A stretch of DNA of 29,712 nucleotides from a bacterium (GTDB lineage: Bacteria; CLD3; SB21). The DNA lies in NCBI GenBank assembly GCA_013360215.1, contig JABWCP010000034.1:1-29712 (forward strand), given 5' to 3'. The notes under the pieces were generated by a model. The model was not told where the DNA came from and ran no database searches. It saw only the letters and a list, made by a program, of their open reading frames with translations. Positions within the stretch are counted from its first letter, which is position 1. Each line of letters opens with the position of its first letter. A program made the translations under genes and the position numbers. This document shows positions 1 through 29,712 of this stretch, one piece after another.

Positions 1-2680
1 AGATCAGATACACATTCTGCTTCACCAGTACCGGCAGCGTGATGGCTTCATCCATCCCGGTACTTTCAAACTTTACGGTAATATTTTTTCGACCCAGTAA
101 ATCATGCGCAAAATTTTGCATCCGCAAATTCAAATCCGTGACCCGATCATTGCGCGCATCTATAGACCACACGATATCACTCATACTGGATATCACATTC
201 CGGCTGAGATCTCCGATTTTATCCAGCATCGGGATAGAATCATGCAGCGTTTTGCTTTCTTTGGCTAAATCGGAGTACATCGCGATTTTTGACAGATTGG
301 CACCGATATCGTCGTGCAGGTCGCTGGCAATTTTTACGCGCAACCGCTCCACCGCCAAAAGCCGGTTTACGCGATACTGATACACCCGCCATAAAATCAA
401 TCCGATGAGTACCAAAATCAGCAAGCGAAACCACCATGTCCGATACCACGGCGGTAAAATGCGAAACGTATAATTCGCTTCCCTTCCGATGACCCCATAT
501 ACATTCATCGCTCTTACTCTAAATGTATACTCCCCTTCATTCAAGTTCGTATATATCGCGCGGTTCTCACTGCTCCATGCTGTCCAATCGGCATCAAAAT
601 TCTGAAGTTTCCACGAAAACTGCAGATGTTTAGTGTCGAGAAAATACGAAGCCGCGAATTCGAATGTCAGATTGTTATAACGGAAATCAATTTTCAAATT
701 TTGATTTTCATAATTCGGCACGGGCATACCGGCATACAATACTGAATCGCCGCGCGTTTTTATCGTACGTATTTTGGCGTCAAAATTTTGCTTGAAATCA
801 TACCCGATACTCCGATCGTAACGGGATACACCGTCCGTTCCATAAACCCACAAATAGCGCCCGTCAATCATCATGCCCGTAGGATCAACTTCGGTATTGA
901 GAAAAATTGTCGAATCATAAGACCATAATTGTTCACTGAGCGGTCTGATATGATACAATGCTCCGGCTTTGACCCAATATCCGACACTGTCGGCTACAAT
1001 GAAAAACGTATTTCGTTTGCTACCGTTGATCATCGGCCCCAGCGTATTATCTTCCAATACGTTGATCAAACCATTTCTTTCTTCGAACCGGTATACCCCA
1101 CGCATGGTATTAGCCGCTAAATGGCCGAGATTATAATTCACATAGGTATATCCATCGTACGGCATGGCAACATATCTGTGATAGAAGTATTTCCCTTCAT
1201 GCGACATCATGATCAGAGCTGCACCTTTACTGACAAAACCCGCCCAGTACCGCAACGTGTCCTCTTGTTTTTCGCGAGATAAAACCAATGAAATTATTTC
1301 ATCATGAAAATCATACAATTTTTCACGCGCTTTTGTTTTTTTGTTCCAACGGATTAACTGATGTCGAGAAGTTGCTAGCAGCCAATCCGGATGCGTAGGT
1401 ACACTTTGGACATTTTGTGTAATAAAATCATTTTTGAATACTGTTTTAAATGCCGTATCAAGTAAAACAAACTCACCACCTTGCACCGCAAGATGCCCCC
1501 ACACCGTATCGAGCATTGTTATTCGAAAATTGATATCGGGTATACGCACCCATTCGGATAATAGCGGAGAGCGCGCATCTTTTTTTTCATAATACAATCC
1601 CTGAGTCGTACCCATCACCATACGCCCGCCGTACCGCAGCATCGTGGTCACAGATCCCTGAAATCCTTGGCCGTCACGACGTGTTCGTATCGGATTGTGC
1701 CAATCAAAAGATATGATACCGTTTTCGGAGCATAACCAGATGCTCCCGTCTTGGGCCTGATACGCCGATTTTATATTATTGGTCGGCAATCCGTCTGTCA
1801 TATCGGCCTGTACCAGCAGAAAGCCGGACGAATCCATCAATGCAATACCATGAGATGTACTGGTCAACAAATAGTTTCCATCTTTCAGTCGAATACATGA
1901 TGACGGAACAAAAGCACTAATATCAAATGAAGATTTGAAAACCTGCAAGGTTTCCGTCAGCGGATCATACACCAAGGGCTCGGATTTGGATGTAAGTAAA
2001 AGATATTGACCATTGCGCCAGGGCACGATGCTCGAAACACGCCGCTCGCCGAGCGATTCAGAATTTTTTAAAATGGAAAACTCGAGACTTTGCCGATTGA
2101 GTACATAAATGCCTTCTCCCGGAATCGGCGCCCAAATCGTATTACCGACTTTAAAAATAAGGCGGAATCCTTTTTTTCTTTTCAATAACTTCGTTTCGCC
2201 AAGATGATAGCGTATCACACCGGCAAACGAACCAAAATAAACCTCATCATCTAATATTATCGTATTCCACACCTGCGTAATACCGTTGATCGAATCACGT
2301 AGACCTGTTGATAGTGAATAAAATTGATACATGCCGACCGTATCCGCTTTCAAAAAACCCCAATCGGAATGACCGCCTACCCAAATCGTACCCGTTTCAC
2401 TAACGTCAATCGAAAATGCACCTCCCGGAATATCAAGCTGCGTTTTGCGCCATCGCTGTCCGTCAAACTGCAACACATAACCCGGTCCGCCGTTGGCAAA
2501 CAGCATGACGCCGTCATGCGCTTGTACGGCACGCCAAACCTGTTGAAAACCTTCATAGGCTTTGGGGGGATAATAAATAAAGTCAGGTAACCCGAAACGC
2601 GATTGGGCGCGAATCGGGTTTAGTATGATTAGACCAAAAATTAATACGGTTAATGCACTGTACCGACGAAAATAGTTCAT
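1..2680 (-). CDS. Sensor histidine kinase, partial. The start codon is in the window and the C-terminus runs off the left edge. Periplasmic two-component-regulator beta-propeller repeats, Y_Y_Y domain, one TM helix, HisKA_3 H-box.
   Basis: ATG at 2680-2678 on the - strand. The frame stays open to position 1, which is why it is absent from the ORF track. The N-terminus reads MNYFRRYSALTVLIFGLIILNPIRAQS, a signal peptide. A long WD/propeller-like repeat region is followed by ...EGEYTFRVRAMNVYGVIGREANYTFRILPPWYRTWWFRLLILVLIGLILW (Y_Y_Y end plus TM). Then comes VERLRVKIASDLHDDIGANLSKIAMYSDL, an H-box of the NarL-type HisKA_3 family. The HATPase part lies outside the window. Confidence 0.8.
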   Translation of the reverse strand, partial: MNYFRRYSALTVLIFGLIILNPIRAQSRFGLPDFIYYPPKAYEGFQQVWRAVQAHDGVMLFANGGPGYVLQFDGQRWRKTQLDIPGGAFSIDVSETGTIWVGGHSDWGFLKADTVGMYQFYSLSTGLRDSINGITQVWNTIILDDEVYFGSFAGVIRYHLGETKLLKRKKGFRLIFKVGNTIWAPIPGEGIYVLNRQSLEFSILKNSESLGERRVSSIVPWRNGQYLLLTSKSEPLVYDPLTETLQVFKSSFDISAFVPSSCIRLKDGNYLLTSTSHGIALMDSSGFLLVQADMTDGLPTNNIKSAYQAQDGSIWLCSENGIISFDWHNPIRTRRDGQGFQGSVTTMLRYGGRMVMGTTQGLYYEKKDARSPLLSEWVRIPDINFRITMLDTVWGHLAVQGGEFVLLDTAFKTVFKNDFITQNVQSVPTHPDWLLATSRHQLIRWNKKTKAREKLYDFHDEIISLVLSREKQEDTLRYWAGFVSKGAALIMMSHEGKYFYHRYVAMPYDGYTYVNYNLGHLAANTMRGVYRFEERNGLINVLEDNTLGPMINGSKRNTFFIVADSVGYWVKAGALYHIRPLSEQLWSYDSTIFLNTEVDPTGMMIDGRYLWVYGTDGVSRYDRSIGYDFKQNFDAKIRTIKTRGDSVLYAGMPVPNYENQNLKIDFRYNNLTFEFAASYFLDTKHLQFSWKLQNFDADWTAWSSENRAIYTNLNEGEYTFRVRAMNVYGVIGREANYTFRILPPWYRTWWFRLLILVLIGLILWRVYQYRVNRLLAVERLRVKIASDLHDDIGANLSKIAMYSDLAKESKTLHDSIPMLDKIGDLSRNVISSMSDIVWSIDARNDRVTDLNLRMQNFAHDLLGRKNITVKFESTGMDEAITLPVLVKQNVYLI

Positions 2681-2740
2681 GAAAAACAACCCATTCGGTG
2701 AATAACATATTAATGTAGGTATCCGCACGTATCATTGCTA

Positions 2741-2758
2741 CAGATTTTGCCCTACATC
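2741..2758. promoter_or_regulatory. Palindromic ATGTAGG motif pair (CCTACAT-cata-ATGTAGG) in the sensor-kinase upstream region
   Basis: Perfect inverted repeat. A further ATGTAGG lies at 2703-2709. The same heptamer recurs at 4654-4660 (CCTACAT) and 4686-4692 in the next intergenic region. Confidence 0.35.
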
Positions 2759-2864
2759 ATAATGTAGGAGTTATTCGAAGATAAAAAAAAACCAGCATCA
2801 TTGCAGGGCTTCGAAGTTATAAAACATTTCCGGAATGTAATTAATATTTTCAAAAAAACTGACT

Positions 2865-4487
2865 TCACTTTACAGCTTTACTTAACCAAACATTATTAAA
2901 TCGTCGCACAGACGACGCGTAGGTTTGGAAATTCCTTACTCTTGCAGATAAAGGTACGTAGGCTATCGAATGCGCTAATGGTATAAAAGGAAGGTCGTCA
3001 TTAAACAGTTCGCAAGCTTTGTTATATATTACGGCACGGCTCCGCGTATCTAATGTTTTTCGTCCTTGATCAATCAAAACATGCATGGCATCACTATCAT
3101 AAAAAGAAGTATTTGTTGACAAATTCCCCTCCACAACGCTCTTATCAAGTAAGGGATGAAAAAAGAAATGCGGATCCGGCGCATCACCGATCCACCCCGA
3201 TATACTCATGTCATACTCACCTTTTTTTCTACGCTCAAGAAATTCTTTCCATTCGGTAACGACAATTTGCACGTCAATGCCGATTACCGAAAGATCACGC
3301 TTAATCAACTCGGCTGCAAGTTGCCCATTCGGCATATATTCACGGGGGATAGGAATAGGCCACAGAGTACACCGAAATCCATCCGGATAGCCCGAAGTTT
3401 TCATAAACTTTCGTGCCGCTATCGGATCGTATTTTGTCATAGGAATATTATTATTATATCCCAAAACTTGCGGAGGTATAGGATTTTTTGCGATCCGCCC
3501 GTTGTCACCATATACCGCGGTAATGATCTCTTCACGGTTTATCGCATGCGCTATAGCTTTGCGTACATTTTCATCTTTAAAAAAAGATCGCTTAAGATTC
3601 ATTGCAAGATAAGCGATATTCATACCAAAAGATTGAACCATCTTAACCTTAGACGTATCGTACGCACGATGAATGACGTTTTTAGGCGGCGCATCAGCAA
3701 TGTCAAGAGAACCGCTCAACATCATTTTCCAGCGGGTTTCGACATCCGGAATCGTTTGAAAAATAAGAGAATCAATATACGGTGGTCCCGCCCAATAAGC
3801 TTTGTTTGAGCGAAGTACAACTCTATCGGCATCCCAGTAGCTAAATCGAAATGGTCCCGTTCCAACCGGATTTTTTGAAAATTCTTGGCGGGTCAAACTC
3901 ACAGACTCCGGGCTTACAACCGACATAAAATTCAGTGTCAACAATCCGAGAAACGTTGCATCCGGTTCATGCAACGTAATACGAAATGTTGAATCATCCA
4001 CCGCTTCCATACTTCGTACAATACGATCCATTCCAAAATTTTTCCAATCTTCAAACACTACCGATTCGCTTGCCGAGCCTTGCTTTTGCCTCAAAAAAGA
4101 AAACAAAACCGACGATGCCGTCAACTGCGTACCATCATGAAAACGGATACCCTGCCGCAGTTGGAAGGTATAAACTTTTCCATCCGAAGACACATCCCAG
4201 GAATGAGCCAAAGCAGGTTTGATACCGACGCGGCCTGGGATTTGCTCGACAAGACCATCAAATATATTTGCGATAATGACGGATGACTCCGTTTCTCCGG
4301 ATTGCGCCGGGTCGAGAGTAATGGGATGCCCGCTTTTTCCATATACTAAGGCCCCGCCGTATTCTGGTTTTTTGTCTGATTGCATTTCATTACTGGCGGA
4401 TGGTCCGCACGCAGATATGCTGCATATCACTAAAACGGATAGTACAACAAGGCGAACAAGAAAAGTTGTTTTATTAACTGTAAACAT
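2865..4487 (-). CDS. ABC transporter substrate-binding lipoprotein, family 5 (oligopeptide/dipeptide/nickel-type, OppA/DppA-like)
   Basis: 540 aa. Signal peptide with lipobox (LVICSISAC). Family-5 SBP motifs (…GGALVYGKSGHPITLDPA…, length ~540). Upstream intergenic region has paired ATGTAGG motifs. Confidence 0.8.
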   Translation of the reverse strand: MFTVNKTTFLVRLVVLSVLVICSISACGPSASNEMQSDKKPEYGGALVYGKSGHPITLDPAQSGETESSVIIANIFDGLVEQIPGRVGIKPALAHSWDVSSDGKVYTFQLRQGIRFHDGTQLTASSVLFSFLRQKQGSASESVVFEDWKNFGMDRIVRSMEAVDDSTFRITLHEPDATFLGLLTLNFMSVVSPESVSLTRQEFSKNPVGTGPFRFSYWDADRVVLRSNKAYWAGPPYIDSLIFQTIPDVETRWKMMLSGSLDIADAPPKNVIHRAYDTSKVKMVQSFGMNIAYLAMNLKRSFFKDENVRKAIAHAINREEIITAVYGDNGRIAKNPIPPQVLGYNNNIPMTKYDPIAARKFMKTSGYPDGFRCTLWPIPIPREYMPNGQLAAELIKRDLSVIGIDVQIVVTEWKEFLERRKKGEYDMSISGWIGDAPDPHFFFHPLLDKSVVEGNLSTNTSFYDSDAMHVLIDQGRKTLDTRSRAVIYNKACELFNDDLPFIPLAHSIAYVPLSARVRNFQTYASSVRRFNNVWLSKAVK

Positions 4488-4640
4488 GGATTCACTCCTG
4501 ATTTCAGACGGTGTGTACCAATGAATACCGTCAAAAAAAGTTTTGTGTGGATGGATATAGTGCAGAACCGAAATTACTACTGCATATCAATGATAAAAAA
4601 TTCGATCCTCTAGCGCACCTCCATGAAAATGTAGTATATT

Positions 4641-4674
4641 GCAATAATAAAGCCCTACATCTCTGCAGGGCTTT
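4641..4674 (-). terminator. Putative rho-independent terminator downstream of the BNR-repeat gene
   Basis: On the - strand: AAAGCCCT-gcagagatgt-AGGGCTTT, an 8-bp perfect stem, followed by UUAUUAUUG. It sits 25 bp after the stop codon of the 4699..7878 gene. Confidence 0.5.
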
Positions 4675-4698
4675 GGCCTAAAAATATGTAGGACTCTA

Positions 4699-7600
4699 TT
4701 ACTTTTTCGTATCAATATTAATCGCCGGAAGCGTTTGCAAAGATGCTTCCGAGTTAAATCGTGGAATTTCTTTTTCTAAAATCGGCTTCAATTGAGCAAG
4801 CCATCGATCCGCTTTAGCTCGAATATCTTCGTAAACCGCGTATTGCGCATCGGTAGGACGCACATCCGCCGATGCGACATCCGCCGCCAAGGCCGCCAGT
4901 TTGTTATTAAGTCGCATCGGATAATTAAGTACATCCTGGCTGCTTTTGATTTTGGTTTGTATCAATTCGTTTTCGATCGCTGAAAGCGAATCCTGAATCG
5001 GCTTGGCCGATTTTTTCATAGCCGTCGCACTCGTCGAATCTTTGATACGGTTCAGATAATCCGTTATTTGTTTTTGTACATCTCGAATCCGATTAACGGC
5101 TTCATGAACCTCGTTGAGTTTTTTATGAATTCCACTGATAAGTTCAAATTGTTTTTTTAAATCTTCCGGCGATGTGTCCACACGAGGATCTTTGAGAATT
5201 TCAAATTTCTCCGTCCATGATTGCGAACCGATATGCATGCGCACTTGATATGTACCGGGTACGACTTTGGGACCTCTGATATTACCGCCCCACATGATCG
5301 CTCCGGCCACTTCCGCGGCATCCGGATAACGCATATCCCACACAAAGCGATTCATCCCTGAATCGGCAGGAACTACATCCATTCGTTTTTCTTTTTTCTT
5401 CTCGTAGAATTCTTTTGAACTCTCGATCGTTTTGCCTTTTTTATCTTTTTTGCTGGAGTAAGCGGTTATAAGATTACCCTCGGCATTCAAAAACTCGAGT
5501 CTTACTTCTTCCTTCGGCGGTTCTTTTAAATAATAATTAATCAATACACCGTTGGGAGGATTAGTCCCTACAGGAACACCGGGTTCGCTGTATTGAAATC
5601 CGTCCATGCGGTACGCGTCTCGCGGTTTGTAAAGCAATCCCGCTTGTTTGGCCCACGCATCCGCGATCTGATGGAGCGGTGTCAGATCGTCTAAGATCCA
5701 AAATGAACGCCCGTGTGTCGCCACGACAAGATCTTTTTCCCGCGTTTGTACGGCCATATCGTGAATCGGGACCACGGGAAGATTGAGTTGCAACGATTGC
5801 CAGGATTCACCGTCGTTGAATGACACAAACATGCCCGTTTCCGTGCCGGCATACAATAAACCCGAACGGAACGGATCGGCGCGAATCACACGCGTAAATG
5901 CACCGTTCGGAATTCCCTGCGTAATACGTTTCCATGTTTTGCCGTAATCCGTAGTTTTAAAAAGATATGGTTGCAGATCGTCAAACTTGTACCGCGTCGC
6001 CGCCACATAACAAACGCCGCCATCCATATACGACGGTTCGATTATGCTGATAAGGCCTTCGGGAAAATCTTTGGGCGTCACATTGTTCCATGTCGCACCA
6101 TGATCACGACTGATATGTATCAAACCGTCATCACTCCCGGCCCAAAGAACTCCTTTTTCTTTGTACGATTCCGCCAGCGAAAAAATCGTATTGTAATATT
6201 CGACACTGGTGTTGTCTTTGGTGATCGGTCCGCCGGACGATAGTTGTTTAGATTTATCGTTGCGCGTAAGGTCACCGCTGATGACCGTCCAGCTCTGGCC
6301 CTCATCCGTTGAGCGAAATACGCACTGCGCCGTTACATATAGCGTATTTTTATCGTGCGGTGAAAAAACAATCGGGTACGTCCATTGGAAACGATATTTT
6401 TGATCAGCGGCACCCGCACCGATCGGATTGTCAGGCCATACGGCAATGTTCCGTTCCTGTTTTGTGGCCGCGTCCAATCGTGTAAGGTATCCTCCGTAGC
6501 TTCCTCCGAAAGTCACCGTCGGCTTCGACGGATGGGCAACGACATAACCGCTTTCTCCTCCTGCGACGATACTCCAATCGGCGAAGTCAATGCCGTAACT
6601 CGTGGTACGACTGCTGATACGAACGGTACTATTGTCTTGTTGAGCACCGTAGATGTTATATGGAAATTGATTATCCACGGATACATGATAAAACTGCGCT
6701 GTCGGAATATCCAAATCGGTCCACGATACACCGCCGTTGTAGCTTACCGCGGCCCCGCCGTCATCAGCGATGATCATTCGTTCCGAATTACGAGGATCAA
6801 TCCACAAATCGTGATGATCGCCGTGTTTGGTTTCAAAATTTTTAAACGTTCGCCCGCCATCCACGGATTTGAAAAACTGTACATTGAGCGCATATACCGA
6901 TTCCGAATTGACAGGATCGGCATAAATATGCGAATAATACCATGCCCGCTGGCGCAAATTTCGTTCTTCATTGGTGCGCCGCCATGTCTGACCACCGTCA
7001 TCCGATCTGAAAACACCGCCGTTATCATTTTCGATACATGCCCACACGAGTCCGTCTTTGACAGGTGAAACGGAAATACCGATTTTTCCGATCACGCCTT
7101 TAGGCAAGCCGGGATATTTTGAAATATCCGTCCACGTTTCGCCGCCGTCGGTTGATTTATACAACCCCGAACCCGAACCTCCGCTGGTCATGCTCCACGC
7201 ATTGCGATGAGCTTCCCATAACGCCGCATATACGATGCGTGGATTGCGCGGATCAAGCGCCACTTCGACCGCGCCGGTTTTATCGTCTTTGTATAAAGTT
7301 TGTTTCCACGTTTTTCCGCCGTCGGTTGTTTTATAAATTCCGCGCTCTTTATTGATACCAAAAATATGTCCCATTGCGGCGACTAAAACGAAGTCGGGAT
7401 TCTGCGGATGTATCGCAATGCCGCCGATAAACTGCGTTTCTTTCAAACCGGTATGCGACCAGGTTTTGCCGGCATCAAGCGATTTGTAAATACCGTCGCC
7501 CGGCGTAATATTACCGCGAATGCACGTTTCGCCCATCCCGGCATAGATCACATTAGGATCCGATTCTGCTACGCTTAACGCACCGACCGCGCCGGTTTTA

Positions 7601-7878
7601 AAAAATCCGTCCGATACATTGAGCCACGTAATACCGCCGTCTGTCGTTTTCCATACACCGCCGCCCGTTGCGCCAAAATAAAAGGTCAACGGATCGCGCG
7701 CGTCACCGGCAACCGCGACGGAACGGCCTCCGCGAAACGGACCGATTTGGCGCCATTCCATAGATTTGTACAACCCGGGTTCCATGCCGCTTGGCACGTC
7801 CGTTTTTTTCTGTGTGAAAAGAAACCCCGGCATCAGGATCATTAGCATACCGACAAAACACACATGTTTCCGATTCAT
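4699..7878 (-). CDS. Secreted BNR/Asp-box repeat protein (sortilin/VPS10-like beta-propeller, putative glycoside-hydrolase-like) with a C-terminal coiled-coil region
   Basis: 1059 aa. N-terminal signal peptide. Many S/TxDxGxTW Asp-box repeats (TTDGGITW, SLDAGKTW, TTDGGKTW, STDGGETW, SDDGGQTW, SVDGGRTF, STDEGQSW, SRDHGATW, TTDYGKTW, FNDGESW). The C-terminal ~150 aa are charged/helical. Confidence 0.75.
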   Translation of the reverse strand: MNRKHVCFVGMLMILMPGFLFTQKKTDVPSGMEPGLYKSMEWRQIGPFRGGRSVAVAGDARDPLTFYFGATGGGVWKTTDGGITWLNVSDGFFKTGAVGALSVAESDPNVIYAGMGETCIRGNITPGDGIYKSLDAGKTWSHTGLKETQFIGGIAIHPQNPDFVLVAAMGHIFGINKERGIYKTTDGGKTWKQTLYKDDKTGAVEVALDPRNPRIVYAALWEAHRNAWSMTSGGSGSGLYKSTDGGETWTDISKYPGLPKGVIGKIGISVSPVKDGLVWACIENDNGGVFRSDDGGQTWRRTNEERNLRQRAWYYSHIYADPVNSESVYALNVQFFKSVDGGRTFKNFETKHGDHHDLWIDPRNSERMIIADDGGAAVSYNGGVSWTDLDIPTAQFYHVSVDNQFPYNIYGAQQDNSTVRISSRTTSYGIDFADWSIVAGGESGYVVAHPSKPTVTFGGSYGGYLTRLDAATKQERNIAVWPDNPIGAGAADQKYRFQWTYPIVFSPHDKNTLYVTAQCVFRSTDEGQSWTVISGDLTRNDKSKQLSSGGPITKDNTSVEYYNTIFSLAESYKEKGVLWAGSDDGLIHISRDHGATWNNVTPKDFPEGLISIIEPSYMDGGVCYVAATRYKFDDLQPYLFKTTDYGKTWKRITQGIPNGAFTRVIRADPFRSGLLYAGTETGMFVSFNDGESWQSLQLNLPVVPIHDMAVQTREKDLVVATHGRSFWILDDLTPLHQIADAWAKQAGLLYKPRDAYRMDGFQYSEPGVPVGTNPPNGVLINYYLKEPPKEEVRLEFLNAEGNLITAYSSKKDKKGKTIESSKEFYEKKKEKRMDVVPADSGMNRFVWDMRYPDAAEVAGAIMWGGNIRGPKVVPGTYQVRMHIGSQSWTEKFEILKDPRVDTSPEDLKKQFELISGIHKKLNEVHEAVNRIRDVQKQITDYLNRIKDSTSATAMKKSAKPIQDSLSAIENELIQTKIKSSQDVLNYPMRLNNKLAALAADVASADVRPTDAQYAVYEDIRAKADRWLAQLKPILEKEIPRFNSEASLQTLPAINIDTKK

Positions 7879-7999
7879 AGATTCCTCACTATGCGTTGGG
7901 TTATTACTTACTCATATCGAATGATTGATTTGACGTTTCCGCGTTTAACCAAGCAGTCATCAGGTTTCTTGTCTTTACAAAATAAAAAAGCAAGAAAAC

Positions 8000-8815
8000 C
8001 TACAGCATGATCGCAGCTATTTCCTTAAATACTTTTGCCGCTACCATATCTGTCATGCCATGGGAATCCATTTCCGGGTTGTATTCGACAATGTCGGCGC
8101 CGATGATATCGGCATTAAGTGATTGGATGATACTTAACACTTCCCGCGTGGAAAGCCCTCCGGGTTCGCGATGAGATATACCCGGAGCAAAAGCAGGATC
8201 AAGGCAATCCATATCAAAACTAATATAAAGAGGAGAATCCCATCGTACATCAAAAATATCACGCCAGCGTTGCATCGTAAGAACCTCCACACCAAAACGC
8301 TGTGCTTGCGCACGTTGATGTCCATTGATGGTGCGAATTCCAACCTGCACCAGACGCTTCGCCAAACCCGACTCCATGATTCGTGCAAAGGGACTGGCGT
8401 GCGAATGCGGGTTGCCCTCGAAGTCCTCATACAAATCAGGATGTGCATCAAAGTGAAGAATGCTGAGATTACGATGCGTTTTCGCTGCCGCTTTGACCAG
8501 CGGAAAAGTCACGGAATGATCGCCGCCAAAGGCAATGACCTTCAAACCGGATTCATAAAGTTGACCGGCTGCACGTTCCGTCTCCGCAAGCAATTGCGAC
8601 GGCTCCGGCGTTATATCTCCCATATCCGTAAAAATGCCTTCGGCACCAAGATTCATTTCATTTTCACTCCAAAGATTGGAGGAATCGCAAAAGAATGCGT
8701 TGCGGATCCGCTGCGGAGCGCCCGCTGCGCCACGTTGGTAGGATGAGTTTTGATCAAATGCCACGCCTAATAAACCGATGCGTCCGGCTGACGGAAATAC
8801 GGGAAAAGCGTTCAT
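8000..8815 (-). CDS. Arginase/agmatinase/formiminoglutamase-family ureohydrolase (Mn-dependent). Substrate cannot be assigned from the sequence alone.
   Basis: 271 aa. Metal-binding motifs of the arginase fold: GGDHSVTFP, HFDAHPDL, SFDMDCLDPAFAPG. Confidence 0.75.
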   Translation of the reverse strand: MNAFPVFPSAGRIGLLGVAFDQNSSYQRGAAGAPQRIRNAFFCDSSNLWSENEMNLGAEGIFTDMGDITPEPSQLLAETERAAGQLYESGLKVIAFGGDHSVTFPLVKAAAKTHRNLSILHFDAHPDLYEDFEGNPHSHASPFARIMESGLAKRLVQVGIRTINGHQRAQAQRFGVEVLTMQRWRDIFDVRWDSPLYISFDMDCLDPAFAPGISHREPGGLSTREVLSIIQSLNADIIGADIVEYNPEMDSHGMTDMVAAKVFKEIAAIML

Positions 8816-8962
8816 ATTGGCCTCGTGACTTCACAGGAATGTTTTATAAATTTTTTTAGTGTACGGAGCACCCATACGCACGCGTAAAGTTAAACGCGTA
8901 CAATGATGTGTGTTTTATTTTTCATAGTTGGTTTTTTTCCCTTCAAAGCGTATCATACACCC

Positions 8963-9763
8963 ATGTGCCGATTAGTTTTATACAAAGGCCCGGCAATATC
9001 GCTAGGTCACCTGCTTCACACACCGAAGCATTCAATCATCAAACAAAGTTATGAAGCGCGGGAGATGCTGCGCGGAACAACCAACGAAGACGGATTCGGA
9101 CTGGCGTGGTATGCGCCGCATTGGTCCGACGAACCCGCCGTTTATCGCAGTATCCAACCGATCAGCAATGATGTCAACATGCATACGATGGCCGGCAAAA
9201 TAAGTTCGGACATCATTTTGGCGCATGTACGCGGCGCTTCCGAAGGTATGCCCGTCGCGATCACCAATACGCATCCTTTTGGTTGGCAACGTTATGCTTT
9301 TATGCACAACGGCGCCGTGGATGAATTTCGCTCACGGTTTTTTCCGGAATTATTCAACGATATTCATCCTTCGCTTTGGCCGCACATCAAAGGCAATACC
9401 GATTCCGAACATGTTTTCGGATTATGGTTAAGTTACCTTGGTTTAGATAAGAATGCGTCGTTGCATGAACAAGTATCGGCGCTTCGTCGCACATTTCAGC
9501 GATTGGAAACCATCGCACAAACACAAAACTTAGACATCGTATTGAATATCGGAATTTCCGACGGACAGAACATCATTGCCGCACGGTTTCATTACGGAAG
9601 CCGCAAAGCTACATTGTATTACAATGACCATCTCACGTTATTTCCCGATGCTGTGATGATCGCATCCGAGGCGCAAACCGATGATGCAGGATGGAAACCC
9701 GTACCCGAACGCAGTATCCTCACAATTACTTCAAATAACATCCTTCACATTGAAGCATTTTAA
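8963..9763 (+). CDS. Class II (Ntn-type) glutamine amidotransferase, YafJ/EgtC-like
   Basis: The ORF-track start at 8903 adds 20 hydrophobic residues. The internal Met at 8963 gives an MC... N-terminus (MCRLVLYKGPAISLGHLL), as required for the Cys-2 nucleophile of Ntn amidotransferases. GFGLAWY and HVRGAS motifs are present. Confidence 0.7.
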   Translation: MCRLVLYKGPAISLGHLLHTPKHSIIKQSYEAREMLRGTTNEDGFGLAWYAPHWSDEPAVYRSIQPISNDVNMHTMAGKISSDIILAHVRGASEGMPVAITNTHPFGWQRYAFMHNGAVDEFRSRFFPELFNDIHPSLWPHIKGNTDSEHVFGLWLSYLGLDKNASLHEQVSALRRTFQRLETIAQTQNLDIVLNIGISDGQNIIAARFHYGSRKATLYYNDHLTLFPDAVMIASEAQTDDAGWKPVPERSILTITSNNILHIEAF

Positions 9764-9843
9764 AAGCTTCACTCCAATTTAAACCTGTAATACAATGCCT
9801 GGCCAAATGTACGTTGGTTAGGCGCGATATTTTTCGAAGCCTT

Positions 9844-10392
9844 CTATTTTTTGCTTAAGGCCTGTGTCACATGTAATAATTCATGGACTGCGGCTTGCAG
9901 CATTTCGATCTGTTTAGGATCGATGAGTTTCCCTTGTTCATCAAACGCTTTGGCGGCCGACGGAATACCTACCTGACGCGGAATAACGAACGCGTTAAAA
10001 AATACGAGCATCTGCCGCATGGCAATAAATAAACGTACACACCCGAACGGCCCTTGTGTCGCACCGGTGAGCATGACGGGTTTATCATGCAACGGACGCT
10101 CTTTGCTTCGCGAAACCCAATCCACAGCGTTTTTCAAACCGCCCGGTATGTTATAGTTATATTCCGGTGAAACAAAAATAACCGCATCGGCACGTTTTAC
10201 ACGTTCGGCAAGGCGTTGCGTTTCCGGAGGCGTTTTATCACCGTCCAGATCACCGTCAAATACCGGAAGCACGGTTTCTTTCAAATCCACCACATCCGTT
10301 GTGTGCCCTTCAAGCATCGGCAAAACATTATTCAATAGTTTTCGGTTGAACGAATCTTTGCGGAGACTGCCGAGAAAAAGTACAATATGCAT
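9844..10392 (-). CDS. NAD(P)H-dependent FMN reductase family oxidoreductase
   Basis: The track ORF 9844..10491 has a 33-aa non-conserved leader. The conserved flavodoxin-like fold starts at the internal Met (MHIVLFLGSLRKDSFNRKL…VIFVSPEYNYNIPGGLKNAVDW), which is typical of the SsuE/YieF/ArsH-type FMN reductase family. Confidence 0.7.
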   Translation of the reverse strand: MHIVLFLGSLRKDSFNRKLLNNVLPMLEGHTTDVVDLKETVLPVFDGDLDGDKTPPETQRLAERVKRADAVIFVSPEYNYNIPGGLKNAVDWVSRSKERPLHDKPVMLTGATQGPFGCVRLFIAMRQMLVFFNAFVIPRQVGIPSAAKAFDEQGKLIDPKQIEMLQAAVHELLHVTQALSKK

Positions 10393-10516
10393 AACGATGC
10401 GCTCCTTGTCTTTATGTTTTGTTAACGAAATTTTCCGAGTGATTCGCTCAGGATATAAAAAACGGGTCCGTGACAGAAATATTCCGCACACTGACCCGTT
10501 CGATTTAACAAAGAAA

Positions 10517-11443
10517 TTATTGCGGTTTGGCCGGCTGTTTTTTATTTGCCTCTCCGGCCGTGATCATCGCATCGCGAATCTGATCAGCTATCGCATTGAG
10601 TCCGCCCGGGGAATGGGGCATCAGAATTGTATTGGTATGTGAATGTTCACCCAGATTTTGCAACGTATCAAAATACTGCGTCATCAAAACAAGCATCATT
10701 ACGTCTTTGGCGGAAGAACCTTCGACCGCCTGCTGAAATTGTTCGACGGAATCGCGCAATCCTTCGATGATGGCTTTACGTTGATCGGCGATACCTTTCC
10801 CCTGAAGTGCTTTACTCTGCGCTTCGGCCTCGGCCGCTTTGACCTTGAGAATACGATCGGCTTCGCCTTTTTCGGCCGCGGCCATACGCATACGCGTTGC
10901 CGCATTGATTTCATTCATCGCTTCTTTCACTTTGGCATCGGGATCAATGTCGGTGACCAGCGCTTTGAGTACGGCATATCCGAAATCTTCCATCGTATCG
11001 CTAAGCTCATGACGCACGGCATCCGCGATCTCGTCTTTTTTCTCAAACAAATCATCCAGTTTGAGCTTGGGCACACGCGCACGCACAAGATCAAATACGA
11101 ACGAAGTTACTTGCTGATGCACATTGGATAACTTGTAATAGGCTTCGTACACTTTTTCCGGTATCACAAAAAACTGAACGGATACTTTGAGATGTACGAA
11201 TACGTCATCCTGTGTTTTGGTTTCCACAACGACGTCGAGTTGCTGCACGCGCATATTGACCCGTGCGGCGATACGATCCACCATCGGAATTTTAAAACGT
11301 AAACCCGACTCGGCCATCCGTGTAAATTTTCCGAAACGCTCGATCACGGCAACGGTTTGTTGCTTGACCACAAAAAAAGCGCTCATGATAATCAGAAACA
11401 GGATAAACCCTGCAAACGCCAAACACATCATTTCAAAGCCCAT
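10517..11443 (-). CDS. SPFH/band-7 (stomatin/prohibitin-like) membrane protein
   Basis: 308 aa. N-terminal TM helix, then an SPFH core (VKQQTVAVIERFGKF…), an Ala/Glu-rich coiled coil (AAAEKGEADRILKVKAAEAEAQSKALQ) and a C-terminal tail. Confidence 0.85.
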   Translation of the reverse strand: MGFEMMCLAFAGFILFLIIMSAFFVVKQQTVAVIERFGKFTRMAESGLRFKIPMVDRIAARVNMRVQQLDVVVETKTQDDVFVHLKVSVQFFVIPEKVYEAYYKLSNVHQQVTSFVFDLVRARVPKLKLDDLFEKKDEIADAVRHELSDTMEDFGYAVLKALVTDIDPDAKVKEAMNEINAATRMRMAAAEKGEADRILKVKAAEAEAQSKALQGKGIADQRKAIIEGLRDSVEQFQQAVEGSSAKDVMMLVLMTQYFDTLQNLGEHSHTNTILMPHSPGGLNAIADQIRDAMITAGEANKKQPAKPQ

Positions 11444-11602
11444 ATTTGAATCTCCGTTTTAATGGATACGTTACGTGATATTTTGTTATATGATTAAATT
11501 CCTCAATGGTATCATTTTAAAAAAAAGAATGGACATTGGCTAATGAATTCGCGTATTTTCGCGCCAATGAAATAAATCCATACTGAACGCATTCATCGCC
11601 CC

Positions 11603-12496
11603 ATGCTTGCTGAACTGGCTACCGAAATCATTCCCCGCTCCAATACTTTATCTATACAGCGAGTACTTCCGCATGTATTGTGCCCCGAGTGCCGATCCGC
11701 ATCATTCAAAATGTATGCTGACGGATCTACGGAATTATCGGTGCTGACGCACGGCGTGATCGTTTGCCAATCCTGCCATCATTGTATTCGTTTTGAAGAC
11801 GGTATCCTCGAAGTGCTCAAAGAAAAACCGGATCATCTTTCGCCCGCACAACATAGTAATTTTTTTCTCCCGGTGGCCGCCGGTTATCAAAAATGCTGGC
11901 GTACGTGGTGTATGCACATGATGTGCGGTACGTCGTTCCCCAACGAAAAAGAAGCCACGCTTCTGATCTCATCGCTCCAACTTTCGTCGTTACCTTCGTC
12001 GGGCATAATCCTGGATCTCGGCACCAGCCATGGTTTCTACGCGGTTGCGATCGCTCAAGCGCTCGAACGCATGCAAAGTGATGCCCTTGTACTGGCGATA
12101 GATATTTCCAAACCCATGTTGCAGCGTGCTGTTCAGAGAGCCGAAGAGGCCGGCGTTTTACATCGCATAATTTTTATTTTAGGTGATGCCGAAGCGTTAC
12201 CTTTGGCGGATTCGACGGTTTGTCGCGTAGTAAGCGGCGGTTCGCTCAATGAATTTACCCGGCCCGATGTCGCCATGAGCGAAGCCGCGCGAACAACACA
12301 AACCGATGCACTTTTTTTTAATATGTTCCTTCATCGCACATCATGGACGGCGCCGCTTTTATCCTTGATCGCCACACTTTCCGGTTTGCATTTTCATACG
12401 GCCGGCACGTACAATGCCCTTTTCGAAAAAACCGGATGGCGTATGGATTTGGCAGAGACGCACGGCATTGTAACTTTTGCACGTCTGAAAAAATAG
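11603..12496 (+). CDS. Class I SAM-dependent methyltransferase with an N-terminal Cys4 zinc-ribbon (Trm112-like) domain
   Basis: CPEC…CQSCHHC zinc ribbon at the N-terminus. Methyltransferase motif I ILDLGTSHGFYA, acidic motif II (AIDISKPM) and motif III-like LPLADSTVCRVVSGGSLNEF. Confidence 0.6.
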   Translation: MLAELATEIIPRSNTLSIQRVLPHVLCPECRSASFKMYADGSTELSVLTHGVIVCQSCHHCIRFEDGILEVLKEKPDHLSPAQHSNFFLPVAAGYQKCWRTWCMHMMCGTSFPNEKEATLLISSLQLSSLPSSGIILDLGTSHGFYAVAIAQALERMQSDALVLAIDISKPMLQRAVQRAEEAGVLHRIIFILGDAEALPLADSTVCRVVSGGSLNEFTRPDVAMSEAARTTQTDALFFNMFLHRTSWTAPLLSLIATLSGLHFHTAGTYNALFEKTGWRMDLAETHGIVTFARLKK

Positions 12497-12555
12497 AATC
12501 GTTTTTTGATTTCGGTTTTTATTGAACACCACATCATTGTATTTTAGTTTGTGTT

Positions 12556-12900
12556 ATGCGAGAACAAACCCATCCTATCCAAAGTATCGAAGAAGAACTG
12601 GCGGAAGCGGAGTTATCGCTCCATAGTGGTAATGACGGACGCGCGCGGGTACAATCACGCCGGGCCGTAGGATTGGCTGTCACGGCATGGCATGCCTCCC
12701 GCGGCGAATTCTCAAGACGTCCTGCGATCGAGCATTTGCGCCATATCGCGCAGGACGCAGCGCTGCCGACGCCCGTACAAAAAGCCGCCGCACGTCTGAT
12801 CAAAAACGTCAACGATCGCTTATCCGCTGATTATACGTTACACCCGGTACGCGACGCACGCATTATCATCACTTATTTTTTACAACGTCTAACCCCTTAA
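12556..12900 (+). CDS. Hypothetical protein (114 aa)
   Basis: The ORF is co-directional and tightly spaced with flanking + strand genes (ends 12900, next gene starts 12911). No recognisable motif. It competes with an antisense 92-aa ORF (12534..12812). Confidence 0.4.
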   Translation: MREQTHPIQSIEEELAEAELSLHSGNDGRARVQSRRAVGLAVTAWHASRGEFSRRPAIEHLRHIAQDAALPTPVQKAAARLIKNVNDRLSADYTLHPVRDARIIITYFLQRLTP

Positions 12901-12910
12901 CCCATCGCCT

Positions 12911-13918
12911 ATGTTTTCAACCATATTCATCATCATCGCCGGTACCGCCATCACCATTGCCGGTATCACCGCGTATAACAAAATCAAAGGCCTGATTCTC
13001 AGAAAACCCAAAGGCTTCCATCTTAACCTCGTCGAGTTTTTCCTCGTGCCGGTCGTGGCGCTTCTGATCGTTTTCGAGATATGGTCGCGCATCGTGGGTA
13101 CCCAGGAAGTGCACGCTCTGGAAATGAGCGGCAACATGCTCTGGGCGCTCGAACACGTCTCACGCGGCACCGGTAATTGGGGCGAACGTTTTTCTCTGCG
13201 CAATGTATTTGGTATCCGCGTCAGCGACGGCACGTACCTTTATAAAAAATCCATGGAAGGCAATTTTCAACGTATCGCTCAAAAAGAAAATATCGCCTGG
13301 TGCTGGGATGATGAAACGATCGTCGGTGTCGAATCTTCGACCGGCGATGTGAAATACACGATTGATCCCGATCGGTTTGAATCGTTACCGGCGTTTCGCG
13401 ATGGGGTGGCCGGTTTTGATATGAAAGCCGATGGTATCATACGTGCCACTAATAAATCCGGTCAGACGATAAACATTGACCCGCTCCATTTTACGGAAAT
13501 CGCTGCACCGCCGGATACAATAGCATCCGAACCCATTACGGCTTCGTCGGATTCTTTCAAGTTTGCTATGTCCGATACGACGAATGCGCAATTGGTCAAC
13601 GCGGCCGGCCAAATTATTTCTAAAGACATTTTAACGCACGGGCGGATTTTGCAAGTGGATCCCGTTCAAAAAATCATCATCACCCGGCATTATGAGAATA
13701 ACGATCCGCAGGATTTTATCATATCCGCGTACCTTTTTAACGGGACATTGCGCTGGCAGGTACGCTATGATCAACTCGGTGTTCGGCGTTTTTTCCTCAA
13801 AAAGAGCTTATTGGCGCACAGCCTGATCGCCGATGAACGGTTTATATTTTCAGCCGGCAACTTTGTCGTCGCATTGGATATTGCAACCGGCAGGCTTTTA
13901 TGGAAAACGGCGTTATAA
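12911..13918 (+). CDS. Hypothetical membrane-anchored protein (2 N-terminal TM helices, C-terminal PQQ-like beta-propeller-like region)
   Basis: 335 aa. Hydrophobic segments FIIIAGTAITIAGITAY and FFLVPVVALLIVFEIW. The C-terminal ATGRLLWKTAL resembles PQQ-repeat signatures. Confidence 0.5.
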   Translation: MFSTIFIIIAGTAITIAGITAYNKIKGLILRKPKGFHLNLVEFFLVPVVALLIVFEIWSRIVGTQEVHALEMSGNMLWALEHVSRGTGNWGERFSLRNVFGIRVSDGTYLYKKSMEGNFQRIAQKENIAWCWDDETIVGVESSTGDVKYTIDPDRFESLPAFRDGVAGFDMKADGIIRATNKSGQTINIDPLHFTEIAAPPDTIASEPITASSDSFKFAMSDTTNAQLVNAAGQIISKDILTHGRILQVDPVQKIIITRHYENNDPQDFIISAYLFNGTLRWQVRYDQLGVRRFFLKKSLLAHSLIADERFIFSAGNFVVALDIATGRLLWKTAL

Positions 13919-13958
13919 GAATACCCTTCTTTAAAGAAACTATGTTCGCAGATCGGAT

Positions 13959-13975
13959 CGATTATTTTATAATCG
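13959..13975. promoter_or_regulatory. Perfect palindrome CGATTAT-ttt-ATAATCG in the promoter region of the hydroxyproline operon (candidate operator)
   Basis: 7-bp inverted arms with a 3-bp spacer, 72 bp upstream of the first gene of the cluster (ATG 14047). A GGAGA Shine-Dalgarno-like element sits 8 bp before the ATG. Confidence 0.3.
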
Positions 13976-14046
13976 CGTTTTAAAAATTTATTGTCTTTCA
14001 AATATTCTGTGATATATTACACGTATATTACAAATGGAGATAAAAC

Positions 14047-14943
14047 ATGCATTCCACATGGCAAGGAATATTTCCTGCAACGACAACTAAATTTAAACCC
14101 GACTTCAGCGTAGATTATGCGGCGATCGAAAAGCATACGACGTGGATGCTGGAAGCCGGAATTCACGGCCTCGTTGTTCTGGGTTCTCTTGGAGAAAACC
14201 TCACCCTCACCGAAGACGAAAAACTCGCCATACTCAAAACGGCATGCAACGTTTGCGCCGGAAAAATCCCGGTCATTGCAACCGTGATGGAAACTTCCAC
14301 GGCCAAGGCTTGTGCTTTTGCAGAAAAAGCTGCACGCGCCGGAGCACAGGGATTCATGGTATTGCCCGGCGTTCCGTATCCGTCCGATGCCCGCGAAACG
14401 ATCGCACATTACCGCACGATCGCCAAAGCAACCGACATCCCGATCATGATCTACAATAATCCGGTGGCTTATAAAGTAGACATTACACCGGAAATGTTTG
14501 CGGAAATGGCGGACGAACCCCATTTTGTAGCGATCAAAGAATCGTCCGATAATATTAGACGCGTGACGGATATCTATAATCGCGTAGGAAACCGTTATCG
14601 GATTTTTTGCGGCGTGGATGATTTGGCTATGGAAGCGCTCACTCTTGGCGCGGACGGATGGTTGGCCGGGTTGGTAGTAGCTTTCCCGCATGAAACGGTA
14701 GCAATCTACAATCTCGTGCGCGAAGGTAAAATGCAACAAGCGCTCGAAATCTACCGATGGTTCATGCCGCTGCTGCATCTGGACGTAAACACCAAATTTG
14801 TCCAAAACATCAAACTGACGGAACAATTGGTCGGTGTCGGTTCGGAGATCGTTCGTGCACCACGATTGCCTTTGATCGGAGATGAGCGTGCGCGCGTCGA
14901 ACATATCGTCCGGGAAGCTTTAGCCAAGCGTCCGAAGCTCTGA
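14047..14943 (+). CDS. DapA/DHDPS-family lyase. In this context, 1-pyrroline-4-hydroxy-2-carboxylate (Pyr4H2C) deaminase of D-hydroxyproline catabolism.
   Basis: 298 aa. DHDPS/NAL fold with Schiff-base Lys in FVAIKESS, GLVVLGSLGE and IYNNP motifs. It is the first gene of a hydroxyproline catabolic cluster (epimerase, D-Hyp dehydrogenase and KGSA dehydrogenase follow). Confidence 0.7.
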   Translation: MHSTWQGIFPATTTKFKPDFSVDYAAIEKHTTWMLEAGIHGLVVLGSLGENLTLTEDEKLAILKTACNVCAGKIPVIATVMETSTAKACAFAEKAARAGAQGFMVLPGVPYPSDARETIAHYRTIAKATDIPIMIYNNPVAYKVDITPEMFAEMADEPHFVAIKESSDNIRRVTDIYNRVGNRYRIFCGVDDLAMEALTLGADGWLAGLVVAFPHETVAIYNLVREGKMQQALEIYRWFMPLLHLDVNTKFVQNIKLTEQLVGVGSEIVRAPRLPLIGDERARVEHIVREALAKRPKL

Positions 14944-15040
14944 CAAAAAATCTGATTTACTATATCCGATCCGGGATGTACATTGATCGGCACTTCTTTG
15001 GTTACACATTCTGTAGTTCTCATCTAAACAAATATTACAC

Positions 15041-16486
15041 ATGACCACCGATATCAAACGTTTGTATATCAACGGTTCATGGATTGACGGTGGCGATACG
15101 TTTGCCAATATCAATCCGTCCGATACGTCCGACCTGATCGCTCATTATGCCGTCGCCACGGCCGATCATGTACATGATGCCGTCGCATCCGCCAAACAAG
15201 CTTTCCCCGCATGGTCGCTTTCCACTCCGCAACAACGGTTTAATATTCTCGACGCCGTTGGTGGTGAAATTTTAGCACGGCAAGATGAACTAGGCCGTTT
15301 GCTGTCGCGAGAAGAAGGAAAAACATTGCCCGAAGGAATCGGCGAAGTGGTACGCGCCGCGATGATATTCAAATTTTTTGCCGGAGAAGCTCTGCGTGCA
15401 GGTGGCGAACGCATGGCCTCCGTACGACCGGGGGTTATGGTAGATATGATGCGCGAACCGCTCGGTGTCGTCGGACTCATCACGCCATGGAATTTTCCGA
15501 TCGCAATACCGGCGTGGAAAATAGCCCCGGCATTAGCATTCGGTAACTGCGTCGTTTTTAAACCGGCTGAATTAGTCCCCGGTTGTGCATGGGCTTTGAC
15601 CGAAATTTTACACAAAGCTGGAATTCCCGCCGGTGTGTTTAACTTACTCATGGGCAAAGGATCTGTCATCGGTCGTACGATCGTTGAGCATCCCGATGTA
15701 AATGCCATTAGCTTTACCGGCTCCGTCGGTGTCGGACGACAGGTTGCGGCACAGTGTGCGGCACGTTTGGCCAAAGTACAACTGGAAATGGGAGGGAAAA
15801 ATCCTCTCGTAATCTTAGATGATGCCGATCTGTCCGTCGCCGTCAACGCCGCCGTACAAGGTGCCTATTATTCCACAGGCCAGCGATGCACGGCGTCAAG
15901 CCGCCTTATCGTGACCGAAGGTATTCATGATGCATTTGTGAAAGCTCTGACGGACAAACTTCAAACCCTGCGCATAGATGATGCATTGGCGCAAGGCACG
16001 GATATCGGCCCGGTCGTTGATCTGACACAGATGAATAAAGACCTCGAATACATTACTATCGGCGCACAAGAGAATGCACATCTTGCGTTTGGCGGTGTCG
16101 CACTCGAACGCAGCAAAAAAGGTTTTTACCTGCAACCCGCGCTGTTTACAGAGACTACCTCTGCCATGCGAATCAACCGCGAAGAAATTTTCGGCCCGGT
16201 CGCGTCAGTGATACGCGTTAAAAATTATGATGAAGCCTTAGCTATGGCCAACGATACCCCGTTCGGTCTGACGTCGGGTATCTGCACGACTTCGCTTAAA
16301 TTCGCAGAACACTTCAAGCGGCACGCGCAGGCCGGCATGGTGATGATCAATCTGCCCACTGCCGGAGTGGATTATCATGTACCCTTCGGAGGACGCAAAG
16401 GCTCCAGCTATGGGGCGCGTGAACAAGGCACGTATGCACGCGAATTTTATACAACAGTAAAAACGGCATATACCTTTGCGGGGTAA
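15041..16486 (+). CDS. NAD(P)+-dependent aldehyde dehydrogenase, probable alpha-ketoglutaric semialdehyde dehydrogenase
   Basis: 481 aa. Catalytic Glu in LEMGGKNP and catalytic Cys in TGQRCTASSR. GSVGVG NAD-binding motif. Position in the Hyp cluster. Confidence 0.75.
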   Translation: MTTDIKRLYINGSWIDGGDTFANINPSDTSDLIAHYAVATADHVHDAVASAKQAFPAWSLSTPQQRFNILDAVGGEILARQDELGRLLSREEGKTLPEGIGEVVRAAMIFKFFAGEALRAGGERMASVRPGVMVDMMREPLGVVGLITPWNFPIAIPAWKIAPALAFGNCVVFKPAELVPGCAWALTEILHKAGIPAGVFNLLMGKGSVIGRTIVEHPDVNAISFTGSVGVGRQVAAQCAARLAKVQLEMGGKNPLVILDDADLSVAVNAAVQGAYYSTGQRCTASSRLIVTEGIHDAFVKALTDKLQTLRIDDALAQGTDIGPVVDLTQMNKDLEYITIGAQENAHLAFGGVALERSKKGFYLQPALFTETTSAMRINREEIFGPVASVIRVKNYDEALAMANDTPFGLTSGICTTSLKFAEHFKRHAQAGMVMINLPTAGVDYHVPFGGRKGSSYGAREQGTYAREFYTTVKTAYTFAG

Positions 16487-16488
16487 CT

Positions 16489-17127
16489 ATGAAAGTCAGT
16501 CTCACCGATCAGGCCTACGATAAAATCGAAGAGATGCTCGTCACGTTAAAATTCAAACCCGGAACGATCATATCCGAACCTGAAATCATCGAACGGATCG
16601 GCATGGGGCGCACTCCGGTCCGCGAGGCTTTATTGCGATTGGGCAAGGAACACATGATCAAAGCCATTCCGCGCAAAGGCATTTATATCAACGAAATCCA
16701 CATCACCGATCACATCGCGTTGATGGAAACGCGTCGGGCACTGGAACGCATTATTGCTATGCGTTCGGCCAATCGCGCTACGGCGGAACAGAAAAAAGAA
16801 CTGACCCGCCTCTCGCAACGTATTGTGGATGCCGCGAAAAAAAATGATATCGAAACGTTCATTCATGCCGACCATGCGTTTGACCTTATCATCAGTGAAG
16901 CCTGTCGCAATCCGTATGCCTCCGAAGCCTGTGCTTCGCTTCGCGCGCATTGCCGACGCTTCTGGTATCGTTTTCATCATGATCAGGATTTGGTAACTTC
17001 CGCTAAACTGCACGCTGAGGTTATGAGTGCTATCGTCGCAGGTAATGAAGTGCGCGCGGGTACCGCCTCCGACAAACTGATGGATTATCTGGATCAGATG
17101 ACGCGCGTTGCGATGAATAAAGGATAA
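16489..17127 (+). CDS. GntR-family transcriptional regulator (FadR subfamily, FCD ligand-binding domain)
   Basis: 212 aa. N-terminal winged HTH (ISEPEIIERIGMGRTPVREALLRLGKEHMI) and all-helical C-terminal domain. Its start is 2 nt after the ALDH stop (TAAcuAUG). Confidence 0.8.
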   Translation: MKVSLTDQAYDKIEEMLVTLKFKPGTIISEPEIIERIGMGRTPVREALLRLGKEHMIKAIPRKGIYINEIHITDHIALMETRRALERIIAMRSANRATAEQKKELTRLSQRIVDAAKKNDIETFIHADHAFDLIISEACRNPYASEACASLRAHCRRFWYRFHHDQDLVTSAKLHAEVMSAIVAGNEVRAGTASDKLMDYLDQMTRVAMNKG

Positions 17128-17204
17128 GAATTAGAATTTAGAATTTAGAATTTAGAATTTAGAATTTAGAATTTAGAATTTAGAATTTAGAATTTAGAAT
17201 TTAG
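17128..17204. repeat. Heptanucleotide tandem repeat (AATTTAG)n: 10 perfect copies plus one degenerate copy (gaattag), 77 bp
   Basis: Read directly: GAATTAG AATTTAG x10. It begins immediately after the GntR stop codon and ends 6 bp before the ATG of the 4-Hyp epimerase gene (17211). Confidence 0.95.
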
Positions 17205-17210
17205 GTCATT

Positions 17211-18212
17211 ATGTCACGACATACATTTTCATGCATTGATGCACATACCTGCGGCAATCCGGTACGCGTTGTTACCAGCGGCGGTCCGGCACTCTTAGGC
17301 GCTAATATGAGTGAACGCCGTCAGCACTTTCTTCGCGAATTCGACTGGATACGTAAAGCGCTTATGTTCGAACCGCGTGGTCACGATATGATGTCAGGCA
17401 GCATTTTTTATCCTCCGATTGATCCGGCCAATGATGTTGCGATATTATTTATCGAAACGAGCGGCTGCCTGCCGATGTGCGGTCATGGCACGATCGGCAC
17501 AGTCACTGTGCTCATCGAGCAACGTTTGATCACGCCGCGCACACCCGGCATCCTCCGCTTGGAAGTTCCCGCCGGTATCGTCGAGGCACATTATACAATC
17601 CAACATAATAAAGTGACCAGTGTTCGCATCGTCAATATCCCCTCGTTCCTCCATTCGCAAAATCTTACCGTCGAATGCCCCGATCTCGGCGAAATCACAC
17701 TGGATGTCGCATACGGTGGTAATTTTTATGCGATCGTGGATCCGCAAAAAAACTTTAAAGGTCTTGAGACGATTTCTGCCGGTGATGTTTTACGATGGAG
17801 TCCGATCGTTCGCCAGCGTATCAACGAAAAATATACTTTCACCCATCCCGAAAATCCCACGATTTGCGGCTGTTCCCATTTACAATGGACGGGCGCTCCG
17901 ACACAAAACGAAGCCCACGCCCGCAATGCCGTATTCTACGGTGATAAAGCAATTGACCGCTCGCCCTGCGGCACAGGCACTTCCGCGCGCATGGCCCAGT
18001 GGGCGGCCAAAGGAAAACTCAAAACCGGCGATACGTTTGTACATGAAAGTATCATCGGAAGTATGTTTCGCGGGCGCGTGGAACGCACAACGCATGTCGG
18101 TGATTACGATGCCATCGTTCCAAGCATCGAAGGATGGGCTTACGTCACAGGTTACAATACGATTTTTATAGATACGGATGATCCCTACGCATACGGTTTT
18201 CAAGTTATGTAA
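17211..18212 (+). CDS. Proline racemase-family enzyme with Cys/Cys catalytic pair: 4-hydroxyproline 2-epimerase (or proline racemase)
   Basis: 333 aa. First catalytic Cys in SGCLPMCGHG (Cys90, nt 17478-80). Second catalytic Cys in DRSPCGTGTSARMA (nt 17967-69). Confidence 0.75.
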   Translation: MSRHTFSCIDAHTCGNPVRVVTSGGPALLGANMSERRQHFLREFDWIRKALMFEPRGHDMMSGSIFYPPIDPANDVAILFIETSGCLPMCGHGTIGTVTVLIEQRLITPRTPGILRLEVPAGIVEAHYTIQHNKVTSVRIVNIPSFLHSQNLTVECPDLGEITLDVAYGGNFYAIVDPQKNFKGLETISAGDVLRWSPIVRQRINEKYTFTHPENPTICGCSHLQWTGAPTQNEAHARNAVFYGDKAIDRSPCGTGTSARMAQWAAKGKLKTGDTFVHESIIGSMFRGRVERTTHVGDYDAIVPSIEGWAYVTGYNTIFIDTDDPYAYGFQVM

Positions 18213-18257
18213 CGGGATACGGTAAACATATAGAAAAAATTTAATTCGGATACGCAA

Positions 18258-19517
18258 ATGAGTTCAAAAAAAACAGATGTCGCCATCATCGGCGGAGGTG
18301 TGATCGGATTATGTACAGCGTATTACCTCAATAAAGCCGGCATCTCGGTTACGATCATCGAAAAAAAACAGCCCGGCTTTGGTTCGTCTTTCGGCAACGC
18401 CGGTCTCATCAGTCCTAGTCATTTCGTTCCTCTGGCGGCGCCGGGTATGGTTGCCAAAGGTCTCAAATGGATGTTTGATGCAGAAAGTCCATTCTATATT
18501 CATCCGCGCCCGGACATTGATCTTATCACATGGCTGTGGAAGTTTATGCGCGCGAGTACCGATAAGCGCATGCGCCCGGCTATGCCGGTATTACGCGATA
18601 TGACATTAGCCAGTCAGCAGCTTTTTCATACCATTGCCAATGAAGAGCGTTTTGATTTTGCTCTGGAACAAAAAGGCCTCATTCTTTTGCATGATACCGC
18701 CGAAGGTGAAAAAGCGCATCATCACGAAGTAGCTTTAGCCAATGAAGTCGGCGTTACGGCACGTATGATCTCGCGGGAGGAGATTCACCAAATGCAACCC
18801 GGCGTAAAAGTGCGCGCCACGGGCGGCGTATTTTTTCCCCAAGACGGGCATCTCATCCCCGATCAGTTTAACGCCAAGCTCACGTCGTTATTGCAAACAC
18901 GCGGTGTGCAGTTTATGAACGAAACCGATGTATTTGGCTTTGTCCCCAACGGCAAAGCGGCGGGACATCTGCGCACCAGCGAGGGTGACATCCATGCGAA
19001 TCAGTATGTCGTGGCGGCCGGCGCATGGACGTCCGATCTGCTCTACGAAATCGGTATTGCACTCCCGGTGCAAGCCGGTAAAGGCTATAGCGTGACCGTT
19101 AAGCGCGACAAGAATAATCTTACGATTCCGATCATTTGTACCGAAGCGCGTGTAGCCATTACCCCAATGGGCGATACGATTCGTTACGCCGGTACGCTGG
19201 AGTTGAGTGGTAACGATCTGACCATCAATCCGCGTCGCGTGAAAGCGATACTCCGGGCCGCAGACCGCTATCTTGAAAATTTTGATGCACAATCGTCGGA
19301 TATACAAACAGCCTGGGCCGGCCTTCGCCCGTGTTCACCGGACGGATTGCCTTTCATCGGCCGATTTAAGCGCACTCCCAACGTAATCGCCGCGACCGGC
19401 CATGCGATGCTCGGTATTACTCTAGGACCGATTACCGGGAAACTGGTCTCTGAAATTGTTACCAATGCACCCCAAACCATTGTATCACCGTTATTGGATG
19501 CAGACCGCTATGCCTGA
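18258..19517 (+). CDS. FAD-dependent oxidoreductase (DadA/DAO-like), probable D-hydroxyproline dehydrogenase
   Basis: 419 aa. N-terminal Rossmann dinucleotide motif VAIIGGGVIGLCTAYYL…IIEK. DAO-family C-terminal motif (GHAMLGITLGP). Confidence 0.75.
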   Translation: MSSKKTDVAIIGGGVIGLCTAYYLNKAGISVTIIEKKQPGFGSSFGNAGLISPSHFVPLAAPGMVAKGLKWMFDAESPFYIHPRPDIDLITWLWKFMRASTDKRMRPAMPVLRDMTLASQQLFHTIANEERFDFALEQKGLILLHDTAEGEKAHHHEVALANEVGVTARMISREEIHQMQPGVKVRATGGVFFPQDGHLIPDQFNAKLTSLLQTRGVQFMNETDVFGFVPNGKAAGHLRTSEGDIHANQYVVAAGAWTSDLLYEIGIALPVQAGKGYSVTVKRDKNNLTIPIICTEARVAITPMGDTIRYAGTLELSGNDLTINPRRVKAILRAADRYLENFDAQSSDIQTAWAGLRPCSPDGLPFIGRFKRTPNVIAATGHAMLGITLGPITGKLVSEIVTNAPQTIVSPLLDADRYA

Positions 19518-20577
19518 AAAAAAATCGGTATTTGAAAAACGCCTGCGCGCTATGCAGCGTTGGGAAGCGCCCGCATCGTGGCGGCGTATCGAAACGATCG
19601 AAGCGCATACCGGCGGTGAACCGCTCCGCATCATCATATCAGGATTACCGCCGATCAAAGGCCAAACCATTCTTCAGAAACGGGCGTACCTCAAGACGCA
19701 TCTTGATCATCTCCGTACGGCGCTGATGTGGGAACCGCGCGGCCATGCCGATATGTACGGTTGTATCATCACTCCGCCGGTGGAAAAAAATTCCGATTTC
19801 GGTGTGATTTTTTTGCATAACGAAGGTTATTCCACCATGTGCGGCCACGGCATCATCGCTGTTACCAAAGCGGCCGTAGAAACCGGACTTATTCATGCAC
19901 GCGGTACGAAAGTCACACTGCGCATTGATTCGCCCGCAGGACTGATCACTTCCATAGCCCAAATCCGGCGCGGCAAAGTGCAATCCGTTCGTTTTCTCAA
20001 TGTTCCATCGTTTGTACAAACTTTGGATGCCGTCGTCGACATACCGGGATTGGGACGCATACGTTATGATCTTGCGTACGGCGGTGCATTTTACGCTTTT
20101 GTGCACGCCGAAGATGCCGGTGTAACGATGGATGCGGCAGGATATCGCGGCCTTATCGAACGCGGCATGATGATCAAACGCGCTGTTATGCGGAGCGTAG
20201 CCATGCAACACCCATTCGAATCGGAGCTCAATTTTTTATACGGTACGATTTTCACCGGCCCGGGACATACGACCGGCGCAGATTCCCGCAATGTCTGTAT
20301 TTTTGCCGACGGCGAAGTGGATCGAAGCCCGACAGGAACGGGAGTCAGCGCGCGAATGGCTATTCACCATGCGCGCGGTGCGCTTCGCACCGGTGAACCG
20401 ATGGCCATCGAAAGCATTACAGGCAGTCGCTTTGTGTGCCGCGTTCATGCGACGACGACGTATGGTAACTACCCGGCGGTGATCCCCGCTATCGAAGGCA
20501 CGGCGCATCTCTGCGGAAAAAGCTCCTGGATTATAGATCCTGCCGATTCGCTGCAGGACGGTTTTTTCTTCCGTTAA
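19510..20577 (+). CDS. Proline racemase-family enzyme with Cys/Thr pair: trans-3-hydroxy-L-proline dehydratase
   Basis: ATG at 19510 overlaps the upstream stop (cuAUGccUGA). An alternative ATG at 19498 (in-frame, 4 codons upstream) is possible. The ORF-track start at 19456 is probably too long. First catalytic Cys retained (GYSTMCGHG). Second catalytic residue is Thr (DRSPTGTGVSARMA, ACA at 20332-34), the known discriminator of T3LHyp dehydratases versus epimerases. Confidence 0.7.
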   Translation: MPEKKSVFEKRLRAMQRWEAPASWRRIETIEAHTGGEPLRIIISGLPPIKGQTILQKRAYLKTHLDHLRTALMWEPRGHADMYGCIITPPVEKNSDFGVIFLHNEGYSTMCGHGIIAVTKAAVETGLIHARGTKVTLRIDSPAGLITSIAQIRRGKVQSVRFLNVPSFVQTLDAVVDIPGLGRIRYDLAYGGAFYAFVHAEDAGVTMDAAGYRGLIERGMMIKRAVMRSVAMQHPFESELNFLYGTIFTGPGHTTGADSRNVCIFADGEVDRSPTGTGVSARMAIHHARGALRTGEPMAIESITGSRFVCRVHATTTYGNYPAVIPAIEGTAHLCGKSSWIIDPADSLQDGFFFR

Positions 20578-20582
20578 AATCC

Positions 20583-21551
20583 ATGCGATTTATTCCAAGC
20601 GACACACTGCGTGAGTTGATCACTATGCCTGAAGCGATAACGGCAATGCAATCGGCATTTTCTGCATTATCCGATGGGTCGGCTGTTGTGCCGCTTCGAA
20701 CGACCCTTGACTTTCCCGGTTCCGACGCCCGTGCGCTGATCATGCCGGCTTATCATTCATCATCTCGGTACTTCACGACCAAAATAGTGACGGTATGTCC
20801 GACCAATGCCGCGCGCCATCTTCCGCTCATCCACGGTACACTGATCGTTACGGACGGATCCACAGGAAAAACACTGGCACTGATGGATGCAGAGTGGATT
20901 ACGGCTTTGCGGACTGGTGCGGCTTCCGGACTGGCCACGGAATGGATGGCTCTTCCCGATGCGCATACATTAGGAGTTTTCGGGACAGGTGCGCAGGCCT
21001 ACGAACAGGTGCGTGGCGTCATGAGTGTACGGAAATTAACACGGATTATTATATTTGGCCGCGATCCCCAAAAAACAACTACGTTTTGTAAAACTGTTTC
21101 AAATCAATTTGCAATTCCTTGTTTTCCCGCTCAAGCGCCGCAAGAGGTTTCCCAATGTGATATCCTCTGCTGCGCAACCAATGCGCATAACCCGGTTTTT
21201 GAAGATAAGTATCTCACGCACGGTACGCACATCAATGGTATCGGCGCATTCAAACCCGCAATGCGTGAAATACCATCAGCGACTATAGCACGCGCTCGCA
21301 TTATCGTAGATCAACGCGCATCCGCATGGCGTGAAGCCGGCGACTTGATCCTCGCTCAAAAAGATGGAGTAGTCGCTGAAGATTGCATTGCCGGCGAAAT
21401 CGGCGAAGTCGTCACGCATAAAACTTCCGGACGTATATCCCGAGAACAAATCACCATCTTCAAGTCCGTAGGTAATGCGATTCAGGATAATGTAATTGCA
21501 TCCATGGCTTATGAACGTGCCCTCAAAGCGGGAATAGGAACGGAGATTTGA
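20583..21551 (+). CDS. Ornithine cyclodeaminase/mu-crystallin-family protein, probable delta1-pyrroline-2-carboxylate reductase
   Basis: 322 aa. OCD/mu-crystallin fold with NAD(P) Rossmann motif GVFGTGAQA. Located 5 bp downstream of the Cys/Thr dehydratase gene. Confidence 0.65.
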   Translation: MRFIPSDTLRELITMPEAITAMQSAFSALSDGSAVVPLRTTLDFPGSDARALIMPAYHSSSRYFTTKIVTVCPTNAARHLPLIHGTLIVTDGSTGKTLALMDAEWITALRTGAASGLATEWMALPDAHTLGVFGTGAQAYEQVRGVMSVRKLTRIIIFGRDPQKTTTFCKTVSNQFAIPCFPAQAPQEVSQCDILCCATNAHNPVFEDKYLTHGTHINGIGAFKPAMREIPSATIARARIIVDQRASAWREAGDLILAQKDGVVAEDCIAGEIGEVVTHKTSGRISREQITIFKSVGNAIQDNVIASMAYERALKAGIGTEI

Positions 21552-21754
21552 ACCTACGATTAGTATTAGAAAACAACTTGTTCATATTCGAAATATATAT
21601 TTGTTTTGACGTGCCGTAGACCATGACCTCATAATTTCCACATGTAACCAACGCTGATGCTAAAAACATGACCTGTATGACCTATACTTAATGGGTTATT
21701 CACGTACGAATAGACCAATTCGGCGAAACCTTTATTCTTATTTATATTTTCGCT

Positions 21755-22363
21755 CTAGCCTATATGAAAAGACGGGAAGTTATTAGGATTAGAACCTTTC
21801 CCACCTTCACCATAATCATGATCTATATTAAATAAGTTATATTTAATTATTCCATACATAACACTTGTTTGTGAGCTGCGCTTCGAGATAATTAATCCGG
21901 GGGAAATACCCGAGGCAAGTTTATCCGTTCGTTCAGAATAAAATAAAAAATAATTAGTATAGTTCAGCAAAAGAGACATTTGCATTTTCGAATTATCAGG
22001 AGTAACTCTATATTTTAACATTCCTCTTAAGCCAAAATCACAACTTTTTATATTCGCACCCAACACAACTTTAGAGAGTAACACCGGTGCGGCATACCCA
22101 CTCCACAAACTTGCCCCTACATTTAGGCGGTCACTTATACCATACGATAACCTAGGTTCAAGTATTGCGGGTGTAATCGCTTTTACAAAATGATCTCTTG
22201 GTTTTTTTGACCATTCTTCTGGACCACCTGAAGCGCTAGTCAGTACACTGAATTTCCCACGATTTAATGTTTCCGCATCTTGGTGTTCAATTATACTTAT
22301 ACCGCCACAACTAATTTGAGGTAAGGAAAAAATAATTATACAGCATTTAACAATTTTATTCAT
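21755..22363 (-). CDS. Secreted hypothetical protein, outer-membrane beta-barrel-like
   Basis: 202 aa. Signal peptide plus alternating hydrophobic pattern. The ATG lies 36 bp beyond the distal end of the last repeat element (22399). No matching element follows its stop. Confidence 0.45.
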   Translation of the reverse strand: MNKIVKCCIIIFSLPQISCGGISIIEHQDAETLNRGKFSVLTSASGGPEEWSKKPRDHFVKAITPAILEPRLSYGISDRLNVGASLWSGYAAPVLLSKVVLGANIKSCDFGLRGMLKYRVTPDNSKMQMSLLLNYTNYFLFYSERTDKLASGISPGLIISKRSSQTSVMYGIIKYNLFNIDHDYGEGGKGSNPNNFPSFHIG

Positions 22364-22398
22364 CGTTGCCCCATTTTAATAGAATATAACCGCATGGT

Positions 22399-22590
22399 AC
22401 ATAACGGATCGCGACAATCTGCGATGGTGCGGTATAAGGTTTCGAAAATTTCAAACCACTCGTGTCTCGCGCCACGCTGTATGTGAAGTGCGAACTCGAT
22501 TTATTATTTGACATTATTAAGATTACCCTTAAAATCCCATTTTAAATATTGTACGAGCCCTGAATGAACAGATGGACCGCGAATTATTCG
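22399..22590 (-). repeat. attC-like element copy 1 (degenerate 5' stem arm)
   Basis: acATAACggatcgcgac … cgcgccacg … gaacagatggaccgcgAATTATtcg. It is the most distal copy. Confidence 0.5.
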
Positions 22591-23403
22591 TTGGACTTAT
22601 CAGTTTTTAATAATTTTGTCCTTACGAAAATCTTGTAAGATGCTTTTCTGAAGAAAAACCCGTCACCTTTAGTGAATACACCATCGGAATAAATGGACAT
22701 TTAATGCTCCATATTCTATTTTGATAGTTTTGATTGCATATTTGGCTTCCCATATCACTGCATCACTTTTAATCGGTTGCAACATAAATAAAAAAAACTT
22801 CTTGTTTCTCTACCGCTAGAAGTGATACTTATGAAGTAGCGCCGGTATATTTATCTGTATACGTTCTAATTCCAATGTTTTCAATTGCAGTATTATCAGA
22901 TTTTGTATGGTAATAGTCAGCAGTTTCCATACTTAAAATTAGATCTGCACAAACTCGTGTACAATTTCCTCAACTGTTTGACTGATTAATAATCTATTTC
23001 CTTCTATAATCTTTAATTCAATTTGGTAGGTATTTAGCATTTCTTCTAATTTTTTTAAACGCACCATGAAATTCCCTATTTATAAACTCTATCTACATGT
23101 TTACGGGTACTTTTTTATCAGGTAGATCCCACAATTTCTTTAATTAAGATTTAAAATTACCTCGCGCACAGGAAATAACTAAAAATAGAAATGTAAAAAA
23201 AATATTTTTCAAAAGACTTTCAATTTTTAAACGTTCTGTGACGTTTGCATAACTTTTCATAGTATTAGATGCGCCATTGTTCGAGGTATCTTTATCTTTA
23301 AACTTTCTACTCTTGGTACTCGCATCTATCTGAACCGAGATATGTCATCAAATATCGCAGTCTGGGGAAACAAATATAGAGCATTTCGATTTCATTGCCG
23401 TTA

Positions 23404-24030
23404 TCATGGGGTTATGATCGGCGTATCCGCACTGAATAAAAGTCCAATAGAAATTGACCCTGACCATAAATTTTTTAATTGATTTGCCGAAACTGAGAAA
23501 ACAAGAGAAGCCTTGGAAGTCAGTTGTTTAGCGCTTGAAATACCCAAAAAAACACCAGTTTGTGGTTTAGCGCTACGTTCTCCACTCAAAATCATCACAA
23601 CCCCATATCCAAGTTCCGGCGCCAAACGAAAATCATTTCCTTCAGTAATATCTACGGACATACCACCGCTAAAGTTAATTGATTGAGGCATAGCAAATTT
23701 TGCACGTTTCCATTTCAAAAAAGCAAAGTCAACAAAAGGATGTAGGCGCCCTGAGGCAGAATACATTTCAATTTCTGGGGAAAAATAACTAACTTCTTTT
23801 TCATCAGATTTCAATGTTCCACCGACAATGCTGAATTCGATACCTTCTTTGAAGCTAATCGATAAATATCCTGCTTTTGACGAGGAATTTTTACTTCCAT
23901 ACGCATGAACACCGCCCATACTCATGACAGAACCATCACAATGCGAAACTAGCCGCCTTTGAGCGCTAGAAGGGGTGATTAAGAACTGAAGCAGAGCCGT
24001 TAAAAACAATAGTTTTTTCATATTCAACAT
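23404..24030 (-). CDS. Cassette ORF: secreted outer-membrane beta-barrel-like protein (208 aa)
   Basis: Signal peptide MKKLLFLTALLQFLITPSSAQ followed by amphipathic beta-strand pattern. Confidence 0.5.
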   Translation of the reverse strand: MLNMKKLLFLTALLQFLITPSSAQRRLVSHCDGSVMSMGGVHAYGSKNSSSKAGYLSISFKEGIEFSIVGGTLKSDEKEVSYFSPEIEMYSASGRLHPFVDFAFLKWKRAKFAMPQSINFSGGMSVDITEGNDFRLAPELGYGVVMILSGERSAKPQTGVFLGISSAKQLTSKASLVFSVSANQLKNLWSGSISIGLLFSADTPIITP

Positions 24031-24107
24031 TCCAAAGGTTACTAAAATGAGGCATCACTCAAAACATCATGCTACAAATGTTGTACCAGTAAACAAGTAA
24101 ATCCAAT

Positions 24108-24240
24108 CGTCTAATTCTACTTGCTCAACGCGCCACAATGTATTCGAACTGTAAACTCAAATTATTATTTAAAAAACAATCACTTGAAAAATCTTATTTT
24201 CTGTGTTCCGCAATCAGTGAGCAAACATCTGTGGTTATGC
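24108..24240 (-). repeat. attC-like element copy 2 (truncated and degenerate)
   Basis: cGTCTAAttc…cgcgccacaatgtattcgaact…ttattatttaaaaa…cagtgagcaaacatctgtgGTTATGC. It aligns to the 3' two-thirds of copy 10. Confidence 0.4.
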
Positions 24241-24432
24241 TATTCAATGCTGCTTTGATTTAGTATCCAAACAATAATCCACATTCAACTGCCTCAACAA
24301 ATCTGTTTTTATGATTCCTTAATGATATCAATATTTTATGTTTTTTTATCATTAACATTGACTTTTTCTATCTTTCCATAATTCCAAGCCCAAAAGTACT
24401 CCCAATATTGGCATTTGATTACCATTAAACGT

Positions 24433-24553
24433 ATATAACTGTAGCGGCATGCTGCAAGTAACTATTATTTGTTAAAACTTTAACCATTCCTTGTAAAAAC
24501 CTTACTTTCAATACTTCACGAGGAGCATGCGAACAGATGGGTGCGGGTTAGAG
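24433..24553 (-). repeat. attC-like element copy 3 (short variant lacking the central hairpin)
   Basis: ATATAAC-tgtagcggcatgctgcaagtaactattatttgttaaaac…tactttcaatacttcacgaggagcatgcgaacagatgggtgcgGGTTAGAG. Confidence 0.5.
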
Positions 24554-24679
24554 ACATTACAGATTTATTTATTCATCTCATTTTTTTGCAGCTGTTGCAA
24601 TATTCAATCCTGGGGCTAAATTAGCACCTATCACAGCTCGTTGCGGCCAATGATTTGGATCTGAACCAATTCATTGTTT

Positions 24680-24925
24680 TCATAGATTATAAAAAACGCC
24701 ACGGCTTTCTATACGACTCAATATAATTTGTAATGATAGAATATGAGTTTTGTGCGAACCGGTCTCTTCCAATGGCTTTTCAAGTTGATATAAACACGCC
24801 TCAACTTCTTTGTCAAAATCTGGAATTTTAGCTACTGTCGATACAACCCATATAATATTGTCATGCGAAACCATTCGCGAGCGACCAGGCACACTTGCGT
24901 TCCATCTTTTAATTTTATTTTCCAT
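24680..24925 (-). CDS. Cassette ORF: hypothetical protein (81 aa)
   Basis: Only ORF in the 24554..24993 cassette. Start is 70 bp from the upstream element end. Confidence 0.4.
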   Translation of the reverse strand: MENKIKRWNASVPGRSRMVSHDNIIWVVSTVAKIPDFDKEVEACLYQLEKPLEETGSHKTHILSLQIILSRIESRGVFYNL

Positions 24926-24993
24926 TCAATCCTGTCGACAGCAATATATTACTCTATCAATTTAATCAGCTTTTGTTAATTAGTATTGAAGCT

Positions 24994-25182
24994 AAAAGTC
25001 TTCGGTATCCACGGTTCTGTAGCGGAGGTATTTAAAAACTTCAAATCTCTCGCGCCTCACGCCACAGTATCGGCACAATGCGGGTTACAATTATTTGCTA
25101 AAATTCTAATCAGTATCTATAAAAATCTTATTATCCATATTCTACGAGCATCGTGCGAACGGATCACTAGAAGATTAGACGC
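24994..25182 (-). repeat. attC-like element copy 4 (degenerate ends)
   Basis: …cggtatccacggttctgtagcggaggta…ctctcgcgcctcacgccacagtatcggcacaatgcgggttacaattatttg…ctacgagcatcgtgcgaacggatcac…GATTAGAC. Abuts the stop of ORF 25191..25757. Confidence 0.5.
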
Positions 25183-25190
25183 ACATCAAT

Positions 25191-25757
25191 TTATTTCAAT
25201 TTCAATCTCAAACCAATTCCTAGTGCAACATGGTTATATTTTATGTTCATCTTCTCATCCTCAAACTTCCATCGCGCTTTATGCCGTTGATAACCAATAT
25301 CAAAATTTAAAAAAAAGAAGTTTAAACCCGTAGAAATCCCAAAATATGAACCATCTTTGATCGTTCCTCCCCCTTCATAAGAAACATTATTAGATATTAA
25401 TGAAACCCCATATTGAAAGCCAAAATACACGTGGTTCATGTGGTCCGATAACTTAATTTGCAGGGCACCATAAAATGGTCTTACGCTAAATTTTCCTCCC
25501 CATCTTTTAGTCGCCATTGTGGTACTTTTGCTCATACCGCCACCTATAATAAAATATTTGTTTACCGGAAAGAGCATTTCACCTGAAAATTGTATTGAAT
25601 GTACTTTCTCAGTTAATGGCTCTTTTAAATCCCAAAAGTTTGTTGACTCTGATATATGTTTTCCATCAATATCTTTTGAGATTCTTAAAAAGATTTCTTG
25701 AGCATTGATTGAAGATGCTAAAGATGCGATTAAAAGTGTCGAGATTACTCTATTCAT
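25191..25757 (-). CDS. Cassette ORF: secreted outer-membrane beta-barrel-like protein (188 aa)
   Basis: Signal peptide MNRVISTLLIASLASSINAQE. Alternating hydrophobic residues. C-terminal …ALGIGLRLKLK. Confidence 0.5.
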   Translation of the reverse strand: MNRVISTLLIASLASSINAQEIFLRISKDIDGKHISESTNFWDLKEPLTEKVHSIQFSGEMLFPVNKYFIIGGGMSKSTTMATKRWGGKFSVRPFYGALQIKLSDHMNHVYFGFQYGVSLISNNVSYEGGGTIKDGSYFGISTGLNFFFLNFDIGYQRHKARWKFEDEKMNIKYNHVALGIGLRLKLK

Positions 25758-25793
25758 TCTTAGTTTTAAATATAAACATGCAAATTGATGTGC

Positions 25794-25960
25794 GTCTAAC
25801 GTTGCCTGTATCTGCGGTGCTGCGGCGTGGGGTATCTGAAAATTTTCGACTATTAGCCCCTCGCACCGCGATATGTGCCGAGACGCGTGCCCAGCTATCG
25901 TATCCGGGAGAATCTAATATTACACGTATCGAGATCGCTGCCGCTATCATGGAGTTAGGC
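25794..25960 (-). repeat. attC-like element copy 5 (textbook ends: GCCTAAC proximal and GTTAGAC distal on the cassette strand)
   Basis: + strand: GTCTAACgttgcctgtatctgcggtgctgcggcgtgggg…cccctcgcaccgcg…GTTAGGC. GTTAGGC at 25954-60 lies 5 bp from the stop (25947-49) of ORF 25947..26417. The interior is divergent from the other copies while the stem is retained with indels. Confidence 0.6.
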
Positions 25961-26417
25961 GTCTGCACAGCGCTTTTATTTTAAAAATATCACATAAATT
26001 AAACTTTGATTCATCAAAATCATTGTACTTATACTCTGCAAAAACAGCAATTTTTTGTTTGCCAACTAAAATACTATCAATATATAATGTATTATTTGTA
26101 ATACTAAACTCTACTCCTGAATCAAATGTATTTTCTTCGCTATTCCAACTCCTTAATAAACCATTTTCAACTTTATACGAGGTCTCCCCTTCATAATCAA
26201 TACAATCACCCTCATCATCATAACTCCATTCTTTTTGAGTATCGGCTGTAAACTGCATGTAAAATTCGCCCTCGTAAAGAGACTTGTTTTGCTTGTATAA
26301 CTTCCATTTTGTATTTGGAATAGATGCAATGTTGTTTTCTTTATCATCACTACAGGCTTGCAAAGCACTAAAAATTATAACGATTGTTGCGAGGCTTTTG
26401 ATAAGGAACGACTTCAT
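25947..26417 (-). CDS. Cassette ORF: lipoprotein (156 aa)
   Basis: Signal peptide with lipobox (FSALQACSD). Confidence 0.5.
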   Translation of the reverse strand: MKSFLIKSLATIVIIFSALQACSDDKENNIASIPNTKWKLYKQNKSLYEGEFYMQFTADTQKEWSYDDEGDCIDYEGETSYKVENGLLRSWNSEENTFDSGVEFSITNNTLYIDSILVGKQKIAVFAEYKYNDFDESKFNLCDIFKIKALCRRLTP

Positions 26418-26517
26418 ACAATCTCCTAATTTAAAACTATTTATATAGTGGAATTTCGATCATAAATACATTTGAGTATGTGTTTAGTAAATGGATTGGC
26501 GGTCAATGCTGCATGAC

Positions 26518-26708
26518 GCCTAACGGTCTCCGGTATCTGCGGTGCTGTGGCGCGAGGTATATGAAAAACTCAAACCTCTCGTACCTCGCTCCACAGTATC
26601 GGCACGATGCGAGTTACAATTATCGTTAGAAATCTAATCATTACCTACAAAAACCCTGTTTTCAATAATCTAAGAGCAGCAAGCGAACGGATGGGCCGCG
26701 TGTTATTC
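26518..26708 (-). repeat. attC-like element copy 6
   Basis: GCCTAACggtctccggtatctgcggtgctgtggcgcgaggta…cctcgctccacagtatcggcacgatgcgag…ctaagagcagcaagcgaacggatgggccgcgtGTTATTC. It is 18 bp from the stop of ORF 26726..27253. Confidence 0.6.
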
Positions 26709-26725
26709 GAAGACCCGCGTTCACT

Positions 26726-27253
26726 TTACGAATTATCTTGCCTGATCCACCAACTGCTGAGAATAGGAAGCATCACGATCTGACCCACGGCGGCCCAGAC
26801 ACCCGGTAAAAGTGCGACTTCAAAGTATTCAACAGCGTTTGACTCAGGCACATAAGTCAAGAGAGCACAGACAATAAATGCTATTCTTCCAAAGATTAGA
26901 CCCATCAATACACAAGCAAACTTATTTATGCTTGTTTTTTCTCGCATCAATCCTATTGACAATCCATATATCATAAGTTCAACCGTCATTGACGGTAAGA
27001 TACTAGGCAATGGATAACCAGAAACAATATAACTGAGTATTGGTGCAAAAATGCCTGCAATTGTTCCTGCACGCCAACCGTATACCAAGCCAGCTAAAAT
27101 GATTGGCCAATGCATCGGTAGCATTATTCTTACCGGTGCACCAATGAAATGCATTCCTATTGGCAATAGAACGGCGACCAAAACAAATATGATTTGTAGA
27201 GTGTATGCTTTCACTCCTTGCAAAGCTAAGGTCTGTGCTTCACTTGCTGACAT
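26726..27253 (-). CDS. Cassette ORF: small polytopic membrane protein (ECF-transporter S-component/BioY-like, tentative)
   Basis: 175 aa with ~5 hydrophobic helices. Gly-rich helix motif AGLVYGWRAGTIAGIFAPILSYIVSGYP resembles S-component signatures. Confidence 0.4.
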   Translation of the reverse strand: MSASEAQTLALQGVKAYTLQIIFVLVAVLLPIGMHFIGAPVRIMLPMHWPIILAGLVYGWRAGTIAGIFAPILSYIVSGYPLPSILPSMTVELMIYGLSIGLMREKTSINKFACVLMGLIFGRIAFIVCALLTYVPESNAVEYFEVALLPGVWAAVGQIVMLPILSSWWIRQDNS

Positions 27254-27303
27254 GCAATCCTTTCTATCTCTTTTTAGGGATTAAATTGTGTTAAGCGGCT
27301 TTC

Positions 27304-27494
27304 GGATAACGGTCTCCGGTATCCGCGGTGCTGTGGCGCGAGGTACCTGAAAACATAAAATCTCTCGTGCCTCGCGCCACAGTATCGGCATGCTGCGAGT
27401 TACAATTATTTATTAGAAGTCTACTCATTACCTATAAAAAGCTTATTTTCAACACTCTACGAGCATCGTGCGAACGGATCACCGGATGGTTATC
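27304..27494 (-). repeat. attC-like element copy 7
   Basis: GGATAACggtctccggtatccgcggtgctgtggcgcgaggtacctgaaaac…cctcgcgccacagtatcggcatgctgcgag…gaacggatcaccggatgGTTATC. Followed by only 102 bp before copy 8. Confidence 0.6.
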
Positions 27495-27596
27495 ACCTTC
27501 ACAAGCCATTAATCCAAATAATAATATCACAAGTAGGTTGGAAAAATAGAATCTCATAAAATCCTCTCTTAGTTTTATTAGAAATTGAGAGCTATC

Positions 27597-27789
27597 AGAT
27601 AACGGTTCGCGACTATCTGCGGTGCTGTGGCGCAGGGTACCTGAAAACTTTTACTATTAGTTCCCTGCGCCACAGTATCGGCATGCTGCGAGTAACTATT
27701 ATTTATTAAAAATCTAATCATTCTTTGTAAAAAGCCTACTTTCAATACTCTACGAGCAGCATGCGAACAGATGGGTCGCGTTTTATATG
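27597..27789 (-). repeat. attC-like element copy 8 (stem with compensatory changes GCAGGG/CCCTGC)
   Basis: AGATAACggttcgcgactatctgcggtgctgtggcgcagggtacctgaaaac…ccctgcgccacagtatcggcatgctgcgag…cagcatgcgaacagatgggtcgcgTTTTATATG. Confidence 0.6.
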
Positions 27790-27826
27790 TCATTGCGCTA
27801 TATTATTTTGATCAACAATCATTTTT

Positions 27827-28261
27827 TCATTCATTTAAGAATCTAAGACGAAACACCCTTTCTCCAGTCTGCTCATGTGTCTTTTCAGCGACAAATCTGA
27901 ATCCGTACTTTGCATAGAATTTGCGTCCAACTATATTTTTTTCAAAGACTTCAACAATCAACTCATTGTGAAATTCGAGTGCTTTATCTACCAACATTTT
28001 CCCAAAATTCTTCCCAATATGAGTAGGCTGAAGAAATAGACCTCCAATTTCATTTTGAATCAGCGAAACAAATCCAACAACAACACCATCAACCTCAATT
28101 ACCCACGTTTCCACATTTGGTAGATAAAGATCACGAACATTTTTCTTTTCTTGTGCTTGAAAATCTTCAGACAAGAACGGATGAGCTAAACATTGGGCAT
28201 TTTCCCATGCAGAGAGTACCGCAGATAAATCTGATTCTCTATATTTTCGAATTGAAATCAC
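27827..28261 (-). CDS. Cassette ORF: GNAT-family N-acetyltransferase (144 aa)
   Basis: Acetyl-CoA-binding motif A region (VVGFVSL…IGKNFGKMLVDKAL) and C-terminal FYAKYGF typical of GNAT. Confidence 0.7.
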   Translation of the reverse strand: MISIRKYRESDLSAVLSAWENAQCLAHPFLSEDFQAQEKKNVRDLYLPNVETWVIEVDGVVVGFVSLIQNEIGGLFLQPTHIGKNFGKMLVDKALEFHNELIVEVFEKNIVGRKFYAKYGFRFVAEKTHEQTGERVFRLRFLNE

Positions 28262-28317
28262 TTTTCACTCCATAAATTAACAACATTACAACAATAATTT
28301 CAAAAATGGGCAATGGC

Positions 28318-28508
28318 ATATAACGGTTCGCGACTATCTGCGGTGCTGTGGCGCAGGGTATATGAAAACTTTTACTATTAGTTCCCTGCGCCACAGTATC
28401 GGCATGCTGCGAGTACAATTATTTATAAACAATTTATCCATTCCTTGTAAAAACCCTACTTTCAATACTCTACGAGCAGCATGCGAACAGATGGGTCGCG
28501 GGTTATGC
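28318..28508 (-). repeat. attC-like element copy 9 (near-identical to copy 8)
   Basis: ATATAACggttcgcgactatctgcggtgctgtggcgcagggtatatgaaaac…ccctgcgccacagtatcggcatgctgcgag…gatgggtcgcggGTTATGC. It is 15 bp from the stop of ORF 28523..28972. Confidence 0.6.
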
Positions 28509-28522
28509 GTGGTGATGCTTCA

Positions 28523-28972
28523 TTAAGCATTAAATTCAGTTAACTTCTCTTTATCATACCATATCCTATATCTTTCCGGCACTAGTAAATTAACATAAGT
28601 AACAATTGAATCGATTTGCGGTGAATAATAGTTACTTACATGTGTCTGATACTTCTTTTTTTTCTTCGTAAAAGAAAATGATAGCTGCAATCCATCTTGT
28701 ACGGAGGAATTTCTATAATTGCTAAAGAACATATTCGTATCCAAGTTACATAAATAATTTAAGTATGGTGAGTCACTAAATTTTCGGCACCACACAATTT
28801 TAGGCTTTGAATCAATTTCGCCATATGATTCGATTACTGTTACACTATTCTCAAAAATTCTATAAGTGTAACCATCGCCTGTTGAATAATCGGCATTGTA
28901 AATGGATAGATAGGTGCTTCTGTTTGCACATCCACTCATAATTACTAATACAAATATTGAAACAAACTTCAT
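28523..28972 (-). CDS. Cassette ORF: lipoprotein (149 aa)
   Basis: MKFVSIFVLVIMSGCANRS signal peptide with lipobox. Confidence 0.5.
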   Translation of the reverse strand: MKFVSIFVLVIMSGCANRSTYLSIYNADYSTGDGYTYRIFENSVTVIESYGEIDSKPKIVWCRKFSDSPYLNYLCNLDTNMFFSNYRNSSVQDGLQLSFSFTKKKKKYQTHVSNYYSPQIDSIVTYVNLLVPERYRIWYDKEKLTEFNA

Positions 28973-28997
28973 ACAAATTCTTTCAAAGCATCATCAC

Positions 28998-29200
28998 GCC
29001 TAACGGCACGCCATAGGCGATGTGTCGTGGCGCGAGGTATCTGAAAACTTACACCTACTCGTTCCTCGCGCCACGATATATGCGAACTGCGAGCCTAATT
29101 TATTATTTAAAAATGATACATTCACCTGTAAAAACCCTATTTTCAATACCCTGCGAGCAGTGAGTGAACGCCTGTGGCGATGTTATCTGAGGCTTGAGGC
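28998..29200 (-). repeat. attC-like element copy 10
   Basis: GCCTAACggcacgccataggcgatgtgtcgtggcgcgaggta…cctcgcgccacgatatatgcgaactgcgag…cctgtggcgatGTTATCTGAGGCTTGAGGC. Stop of ORF 29203..29673 is 3 bp beyond it. Confidence 0.6.
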
Positions 29201-29202
29201 GA

Positions 29203-29673
29203 TTAATCCACAACTTTAATATCCCCATAACTAGTGTAAATCGTATTACCATGCTTAAATTTAAAAACACATCTGTATACACATCTGTATAGCCCATTCG
29301 AAATTCGATCTCCATCATCTTTATTCAAATCCCAAATGATACTATGAAACCCTTGAGACATAAACTGATCATCCATTAGGTATCTGACAATTCGTTTTGA
29401 GCTTTTAATGTACATTGTTACCTTCATTGAGCTGGCAATTTTATACCTGAATTCGATTGGACCATTGGTAGGATTCGGAAAGGCTGCAGCAACTTCAGGC
29501 GCACTAATTACTGATTCACCTTTAATTGTTACGCGCCAATCATCCTCGTCTTCAGAAATTACATCCCCTTGGCTGTCAGTTTCAGTATATCCACTAATTA
29601 CATCACTGTTGTCACATGCCAGAAGCATCAATAAGATTGTTAACGACATTGTTTTACTAAACATAATTACCAT
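29203..29673 (-). CDS. Cassette ORF: lipoprotein/secreted protein (156 aa)
   Basis: Signal peptide with lipobox (LLMLLACDNSD). Confidence 0.5.
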   Translation of the reverse strand: MVIMFSKTMSLTILLMLLACDNSDVISGYTETDSQGDVISEDEDDWRVTIKGESVISAPEVAAAFPNPTNGPIEFRYKIASSMKVTMYIKSSKRIVRYLMDDQFMSQGFHSIIWDLNKDDGDRISNGLYRCVYRCVFKFKHGNTIYTSYGDIKVVD

Positions 29674-29691
29674 TTAAAAAAATATTAATGC

Positions 29692-29712
29692 GCCTCAAGT
29701 CTCAGATAACGG
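29692..29712 (-). repeat. attC-like element copy 11 (only the distal end is inside the window)
   Basis: GCCTCAAGtCTCAGATAACgg is the inverse complement of the terminal GTTATCTGAGgCTTGAGGC of copy 10. It lies 18 bp beyond the ATG (29673) of the preceding cassette ORF. Confidence 0.5.

Follow-up and report, generated by a model that had tools for sequence, protein, structure and literature searches.

A stretch of seven genes in the DNA of an uncultured bacterium that probably belongs to the FCB group very probably constitutes a two-branch hydroxyproline (Hyp) catabolic cluster, in which the product of g3 would probably act as a repressor at a TGATATATCA-like candidate operator. Hydroxyprolines are amino acids of collagen and plant walls. 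In the proposed trans-4 branch, g4 would epimerise trans-4-hydroxy-L-proline to cis-4-hydroxy-D-proline, g5 would oxidise the latter to delta1-pyrroline-4-hydroxy-2-carboxylate (Pyr4H2C), g1 would deaminate Pyr4H2C to 2-oxoglutarate semialdehyde (KGSA), and g2 would oxidise KGSA to 2-oxoglutarate. In the trans-3 branch, g6 would dehydrate trans-3-hydroxy-L-proline to Pyr2C, which g7 would reduce to L-proline with NAD(P)H. The six enzyme roles and the regulator fit both routes, which supports the dual-pathway reading put forward in the preliminary description. For g1, g2, g5 and g7, which are only distantly related to the Pseudomonas, Sinorhizobium or Azospirillum prototypes, the suggested roles draw on protein family, key residues and gene neighbourhood.

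Layout of the cluster

Within the window (the whole 29,712-nt stretch analysed), the cluster spans positions 14047-21551, with all genes on one strand and short or overlapping junctions as previously described (97, 2, 83, 45, -8 and 5 nt from g1 to g7; Table 1). Pfam matches are full-length for all seven proteins and confirm each family named earlier. The ORF list gives g6 a TTG start (19456-20577); its start is likely the ATG at 19510, overlapping the g5 stop by 8 nt in ATGCCTGA, which yields 355 aa and is also the call made on the public MAG contig. Long antisense ORFs across the cluster gave no family match, and no + strand terminator was detected 3' of g7. The genes g1-g7 are putatively co-transcribed as an operon; internal promoters are possible.

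Table 1 Coordinates and assignments of the features discussed
Feature	Position	Strand	Assignment	Details
g1	14047-14943	+	DHDPS/NAL family	298 aa; Pfam DHDPS 2e-56
g2	15041-16486	+	Aldehyde dehydrogenase	481 aa; Pfam Aldedh 2e-161
g3	16489-17127	+	GntR, FadR/FCD subfamily	212 aa; Pfam GntR + FCD
g4	17211-18212	+	4-hydroxyproline 2-epimerase	333 aa; Pfam Pro_racemase 5e-131
g5	18258-19517	+	FAD-dependent DadA-like D-amino-acid dehydrogenase	419 aa; Pfam DAO 5e-71
g6	19510-20577	+	Proline-racemase family, Cys/Thr	355 aa; Pfam Pro_racemase 2e-111
g7	20583-21551	+	OCD/mu-crystallin, putative Pyr2C reductase	322 aa; Pfam OCD_Mu_crystall 8e-64
SBP gene	2865-4487	-	SBP_bac_5	
BNR gene	4699-7878	-	BNR/Sortilin-Vps10	
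Best promoter match 5' of g1	13945-13973	+	Sigma-70-like	TTCGCA-17-TATAAT, 10/12
Second promoter match	13991-14018		Sigma-70-like, upstream of g1	
Candidate operator	14008-14021		TGTGATATATTACA	Core TGATATATTA at 14010-14019
Partial second operator copy	14023-14032		GTATATTACA	
Simple sequence repeat	17127-17204		(AGAATTT)n	11.3 copies; TRF score 149; 98% matches

Family searches found no transporter-like protein inside the cluster or adjoining it, in agreement with the earlier statement that it has no Hyp transporter, and neither putA nor a transporter is present in the window; Hyp uptake would have to be encoded elsewhere in the genome. The SBP and BNR genes, cited earlier as a hint to the source of Hyp, do exist 6-11 kb upstream of the cluster. 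The proposed link is not supported: they are separated from the cluster by seven unrelated genes lying on both strands, the SBP gene has no permease or ATPase partner, and a shared-motif test gave no significant result.

The g4 epimerase and the putative g5 dehydrogenase

The g4 protein scores 598 bits against the NCBIfam 4-hydroxyproline epimerase equivalog NF010578 (cut-off 376) and 324 bits against the proline racemase model (cut-off 556), and is 68% identical to HypRE of S. meliloti pSymB. It carries the Cys/Cys pair in the motifs MCGH and DRSPCGTG, and its discrimination site 5 is Tyr, not Phe. The far better score as a Hyp epimerase speaks against its being a proline racemase.

For g5, the best NCBIfam model is the D-amino-acid dehydrogenase PRK00711 (272 bits, below the cut-off of 383), and the FAD-binding motif GGGVIG is present. 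A HypE gene followed by a g5 homologue (39-50% identical) is found at six loci (L008, L011, L141, L142, L172 and L184), and the role suggested for g5 is that of a cis-4-hydroxy-D-proline dehydrogenase. Homologues 41-48% identical to g5 also lie 5' of T3D-OCD gene pairs with no HypE nearby, in Runella and other Bacteroidota loci, so g5 could possibly act on D-proline as well.

The putative trans-3-hydroxyproline branch

The g6 protein has the Cys/Thr pair (Cys in MCGHG, Thr in DRSPTGTG) of the type published as the T3LHyp dehydratase class, and it is closest to the structure of the Thermococcus litoralis trans-3-Hyp dehydratase (446 bits); its best NCBIfam model, NF045511, gives 394.6 bits, below the cut-off of 540. 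An OCD-family gene occurs within 2.5 kb of g6 homologues at 31 of 55 loci, in 30 of them on the same strand. Among solved structures, g7 is most similar to 6t3e (TlLhpI, the Pyr2C reductase of T. litoralis; 229 bits, compared with 170 bits for archaeal AlaDH). The catalytic tetrad and Rossmann motif of g7 occupy the same positions as in TlLhpI: Arg39, Lys67 and Arg110 match with identical numbering, and Leu52, Asp302 and Gly134-Thr-Gly-Ala-Gln-Ala139 (Gly134-x-Gly-x-x-Ala139) are also conserved. Against the LhpI model NF045512, g7 scores 147 bits (cut-off 400). None of g1, g2, g5, g6 and g7 reaches an NCBIfam equivalog cut-off.

The cluster could instead serve mainly D-/L-proline salvage, with g4 as a proline racemase, g5 as a Pyr2C-forming D-proline dehydrogenase, g7 converting Pyr2C to L-proline, and g1 and g2 unrelated to hydroxyproline. 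This is very improbable. Runella does have an isolated g5-g6-g7-like module, the 10 kb around which lack HypE, DHDPS and ALDH genes, and according to the T. litoralis work Pyr2C can arise from D-proline via an FAD-dependent D-proline dehydrogenase; however, the g4 scores, its Tyr at site 5 and its similarity to HypRE, the dehydratase Cys/Thr pair of g6, and the linkage of HypE to g1-g2 orthologues in many loci all argue against this reading.

The proposed route from Pyr4H2C to 2-oxoglutarate: g1 and g2

The g1 protein falls below the NCBIfam cut-offs for DapA, KdgD and NanA. It keeps Lys164 and Tyr136 and lacks the DapA Arg138, and with 176.7 bits against a DapA cut-off of 206.15 it was rejected as a true DapA; the scenario raised at the outset as contrary to the Hyp reading, that of a true DHDPS together with a proline racemase, was thus not what we found. 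A proline-racemase-family gene adjoins g1 homologues (49-73% identical) in 30 of the 49 metagenomic loci that are 5 kb or longer, as well as in Thalassospira, Spirosoma and Pannonibacter. Downstream of the closest g1 relatives (63-73% identity) come ALDH, GntR and HypE genes, and the order g1-g2-g3-g4 is common to the closest contigs (L106). Homologues 48-61% identical also occur in non-Hyp contexts, near sugar genes in R. etli and with TRAP and GntR genes in Comamonadaceae and Cupriavidus. The role predicted for g1 is that of a Pyr4H2C deaminase.

For g2, the best NCBIfam models are KGSA dehydrogenase (516 bits, cut-off 770) and 2,5-dioxovalerate dehydrogenase (498 bits, cut-off 750), followed by BADH at 433 bits. 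The catalytic Cys lies in GQRCTA and the ELGG-type Glu in LEMGGKNP. Orthologues of g2 (54-74% identical) follow g1 orthologues, and g2 is the predicted KGSA dehydrogenase.

DHDPS-family dehydratases that feed a KGSA dehydrogenase are known, namely KdgD and the A. brasilense L-KDA dehydratase. Also very improbable is a reading in which g1, as a keto-deoxy-glucarate/keto-deoxy-pentonate dehydratase, and its partner g2 form a sugar-acid route to KGSA, leaving only g4-g7 for hydroxyproline: although the R. etli homologue of g1 (49% identical) is surrounded by fucosidase, rhamnosidase and LacI genes, g1 scores just 114-122 bits against KdgD models (cut-offs 278-374), genes for a sugar dehydrogenase, lactonase or dehydratase are missing from the window, the closest g1 relatives have ALDH, GntR and HypE as neighbours, and without g1 and g2 the product of the g4-g5 branch would lead nowhere.

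Regulator g3 and a candidate operator

The hyp genes of S. meliloti and S. coelicolor are controlled by GntR/FadR-type HypR repressors. The g3 protein is 33% identical to the product of a GntR gene adjoining the S. meliloti hyp genes, and a 44% identical gene occupies the g3 position in L106. We infer that g3 is a HypR-like GntR/FCD repressor, which probably binds the TGATATATCA-like palindrome over the g1 promoter region, with a Hyp-derived ligand as the probable trigger of its release.

The promoter matches upstream of g1 reflect the sigma-70 consensus only; promoters of a different type may be in use in this organism. The candidate operator TGTGATATATTACA overlaps the -10 element of the second match; its core, TGATATATTA, is one base off the palindrome TGATATATCA, and a partial second copy, GTATATTACA, follows it. 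At 8 of 84 loci, for the most part those closest to the present one, the candidate operator 10-mer (at most one mismatch) occurs 34-120 nt 5' of the g1 orthologue, against a background of 11 matches in 866 kb, so that the palindrome is about 40-fold enriched there. In a Caldithrix locus (L062), an exact TGATATATCA also precedes a g3-like GntR gene by about 50 nt. Conserved 5' of g1 orthologues, the palindrome is a candidate operator.

A variable heptamer repeat between g3 and g4

The (AGAATTT)n array takes up the entire g3-g4 spacer: it begins at the g3 stop codon, ends 6 nt short of the g4 ATG, and contains TTTAGA-17-TAGAAT in every register. Its RNA is predicted to form a long A-U hairpin (-22.2 kcal/mol, z = -2.8). 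Copy numbers of 4, 12, 13 and 14 were counted in four gap-free contigs from strains at least 99.8% identical, whose 2480 nt of flanking sequence differ at 0-6 positions.

On balance we lean towards the view that the array does not influence expression of the cluster, being either a neutral VNTR or in part a product of assembly error. Intergenic VNTRs are common in bacteria, and short-read assemblies mis-size repeats; other assemblies have gaps or contig breaks inside the array, four MAG scaffolds with N gaps and k=31 contigs that end there, and the same spacer of L106 has no repeat. Weighing against this are the differing copy numbers in gap-free contigs with near-identical flanks, the extent of the array up to the g4 start, its predicted hairpin, and the precedent of H. 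influenzae, where hmw1A expression is under the control of a 7-nt repeat that is transcribed. Like the array here, the hmw1A/hmw2A (ATCTTTC)n repeat is a variable-copy 7-nt tandem repeat just 5' of a coding region; its RNA forms a long hairpin, as is predicted for the array. However, in the hmw hairpin the repeats pair with a separate G-rich arm and RNase III cleaves the structure, whereas the array here is predicted to self-pair; and the hmw repeat controls an adhesin in a host-adapted pathogen, whereas the present array separates two genes of a catabolic cluster.

Relation to known systems

The Hyp pathway scheme and its enzyme superfamilies have been published, and combined trans-4/trans-3 clusters are described in eLife 2014 neighbourhood networks and in Colwellia psychrerythraea 34H, where T4LHyp genes accompany LhpH (CPS_1453) and an OCD-type LhpI (Watanabe et al. 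2014, PMC3958920). Like the Colwellia cluster, the present one combines trans-4-Hyp genes, a Cys/Thr trans-3-Hyp dehydratase and an OCD-family Pyr2C reductase; compared by description, it differs in organism, gene order and the absence of a transporter. Unlike CpLhpI and AbLhpI, g7 falls in the T. litoralis-like OCD subfamily.

Among characterised proteins, g6 and g7 are most closely related to TlLhpH (OCC_00387, PDB 6R76/6R77) and TlLhpI (PDB 6T3E), the latter also showing AlaDH activity. The two systems share the Cys/Thr pair, the tetrad numbering and the placement of both genes in one cluster. T. litoralis, however, is an archaeal hyperthermophile whose cluster has L-proline dehydrogenase genes and a Cys/Cys ProR/HypE, and has no trans-4-Hyp route to 2-oxoglutarate.

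With the S. meliloti pSymB hyp cluster (hypR, hypD, hypH, hypO, hypRE), the present cluster shares the trans-4-Hyp enzyme families and a GntR/FadR-type repressor. The S. meliloti regions matched by g1, g2 and g5, taken as HypD, HypH and HypO, are only 27-29% identical (29% for g5) and thus belong to the same superfamilies but are distant. The proposed correspondence to the LhpA/B/C/G plus LhpH/I scheme therefore stands for function and family but not for orthology, as g7 is also not of the Azospirillum/Colwellia LhpI type. ABC-type transporter genes are common in Hyp clusters; the S. meliloti hyp cluster includes an ABC transporter.

An uncharacterised locus of an uncultured Bacteroidota MAG (L011, CAZLWA010000048.1) matches the present gene order for all genes but g3 (DHDPS 70%, ALDH 74%, HypE 78%, DAO 50%, T3D 65% and OCD 42% identical), with inserted DUF559, MFS transporter and S37 peptidase fragment genes; unlike the present cluster, it has no g3-type GntR gene, heptamer repeat or TGATATATCA box. 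The present cluster is of an ordinary, already well-understood kind, here in an uncultured bacterium, and its one unusual feature is the 7-base repeat, the copy number of which varies among near-identical strains.

Organization of the hydroxyproline cluster

The seven co-directional genes of the forward strand very probably encode both branches of hydroxyproline (Hyp) catabolism, and the preliminary description, which had read them as a dual trans-4-Hyp and trans-3-Hyp pathway, is supported in substance, with three corrections. An ORF scan places the genes at the coordinates claimed for them, listed in the table below, and full-length Pfam assignments agree with the families named for all seven products. 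The junctions between consecutive genes measure 97, 2, 83, 45, -8 and 5 nt. For g6, the ATG at 19510 overlaps the stop codon of g5 (ATGCCTGA) and yields a 355-aa product, as called on the public MAG contig; the part that aligns with the Thermococcus litoralis enzyme starts ten residues past this ATG. Long antisense ORFs across the cluster gave no family matches. One of them, a 295-aa ORF at 14017-14904 on the reverse strand, lies opposite nearly all of g1 and is most likely a shadow ORF. Searches found no tRNA or Rfam elements, no intrinsic terminator 3' of g7 and no inverted repeats in the other spacers.

Coordinates of the cluster genes, candidate operator sites and contigs used for the repeat comparison
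Feature	Position	Strand	Source or remark
g1, DHDPS-family	14047-14943	+	ORF scan
g2, aldehyde dehydrogenase	15041-16486	+	ORF scan
g3, GntR/FCD regulator	16489-17127	+	ORF scan
g4, Cys/Cys proline-racemase-family	17211-18212	+	ORF scan
g5, DadA-like FAD dehydrogenase	18258-19517	+	ORF scan
g6, Cys/Thr proline-racemase-family	ends 20577; TTG 19456 in ORF list, ATG 19510 likely start	+	ORF scan
g7, OCD/mu-crystallin	20583-21551	+	ORF scan
Candidate operator TGTGATATATTACA	14008-14021		upstream of g1
Core of candidate g3 operator, TGATATATTA			upstream of g1
TGATATATCA site, L106	553-562		<=1 mismatch
TGATATATCA site, L107	627-636		<=1 mismatch
TGATATATCA site, L108	586-595		<=1 mismatch
TGATATATCA site, L111	187-196		<=1 mismatch
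TGATATATCA site, L148	8881-8890		<=1 mismatch
TGATATATCA site, L155	3961-3970		<=1 mismatch
TGATATATCA site, L167	270-279		<=1 mismatch
TGATATATCA site, L062	1557-1566		<=1 mismatch
(AGAATTT)n array, comparison contigs L187-L194	around 1030-1200

Epimerase, dehydratase and Pyr2C reductase

The Pro_racemase domain of g4 is full-length (Pfam 5e-131, residues 8-331), and its translation contains the motifs LPMCGHG and DRSPCGTG with both catalytic Cys residues present. g4 passes the 4-hydroxyproline epimerase equivalog NF010578 (598 bits, cut-off 376) and fails the proline racemase model NF010576 (324 bits, cut-off 556). Site 5, which discriminates between substrates and is Cys or Tyr in Hyp epimerases and Phe in proline racemases, is a Tyr in g4, six residues N-terminal to DRSPCG. 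Over its full length g4 is 68% identical to the epimerase gene of the S. meliloti pSymB hyp cluster, and its product name in the public NCBI annotation is '4-hydroxyproline epimerase'. With these epimerase sequence features, g4 is predicted to interconvert trans-4-L-Hyp and cis-4-D-Hyp.

Aligned to 6r76 (which we take to be TlLhpH, the T. litoralis dehydratase), 7qpo and ProR 1w61, g6 keeps the first Cys (MCGHG) and replaces the second with Thr (DRSPTGTG). This Cys-Thr pair is the published signature of trans-3-hydroxy-L-proline dehydratases (Watanabe et al. 2014, PMC3958920; eLife 2014). The NCBIfam dehydratase equivalogs were not reached, neither NF045511, the top-scoring model for g6 though below its cut-off (394.6 bits, cut-off 540), nor NF047722 (234 bits, cut-off 550). 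The best PDB match of g6, at 446 bits, is the characterised T. litoralis enzyme (OCC_00387, characterised in the TlLhpI paper). g6 is clustered with the gene of the Pyr2C reductase, g7, which starts 5 nt past its end; of the 55 genome loci that have a g6 homologue and sufficiently long flanks, 31 carry an OCD-family gene within 2.5 kb of that homologue, on the same strand in 30. The best match to g6 in the genome scan was 65% identical, with none higher, so a close reference genome was not found.

The best solved relative of g7 is likewise a T. litoralis protein, the Pyr2C reductase 6t3e (229 bits, against 170 bits for the archaeal alanine dehydrogenase). In the alignment to 6t3e, g7 has the Rossmann motif Gly134-Thr-Gly-Ala-Gln-Ala139 (G-x-G-x-x-[A/S]) and the [R/K]-K-R-D substrate-binding tetrad as Arg39, Lys67, Arg110 and Asp302, with Leu52 also aligned. 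Because the numbers of Arg39, Lys67, Arg110 and Gly134-x-Gly-x-x-Ala139 are those of the TlLhpI paper, g7 is, to judge by these residues, a member of the T. litoralis-like OCD subfamily and not of the Azospirillum or Colwellia LhpI subfamilies. It falls below the cut-offs of the Pyr2C-reductase equivalogs (PRK06141, 258.6 vs 322; NF045512, 146.7 vs 400; PRK07340, 172.7 vs 266), and the OCD gene is named 'ornithine cyclodeaminase' in the public NCBI annotation. As a pair, g6 and g7 are by sequence similarity closest to the characterised T. litoralis enzymes.

Putative deaminase, aldehyde dehydrogenase and DadA-like dehydrogenase

The remaining enzymes are more distant from their characterised counterparts. 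g1 belongs to the DHDPS family (Pfam 2e-56; the public NCBI product name of this type is 'dihydrodipicolinate synthase family protein'), and the Schiff-base Lys164 and catalytic Tyr136 are invariant in the alignment. That g1 might instead be a true DHDPS of lysine biosynthesis, a reading that the preliminary description had named as fatal to its own, or a KdgD, is rejected on the NCBIfam cut-offs and the absence of Arg138: g1 scores 176.7 bits against the DapA model TIGR00674 (cut-off 206.15), misses the KdgD and NanA cut-offs as well, and has another residue in place of Arg138 of E. coli DapA. Identity to S. meliloti HypD is only 27-29%, so the proposed role of g1 as the Pyr4H2C deaminase of the Hyp pathway rests on context. 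Homologues that are ~50% identical adjoin a Hyp epimerase (HypE) and an FAD oxidoreductase in Thalassospira, Spirosoma and Pannonibacter; the closest relatives (63-73%) keep the order g1-ALDH-GntR-HypE. In metagenomic loci of 5 kb or more that carry a g1 homologue (49-73% identical), 30 of 49 have a neighbouring gene of the proline-racemase family and 20 of 49 one of the DAO family; these neighbours recur on the plasmid loci L007, L008 and L103. Other homologues lie with sugar genes (R. etli) or with TRAP and GntR genes (Comamonadaceae, Cupriavidus), so the clade is not uniformly linked to Hyp. In two betaproteobacterial plasmid loci, L100 (7992-12703) and L102 (8001-12800), a DHDPS-family gene resembling g1 (53-55%) is linked to a GntR gene resembling g3 (40-41%), with TRAP transporter genes between the two in L100 and no annotation in L102; no Hyp epimerase was seen near the g1-like gene in either.

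g2, for which the role of 2-oxoglutarate semialdehyde dehydrogenase is proposed, is a standard aldehyde dehydrogenase with the catalytic Glu and Cys present. In NCBIfam it scores highest against the models of 2-oxoglutarate semialdehyde and 2,5-dioxovalerate dehydrogenase without reaching either cut-off (516 vs 770 and 498 vs 750), its solved relatives are generic BADH and SSADH enzymes, and it is 29% identical to S. meliloti HypH.

g5, the putative homomeric-type cis-4-hydroxy-D-proline dehydrogenase, begins 45 nt past g4 and is DadA-like by NCBIfam, with a Pfam DAO match of 5e-71 and the FAD-binding motif GGGVIG. It is only 29% identical to S. meliloti HypO, and the survey of ORFs and Pfam domains found no LhpE/F-like subunit genes for it in the cluster. 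Homologues 39-50% identical come after HypE in several loci. In Runella and other Bacteroidota loci, a DAO gene (41-48% to g5) is followed by genes for a trans-3-Hyp dehydratase (T3D) and an OCD-family protein, and HypE is absent nearby. This stand-alone three-gene module occurs in Runella zeae (L021, 7587-12063) and also in L012, L014, L017, L022 and L035; no Hyp epimerase, DHDPS or ALDH genes lie within 10 kb of it where the flanks are long enough. The dehydrogenase of these modules may serve D-proline or 3-Hyp metabolism, and since the modules lack HypE, oxidation of D-proline to Pyr2C, a connection drawn in the T. litoralis paper, may be an additional or alternative activity of g5 itself.

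Regulator and candidate operator

g3 combines an N-terminal GntR winged helix-turn-helix with a C-terminal FCD domain (Pfam) and is of the FadR subfamily, encoded within the hyp genes; GntR/FCD regulators of this subfamily repress hyp genes in S. meliloti and S. coelicolor. Upstream of g1, we found two sigma-70-like promoter matches, and comparison of the upstream regions of g1 orthologues yielded a common 10-bp palindrome, TGATATATCA. Allowing one mismatch, it stands 34-120 nt upstream of the g1 orthologue in 8 of 84 loci, mostly those of the closest relatives, against a background of 11 matches in 866 kb, from which about 0.2 hits would be expected upstream of the g1 orthologues of these loci. 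An exact copy lies ~50 nt upstream of a g3-like GntR gene (48% identity) in the Caldithrix locus L062, where that gene precedes T3D-OCD. From this distribution we infer that the palindrome of this type upstream of g1 is the g3 operator, a candidate HypR-type site.

A strain-variable heptamer repeat between g3 and g4

The whole 83-nt spacer between g3 and g4 is a heptanucleotide repeat, (AGAATTT) x 11.3, at 17127-17204, the sole strong tandem repeat in ~47 kb of the genome. In assemblies, its copy number varies among near-identical genomes. Gap-free contigs of a sister strain carry 4, 12, 13 and 14 units, their 2480 flanking nt differing mutually at 0-6 positions, and the array of the window, like that of two further assemblies whose flanks are identical, consists of 10 perfect units plus one imperfect. 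The more distant relative L106 has a 56-nt g3-g4 spacer without the repeat. A scan of viral contigs for the array returned six matches, all unrelated.

We consider it more likely that the array is a neutral VNTR with some assembly noise. N gaps fall inside the array in four MAG scaffolds and k=31 contigs break there; the lengths of the sister strain come from gap-free contigs. A doubtful alternative is that the array acts as a rheostat or contingency-type switch in which the number of units, from 4 to at least 14 across strains that share at least 99.8% identity, sets the expression of g4-g7 relative to g1-g3. This could operate through a length-dependent RNA hairpin that engages the ribosome-binding region of g4, or through promoter-like hexamers within the array. 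The RNA of the array is predicted to form a long self-paired A-U hairpin (-22.2 kcal/mol, z = -2.8) whose predicted stability rises with the number of units, and the helix that flanks the array in the MFE structure takes in the start region of g4; TTTAGA-17-TAGAAT is found in every register. The nearest precedent is H. influenzae hmw1A, whose expression depends on the length of a transcribed upstream repeat, (ATCTTTC)n, by way of a 5'-UTR hairpin that RNase III cleaves; (AGAATTT)n likewise precedes g4. To our knowledge, SSR-driven tuning of expression is so far described chiefly from pathogens adapted to a host, in their surface and restriction-modification genes.

Surroundings of the cluster and host lineage

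The preliminary description had noted the lack of a Hyp transporter in the cluster, and we likewise found none within or beside g1-g7; in relatives, the locus instead includes MFS, amino-acid permease, TRAP or ABC genes. Its suggestion that a peptide-binding SBP and a large secreted BNR protein encoded upstream are linked to the cluster is unsupported: both genes exist, but seven unrelated genes on both strands lie between (an agmatinase, an EgtC-like amidohydrolase, an FMN reductase, an SPFH protein, a methyltransferase and two unknown ORFs). The SBP gene (2865-4487, reverse strand) encodes an orphan SBP_bac_5 (DppA-like) lipoprotein. We rejected it as part of an ABC importer, since it has no flanking permease or ATPase genes and is placed between the BNR gene and Y_Y_Y sensor kinases. 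A palindrome resembling the g1 operator occurs in its promoter region (4630-4643); at up to two mismatches, TGTNATATATNACA gave 4 hits against 1.8 expected, a number equalled in 11 of 100 shuffles, and because this enrichment is not significant a regulatory link between the g1 operator and the SBP gene was dropped. The best model for the BNR protein is a glycosylhydrolase family, below cut-off.

Among the intervening genes, the amidohydrolase (8903-9763, forward strand) is just above the NCBIfam cut-off of EgtC (ergothioneine biosynthesis; 222.6 vs 218.65), and no other egt genes were recognisable in the window; its divergent neighbour, the agmatinase (8000-8815, reverse strand), passes its own cut-off. 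Directly upstream of g1 stand two co-directional unknown ORFs on the forward strand, of 114 aa (12556-12900) and 335 aa (12911-13918), the latter having two hydrophobic segments near its N-terminus and matching beta-propeller-like families weakly (PQQ_2/BamB, PA2928-family). G+C content is 0.49-0.55 in the cluster; it is 0.42-0.50 on the upstream side and drops to 0.34-0.40 beyond 21.6 kb. The region at 21600-29712 is a run of small reverse-strand ORFs, mostly without family matches, several with signal-peptide-like N-termini and one with a weak OMP beta-barrel match; genes for an ECF-transporter S component and a GNAT acetyltransferase lie there as well.

JAKLJV010000015.1 (MAG GCA_023150995.1), like further contigs from MAGs and metagenomes, carries identical genes. 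To the left of the window, this contig goes on to encode two Y_Y_Y/HisKA_3 kinases, a LuxR-type regulator and a 1650-aa M4 metalloprotease. On the contig (L185), the SBP gene is followed by the two ~970-aa sensor kinases and the response regulator (11808-18342); the first kinase, at 2-2680 on the reverse strand, extends past the left end of the window. The M4 protein (L185, 19361-21623), a secreted Peptidase_M4 of the thermolysin family, contains FTP, GEVED and cadherin-like domains and matches Por_Secre_tail weakly, which suggests that the organism is proteolytic, belongs to the FCB group and uses type IX secretion. Taken together, the kinases, the response regulator and the protease with its weak Por_Secre_tail match point to a host in the FCB group.

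Relation to known pathways and significance

Both routes are established, the trans-4-Hyp route with an epimerase, a DAO-family dehydrogenase, a DHDPS-family deaminase and an ALDH, and the trans-3-Hyp route with a Cys/Thr dehydratase and an OCD- or MLD2-family reductase. One cluster with both routes was described in Colwellia psychrerythraea 34H (PMC3958920), and composite neighbourhoods encoding both pathways were explicitly noted in a genome-neighbourhood study (eLife 2014). As a pathway assignment the cluster adds little, the routes, the superfamilies and their co-clustering having been established since 2012-2014. The proposed match to the Lhp set of model organisms holds for the superfamilies; several components are distant versions and not orthologues. 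The Lhp letters themselves differ between papers (LhpH/LhpI of 2014 are LhpG/LhpH or LhpK of 2016, where LhpI is aconitase X), so enzyme names are safer than letters.

The cluster places a complete two-branch pathway in an unclassified environmental lineage, with non-orthologous versions filling the roles, namely a DadA-like dehydrogenase and a T. litoralis-type dehydratase and reductase. A further gain is TGATATATCA, a candidate operator of a HypR-like regulator that can be put to the test. The large secreted M4 protease together with the two-branch pathway fits a lifestyle of scavenging protein, collagen or plant glycoprotein. The strain-variable heptamer repeat is the only feature of the cluster that could teach something new: if the switch reading were true, an SSR would be tuning a nutrient-catabolic operon in an FCB-group bacterium that is uncultured and free-living.

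Follow-up and report, generated by a model that had tools for sequence, protein, structure and literature searches.

Here, we show that the array of AATTTAG heptamers lying between the genes for a GntR-family regulator and a 4-hydroxyproline epimerase is a hypermutable heptanucleotide VNTR, that is, a bacterial simple sequence repeat whose copy number differs among the strains of a single species. We propose, with a probability that we put at roughly 0.55, that the array was generated by slippage, that it is tolerated as an intercistronic spacer, and that its effects on the genes downstream are graded and modest rather than on/off.

Anatomy, authenticity and copy number of the array

In the 29.7-kb stretch of DNA analysed here (the window), positions 17128-17204 of the + strand read GAATTAG followed by ten perfect AATTTAG units. 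The array starts on the base after the stop codon of the GntR gene and ends 6 nt before the ATG of the epimerase, and the junction reads ...AAAGGATAA-GAATTAG-(AATTTAG)x10-GTCATT-ATG.... The first unit (17128-17134, + strand) is degenerate and consists of a G followed by AATTAG, i.e. AATTTAG minus one T. The ten perfect units (17135-17204, + strand; seen in the sequence, by TRF and in a probe scan) form the hypervariable core, and a GTCATT spacer (17205-17210, + strand) separates the last of them from the ATG at 17211. Since the first unit is perfect (GAATTTAG...) in all other strains of the species that were compared, the "degenerate copy" is a one-T deletion specific to the sub-lineage of the window. 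TRF reports the array at 17127-17204 with period 7, 11.3 copies, 98% matches and a score of 149, making it the strongest tandem repeat of the window (the runner-up scores 50), and a two-unit probe allowing up to 2 mismatches gave 10 matches, all within the array, versus 0.61 expected from shuffles. The sequence, TRF and the NCBIfam context thus bear out in every detail the array and the operon position that had been described from the sequence alone. The same reading had advised a search of the genome for other (AATTTAG)n tracts; within the 29.7-kb window neither TRF nor the two-unit probe detected a second array, and none was found in the 12-kb sister loci.

The repeat unit is 86% A+T and contains no C. 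With TAG on the + strand and TAA on the - strand of every unit, stop codons fall in all six frames; a period of 7, being no multiple of 3, moves these stops through the frames, and three units suffice to close all six. An ORF scan of the window detected no frame of at least 60 aa crossing the array. A canonical RBS is missing before the epimerase start. The only Shine-Dalgarno-like element there is a weak AGGT at 17203-17206, which together with the rest of the GTCATT spacer occupies 17203-17210 (+ strand), and its AG is supplied by the last repeat unit, the array lying 6 nt from the ATG. GGAG-type Shine-Dalgarno motifs are present upstream of many other genes in the window.

The array is authentic. 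Over 6.5-7 kb, the NCBI assemblies GCA_023150995.1 and GCA_026647985.1 agree with the window at 100% identity, and both contain the exact 10+1 array. The junction was also recovered, from many samples, in contigs of MEGAHIT, of scaffolded NCBI MAGs and of Logan, and all contigs with other alleles of the flanking proteins share the junction TAA-G-(AATTTAG)n-GTCATT-ATG. Logan unitigs (k=31) always break within the array and leave k-1 periodic bases. Such breaks are expected for a repeat longer than k and thus provide independent evidence of a long array in the reads of many samples. In five NCBI MAG scaffolds the array holds a 100-N gap beside 62 periodic bases, and a sixth MAG contig ends after 62 periodic bases. 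By arithmetic this number is k55+7, as expected where a repeat loop was left unresolved, which puts n at 9 or more in these MAGs.

The sequence-only reading had called the array slippage-prone and suggested that copy number be compared across strains. When this comparison was run, with copy numbers read from metagenome consensus contigs, between samples and not from reads, the prediction held. The array has 10+1 units in the window lineage (GCA_023150995.1, GCA_026647985.1), 11 in ERZ27268168, 12 in ERZ27268127, 13 in ERZ27268158, 14 in ERZ27268126, 16 in ERZ27268130 and possibly 4 in four MEGAHIT contigs (ERZ27268160, 155, 179 and 148), while the flanks are 98-99.9% identical. Flank divergence is 0.1-1% within the set with other alleles, and the window lineage is ~1.7-2% away from that set; arrays of at least 10 perfect units thus occur in two sub-lineages ~2% apart. 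Each allele of the GntR protein is found with several copy numbers, which indicates that copy number changes much faster than point substitutions accumulate. A scan of JGI metagenomes with the GntR protein yielded one extra contig of the species only, and this contig is truncated.

The n=4 allele is to be read with caution. Contigs with n=4 are scattered rather than forming a clade, one of them (L018) differing from an n=14 contig (L023) at only 3/2000 flank positions, and four units give 30 periodic bases, by arithmetic the exact minimal path through the repeat at k=29. This allele may therefore be an assembly collapse. That the whole array is an assembly or sequencing artefact, as might be argued from De Bruijn assemblers breaking and perhaps collapsing in it, from the minimal k=29 path of n=4 and from the 100-N gaps of several scaffolds, has a negligible probability: the junction is common to different assemblers, projects and many samples, two NCBI assemblies have the identical 10+1 structure including the diagnostic T deletion, and neither n=12 nor 10+1 is a minimal-path value for common k lists.

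The hydroxyproline operon and the origin of the array

The array lies within a run of seven genes on the + strand. The first is a DHDPS-like gene (14047-14943; NCBIfam), followed by an alpha-ketoglutaric semialdehyde dehydrogenase-like gene (15041-16486; NCBIfam) that ends 2 nt before the start of the gene for the GntR-family (FCD-type) regulator (16489-17127), whose TAA stop at 17125-17127 directly abuts the array. Downstream of the array are four genes, those for the 4-hydroxyproline epimerase (17211-18212; NF010578, 598 bits), a D-amino-acid dehydrogenase-like protein (18258-19517), a trans-3-hydroxy-L-proline dehydratase-like protein (19510-20577) and an ornithine cyclodeaminase family reductase (20583-21551), the last three likewise recognized by NCBIfam. 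The best promoter-like site of the region in a consensus scan, TTCGCA-17-TATAAT (10/12 matches; 13945-13973, + strand), is located upstream of the first gene and is likely to be the operon promoter, judging from the sequence; the conserved operon promoter region shows TTGACA/TATAAT-like hexamers. Just downstream of this site, 3.1 kb upstream of the array, is a near-palindrome, TGTGATATATTACA (14008-14021, + strand), which is a candidate GntR operator. An exact copy is found at the corresponding position, before the DHDPS-like gene, in one sister species (L032), and a related sequence, TATAATATATTACA, occupies that position in another (L035). No counterpart of TGTGATATATTACA was found near the array. 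The suggestion that the array is a repeated operator thus loses its footing, since in this species and in two sister species the conserved palindrome of GntR type precedes the first gene of the operon, and nothing similar is near the array.

No intrinsic terminator is predicted at the array. From this, from the gene spacing and from the arrangement in sister species, we infer that the genes flanking the array are co-transcribed. The 2-nt gap between the aldehyde dehydrogenase and GntR genes, the upstream operator and promoter candidates and the lack of a terminator-like site at the array all support the reading of the array as a spacer within a single operon. Gaps of 360-610 bp upstream of GntR in sister species were considered as promoter regions and rejected, as they are filled with REP/MITE-like palindromic elements.

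This arrangement also bears on the proposal that the array is a phase-variation or contingency switch. The array is outside any ORF, it is not between a unique -35 and a unique -10 element, and it is not between an operator and a promoter. As far as the sequence allows one to judge, it cannot act by frameshift or by a change of -35/-10 spacing. A classical on/off phase switch is therefore excluded on anatomy, with no reading frame or unique-element spacing affected, and is mechanistically unlikely.

The array is a derived trait of the species. Megablast detected no match to the locus in E. coli genomes. Outside the species, the proteins most similar to the GntR regulator share ~60% identity with it, one of them on a contig labelled phylum CLD3, and the next relatives of the epimerase are on CLD3-type contigs (79-80% identity), followed by Bacteroidota and Ignavibacteria MAGs (74-77%). 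The host is probably a member of CLD3 or of a neighbouring FCB-group lineage, judging from these protein identities. The closest sister lineage (L174) has 83% nucleotide identity over 2 kb, an epimerase that is 94% identical and a nearly identical GntR C-terminus. It is without the array; its GntR-epimerase spacer is a unique sequence of 55 nt, CGAAGAAGATTGAATTCGGAATTCATGTTTTTTTGATTATGTAACAAAGGTTCTC, within which a heptamer is present in two copies (TGAATTC GGAATTC) and which ends in AAGGT-N5-ATG, matching the TAGGT-N5-ATG of the window. In more distant sisters, where gene order is unchanged, one spacer is 34 nt long with two GAATTT motifs and another is only 9 nt long, and neither has an array. 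The absence of the array from the sister lineages, together with the proto-repeat of L174, marks it as a derived, species-specific expansion. The array appears, from this comparison of spacers, to have overwritten everything between the GntR stop codon and the Shine-Dalgarno-like motif. A mobile-element remnant or target-site duplication was rejected as its source: there is only repeat between the stop codon and the Shine-Dalgarno-like motif, and the L174 proto-repeat is at the same place.

AATTTAG arrays in other genomes

A scan for (AATTTAG)3 in one genome per species gave at least 120 stretches, and the locus of the window is not itself among the matches listed. Most of the listed matches are in filamentous cyanobacteria (Okeania, Moorena, Symploca, Caldora, Trichodesmium and Nostocales), and others are in Flavobacterium and other Bacteroidota, several CPR groups, Acidobacteriota, Armatimonadota and Planctomycetota. 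Perfect runs among them are of 3-12 units, with at least 10 units in 3/127, and compared with the matches listed the array of the window is thus at the long extreme for AATTTAG. These observations qualify the statement that long non-triplet microsatellites are rare in bacteria: the unit recurs in many phyla, and heptamers are described in PMC4692102, which cites a 2007 survey, as the over-represented class of bacterial repeats, for which polymerase slippage is the proposed cause. TRF found 364 period-7 arrays with 104 different units in 855 kb of listed stretches, and at most 42 arrays of every other period, a dominance indicating that those genomes are generally rich in heptamer arrays. In contrast, the window and its sister loci are without any other period-7 array. 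Our full-text literature search returned no bacterial repeat paper on AATTTAG in any rotation.

Among the listed matches, the orientation of the arrays is related to gene ends. When an array in sense orientation lies between co-directional ORFs, it abuts the upstream stop codon in 16/17 informative cases, as in the window. Antisense arrays are found 4-20 nt before a downstream ATG that is without a Shine-Dalgarno motif in 18/21 cases. This polarity contrast is significant by Fisher's test (p = 1.3e-6) on what are crude ORF calls, and no flank homology is shared among 39 listed loci. With that qualification on the ORF calls, the polarity fits selection at the level of RNA that would tolerate structured arrays at 3' ends and unstructured ones at translation starts. 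Unusually, the array of the window borders a stop on one side and a start on the other. The recurrence of AATTTAG in many phyla with strand polarity relative to gene ends, as seen in the listed matches, may be the more general lead to emerge from this locus.

Possible effects on expression and comparison with known repeats

Three features of the array, its promoter-like sites, a predicted sense-strand RNA rod and its stop codons in six frames, could modulate expression. A consensus scan detected six overlapping sigma-70-like sites, TTTAGA-17-TAGAAT (9/12 matches each), at 17137-17200 on the + strand, one per repeat register. A seventh, hybrid site, TTGCGA-18-TAGAAT (9/12), extends on the same strand from 17108, at the end of the GntR gene, to 17137. 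The TTTAGA and TAGAAT hexamers are in register with the repeat, so that their spacing is constant and the number of sites is ~n-4. The idea that copy number alters the spacing of an internal promoter or leader is partly contradicted by these copy-independent 17 nt, as well as by sister spacers of unrelated sequence. A resemblance to the TAnnTTTG -7 element of Bacteroidota promoters had also been noted, but TAGAATTT fits only 4/6 specified positions, and Shine-Dalgarno motifs at many genes and the TTGACA/TATAAT-like operon promoter argue against this assignment.

At the RNA level, the sense transcript of 17118-17220 (+ strand) is predicted to fold into a rod of 6-bp helices that are set apart by A.A mismatches. 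In each helix, the self-complementary GAAUUU would pair with another GAAUUU through 4 A-U pairs and, at the two ends, 2 G.U pairs. The predicted energy is -15.8 kcal/mol versus -10.2 +/- 2.3 kcal/mol for shuffles (z = -2.44; 3/200 shuffles as good), and each added unit contributes ~1.8 kcal/mol of predicted stability. The closing helix would join the AUAA of the GntR stop region with the UUAU of cAUUAUG at the epimerase start. In the antisense RNA, the array is predicted to be fully unpaired. The earlier suggestion of a structured leader is weakly favoured by this modest rod (-15.8 kcal/mol, z = -2.4). A DNA hairpin or cruciform was rejected, the single-stranded DNA reaching -1.3 kcal/mol, no better than shuffles. 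A search of the whole window against Rfam at gathering thresholds was negative, and so was one of 16900-17450 at E <= 1.

There is a minor but real chance that the promoter-like sites make the array a selected rheostat. Repeat-born TTTAGA-17-TAGAAT promoters, each spanning about four units and overlapping to the number of ~n-4, would then drive basal transcription of the genes for the epimerase, dehydrogenase, dehydratase and reductase independently of the operator and at a level set by copy number, with AT-rich DNA upstream. The six in-register 9/12 sites and the hybrid are consistent with this, classical -35/-10 hexamers seem to be in use at the host's conserved operon promoter, the lack of an operator-like motif near the array means that such transcription would escape GntR control, and long arrays are retained in all sampled strains. 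However, these sites are consensus matches only, with a -35 that is without the G of TTGACA. By their coordinates, transcripts from the last registers would have leaders of only ~4-11 nt, and an n=4 allele, if real, would be without a complete site. The sister spacers range over 9-55 nt of unrelated sequence. A spacer of 9 nt leaves no room for a promoter, which argues that the epimerase was ancestrally co-transcribed with the regulator, that an internal promoter is unneeded in this operon family, and, with the unrelated sequences of the 9-, 34- and 55-nt spacers, that neither such a promoter nor a spacing-sensitive element was an ancestral requirement.

A bolder reading, to which we give a quite small chance, is that the array is kept by selection as a tunable intercistronic element, acting through the RNA rod, repeat-born promoters or both, and that (AATTTAG)n constitutes a cross-phylum class of strand-polar gene-boundary elements. 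If so, the array would determine how strongly the first-step hydroxyproline enzymes are expressed relative to the regulator and the lower-pathway genes. It would then amount to a contingency "rheostat" within a catabolic operon, here that of an uncultured, free-living member of the FCB group. The boundary class would consist of structured sense copies after stops and unstructured antisense copies serving as Shine-Dalgarno-independent leaders before starts.

The predicted rod could also act by itself, in the manner of the hmw repeats of Haemophilus influenzae, although the chance of this is slim. Such an AU/GU rod would be the substrate of a double-strand-specific RNase or a barrier to an exonuclease, and would uncouple the stability or translation of the upstream, regulator-containing half of the mRNA from that of the downstream, enzyme-encoding half, the length of the rod (i.e. 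copy number) tuning the ratio. In its favour, the sense RNA is predicted to be more stable than its shuffles and to gain ~1.8 kcal/mol with every unit, and the antisense RNA is predicted to be unstructured; among the listed loci elsewhere, the structured sense arrays follow stops and the unstructured antisense arrays precede starts; and in H. influenzae, the transcript of a heptamer repeat folds into a long hairpin in the 5'-UTR and is cut there by RNase III, with natural alleles of at least 11 repeats (PMC12721329). The rod predicted here is, however, weak, being built from A-U and G.U pairs only, with a mismatch every 7 nt, a z of -2.4 and 3/200 shuffles that equal it. Ribosomes translating the mRNA, and the many other registers open to pairing, would weaken it further, identical units preclude a covariation test, and Rfam holds no match.

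It is very improbable that the array is a repeated binding site, whether as a GntR operator or for some other protein that binds DNA or RNA, for example a factor of the S1/Csp type. Tandem identical 7-nt sites 6 nt from a start codon do recall the TAACTGA repeats, for which a post-transcriptional regulator has been proposed (PMC4679880), but the conserved palindrome of GntR type is found at 14008-14021, away from the array, and the repeat shows no GT...AC symmetry and contains no C. One such array in 29.7 kb, with none in the loci of the sisters, gives no sign of a regulon-like network, and the site is missing from the closest sister, L174.

We return to the array as a tolerated spacer. Slipped-strand mispairing would have expanded a proto-repeat of the GAATTY type, lying in a dispensable stretch between the stop codon of the GntR gene and the RBS of the epimerase, until the array had taken the place of the former spacer completely. 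The array would be transcribed inside one long GntR-autoregulated operon, with its promoter and operator upstream of the DHDPS-like gene, and would behave as a variable-length, AU-rich intercistronic spacer. Its tolerance probably has three reasons: the stop codon and the AGGT-N5-ATG initiation context are left intact, the stop codons in all frames would make the array untranslatable, and the sense RNA, by pairing with itself, would loop itself out, leaving the predicted accessibility of the start unchanged with copy number. In folding predictions, the unpaired probability of the RBS/start window is 0.42-0.47 for n=0 to 24, and 0.42 from n=4 up. Copy number changes quickly, over 10-16 units and possibly to 4 and to more than 16, and the four genes downstream are expected to feel this, if at all, in a graded and modest way. 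The co-transcription, the near-neutrality of the array and its tolerance by way of self-pairing are what we infer. Against a neutral spacer, long arrays are kept in two sub-lineages and are at the upper extreme for AATTTAG when set beside the matches listed, which could indicate selection for length, and the decent sigma-70-like sites and the predicted RNA rod could have real effects.

Work on repeat-driven variation in bacteria has dealt almost wholly with pathogens adapted to a host, and with genes for surface structures or restriction-modification. The locus described here offers a clean, well-dated example in three stages, from the proto-repeat of the sister through full spacer replacement to an allelic series of 10-16 units, and it does so in a metabolic operon of an uncultured environmental lineage. 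The array could serve as a natural strain marker in metagenomes, and as a test case for the regulatory consequences of heptamer repeats, an over-represented but least understood class.

The AATTTAG array belongs to the known class of bacterial intergenic heptamer VNTRs. Intergenic heptamer arrays with strong length variation between close relatives include GGGAATC of Xanthomonas, GGGGA(T/C)T of Nostoc and the cyanobacterial STRR heptamers, and a GGGGATT repeat is found between the operon genes pecE and pecF (PMC4692102). All of these are length-variable 7-bp arrays in intergenic DNA like that of the window, and the pecE-pecF array is, like it, intercistronic. However, these units are G-rich and capable of forming quadruplexes, and their genomes contain many arrays, whereas AATTTAG cannot form a quadruplex. 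The TAACTGA direct repeats of Beggiatoaceae, Cyanobacteria and Bacteroidetes, found a few nucleotides upstream of starts (MacGregor 2015, PMC4679880), are likewise intergenic 7-nt units with stop codons, often placed just upstream of starts with weak canonical RBSs, and two of the phyla concerned (Cyanobacteria and Bacteroidota) also host (AATTTAG)n. They differ in their unit, in having mostly 2-6 copies at ~170 loci per genome and in having no predicted fold, whereas the window holds a single array of 10-16 copies in 29.7 kb with predicted self-pairing. The (TAAA)n repeat of nadA in Neisseria meningitidis is also a variable non-coding repeat upstream of a regulated gene, at a locus with a ligand-responsive repressor (PMC2791445). 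There, the repeat is between repressor operators and distal promoter elements, and copy number shifts their spacing (PMC2791445); the array of the window has no flanking operator or promoter element, and its promoter-like hexamers are only inside the repeat, at constant spacing.

The closest parallel is offered by the (ATCTTTC)n repeats of hmw1A and hmw2A in H. influenzae, which are transcribed, form a long hairpin cut by RNase III and vary from 11 to 63 copies (PMC12721329, PMC8262952). Both are perfect, non-coding and highly polymorphic 7-bp repeats upstream of a gene (11-63 copies there, 10-16 or more here), transcribed in the one case and presumably so in the other, with a long hairpin predicted for ~10 repeats and an effect that is graded, without frameshift, as we propose for the window. 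The hmw hairpin, however, pairs the repeats with a separate G-rich arm, whereas the repeat of the window is predicted to pair only with itself, and weakly. RNase III processing and an inverse relation to expression were shown experimentally for hmw, and the hmw gene encodes a surface adhesin of a host-adapted pathogen, whereas the present array is between cistrons of a catabolic operon in an uncultured environmental bacterium. In its proposed behaviour, the array of the window is closest to hmw, but it sits in an unusual setting.

Heptamer arrays in other phyla

Arrays of (AATTTAG)n are not confined to the hydroxyproline operon, as a scan of genome contigs, one genome per species, found them in at least 120 places (L039-L158) in Cyanobacteria, Bacteroidota, CPR and other phyla. 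Among the matches listed, and with crude ORF calls, the arrays show strand polarity relative to the adjoining genes (39 independent loci, Fisher p = 1.3e-6). Those in the sense orientation (e.g. L094, L098, L119 and L129) start about 0-13 nt from the upstream stop codon, and those in the antisense orientation (e.g. L063, L075, L121 and L145) end 4-20 nt 5' of an ATG without a Shine-Dalgarno motif, again among the matches listed and by crude ORF calls. Period 7 is the dominant tandem-repeat class in these 120 stretches (855 kb in total), with 364 arrays of 104 distinct units; every other period accounts for at most 42 arrays. Several period-7 arrays occur as inverted pairs, for example in L040 and L067, which would form long hairpins.

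Hydroxyproline operons in sister species and in a mosaic contig

REP/MITE-like palindromic elements fill many of the spaces between the hydroxyproline-operon genes of sister CLD3-type species (L032, 1171-1385, 3549-3953, 5391-6000 and 7654-7884; L035, 1263-1572, 3904-4201 and 5639-6000). In these elements the motifs CTTTCTTTTGC...GCAAAAGAAAG and GCGAACTCGGGTTT...GGCATTTTTATCAAGGCC recur. In a mosaic contig (ERZ27268179 k141_571086; L172:1-400), an inverted repeat built from heptamers other than AATTTAG (ATGAATT ATGAGTT ATGAATT ... AACTCAT AATTCAT) lies 5' of the epimerase gene. Identity to the window is 71-84% over the first ~300 bp of this gene and 97-100% over the remainder. Two readings fit the contig: a chimera made during assembly, or a recombinant derived from a related lineage that also has heptamers at the same junction.

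Surroundings of the operon in the window

Downstream, the GC content falls to 34-40% (window 21600-29712) versus 45-55% elsewhere in the window. The ORFs of this region are short and, with few exceptions, on the - strand; most lack a Pfam match, an ECF-transporter S-component-like protein (26726-27253) being the exception. The region may be an acquired island. A 12-bp direct repeat of two perfect copies, ACACATCTGTAT (29267-29291; TRF score 50), also lies there and overlaps the - strand ORFs listed at 29103-29318 and 29203-29673.

Upstream, a 335-aa ORF (window 12911-13918) directly precedes the candidate operon promoter. It is kept in all strains of the species and has no confident family match, PA2928 and PQQ_2 being matched only weakly. 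A related half-site, CGTATATTACA, follows the candidate operator of the hydroxyproline operon, TGTGATATATTACA (the two together at window 14008-14032). The intergenic DNA 5' of an SBP_bac_5 (peptide-binding protein) gene holds a near-palindrome resembling this operator, TGTAGTATATTGCA (window 4630-4643), and the resemblance may point to a shared regulon.

Follow-up and report, generated by a model that had tools for sequence, protein, structure and literature searches.

The window analysed here, a stretch of 29,712 nucleotides from the genome of an uncultured bacterium, carries two genes of the proline racemase superfamily on its plus strand, at positions 17211-18212 and 19510-20577, and this raises the question of whether the second gene duplicates the function of the first. 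A preliminary description of this DNA had separated the two by their catalytic residues, Cys/Cys in the former and Cys/Thr in the latter, and had predicted for the latter a trans-3-hydroxy-L-proline (T3LHyp) dehydratase, with a matching delta1-pyrroline-2-carboxylate (Pyr2C) reductase encoded immediately downstream. Our data lead to the same reading: judged by alignment, ORF 19510-20577 very probably encodes a Cys/Thr member of the superfamily that works as a T3LHyp dehydratase. What can be observed directly here is the integrity of the gene, its family membership, the identity of its residues, how these line up with solved active sites, their conservation, and the linkage of the gene to its neighbours.

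The gene is intact: it opens with ATG, closes with TAA and encodes 355 amino acids, and the Pfam family Pro_racemase (PF05544) matches it over its whole length (residues 30-352; 2-324 of the 325 profile positions; E 1.6e-111). Translation probably begins with the ATG at 19510 and not with a TTG further upstream at 19456, because many homologues of 355 amino acids align over 100% of the query and because the N-terminal helix with a W-E-x-P-x-x-W motif is common to the enzyme of T. litoralis; the TTG was rejected on the lengths and coverage of the homologues and on the NCBI gene call. The start of the dehydratase gene is translationally coupled to the preceding gene 18258-19517, the end of which overlaps the ATG by 8 nt (ATGCCTGA). 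A sequencing or assembly artefact at the Thr codon was considered and rejected: ACA differs from TGT and TGC at all three positions, three contigs that were assembled independently encode the identical protein, and a relative with 96% amino-acid identity keeps the Thr. The codon differences from this relative (23 synonymous, 15 nonsynonymous) show a synonymous excess that is consistent with purifying selection.

Four papers state the rule by which the superfamily is read: enzymes of the Cys-Cys type are proline racemases (ProR) or hydroxyproline epimerases (HypE), those of the Cys-Thr type T3LHyp dehydratases (PMC4364671, PMC4141209, PMC3958920, PMC4113996). A passage in PMC3958920 reports that the human enzyme acquires T3LHyp epimerase activity when its Thr is changed to Cys. 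The rule is imperfect, as there are Ser/Cys 4-hydroxyproline epimerases, Ser/Thr dehydratases and one promiscuous cluster with both activities (PMC4113996), and to this extent the Thr taken as a dehydratase signature in the preliminary description has exceptions in the superfamily. The residues themselves are exactly as that description had read them. In ORF 19510-20577 the first position is Cys111 (TGC, 19840-19842) in the motif TMCGHG (MCGH), the predicted general base, and it aligns with the Cys of 6R76, 7QPO (Cys104) and 7PB3. Two opposed catalytic cysteines, as in ProR and HypE, are not found, the second position being Thr275 (ACA, 20332-20334) in DRSPTGTG. The alignment to characterised dehydratases that had been proposed as a check places this Thr in the catalytic column, together with the active-site Thr of T. 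litoralis (DRSPTGTG) and Thr273 of human L3HYPDH (DRSPTGSG); the same column is Cys in the proline racemase 7PB3 and in the paralogue 17211-18212.

Among the 120 best database homologues the first catalytic column is Cys and the second Thr throughout (120/120 each). The ligand-site residues named for 6R77 and the human enzyme are likewise all kept, namely Met110, Tyr195 (Tyr188 in T. litoralis, Tyr192 in human) and Thr277 (Thr270 in T. litoralis, Ser275 in human), and so is the salt-bridge pair Asp81-Arg272 (human Asp74-Arg270); Met110, Tyr195, Asp81 and Arg272 are invariant in the 120 homologues and Thr277 is present in 119 of them. The motifs HNEGYS-x-MCGH and FLYGTI are common to this protein and the two dehydratases and absent from ProR or HypE. 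Both are invariant across 38 aligned homologues from many phyla, in which 74 columns do not vary at all, including the whole DR-x-PTGTG loop.

Comparisons of the full protein with solved structures and profiles point the same way. The top match in the PDB (phmmer) is the T3LHyp dehydratase TlLhpH of T. litoralis (6R76/6R77; E 6.7e-133, 446 bits, 57% identity over residues 10-355), followed by human L3HYPDH (7QPO; E 8.8e-90, 305 bits, 44% identity), whereas the genuine proline racemase 7PB3 (E 5e-80, 272 bits, 40% identity) and TlProR (6J7C, 245 bits) are weaker; by these scores characterised dehydratases are nearer relatives of the Cys/Thr protein than racemases or epimerases are. The AF2 model (pLDDT 91.6, pTM 0.89) has chains of 6R76 as its four best Foldseek matches, with TM scores of 0.84-0.91. 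In NCBIfam the best family is TransHydProDhtase, with 394.9 bits for the dehydratase model NF045511, 338.2 for proline racemase and 298.2 for 4-hydroxyproline epimerase. The equivalog cut-offs are 540 bits for NF045511, 550 for NF047722, 556 for ProR and 376 for 4HypE, and the protein stays below the first two (394.9 and, for NF047722, 234.6 bits). The former shortfall explains why NCBI names the product only 'proline racemase family protein'. We considered it as counter-evidence and discarded it, because experimentally validated dehydratases also score below 540 (T. litoralis 413.9, human 356.3), so that the cut-off of NF045511 delimits a subgroup narrower than the set of enzymes with this activity. 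The closest match among GTDB representatives has 65% identity, and the Cys/Thr clade extends over Bacteroidota, Ignavibacteria, Calditrichota, Desulfobacterales, Chloroflexota, Zixibacteria and Acidobacteriota.

The paralogue 17211-18212 (333 aa) is by its motifs and profile a Cys/Cys-type 4-hydroxyproline 2-epimerase: it reaches 598.3 bits with the equivalog PRK13971 '4-hydroxyproline epimerase' (cut-off 376), NCBI names its product 4-hydroxyproline epimerase, and both cysteines are present as had been described, Cys90 in PMCGHG (TGC, 17478-17480) and Cys253 in DRSPCGTG (TGC, 17967-17969). The two proteins are just 36% identical, an extent of divergence by which they are to be regarded as ancient members of the superfamily and not as a recent duplication.

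The gene at 20583-21551 (322 aa), which begins 5 nt past the dehydratase stop, belongs to the OCD/mu-crystallin family (Pfam PF02423, OCD_Mu_crystall, E 7.7e-64), and comparison with solved structures supports its product as a predicted Pyr2C reductase of the LhpI type. The best PDB match is the Pyr2C reductase of T. litoralis (6T3E; E 6.7e-67, 229 bits), with AfAlaDH (170 bits) and the ornithine cyclodeaminase of P. putida (79 bits) further behind. Where ornithine cyclodeaminase has E56/D228/K232, this protein has L52/F223/M227 and TlLhpI has L52/V224/A228; the equivalents of R52/D219/K223 of alanine dehydrogenase are absent as well, AfAlaDH having D and K in the second and third of these columns. 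The partner proposed in the preliminary description is thereby borne out as a prediction. The substrate pocket is not identical to that of the characterised reductase, because an Arg (R50) stands two residues before the Leu aligned to TlLhpI Leu52. Gly159-Arg160 in place of the NAD(H)-marking Asp159 of TlLhpI suggests a preference for NADPH. The NCBIfam scores all lie below their cut-offs (PRK06141 258.6 vs 322, PRK07340 172.7 vs 266, NF045512 146.7 vs 400 bits). Pairs of genes for a T3LHyp dehydratase and an OCD-family Pyr2C reductase have been verified in vitro (PMC4113996; PMC3958920). Of 80 species-level loci, 31 have an OCD homologue as the immediate same-strand neighbour of the Cys/Thr gene; when only the 49 loci flanked by 3 kb or more on each side are counted, the number is 22. 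Roughly half of the related loci lack an OCD gene up to a distance of 7 kb. Two loci (L003 and L027) share the order epimerase, DAO, Cys/Thr gene, OCD.

Both genes lie at the distal end of a series of seven co-directional, tightly spaced plus-strand genes (14047-21551). The first, 14047-14943, encodes a DHDPS-family protein (Pfam DHDPS, E 2.2e-56) that scores below the DapA equivalog cut-off (176.7 vs 206); from its context and PMC4113996 it is predicted to be the delta1-pyrroline-4-hydroxy-2-carboxylate deaminase of the third step of trans-4-hydroxyproline degradation. It is followed by an aldehyde dehydrogenase (15041-16486; Pfam Aldedh), the predicted alpha-ketoglutarate semialdehyde (alpha-KGSA) dehydrogenase of the fourth step; in NCBIfam it scores highest with alpha-KGSA dehydrogenase GucD (516 bits), followed by 2,5-dioxovalerate dehydrogenase (498 bits), without reaching either cut-off. 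Next come a GntR/FCD-family transcriptional regulator (16489-17127; Pfam GntR and FCD), which begins 2 nt past the aldehyde dehydrogenase stop, the epimerase, and an FAD-dependent oxidoreductase of the DAO family (18258-19517; Pfam PF01266, E 4.9e-71). The latter matches best the D-amino acid dehydrogenase subfamily in NCBIfam, below its cut-off, and on the basis of PMC4113996 is predicted to be a cis-4-hydroxy-D-proline dehydrogenase or oxidase. The arrangement (DHDPS-like, aldehyde dehydrogenase, GntR, 4-Hyp epimerase, FAD oxidoreductase, dehydratase, reductase) is that of a combined trans-4- and trans-3-hydroxyproline operon, for which we infer co-transcription; a combined cluster of this type was described in 2014 in Colwellia psychrerythraea (PMC3958920). 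Neither a hydroxyproline transporter nor an L-proline dehydrogenase was seen beside the cluster. A separate horizontal acquisition of the last two genes was considered as well, since a 1-kb GC profile had hinted at higher GC at 19-21 kb; it found no support, per-gene GC (0.50-0.54) and GC3 being homogeneous over the seven genes.

Following the mechanism known from characterised members of the family, Cys111 would take the alpha-proton from T3LHyp. From the opposite face no reprotonation would follow, because the Cys there is replaced by Thr275, and epimerisation would accordingly not occur. Instead the 3-hydroxyl would depart, giving delta2-pyrroline-2-carboxylate, which would tautomerise to Pyr2C, and the OCD-family protein would then turn Pyr2C into L-proline using NAD(P)H. 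We infer this catalytic activity, its cofactor and the physiological source of the substrate as parts of the proposal. As the cluster also carries four predicted bacterial trans-4-hydroxyproline enzymes (epimerase, FAD-dependent D-Hyp dehydrogenase, DHDPS-like deaminase and alpha-KGSA dehydrogenase), a single locus could dispose of both hydroxyproline isomers from collagen-type proteins.

The closest known counterpart is that of T. litoralis. The two dehydratases have 57% identity along their whole length, N-terminal extension included, with the Cys/Thr pair, Met-Cys-Gly-His, PTGTG and the Tyr of GGAFYAF in common; the OCD partners share Leu52 and hydrophobic residues at the Asp/Lys positions of ornithine cyclodeaminase, the T. 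litoralis partner being the best PDB match of 20583-21551, and both organisms have a Cys/Cys paralogue in the same cluster. However, the T. litoralis enzyme (Km 0.288 mM and kcat 1710 per min for TlLhpH; PMC4141209) is archaeal and hyperthermophilic, its cluster contains L-proline dehydrogenases and a bifunctional ProR/HypE where the window has bacterial enzymes leading from 4-hydroxyproline to alpha-ketoglutarate, and TlLhpI has Asp159, linked with NAD(H) preference, where the window protein has Gly159-Arg160. Human L3HYPDH (C14orf149; 7QPO), at 44% identity, agrees in Cys104/Thr273 (Cys111/Thr275 in the window) and retains the Asp-Arg salt bridge and the Tyr and Met of the ligand site. In contrast to the proteins of the window and of T. 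litoralis, which have Thr, it has Ser275; its regulatory disulphide Cys104-Cys137 has no counterpart in the window protein, which in the alignment lacks a Cys at the equivalent of Cys137, and its gene is eukaryotic and has no operon context.

The LhpH/LhpI systems of Azospirillum brasilense and Colwellia psychrerythraea 34H (PMC3958920), compared here by their published description, lead from T3LHyp over Pyr2C to L-proline by means of a Cys-Thr enzyme followed by a reductase of the OCD family. C. psychrerythraea carries the pair inside a trans-4-hydroxyproline gene cluster, the same 'combined' layout as in the window, whereas A. brasilense has distinct T3 and T4 clusters that are induced separately (PMC3958920); the window cluster differs from both in its internal GntR gene and in having no adjacent transporter. 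The genome-neighbourhood networks of Zhao et al. 2014 in eLife (PMC4113996) likewise contain a superfamily member with DAAO, DHDPS, aldehyde dehydrogenase and OCD neighbours, but they include Ser/Thr dehydratases and promiscuous members, while the window protein falls into the canonical Cys/Thr group.

Other functions of the Cys/Thr gene deserve consideration. That it is a proline racemase or hydroxyproline epimerase redundant with 17211-18212, as the Pfam family name 'Proline racemase', the NCBI product name and the 338 bits still given by the proline racemase model might imply, appears extremely improbable: the second catalytic Cys is absent in 120 of the 120 closest homologues, the scores fall below the ProR and 4HypE cut-offs and are both lower than that of the dehydratase model, and a true ProR (7PB3) passes its own model with 596 bits. 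The human enzyme, according to the same passage of PMC3958920, shows epimerase activity only once its Thr is mutated to Cys. Just as improbable is an inactive or decaying paralogue that lost the second Cys together with its function, a formal reading that nothing specific favours; the intact full-length ORF, the high-confidence AF2 model, the 74 invariant columns in homologues from many phyla, the excess of synonymous over nonsynonymous differences, the start coupled to the upstream gene and the conserved partner gene all argue against it.

Only one non-routine reading of the enzyme itself is left, that its substrate range is shifted or broadened. The protein might be a dehydratase that also or instead acts on another 3-hydroxy cyclic imino acid, for instance 3-hydroxypipecolate or a cis isomer, or a bifunctional dehydratase and 2-epimerase, with the OCD partner as a general reductase of Pyr2C and delta1-piperideine-2-carboxylate (Pip2C) that also serves D-proline or D-lysine catabolism. 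LhpI-type reductases do act on both compounds and serve both routes in A. brasilense (PMC3958920), the same dual role has been proposed for T. litoralis (PMC4141209), and the adjacent DAO-family enzyme could in principle turn D-proline into Pyr2C. Some clusters of the superfamily are functionally heterogeneous or promiscuous (PMC4113996), and the nearest assayed enzyme is only about 57% identical. Nevertheless we regard such a range as improbable, since characterised Cys-Thr enzymes are reported to use T3LHyp only (PMC4364671), every ligand-site residue named for the T3LHyp complex 6R77 is conserved, and the promiscuous cluster is that of the Ser-containing Agrobacterium type (4K7G), a far weaker match (E 8.8e-48). 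A dedicated T3LHyp dehydratase is thus the reading that we prefer.

The DNA around these genes shows some features of its own. Between the GntR regulator and the last four genes (4-Hyp epimerase, D-Hyp dehydrogenase, T3LHyp dehydratase and Pyr2C reductase) the entire gap consists of an 11-copy heptanucleotide repeat, (AGAATTT)n, at which two further assemblies of this lineage are interrupted. Should the number of copies vary within the population, the repeat could be a phase-variable switch or spacer that sets the expression of the hydroxyproline-catabolic genes, although we consider this rather unlikely. Over 12.4-22.5 kb terminator-like sites are no commoner than in shuffled sequences (11 vs 13.1 ± 3.3), and promoter-like sites number 24 vs 15.6 ± 4.2, an excess that is largely due to seven overlapping matches inside or at the edge of the repeat; no transcript boundaries can be claimed. 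An Rfam gathering scan and a tRNA scan of the whole window found nothing. The upstream ORFs 12556-12900 and 12911-13918 (the latter with no significant Pfam family) were set aside as pathway genes for want of an evident link. The low-GC minus-strand ORFs downstream (21.7-29.7 kb) are not paralogues of one another, the two that were scanned (21755-22363 and 23404-24030) have no Pfam match, and they are unrelated to the finding.

Both the enzyme family and the pathway are already known, and the protein described here does not change the knowledge of either. Its main value lies in correct annotation, the deposited names being 'proline racemase family protein' and 'ornithine cyclodeaminase', and it supplies one more example of how widely the Cys/Thr clade is distributed. 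For the organism, an uncultured and unclassified bacterium represented by a metagenome-assembled genome, it indicates together with the upstream genes that both hydroxyproline isomers of collagen-like or hydroxyproline-rich proteins can probably be catabolised via one compact locus.

The two proline-racemase-superfamily genes of the window differ in their catalytic residues, and the preliminary description had both motifs and the ACA codon exactly right. The ORF at 19510-20577 (+ strand; ATG start, TAA stop, 355 aa, intact) combines Cys111 in TMCGHG (codon TGC, 19840-19842) with Thr275 in DRSPTGTG (codon ACA, 20332-20334), whereas the ORF at 17211-18212 (+ strand, 333 aa) possesses Cys at both sites (Cys90 in PMCGHG, Cys253 in DRSPCGTG). 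Both cover the entire Pfam profile Pro_racemase. Because the two proteins share only 36% identity, we regard them as old, anciently separate members of one superfamily and not as products of a recent duplication. An artefact as the source of Thr275 can be ruled out: ACA has no base in common with TGC or TGT, position by position, and the protein occurs in identical form on three independent contigs. When the protein is aligned with its 120 best database homologues, the first catalytic column is Cys in 120/120 and the second is Thr in 120/120. A separate observation concerns the residue-273 column, two residues before the active-site Thr, in which 41 of these 120 closest Cys/Thr homologues carry Cys, reading DRCPTG instead of DRSPTG; we found no remark on it in the cited literature.

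The Cys-Thr type of active site is equated with trans-3-hydroxy-L-proline (T3LHyp) dehydratase, as opposed to the Cys-Cys and Ser-Cys classes (PMC3958920, PMC4141209, PMC4364671; restated in PMC4113996), and our comparisons support the prediction of this function for 19510-20577, through both the active-site alignment and the closest relatives. By sequence, the closest solved structure is 6R76/6R77 (E 6.7e-133, residues 10-355 of the window protein), the Thermococcus litoralis enzyme TlLhpH, whose chain was deposited under the name 'proline racemase'. TlLhpH (OCC_00387) has been assayed with T3LHyp (Km 0.288 mM, kcat 1710 per min; PMC4141209). Identity amounts to 57% with TlLhpH, 44% with human L3HYPDH (7QPO) and 40% with a genuine proline racemase (7PB3). 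Thr275 aligns with the active-site Thr of TlLhpH and of the human enzyme (Thr273), in the column that holds the second catalytic Cys of 7PB3. All residues described as T3LHyp contacts in 6R77 and human L3HYPDH are present and essentially invariant among homologues, namely the Met before the Cys, Tyr188 (TlLhpH)/Tyr192 (human) and Thr270/Ser275. The Asp-Arg salt bridge associated with domain closure is likewise kept in the alignment. The motifs HNEGYS-x-MCGH and FLYGTI, invariant across 38 diverse homologues, are common to the window protein and both dehydratases and are absent from the racemase and from the window's epimerase. An AlphaFold2 model built from the homologue alignment is confident (pLDDT 91.6, pTM 0.89), and its four best PDB structural matches are 6R76 chains.

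NCBI gives the protein only the generic name 'proline racemase family protein' because its score against the dehydratase model, 394.9, lies below the equivalog cut-off of 540; the NCBIfam proline racemase and 4-hydroxyproline epimerase models score it at 338.2 and 298.2. The validated dehydratases also fall under 540 (T. litoralis 413.9, human 356.3); against the racemase model, the genuine racemase 7PB3 does pass, with 596.3. The cut-off therefore marks a narrower subgroup and is no evidence against a dehydratase. ORF 17211-18212 comfortably clears the 4-hydroxyproline epimerase equivalog PRK13971 (598.3 vs a cut-off of 376).

The OCD-family (ornithine cyclodeaminase/mu-crystallin) gene at 20583-21551 (+ strand) starts 5 nt past the dehydratase stop. 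Its proposed role as the matching delta1-pyrroline-2-carboxylate (Pyr2C) reductase agrees with its best solved relative, the T. litoralis Pyr2C reductase TlLhpI (6T3E, E 6.7e-67); matches to an archaeal alanine dehydrogenase (E 4.7e-49) and Pseudomonas putida ornithine cyclodeaminase (E 2.8e-21) are far weaker. The cyclodeamination residues E56/D228/K232 correspond to R52/D219/K223 in AfAlaDH and L52/V224/A228 in TlLhpI (Watanabe et al., PMC4141209). The NCBI name 'ornithine cyclodeaminase' is unlikely to be right, because these residues are replaced by L52/F223/M227 in an ungapped alignment to TlLhpI, with the caveat that R50, an Arg two positions ahead of L52, is gapped by HMMER onto the Arg of AfAlaDH. 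AfAlaDH has D and K at the F223 and M227 columns. At the position of Asp159, the NAD(H) marker of TlLhpI (PMC4141209), the protein has Gly159-Arg160, a hint of NADPH preference.

Pairing of the enzyme with an OCD-family Pyr2C reductase has been confirmed in vitro in several lineages (PMC4113996, PMC3958920). Scanning the GTDB representatives, with a single genome for each species, yielded 80 loci with 55-65% identical Cys/Thr homologues, from Bacteroidota, Ignavibacteria, Calditrichota, Desulfobacterales, Chloroflexota, Zixibacteria, Acidobacteriota and others. An OCD-family homologue lies inside the fetched flanks at 38/80 and directly adjoins the Cys/Thr gene on the same strand at 31/80 (19 downstream, 12 upstream), or at 22/49 when only loci flanked by 3 kb or more on each side are counted. 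The order epimerase, DAO, Cys/Thr gene, OCD recurs at two loci (L003 and L027). At another related locus (L045; Candidatus Zixiibacteriota, CP070674.1), a 787-aa glycyl-radical-enzyme-like ORF with a C-terminal RVAGYSDYF motif (4589-6955) lies directly upstream of the Cys/Thr homologue on the same strand; one possibility is that it encodes a hydroxyproline dehydratase of the glycyl-radical type, linked with the T3Hyp enzyme of an anaerobe.

Within the window the pair closes a run of seven co-directional genes (14047-21551; successive gaps 97, 2, 83, 45, -8 and 5 nt): a DHDPS-family protein, an aldehyde dehydrogenase (best NCBIfam matches alpha-ketoglutarate semialdehyde/2,5-dioxovalerate dehydrogenases), a GntR/FCD regulator, the 4-Hyp epimerase, a DAO-family FAD oxidoreductase, the dehydratase and the reductase. 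Genes 1, 2, 4 and 5 match the enzyme families of the bacterial route from trans-4-hydroxyproline to alpha-ketoglutarate (PMC4113996; PMC4364671), and genes 6 and 7 would provide that from trans-3-hydroxyproline to L-proline. The overlap of the DAO stop with the dehydratase start (ATGCCTGA) suggests translational coupling, and GC and GC3 are uniform gene by gene across the cluster. No dedicated gene for a hydroxyproline transporter or L-proline dehydrogenase was found beside the operon in the window.

A perfect tandem repeat at 17127-17204, (AGAATTT) x 11.3, takes up nearly all of the 83 nt from the GntR stop to the epimerase ATG. It occurs once only in the window, is the source of a run of promoter-like matches in a promoter scan, and is absent from all 80 more distant related loci. 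At the same place in a relative with 96% amino-acid identity, a different MAG whose genes follow the same order, the repeat leads into a scaffold gap filled with Ns (L083, 7531-7693), and a third contig (L002) opens inside it, as if assemblies break there; its copy number may thus be larger or variable. Upstream of the cluster, on the minus strand, are genes for a family-5 peptide-type ABC solute-binding protein (2865-4487) and a 1059-aa Sortilin/BNR-repeat protein (4699-7878). Downstream, at 21600-29712, GC lies at 0.34-0.41, down from 0.47-0.55 in the operon. This region has an ECF-transporter S-component-like ORF (26726-27253) and small, mutually dissimilar minus-strand ORFs whose N-termini resemble those of secreted proteins with a signal peptide or of lipoproteins; two of these small ORFs were scanned and gave no Pfam match.

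Exceptions to the residue classes exist, namely Ser/Cys epimerases, Ser/Thr dehydratases and one promiscuous cluster (eLife, PMC4113996). By sequence the window protein is placed in the canonical Cys/Thr clade, outside the Ser-containing and promiscuous groups, and it matches the Agrobacterium Ser/Thr enzyme 4K7G far less well (E 8.8e-48). A T3LHyp dehydratase is highly probable, and most of the remaining probability falls to a dehydratase whose substrate range is broader or shifted. Very little is left for racemase or epimerase activity (the human enzyme gained epimerase activity upon mutation of Thr to Cys, as relayed in PMC3958920) or for an inactive paralogue: codon differences of the gene from the 96% relative (23 synonymous, 15 nonsynonymous) are consistent with purifying selection. 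A T3LHyp dehydratase beside a trans-4-hydroxyproline route would resemble the combined T4 and T3 pathway cluster of Colwellia psychrerythraea 34H, suggested to suit collagen utilisation (PMC3958920). The predicted enzyme belongs to a well-characterised kind, and its value lies in a refined annotation for an unclassified, uncultured bacterium.

Follow-up and report, generated by a model that had tools for sequence, protein, structure and literature searches.

The locus reported here resembles integrons. Integron integrases are meant to be defined by a specific insertion (I2) and read extrahelical bases of the folded attC site, and in VCR sites the terminal structure is known to be branched. A G after AAC has been reported for most attC R' boxes (PMC2727003). 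Two further systems invite comparison, namely XerCD acting on the folded site of the CTX phage and the dif modules of Acinetobacter plasmids.

Here we analyse a window of 29,712 nt from a bacterial contig (JABWCP010000034.1), whose positions 22399-29712 are an array of mobile gene cassettes of an integron-like system, probably a new variant, and one for which we found no published description. Compared with classical attC sites, those of the window are longer (~190 bp) and three-armed and are without the extrahelical-base pattern read by IntI, while the crossover at the core is common to the array and to integrons. In contrast to integron integrases, the recombinase found beside the same site family is without the insertion.

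Results

Repeat finding and a covariance model trained on seven element copies recovered the array. The original prediction of an integron-type array of cassettes whose sites are homogeneous and VCR-like is supported by the copies, their orientation and the unrelated ORFs; its count of 11 copies becomes 10 clear and two decayed ones, all on the plus strand between 22399 and 29712. Run against the window, the model gave eight strong plus-strand matches (E = 1e-13 to 1e-42), at 22399-22590, 24388-24555, 24990-25181, 26518-26709, 27304-27496, 27597-27789, 28318-28509 and 28998-29189; a second subtype was matched in part at 25794-25906 (E = 5e-6), and a remnant at 24145-24221 (E = 8e-4). It found no element in window 1-22398 and, on the minus strand, nothing beyond weak echoes of the palindromic hairpin. 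Clear elements measure 186-193 nt from core to core, apart from one of ~167 nt and one 168-nt deletion derivative, in keeping with the proposal that these sites lie beyond the classical length range and form a lineage of their own. Orientation is identical in all copies, which are confined to the array (G+C 0.37 versus 0.48, or 0.477, in the flanking chromosome); the DNA examined held no copies in non-cassette contexts.

Every copy stands after one unrelated minus-strand ORF, so that the cassettes read from right to left, as predicted. The nine ORFs, all on the minus strand, encode 81-208 aa and have no significant pairwise similarity; in intact units the gap from stop to element is 7-37 nt and from element to start 25-64 nt. 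At the right end, the left end of a further plus-strand copy (29690-29712, a cassette-specific extension and a TAACGG core) is cut by the window end and runs on into L001:1-90 of the contig. The first complete cassette ORF (29203-29673, 149-156 aa), which starts with a lipoprotein signal (LLAC) and matches no family, precedes a subtype C site at 28998-29189 (188.6 bits). An ORF of 149 aa with a lipoprotein-like start (MSGC; 28523-28972) and the subtype A site at 28318-28509 (209.4 bits) follow, and then a GNAT acetyltransferase of 143-144 aa (27827-28261; Pfam PF00583, E = 1.4e-10) and a further subtype A site at 27597-27789 (211.7 bits), whose R'' core is degenerate, with TTTA for GTTA. The next unit, 27497-27596, is a truncated cassette with no ORF and no extended inverted repeat (3/16 flank match); all that remains is the beginning of a lipoprotein signal peptide (ATG at 27557), which is read on into the following site. 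That site, of subtype B, lies at 27304-27496 (204.4 bits) and is followed by an ECF-transporter S-component-like membrane protein of 175 aa (26726-27253; Pfam PF12822, E = 1.2e-10).

Further from the right end the sites become irregular. The site at 26518-26709 is a chimera of a subtype B left arm and a subtype A-like right arm that do not pair. Downstream of it, a 156-aa ORF that starts like a lipoprotein (25947-26417) overlaps its own element, its last codons covering the R'' core of the second-subtype site at 25794-25960 (~167 nt, GTCTAAC to GTTAGGC). The left half and hairpin 1 of this site also occur in the main family, and its right end recurs in a strongly diverged second-subtype remnant at about 23215-23400, which the covariance model misses and which we recognised by reading the sequence (TGCCGTTATCATGGGGTTATGA in the remnant, similar to TGCCGCTATCATGGAGTTAGGC). 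The next ORF (25191-25757, 188 aa) encodes a signal peptide, matches an OMP beta-barrel weakly, lies between inverted repeats matching at 18/20 positions, ATTAGACGCACATCAATTTA and CAAATTGATGTGCGTCTAAC, and leads to a site with degenerate cores at 24990-25181 (CTAAAAG ... ATTAGAC; 182.1 bits). Beyond an 81-aa ORF matching no family (24680-24925) come the deletion derivative at 24388-24555 (73.5 bits), which has lost the left arm and hairpin 1 but retains hairpin 2 and, as far as GTTAGAG, the right arm, and a decayed copy at 24040-24250, whose left half is eroded, chiefly by G-to-A and C-to-T changes, and whose right end is GTTATGC. The signal-peptide ORF at 23404-24030 (208 aa) precedes the diverged remnant; the decayed cassette interior at 22597-23214 holds only ORF fragments of at most 43 aa. 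The last, integrase-distal site spans 22399-22596 (149.9 bits; ACATAAC to GTTGGAC), its left half 97% conserved in relatives. Past it, an ORF of 202 aa without a site of its own (21755-22363) is kept beside an ornithine cyclodeaminase gene in relatives, and window 21552-22495 matches L030 10970-11912 at 97.5%; rather than a cassette, this ORF most likely represents DNA that originally flanked the insertion site.

The sites share a consensus fold, a three-way junction in which a TAAC/GTTA R-box and an asymmetric spacer lead to an L-type stem of 12 bp and, further in, two hairpins. The arms read 5' TAAC-GGCA-CGCCA-T-AGGCG and 3' CGCCT-G-TGGCG-AT-GTTA at 28998-29189, 5' TAAC-GGTT-CGCGAC-T-ATCTG and 3' CAGAT-GG-GTCGCG-G-GTTA at 28318-28509, and 5' TAAC-GGTCT-CCGGT-ATCCG and 3' CGGAT-C-ACCGG-ATG-GTTA at 27304-27496; the inner arms pair within each site as it stands in the array. 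In an alignment of 30 distinct copies, pairing holds in 94.5% of cells versus 22-49% when the partners are slid, 23 of the 42 pairs have changed on both sides, and the covariation score is 0.234 versus 0.109 in shuffles (0 of 500 reach 0.234), counts that are an upper view because the copies share ancestry and were aligned by fitting them to the model. Hairpin 1 holds two conserved G·T pairs (27/28 and 26/28 copies), G·T cells outnumber A·C cells by 70 to 27, and the plus strand is the more stable in 27 of 28 copies (minimum free energy -40.6 versus -38.3 kcal/mol at 28318-28509, and -34.6 versus -30.6 at 27304-27496). Judged by the wobbles, the folding strand is the plus strand, which is the "bottom" strand of the cassettes. 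The base 3' of AAC on the 5' arm is G. The end motifs GCCTAAC/GTTAGGC and GTCTAAC/GTTAGAC are found where the original prediction placed them, but the classical extrahelical-base pattern was not reproduced in the folded sites, and the 20-nt inverse match described as exact between 29183-29202 and 29692-29711 is 19/20, its one difference, G/A, becoming a G·T wobble when the plus strand pairs.

Complementarity beyond the core locates the crossover. The 16 nt outside GTTA/TAAC match ungapped at 65% across the ORF versus 35% within the site; 12/16 positions or more match across the ORF in 11 of the 18 cassettes, and of the seven that fall short, five are accounted for by 1-nt indels. Giving mini-hairpins the flanks of the circular cassette instead of those in the array doubles their stability (-33.3 versus -16.5 kcal/mol at 28998-29189). 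Since pairing outside the core runs across the ORF and not within the site, the crossover falls at the core.

Cassette content is polymorphic between strains, which fits the cassette reading. In relatives whose flanks are 97% identical, window 22495-25115 is missing and another cassette takes its place; at site 26518-26709, where the window parts from L061 and L030 after 26692, relatives have an intact right arm, CACCGGATGGTTATC, and then a different next cassette. The breakpoints at 22495, 25115 and in the chimeric site fall inside sites and not at the core, and show homologous recombination rather than site-specific exchange.

Neither a recombinase nor an attI was found in the window or on its contig, which ends ~70 bp beyond the window, inside the further site copy, and the integrase is for that reason not visible here. 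The platform had been expected beyond this edge, and a metagenome contig (L057) with three sites 91-97% identical to the window's bears this out, with a recombinase, an attI-like site and a first cassette: its array starts with the first ORF, the junction GCGTAAAAC-CTGGC-G|TTATGTGC, which is the attI-like core, and a divergent gene for a 278-aa tyrosine recombinase. The 85-bp region upstream of this gene holds a dyad core site and repeated arm-like motifs and is conserved in L064, which carries a 77%-identical orthologue, conservation stopping exactly at TAAC. Palindromic xAAC/GTTx-core sites also lie upstream of the gene in four other homologue contexts (L068/L069, L070 from Bernardetia, L071 from Chryseobacterium, and L066); they separate divergent same-strand genes in the first three, while in L066 only 243 bp of upstream sequence remain before the contig end. 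In all readable contexts, the Bernardetia and Chryseobacterium isolates included, a recombinase homologue heads a comparable array, with different housekeeping neighbours on its other side, and one contig has two paralogues 9 kb apart.

The L057 recombinase is closest to VchIntIA, its best relative of solved structure (E = 1e-36), and XerA. The IntI-specific insertion, which had been predicted, is absent from this only recombinase found beside the site family and from the homologues at comparable arrays: the enzyme has 26 aa where IntI4 has 69, scores under the TIGR02249 cutoff, and in its predicted model has no extra helix at that position. The housekeeping part of L057 has a G+C of 0.376 versus 0.477 in the window's chromosome, which indicates that its host is probably a different organism. 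Besides P0045 and P0046, no homologue more than 57% identical occurs among the top matches listed; the recombinase gene may therefore be absent from the window's own assembly, or have failed to assemble.

Discussion

We propose, with a probability of roughly two in three, that the window holds the integrase-distal part of an integron-like chromosomal array likely served by a ~275-aa IntI/XerA-like recombinase without the I2 insertion; site similarity to L057 suggests the link to this short enzyme. On the minus strand, a unit consists of TTA with a cassette-specific extension, the ORF, the complementary extension with TAAC, and a ~190-nt site ending in G. The site would be read as single-stranded DNA of the plus strand, folded into an outermost R-type TAAC/GTTA helix, to which the excised circle adds 15-20 bp; a spacer, unpaired and asymmetric, in which GGT(T) on the cleaved arm faces 0-3 nt; an L-type helix of 12 bp whose centre holds a T·G wobble or one-base bulge; and an innermost three-way junction with two hairpins. 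A tyrosine recombinase, most likely the short enzyme, would cleave the 5' arm at AA|C and exchange the cleaved strand with another folded site in excision, or with the double-stranded attI-like core beside its gene in insertion, and replication would resolve the junction.

An ordinary sedentary chromosomal integron, run by a standard IntI encoded on an unassembled part of the genome, with the short recombinase a mere neighbour or Xer-type housekeeping enzyme, would account for R-box cores close to RYYYAAC/GTTRRRY, the G after AAC and the VCR-like branching, and it draws on the platform lying beyond the contig end and on the probably foreign host of L057. We nevertheless regard it as unlikely: it leaves unexplained why the region upstream of the recombinase gene, with its dyad core and arm-like motifs, is conserved exactly to the TAAC core, and why the gene-to-array layout recurs beside differing housekeeping genes and with two paralogues on one contig, and the bases that IntI reads are missing. 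Somewhat more doubtful still is a relic, a CALIN-like cluster without a working integrase reshaped only by homologous recombination between repeats. The breakpoints inside sites, the non-pairing chimera, the degenerate, truncated or eroded copies at 22399-25181 and the loss of the ORF from some units all suit it, yet in the six platform-nearest copies the arms still pair, the cores are intact and the extended repeats remain cassette-specific, with a recurrent wobble, and copies 91-97% identical accompany different cassettes in numerous independent metagenome contigs, which speaks for continuing turnover.

That the recombinase is Xer-sized and without the domain linked to single-strand site handling, and that inverted repeats flank each ORF segment in a formally compatible geometry, could instead suggest double-stranded Xer/dif-like recombination, as in the Acinetobacter modules, with the inner hairpins irrelevant. 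We consider this very improbable, because read as duplex each site end offers one arm and no 11-6-11 dyad stands at the cassette boundaries, covariation preserves both inner hairpins and arms, and recombination of duplex DNA would select neither the strand-biased wobbles nor the consistently stabler strand. REP/MITE-type intergenic repeats, or 3' structures and terminators of transcripts unrelated to cassette mobility, would likewise be intergenic, palindromic and downstream of each ORF, but can be set aside almost entirely: the 22 kb of adjacent chromosome and the non-array parts of related loci hold no copies, the orientation is single, scanning 185,579 species genomes for the exact core yielded a single true match, itself at an array end, Rfam has no match to the element, and the wobbles lie on the template strand, so that an mRNA would have C·A mismatches.

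With the insertion absent and the extrahelical pattern not reproduced, the short-recombinase array works in an integron-like way but is without a feature that defines membership. Homologous recombination between its long, similar sites adds deletions and chimeras, and copies distant from the platform are decaying. Substrate handling by its recombinase would be nearer to that of XerCD on the folded CTX-phage site than to that of IntI reading extrahelical bases.

Results

An array of palindromic sites and unrelated ORFs

The right end of the window (22399–29712) alternates an attC-like palindromic site with nine minus-strand ORFs that are mutually unrelated, with no pairwise similarity between them. 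A covariance model built from seven site copies matches the plus strand at 22399, 24388, 24990, 26518, 27304, 27597, 28318 and 28998 (E = 1e-13 to 1e-42), with a partial match at 25794 and a remnant at 24145; another copy starts at 29690 and runs on past the window end, and a diverged remnant lies near 23215–23400. The same search returns zero copies from window 1–22398 and only weak hairpin echoes from the minus strand of the window. These matches bear out the alternation of repeated element and ORF described in the original prediction, with its count of 11 revised to 10 clear and 2 decayed copies, and a 20-nt inverse repeat that it had called exact agrees at 19 of 20 positions. Its reading of the array as integron-type we judge to be right. 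An Rfam scan at gathering thresholds gave no match, a null that is uninformative because Rfam holds no attC family.

From 22399 rightward to the window end G+C content falls from 0.48 to 0.37, and the left 21.5 kb is ordinary chromosome, with genes for a solute-binding protein, a BNR/sortilin-type protein, an arginase-family protein and an FMN reductase. The ornithine cyclodeaminase gene (20583–21551) is the last of a hydroxyproline catabolism cluster (14047–21551) that also comprises DHDPS-like, aldehyde dehydrogenase, GntR/FCD regulator, two proline-racemase-family and FAD oxidoreductase genes, adjoins the array end directly and is syntenic in relatives. At 4699–7878, a 1059-aa protein with sortilin/Vps10 and BNR repeats bears no relation to the array. 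The window corresponds, as reverse complement, to the first part of contig JAKLJV010000015.1 (GCA_023150995.1). No tyrosine recombinase is encoded in the window, which sits at a contig end: the contig stops about 70 bp further on within another site copy, so that the platform is not visible on it, and a second assembly (L025) breaks at the first site copy.

Cassette cargo, turnover and decay

Clear families emerge for two of the nine ORFs: one encodes a GNAT acetyltransferase, the other an ECF S-component-like protein. A signal peptide or lipobox opens at least five of the nine, two (among the ORFs of window 23404–29673) give weak outer-membrane beta-barrel matches, and the cargo is skewed toward cell-envelope proteins; a defence-system scan of the cassette proteins produced sub-threshold noise only. 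One unit (27497–27596) has no ORF; in it a lipoprotein gene begins (ATG at 27557, MRFYFSNLLVILLFGLMAC...) and reads straight into the next site, so that the unit resembles a cassette cut short by a recombination event between sites.

Close strains carry different sets of cassettes. Metagenome-assembled genomes with a cyclodeaminase of more than 90% identity have window 21552–22495 and 25115–26692 in common at 97.5%, lack 22495–25115, where another ORF stands in its place, and carry a different cassette after the site at 26518. In the window the 26518 site is a chimera, whereas the relatives and one metagenome contig have a version with a correctly pairing right arm, CACCGGATGGTTATC. Because these particular breakpoints fall inside sites, they record homologous recombination between long repeats, not site-specific exchange. 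The distal (left) copies are truncated or eroded and some units lack ORFs. Compared with its closest intact copy (28998), the decayed copy at 24040–24250 differs mainly by G-to-A and C-to-T changes in its left half, a strongly A+T-directed pattern of decay.

Long sites with a three-way junction

On the plus strand, the outermost part of the predicted DNA fold is the TAAC/GTTA helix followed by an internal loop; further in, a helix of about 12 bp with an interruption in its middle leads to a three-way junction with two hairpins, one of 18 bp and one that closes a long A+T-rich loop. Three arm subtypes (CGCGAC-T-ATCTG with CAGAT-GG-GTCGCG, CCGGT-ATCCG with CGGAT-C-ACCGG, and CGCCA-T-AGGCG with CGCCT-G-TGGCG) differ in sequence and keep the pairing. 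In an alignment of 31 copies (30 distinct) from the window, an array-end locus (L003), a relative and metagenome contigs, 94.5% of cells are paired as opposed to 22–49% with slid partners, both sides have changed in 23 of 42 pairs and no shuffle matches the covariation score, figures that belong to related copies in an alignment fitted to the model.

From core to core the sites measure 186–193 nt, or about 167 nt in a second subtype, and exceed the 57–141 bp of classical attC sites. The TAAC/GTTA pairs form in 24–27 of 27 aligned copies, TAACGG stands on the 5' arm in 15 of 15 regex-defined copies, and the sites follow the core rule RYYYAAC (R'') / GTTRRRY (R') with its conserved AAC/GTT. This inverse core rule, with G after AAC on the bottom strand of most attC sites, has been described previously, as has the branched terminal structure of VCR sites (PMC2727003). 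The R''-L'' (3') arm is 17–18 nt long, compared with 19–20 nt for the cleaved R'-L' (5') arm, on which the spacer is essentially an unpaired bulge of 3–4 nt (GGT, GGTT or GGCA); the R''-side irregularity inside the L helix is just one extra base or a T·G wobble. Extrahelical bases are unpaired bases on the R''-L'' arm that lengthen it by 2–3 nt (PMC2727003), and the classical pattern of two or three such bases, with a G in L'' and a T 6–8 nt on, is absent from these sites.

Strand choice and position of the crossover

The plus strand is the predicted folding strand of the sites. Two G·T pairs in hairpin 1 are near-invariant, G·T cells outnumber A·C cells by 70 to 27 when the aligned copies are read on the plus strand, and this strand is the more stable one in 27 of 28 copies. 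It is the complement of the ORF strand, that is, the 'bottom strand' of integrons, and on its 5' arm a G follows AAC, as given for most attC sites (PMC2727003).

Outside the TAAC/GTTA core the sequence is cassette-specific, and the 16 nt past GTTA mirror, in inverse orientation, the 16 nt that precede TAAC across the ORF, with an ungapped match of 65% over 18 cassettes (at least 12 of 16 positions in 11 of the 18, with 1-nt indels accounting for five of the other seven); the two in-array flanks of one site match at 35%. One right core was placed at 25957 where 25954 is correct, which lowers the flank match of that cassette and leaves the conclusion as it stands. Correspondingly, mini-hairpins modelled with the flanks of the excised circle (−19.6, −24.7 and −33.3 kcal/mol) have about double the stability of those given in-array flanks (−10.0, −12.3 and −16.5 kcal/mol). 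Since the inner arms pair within each site as placed in the array and the extensions pair across the ORF, exchange between them must, on this pairing pattern, fall at the TAAC/GTTA core, the predicted crossover point, as in integrons. At the seventh base outside GTTA, most of the 18 cassettes (window 29187–29202 with 29692–29707, plus 17 others in L045, L050, L052, L054, L057 and other loci) show either a G·T wobble on the plus strand or one additional R''-side base; the wobble places G on the R'' side opposite T, as at window 29187–29202 with 29692–29707, and the feature is present in the first Chryseobacterium cassette too. It could be a strand-discrimination mark.

A reversed cassette unit, in which each ORF would travel with the site on its other side and the minus strand would recombine, was considered and rejected. 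The first unit of L057, a metagenome contig with the start of an array of the same site family, lies beside an attI-like site and has no site on its attI side, and beyond the last site of the window lies chromosomal sequence conserved in relatives; the plus strand is also the one favoured by the wobbles, by the folding energies and by the G that follows AAC. From the two array ends, the predicted cassette unit must read extension-ORF-extension'-site, and the strand that would be exchanged is the plus strand.

Occurrence of the site family

Scanning the 19-nt site core against 185,579 species genomes (one genome per species) gave 22 single matches, about the chance expectation, of which L003 alone is real; two matches in Alteromonadaceae were rejected as coding-sequence coincidences. 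L003, from an 'uncultured Bacteroidota bacterium', is an array end at a contig end, as in the window, and a toxin-antitoxin pair precedes its site. A 21-nt junction motif, searched against metagenomes, brought up 12 short contigs whose sites are 89–97% identical and whose cassettes differ. Non-array G+C in L057 is 0.376 as against 0.477 for the chromosome of the window, so L057 probably represents a different host that shares the site family. The distribution suggests one site family, possibly with the same cassettes too, moving between different hosts. Sites in L057 are 91–97% identical to those of the window though housekeeping G+C differs (L057:1–1489 versus window 1–21551).

A recombinase gene at the start of a related array

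The array start in L057 comprises, in order, a FolC-like gene, the gene for a 278-aa tyrosine recombinase on the opposite strand, a 122-bp spacer, the first ORF together with a site that is 97% identical to the window copy at 28998, and two more cassettes. Its attI-like junction, GCGTAAAAC-CTGGC-G|TTATGTGC, is a 9-5-9 dyad similar to the simple site of attI1. The bases with which the first cassette begins recur inverted as its own R'' (GCACATAAC).

The L057 recombinase has intact catalytic motifs. It scores 211 bits with the NCBIfam XerA/'integron integrase' model, just under the cutoff of 220, and 197 bits, in two stretches, with TIGR02249 (cutoff 265). Among solved structures, VchIntIA is its best sequence match (E = 1e-36), and residues 17–179 align with 17–179 and 206–276 with 249–319 of this enzyme (IntI4), so that 26 residues replace 69; XerA aligns in one piece. 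An AlphaFold model (pLDDT 89), whose best fold matches are VchIntIA and XerA, has no extra helix at the position of the insertion. The IntI-specific additional domain around patch III, I2, is therefore missing, and where the original prediction had placed an adjacent recombinase with this insertion, the enzyme found with the same site family does without it. All 30 recombinase homologues examined are 264–297 aa long. This domain defines IntI (Messier & Roy 2001, as cited in PMC9668308) and the insertion is reported necessary for activity (PMC9668308, citing Messier & Roy; PMC4792948); in an integron-like subgroup it 'is not fully conserved' (Smyshlyaev et al. 2021).

Contexts of recombinase homologues

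The 85-bp upstream region of L057, including repeated TTCGTTAA-type motifs, is shared by the locus of an orthologue with 77% identity (L064), and the similarity ends precisely at TAAC; past this point come other palindromic sites and a gene for a 1460-aa protein. The sites of this locus (L064:1–4720, GCA_031402315.1) belong to a different palindrome family of about 100 nt (GCGTTGGAGCAAAATCAAATGTGCTGCAAC...), and its first large unit, the 1460-aa AAA_11/AAA_12 helicase-like gene, is unusually large for a cassette.

Homologues at 51–56% identity head comparable structures. One metagenomic context (L068/L069) has nine same-strand genes, among them a three-gene unit that contains a restriction-endonuclease gene and has GTTATGCTTAT/ATTAAGCATAAC as its flanks. 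On a single 542-kb contig, two insertion-less paralogues that are 52% identical (L068:703–1527 and L068:10001–10828) lie 9 kb apart with cassette-like genes between them, and may be two adjacent platforms. The closed genome of Bernardetia sp. OM2101 (L070) has the same layout. In the cultured isolate Chryseobacterium sp. Leaf404 (L071:5069–10825, LMQM01000001.1) five same-strand genes lie upstream of a short recombinase, each cassette gene being followed by a palindrome of about 135 nt (GCTAACGTTTCGGGGCTTTGCG...CGCAAAACCCTTGTTAGC), and the product of one cassette is a beta-lactamase-family protein of 485 aa (PF00144). The Leaf404 site family also occurs in the unrelated 29% G+C metagenome contig L068.

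Junctions comparable to that of L057 are present in L068, L070 and L071; in a further context (L066) the contig breaks 243 bp upstream of the recombinase gene, within palindromes. On the other side of the recombinase, the housekeeping genes are different in each context. The gene-to-array arrangement recurs in every context retrieved (six, out of thousands of homologues), and at these related loci we read it as the platform of an integron, with the putative integrase gene divergent from the cassettes and an attI-like site between them.

Discussion

By combining the fold of the sites, the pairing of their flanks and the layout of related loci, our work here points, as its best-supported reading, to an integron-like system in which both the sites and the probable integrase deviate from family-defining features. 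We posit further, at a probability of about 0.5, that these loci represent a distinct and widespread class of integron-like platform in Bacteroidota and allied FCB-group bacteria, including cultured Chryseobacterium and Bernardetia, in which an IntI/XerA-like integrase without I2 would act on sites where wobbles, a lopsided spacer and long R-helix extensions replace the extrahelical bases. Such a class would be a sister or forerunner of classical integrons and largely invisible to tools that depend on the C-terminal signature of IntI. In the open-access literature we found no account of cassette arrays headed by IntI-like recombinases without the insertion, and an earlier report may exist elsewhere.

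The array shares with sedentary chromosomal integrons, such as the Vibrio cholerae superintegron with its VCR sites and VchIntIA, a tandem series of unrelated and mostly promoterless ORFs in the same direction, a homogeneous imperfect palindrome after each ORF, inverse xxTAAC/GTTAxx cores with the crossover at the core and G after AAC, a branched terminal structure, a folding bias toward the bottom strand, and a G+C content below that of the host. Related loci add a divergent recombinase gene with an attI-like core at the array start, and toxin-antitoxin and restriction-modification cassettes. Unlike in chromosomal integrons, the recombinase of related loci lacks the IntI insertion (26 aa compared with 69 in IntI4), and the sites, at 186–193 nt, have a conserved three-way junction. 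The R''-L'' arm of classical attC sites is longer by 2–3 nt, whereas here the R'-L' arm is longer by 1–3 nt and the spacer lopsided; the G/T extrahelical pair is absent, and the R helix gains 15–20 cassette-specific bp with a G·T wobble or bulge at the seventh outside base.

Several known arrangements could account for parts of this picture. A standard IntI encoded elsewhere in the genome may serve the array of the window; the contig of the window ends inside a site copy, and the recombinase beside sites of the same family in L057 is the insertion-less one. The window itself resembles a CALIN, a cluster of attC sites without an integron integrase (IntegronFinder, PMC4889954), in having many attC-type sites and no integrase, but here the array runs into an assembly break, which does not demonstrate that an integrase is absent, and related arrays have an adjacent recombinase and an attI-like site. 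As a recombinase without the C-terminal signature of IntI would probably not be called intI, arrays of this kind would probably be filed as CALIN, if their sites are detected at all. Dispersal in both orientations, as for a REP, BIME or MITE element, is not what we see, since in the DNA searched the sites are confined to arrays and to a single strand.

Xer-based systems provide a precedent for an enzyme without the insertion. A Xer-type enzyme that has no I2-like domain acts on the folded attP strand of CTX phage, where the stem imitates a duplex (PMC4792948), and the near-perfect stems (here with wobbles) and insertion-less enzyme described above are similar to this pair. In contrast to CTX, which borrows the XerCD of its host and inserts a whole phage genome into dif, a dedicated recombinase gene lies beside its own attI-like site and, at related loci, heads an array of many small cassettes. 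The dif (pdif) modules of Acinetobacter plasmids are likewise bounded by inverted sites for Xer-type recombinases, but the sites here are structured, strand-biased and about 190 nt long, in a unidirectional array that at related loci adjoins a recombinase gene. The cassette boundaries of the window have no 28-bp XerC-spacer-XerD duplex sites (11-6-11); a dyad is found only at the attI-like junction of L057, and is 9-5-9. An integron-like system with atypical sites and a probable insertion-less integrase remains the reading that we favour.

Taken by itself, the window offers a well-documented array of cassettes whose sites are three-armed and unusually long, and it would be of high interest if the recombinase link were confirmed, a question that the isolates Chryseobacterium sp. 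Leaf404 and Bernardetia sp. OM2101 make testable at the bench. On the basis of the extra IntI domain and the attC model, by which integrons are sought, Bacteroidota have been reported with almost no integrons (PMC9024848). If it is true that short IntI/Xer-like recombinases run arrays of folded sites, the I2 domain would be no prerequisite for cassette arrays, a finding that would bear directly on the open problem of integron origins from Xer-like ancestors (PMC4792948). A large stock of cassettes, with restriction-modification systems, toxin-antitoxin pairs and a gene of the beta-lactamase family among those of related arrays, would then be currently unannotated, and integron-type gene capture would be taxonomically wider than surveys show.

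Follow-up and report, generated by a model that had tools for sequence, protein, structure and literature searches.

Between the genes at one end of this stretch of DNA lies a family of repeats, one complete copy of which (27597-27789) contains a long hairpin. The original prediction, made from the sequence alone, held that the pairing of this hairpin is preserved across copies by compensatory substitutions and that the element works as a folded single strand, in the manner of attC sites recognised by the integron integrase IntI as bottom-strand hairpins. The question raised by this locus is whether selection does keep the hairpin paired and, if so, whether the folded molecule is DNA or RNA, what part the hairpin plays in it and which enzyme would read it. 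The window, that is, the whole stretch of 29,712 nt analysed here, contains the distal end of an array in a Bacteroidota MAG, with cassettes on the minus strand and each ORF followed by its site.

The repeat array and the fold of its units

From 22.4 kb to the window's end the repeat is present 11-12 times, always in one orientation, at one locus only and between co-oriented minus-strand ORFs. Nine such ORFs are separated by these 11-12 tandem, co-oriented copies, which is the organisation of an attC array. The array region has a G+C content of about 0.36, as compared with about 0.47 in the chromosome to its left, and the repeats stand within its A+T-rich intergenic DNA as structured, G+C-rich elements, many of them more than 90% identical to one another. 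Repeat copies and cassette ORFs are arranged as follows (helices P1 to P3 are described below):

21755..22363, minus strand: last (distal) cassette ORF, adjoining the chromosomal ornithine cyclodeaminase gene (which ends at 21551)
22402..22586, plus strand: repeat copy 1, divergent, with a weak fold
23250..23410, plus strand: degenerate copy of a second subtype, absent from the count in the original prediction
23404..24021, minus strand: cassette ORF, 205 aa
24117..24233, plus strand: partial repeat copy 2
24438..24551, plus strand: partial repeat copy 3, 3' half only
24680..24925, minus strand: cassette ORF, 81 aa
24993..25177, plus strand: repeat copy 4, with a decayed P2 and the TCTTC/GAAGA variant of P1b
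25191..25757, minus strand: cassette ORF, 188 aa, with a weak OMP beta-barrel match
25797..25957, plus strand: repeat copy 5, second subtype, with the same 5' half, a gapped P2 and a different 3' half
25947..26417, minus strand: cassette ORF, 156 aa
26521..26705, plus strand: repeat copy 6, a chimera of two types (P1b and P3 mispaired)
26726..27253, minus strand: cassette ORF, ECF-transporter S component
27307..27492, plus strand: repeat copy 7, GAGG/CCTC stem type, P1b CCGG/CCGG
27600..27785, plus strand (the better-folding strand): repeat copy 8, attC-like body TAAC...TTTA, 186 nt
27827..28258, minus strand: cassette ORF, GNAT acetyltransferase
28321..28505, plus strand: repeat copy 9, AGGG/CCCT stem type
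28523..28972, minus strand: cassette ORF, 149 aa, no family
29001..29185, plus strand: repeat copy 10, of type 3; the first attC-like site beside the recombinase on contig L012 shares 97.3% identity with it
29203..29673, minus strand: cassette ORF, lipoprotein-like
29707..29712, plus strand: repeat copy 11, cut by the end of the window

Two of the window copies are chimeras in which P1b and P3 are mispaired. The public contig ends 70 nt past the window, inside the P2 hairpin of copy 11. Compared with the public record, the window carries a 12-nt duplication at the last ORF. Among the ORFs of the window, no recombinase and no HUH or other transposase was found near the array; the 322-aa ORF adjoining it, considered as a candidate integrase, is the ornithine cyclodeaminase, and the other large ORFs are all metabolic.

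Folding had been suggested as a check of the hairpin. As single-stranded DNA, the plus strand of the whole of copy 8 is predicted to fold at -41.7 kcal/mol (z = -7.4), a stability reached by none of 200 shuffled sequences. The predicted structure is a three-way junction, in which an outer stem, P1, carries two side arms, P2 and P3. P1 is composed of TAAC/GTTA (P1a), a GGTT bulge, CGCGAC/GTCGCG (P1b, 6 bp) and ATCTG/CAGAT (P1c, 5 bp); P2 is, in copy 8, an 18-bp stem (27620-27637 with 27663-27680); and P3 consists of 9 + 4 bp closing a 53-nt loop:

27600..27619, plus strand: 5' arm of P1, comprising TAAC (crossover end, AA|C), the GGTT bulge, CGCGAC, T and ATCTG
27620..27637, plus strand: 5' arm of P2 (CGGTGCTGTGGCGCAGGG) in copy 8
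27638..27662, plus strand: loop of P2, 25 nt, whose 5' half, GGTAyCTGAAAAC, is conserved across stem types
27663..27680, plus strand: 3' arm of P2 (CCCTGCGCCACAGTATCG), with G.T wobbles at two fixed positions on the plus strand
27681..27693, plus strand: 5' arm of P3 (GCATGCTGC + GAGT)
27694..27746, plus strand: terminal loop of P3, A+T-rich, 53 nt
27747..27764, plus strand: 3' arm of P3 (ACTC, a 5-nt bulge, GCAGCATGC)
27768..27785, plus strand: 3' arm of P1, comprising CAGAT, GG, GTCGCG, T and TTTA (GTTA in other copies)

The succession of P1a, bulge, P1b and P1c, with pairing conserved more than sequence, is that of an attC hairpin, and P1 is the presumed recombinase-binding stem. The hairpin singled out originally is P2, which turns out not to be the R/L stem that IntI would recognise in an attC site, but a side branch of the terminal structure. 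A thermodynamic requirement of P2 for P1 was considered and set aside, since with the 3' arm of P2 shuffled the pairing of P1 predicted at equilibrium fell only from about 0.70 to 0.61, a weak effect.

The stem sequences can be compared copy by copy with those first reported. Copies 8 and 9 (27595 and 28315) carry CTGTGGCGCAGGG...CCCTGCGCCACAG and copy 7 (27302) carries CTGTGGCGCGAGG...CCTCGCGCCACAG, exactly as quoted, and the stem of copy 5 (25793) is gapped, as described. Copies 6 and 10 had been assigned the stem of copy 7; the 3' arm of copy 6 (26515) reads CCTCGCTCCACAG instead, with one mismatch, and copy 10 (28996) carries TCGTGGCGCGAGG...CCTCGCGCCACGA, in which two further pairs are swapped (TCG.../...CGA). 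The gapped stem of copy 5 is a decayed form of a perfectly paired type found on locus L013 (GCGGCGTGGGG/CCCCACGCCGC).

Compensatory change, cassette boundaries and choice of strand

In a genome collection, a degenerate pattern of the repeat matched only two contigs of one other Bacteroidota MAG, near whose repeats no recombinase was found. A hairpin pattern with a free centre led to ten short metagenome contigs and gave 0 matches in viral contigs. A sequence-only nhmmer profile then gathered every copy on all these loci, from which 23 distinct full-length repeat bodies were obtained, each of 185-187 nt from TAAC to GTTA.

These copies were aligned with MAFFT without fitting to any structure. 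Across the 23 distinct full copies (alignment A2), 98.1% of the P2 cells are paired, making P2 the best-kept helix of the repeat, and 8 of its 18 pairs change on both sides. In alignment A4, which takes in partial and divergent copies (20 distinct hairpin sequences), 96.6% of the P2 cells are paired and 10 of the 18 pairs change on both sides (the metagenome search pattern having fixed the basal part of both P2 arms, not the distal pairs with the GA/AG swap). None of 500 shuffles of A4 reached these values, and sliding the 3' partner by 1-3 columns left a pairing of 27-55%. Over all helices, 93.7% of cells are paired in the MAFFT alignment and 21 of 46 pairs change on both sides, figures matched by 0 of 500 shuffles, with a pairing of 24-50% in the slid controls.

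At least seven different fully paired stem haplotypes of P2 were found, G-C to C-G flips among them. P1b likewise occurs as CGCGAC/GTCGCG, TCCGG/CCGGA, TCTTC/GAAGA, GCCA/TGGC and GCCTGT/ACAGGC, all complementary, and changes on both sides affect three of the five pairs of P1c and four of the nine of P3a. Because the copies are related by descent, the paired cells are not independent events, and the number of independent substitutions behind the covariation is small. Selection keeps P2 paired, and the proposal that the hairpin is maintained by compensatory substitutions is confirmed by covariation in the alignment. A special conservation of the P3 loop, in turn, was not borne out when conservation was compared.

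The ends of the repeat read TAAC...GTTA in at least 20 of the 23 copies. Several R' boxes coincide exactly with the consensus (GTTAGGC, GTTAGAC) and others read GTTATnn, the AAC/GTT triplets of attC sites (R'' RYYYAAC, R' GTTRRRY) being present. When the 9 nt that follow GTTA in repeat i are compared with the reverse complement of the 9 nt preceding TAAC in repeat i+1, 6.3 of the 9 positions agree, against 3.6 for the left flank of repeat i itself and a background of 3.3 for unrelated pairs (Mann-Whitney tests for adjacent-flank matching, p = 9e-5 and 4e-8). This complementarity extends over 17-23 nt and brackets the ORFs, not the repeats, as can be seen in the outer stem P0 across the GNAT cassette:

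27782..27796, plus strand: outer stem P0, right flank of copy 8 (TTTATATGTCATTGC), whose complement lies in the left flank of copy 9
28310..28324, plus strand: left flank of copy 9 (..GCAATGGCATATAAC), the P0 partner across the GNAT cassette

Such a boundary rule is what site-specific exchange leaves behind when it takes place at only one end of a site, as happens in integron cassettes. In this regard, loci L004 and L008, which come from different metagenomes, share a stretch of 787 nt at 100% identity that sets in exactly at ATAAC, and upstream of it they are unrelated; in this single case an identical cassette follows different upstream neighbours, as a mobile unit would. By the ATAAC breakpoint, the crossover falls at the left (AAC) end as read on the plus strand, corresponding to R' when read on the coding strand, and each site is thereby assigned to the ORF that precedes it along the direction of transcription. 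On the evidence of these junction sequences, strand exchange is shown at AA|C of the left end.

The plus strand is the bottom strand in integron terms, because it is antisense to the ORFs. It is predicted to be more stable than the minus strand in 21 of the 23 copies, with a mean difference of 2.2 kcal/mol. The G.T pairs fixed in P2 (two) and in the outer stem (one) would turn into A.C mismatches on the minus strand, and the pairs on either side of the P2 wobbles covary. A general strand asymmetry was discarded, as 19 G.T stand against 18 A.C outside the three fixed wobble positions. With the crossover mapped to the 5' arm of the plus-strand fold, the polarity is that of canonical sites.

These features also bear on whether the folded molecule is DNA or RNA, and the position of the better-folding strand, antisense to the ORFs, argues against an mRNA-sense RNA. 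No Rfam family was found for the repeat at gathering score, and at E <= 1 only generic, miRNA-precursor-like hairpins appear (22-25 bits, against cut-offs of 80-90). In agreement with the absence of U-tracts remarked upon originally, a terminator scan of the repeats found none, and P2 is followed by a T run on neither strand. Sigma-70 promoter-like matches in the repeats number 20, with 17.3 expected by chance, and inspection of the P3 loop by eye for Bacteroidota-type -33/-7 motifs yielded nothing convincing. A TTGAAA-17-AATGAT site occurs on the minus strand in two repeat copies. Since strand stability, the fixed G.T pairs, the polarity of the crossover and the lack of an Rfam family and of terminators all favour folded DNA, we infer that the functional folded form is single-stranded DNA, alongside which the repeat may have a side effect at the RNA level.

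The recombinase beside related arrays

A recombinase accompanies the same repeat on L012, a contig of 4.4 kb that carries a Mur-ligase-family gene, then a minus-strand tyrosine recombinase (L012:653-1489) and then three plus-strand cassettes, each followed by a repeat 91-97% identical to the window copies. It is on this identity that the link between the window and L012 rests, because the window contig ends inside a repeat. Counted from the start codon of the recombinase, the first L012 cassette begins after 82 nt, at G|TT, and its two ends are complementary.

The L012 recombinase (278 aa; PF00589, E = 1e-42) is divergent from the array and has the full catalytic set, R135, K160, H224, R227, H250 and Y259. 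Its best sequence match in the PDB is the integron integrase VchIntIA (2a3v, E = 1e-36), with an alignment that jumps from 179/179 to 206/249, so that about 43 residues are missing (2a3v 180-248 is skipped) within the stretch 179-249 of VchIntIA, which we take to be the location of the IntI-specific additional domain. The integron integrase model TIGR02249 gives 197 bits, in two stretches, where 265 are required; among NCBIfam models the best is NF040815 recomb_XerA_Arch, with 211 bits against a cut-off of 220, and the protein is far below the cut-offs of the XerC and XerD models. Foldseek places its AlphaFold model (pLDDT 88) closest to XerA 5hxy; the match to VchIntIA is about as good, with some 40 gap columns in that alignment, and the model has no extra helix at the position of the IntI-specific domain. 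PMC4792948 cites Messier & Roy (2001) for the necessity of the additional domain for IntI activity, and states that its I2 helix acts through extrahelical attC bases.

Recognition by a canonical IntI, as originally envisaged, is not supported, given that the only recombinase found beside these repeats lacks the IntI-specific domain and falls below the curated integron-integrase cut-off. The broader notion of a folded single strand of attC type is upheld by the boundary rule, the crossover at the AAC end and the L012 array, and lacks support as regards a canonical IntI and the usual placement of the extrahelical bases. Judging from sequence, the enzyme is most likely a Xer/XerA-like tyrosine recombinase of about 275 aa without the IntI-specific insertion, placed divergently at the head of such arrays, and we infer that a recombinase of the L012 type acts on these sites.

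Homologues of about 275 aa with 50-57% identity are very numerous in Bacteroidota; nine were sampled and context was obtained for eight. On L019, L018 (a complete Bernardetia genome), L023 and L022, homologues with 53-56% identity lie beside cassette arrays, with 94-128 nt from AAC to the start codon of the recombinase. On these four and on L012, a GTTnnnnnnn/nnnnnnnAAC pair brackets the first divergent gene or operon, as seen in an anchored test that replaced generic 11-of-12 inverted-repeat counts, which gave no up-/downstream separation in A+T-rich genomes. The boundary rule runs through five successive intergenic sites on L019, which are imperfect palindromes of 130-150 nt starting with AACGGTTT and ending in TGTT, and holds for two cassettes on L018. 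The odd position 11 (G in one flank and T in the other, on the strand equivalent to the window plus strand) is common to the window lineage, L019, L018 and L023. The attC-like sites of L019 and L018 are without a P2-type arm, which indicates that P2 is not essential to the system as a whole. Cassettes in these contexts carry restriction-modification and toxin-antitoxin genes and hydrolases, a typical accessory content. Upstream, the contigs of L014 and L016 run on for a few hundred to a few thousand bases before they stop in different G+C-rich hairpin repeats, and no array was found around the recombinase gene of the Balneola homologue (L021). We read the adjacency of recombinase and array as an association at the level of the family; the family being very large in Bacteroidota, the recombinase could also be a housekeeping Xer that merely neighbours the arrays.

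Proposed mechanism and relation to known systems

Taking these findings together, we consider it probable that the repeat is an attC-type site of a chromosomal integron-like array, with P2 as a selected branch of the folded bottom strand. In the model that we propose, the single-stranded plus (bottom) strand would fold into the three-way junction P1/P2/P3, and the recombinase would bind P1 and exchange strands at AA|C, at the left end. P2 and P3 would collapse the 150-nt centre, bringing the distant P1 arms together, and would make the two strands fold into different shapes, on which strand choice would depend. The part in strand choice is suggested because the canonical extrahelical bases are absent. 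Indirect support for a role of P2 comes from its persistence in copies with an exchanged P3 region and from its being the best-conserved segment of the repeat. Tentatively, and with rather more doubt than confidence, we extend this model to a Bacteroidota integron-like capture system that would comprise a Xer/XerA-like integrase without the IntI domain, sites marked by an AAC-G-GTT crossover end whose bulge sits on the cleaved arm and by an outer stem of 10 bp that is specific to each cassette and terminates in a fixed G.T, and, for the present lineage, a conserved three-way junction in which the P2 arm takes the place of the extrahelical bases in folding or in strand choice.

The conservation of P2 could also be explained if the repeat were a recombination site in which P2 is an arm bound by protein, be it a recombinase subunit or a host factor, or acts between cassettes as a transcriptional insulator or stabiliser. 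No part of the element is more conserved than the P2 stem (identity of 0.72, against 0.53-0.68 elsewhere, over six divergent types), the 5' half of its loop (GGTATCTGAAAAC) is kept in all stem haplotypes, P2 has been retained where the P3 region was replaced (L003, L013:816 and window 25797), and its thermodynamic effect on P1 is small; since the 5' half of the loop is conserved, a protein contact of P2 is a live possibility. The candidate binding protein, however, is only hypothetical, and the fact that 10 of 18 pairs differ with pairing kept favours shape over sequence; the stem has no U-tract behind it on either strand, and promoter-like matches are at chance level. On balance, we regard this explanation as unlikely.

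Other readings would remove folded DNA or recombination from the picture altogether. Covariation alone cannot separate RNA from DNA, and the RNA folds are strong as well (-70.9 kcal/mol, z = -7.0, for the plus strand and -66.1 kcal/mol for the minus strand); yet a role as structured RNA, whether that of an antisense small RNA or of an element in the 3'-UTR of cassette mRNAs, with the cassette layout as a secondary matter, seems very improbable in view of the boundary rule and the ATAAC breakpoint, which are signatures of DNA recombination, of the missing Rfam family at gathering score, and of a better-pairing strand that is antisense to all ORFs and has neither a convincing promoter nor a terminator. 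We find it no more probable that the arrays result from conventional double-stranded Xer-type recombination, with intra-strand pairing being irrelevant. The neighbouring recombinase is Xer/XerA-like and without the IntI helix tied to single-strand attC handling (PMC4792948), and a perfect arm of 10 bp followed by the fixed odd position 11 is reminiscent of the 11-bp arms of Xer sites, but no adjacent inverted arms with a 6-8-bp spacer were seen by eye, the partner arm lies across the ORF, and strong covariation in four helices is not expected of a site that works only as duplex. Least credible of all are selfish hairpins of the REP/MITE-like or IS200/IS605 type, whose paired changes would merely hitch-hike among recent copies. 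Such elements would account for a high-copy, structured, G+C-rich repeat in A+T-rich DNA with many nearly identical copies, but not for ends that match each other at 3.6 of 9 positions against a background of 3.3, for flanking inverted repeats that bracket ORFs, for the single orientation and locus, only between co-oriented ORFs, or for at least seven paired haplotypes with 10 pairs changed on both sides, and no HUH or other transposase lies nearby.

The integron-like reading that we prefer has consequences for how these systems are recognised, for integrons are in practice defined by an integrase with an extra domain that grips the extrahelical bases of folded attC. Here, the signatures of integron cassettes stand beside a recombinase without that domain, and the sites are Y-shaped and without the canonical extrahelical layout. 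If this recombinase acts on the sites, single-strand cassette capture would have arisen, or would persist, with a simpler, Xer-like enzyme, integron surveys would undercount a major phylum, and the reading of DNA by shape over sequence by tyrosine recombinases would become testable on a second, independent architecture. For such tests, the natural compensated variants of P2, such as AGGG/CCCT, GAGG/CCTC and GGGG/CCCC, are ready-made mutants. If the reading of a compact integrase is true, any survey in which the additional domain is the defining mark of intI would by its very design overlook the system.

Among known systems, the closest likeness of the repeat is with the attC sites of sedentary chromosomal integrons, such as the Vibrio cholerae repeats (VCRs), which are also homogeneous structured repeats after promoterless co-oriented ORFs. 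Both have AAC...GTT end triplets, an R'' complementary to the R' of the preceding site and a crossover at the R' end, and in both a stem with an unpaired spacer conserves pairing over sequence. The VCR is, like the repeat described here, a large site with a branched terminal structure, of 65 nt in that case (PMC2727003); terminal structures of 20-100 nt are reported for attC (PMC4889954), and they contribute to strand choice (PMC2727003, PMC5027507). Unlike these, the site described here measures 186-192 nt, its centre about 150 nt, and this centre is a defined three-way junction with an 18-bp arm of conserved sequence. Canonical extrahelical bases lie on the R''-L'' arm of the bottom strand (PMC2727003), whereas here it is the R'-L' arm that has 4 extra nt, GGTT, and the R''-L'' arm has 1 nt, and the only further asymmetry inward in P1 is a 1 x 2 loop. 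The complementarity of cassette ends also differs: 17-23 bp are involved where canonical sites have 7, and position 11 is a fixed G.T. With IntI, the L012 recombinase shares a SAM_4-type N-terminal domain and the complete R-K-H-R-H-Y set; the two also agree in a gene that is transcribed away from the array and in an insertion point some 80-130 nt upstream of it.

XerA, Xer-dif and the Xer-dependent mobile modules (IMEX, pdif modules) provide a second term of comparison, in which genes are bracketed by inverted arms. The recombinase described here is, like XerA, a compact two-domain protein of about 275 aa, and the genes likewise lie between inverted arms. Unlike Xer-dif, no 28-bp dif-like core was seen by eye at the cassette boundaries, and unlike the Xer modules, large covarying folded sites stand between the cassettes, in unidirectional arrays anchored at the recombinase gene. 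MITE or REP elements are a poorer match, as the element's own ends pair at background level and all copies are in one array. Published surveys select intI by the additional domain (PMC2426708, PMC9668308) and would for this reason not retrieve this recombinase; integrons are reported to be rare in Bacteroidetes (PMC9024848), and our literature searches, of incomplete coverage, found no description of this arrangement. The repeat is accordingly best described as an integron-like variant, which departs from canonical integrons in size, extrahelical bases and integrase domain, and shares with them the array, the end triplets, the boundary rule, the crossover and the stem.

Cassette boundaries and the crossover end

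Each cassette ORF is enclosed by a cassette-specific inverted repeat of 17-23 nt, with GTT at its start and AAC at its end, both in the window and in three contigs that carry homologues of the array-associated recombinase (L018, a complete Bernardetia genome, L019 and L023). One such pair lies at window 27782-27796 and 28310-28324, and the same arrangement is seen at every other cassette. At position 11 of the inverted repeat a non-Watson-Crick pair recurs (G facing T, read on the plus strand): it is present in 12 of the 19 cassettes of the window lineage as well as in these three distant relatives. The crossover end is an AAC-G-GTT mini-palindrome throughout the whole family (window 27604-27607 and the equivalent positions, L018:6886-6892 and the L019 sites), and its GGTT is located on the cleaved arm and is unpaired in the fold.

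Chimeric and variant repeat copies

Two window copies, at 26521-26705 and 27307-27492, are chimeras of different repeat types in which the arms of P1b (part of the outer stem) and/or P3 (a side arm) are mismatched; the former folds with only -23.7 kcal/mol. Such chimeras point to exchange between repeats. A second repeat subtype retains the 5' arm and the side hairpin P2 and has a different, shorter 3' half; in one of its copies, on L003, the P3 region is replaced by about 260 nt.

Copies of the second subtype
window 25797-25957
window 23250-23410
L004:977-1089
L010:131-248
L003:810-1170

At window 27489-27603, two repeats stand just 115 nt apart with no ORF between them, forming an 'empty' cassette whose flanks show weak complementarity.

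Comparison of the window with the public record JAKLJV010000015.1 revealed two differences, the other 11.2 kb compared being identical: a 12-nt tandem duplication (ACACATCTGTAT twice) at about 29263-29290, by which the ORF gains YRCV, and a 1-nt deletion at about 28415, within repeat copy 9.

In the chromosomal flank (12911-21551), two proline-racemase-family genes, a DHDPS-family gene, an aldehyde dehydrogenase, a DAO-type oxidase and an ornithine cyclodeaminase make up what looks like a proline/hydroxyproline catabolic cluster. The heptamer TTAGAAT is repeated in tandem (about 13 units) at 17117-17207, in intergenic DNA between two plus-strand genes.

The recombinase and its upstream region

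G+C-rich hairpin repeats of other kinds precede closer and more distant recombinase homologues at contig breaks. Those on L014 have direct GCGTTGG repeats on their flanks and enclose a 1460-aa helicase-like ORF.

Other hairpin repeats
L014:1-90
L014:4485-4570
L016:1-140

The stretch that separates the recombinase gene from the first cassette contains TTCGTTAA three times, as two direct copies and one inverted (L012:1490-1575; L014:4640-4719). This region is kept in both contigs, whose recombinases share 77% identity, and the TTCGTTAA copies may be recombinase-binding or operator sites. The first cassette boundary lies 82-128 nt from the divergent recombinase in L012, L018, L019, L022 and L023. 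In metagenome contig L012 (653-1489, minus strand), the gene encodes a Xer/XerA-like tyrosine recombinase of about 275 aa, with homologues in the other four; the NCBI name for this family is 'site-specific tyrosine recombinase/integron integrase', and the protein is without the IntI-specific insertion, the additional domain of integron integrases.
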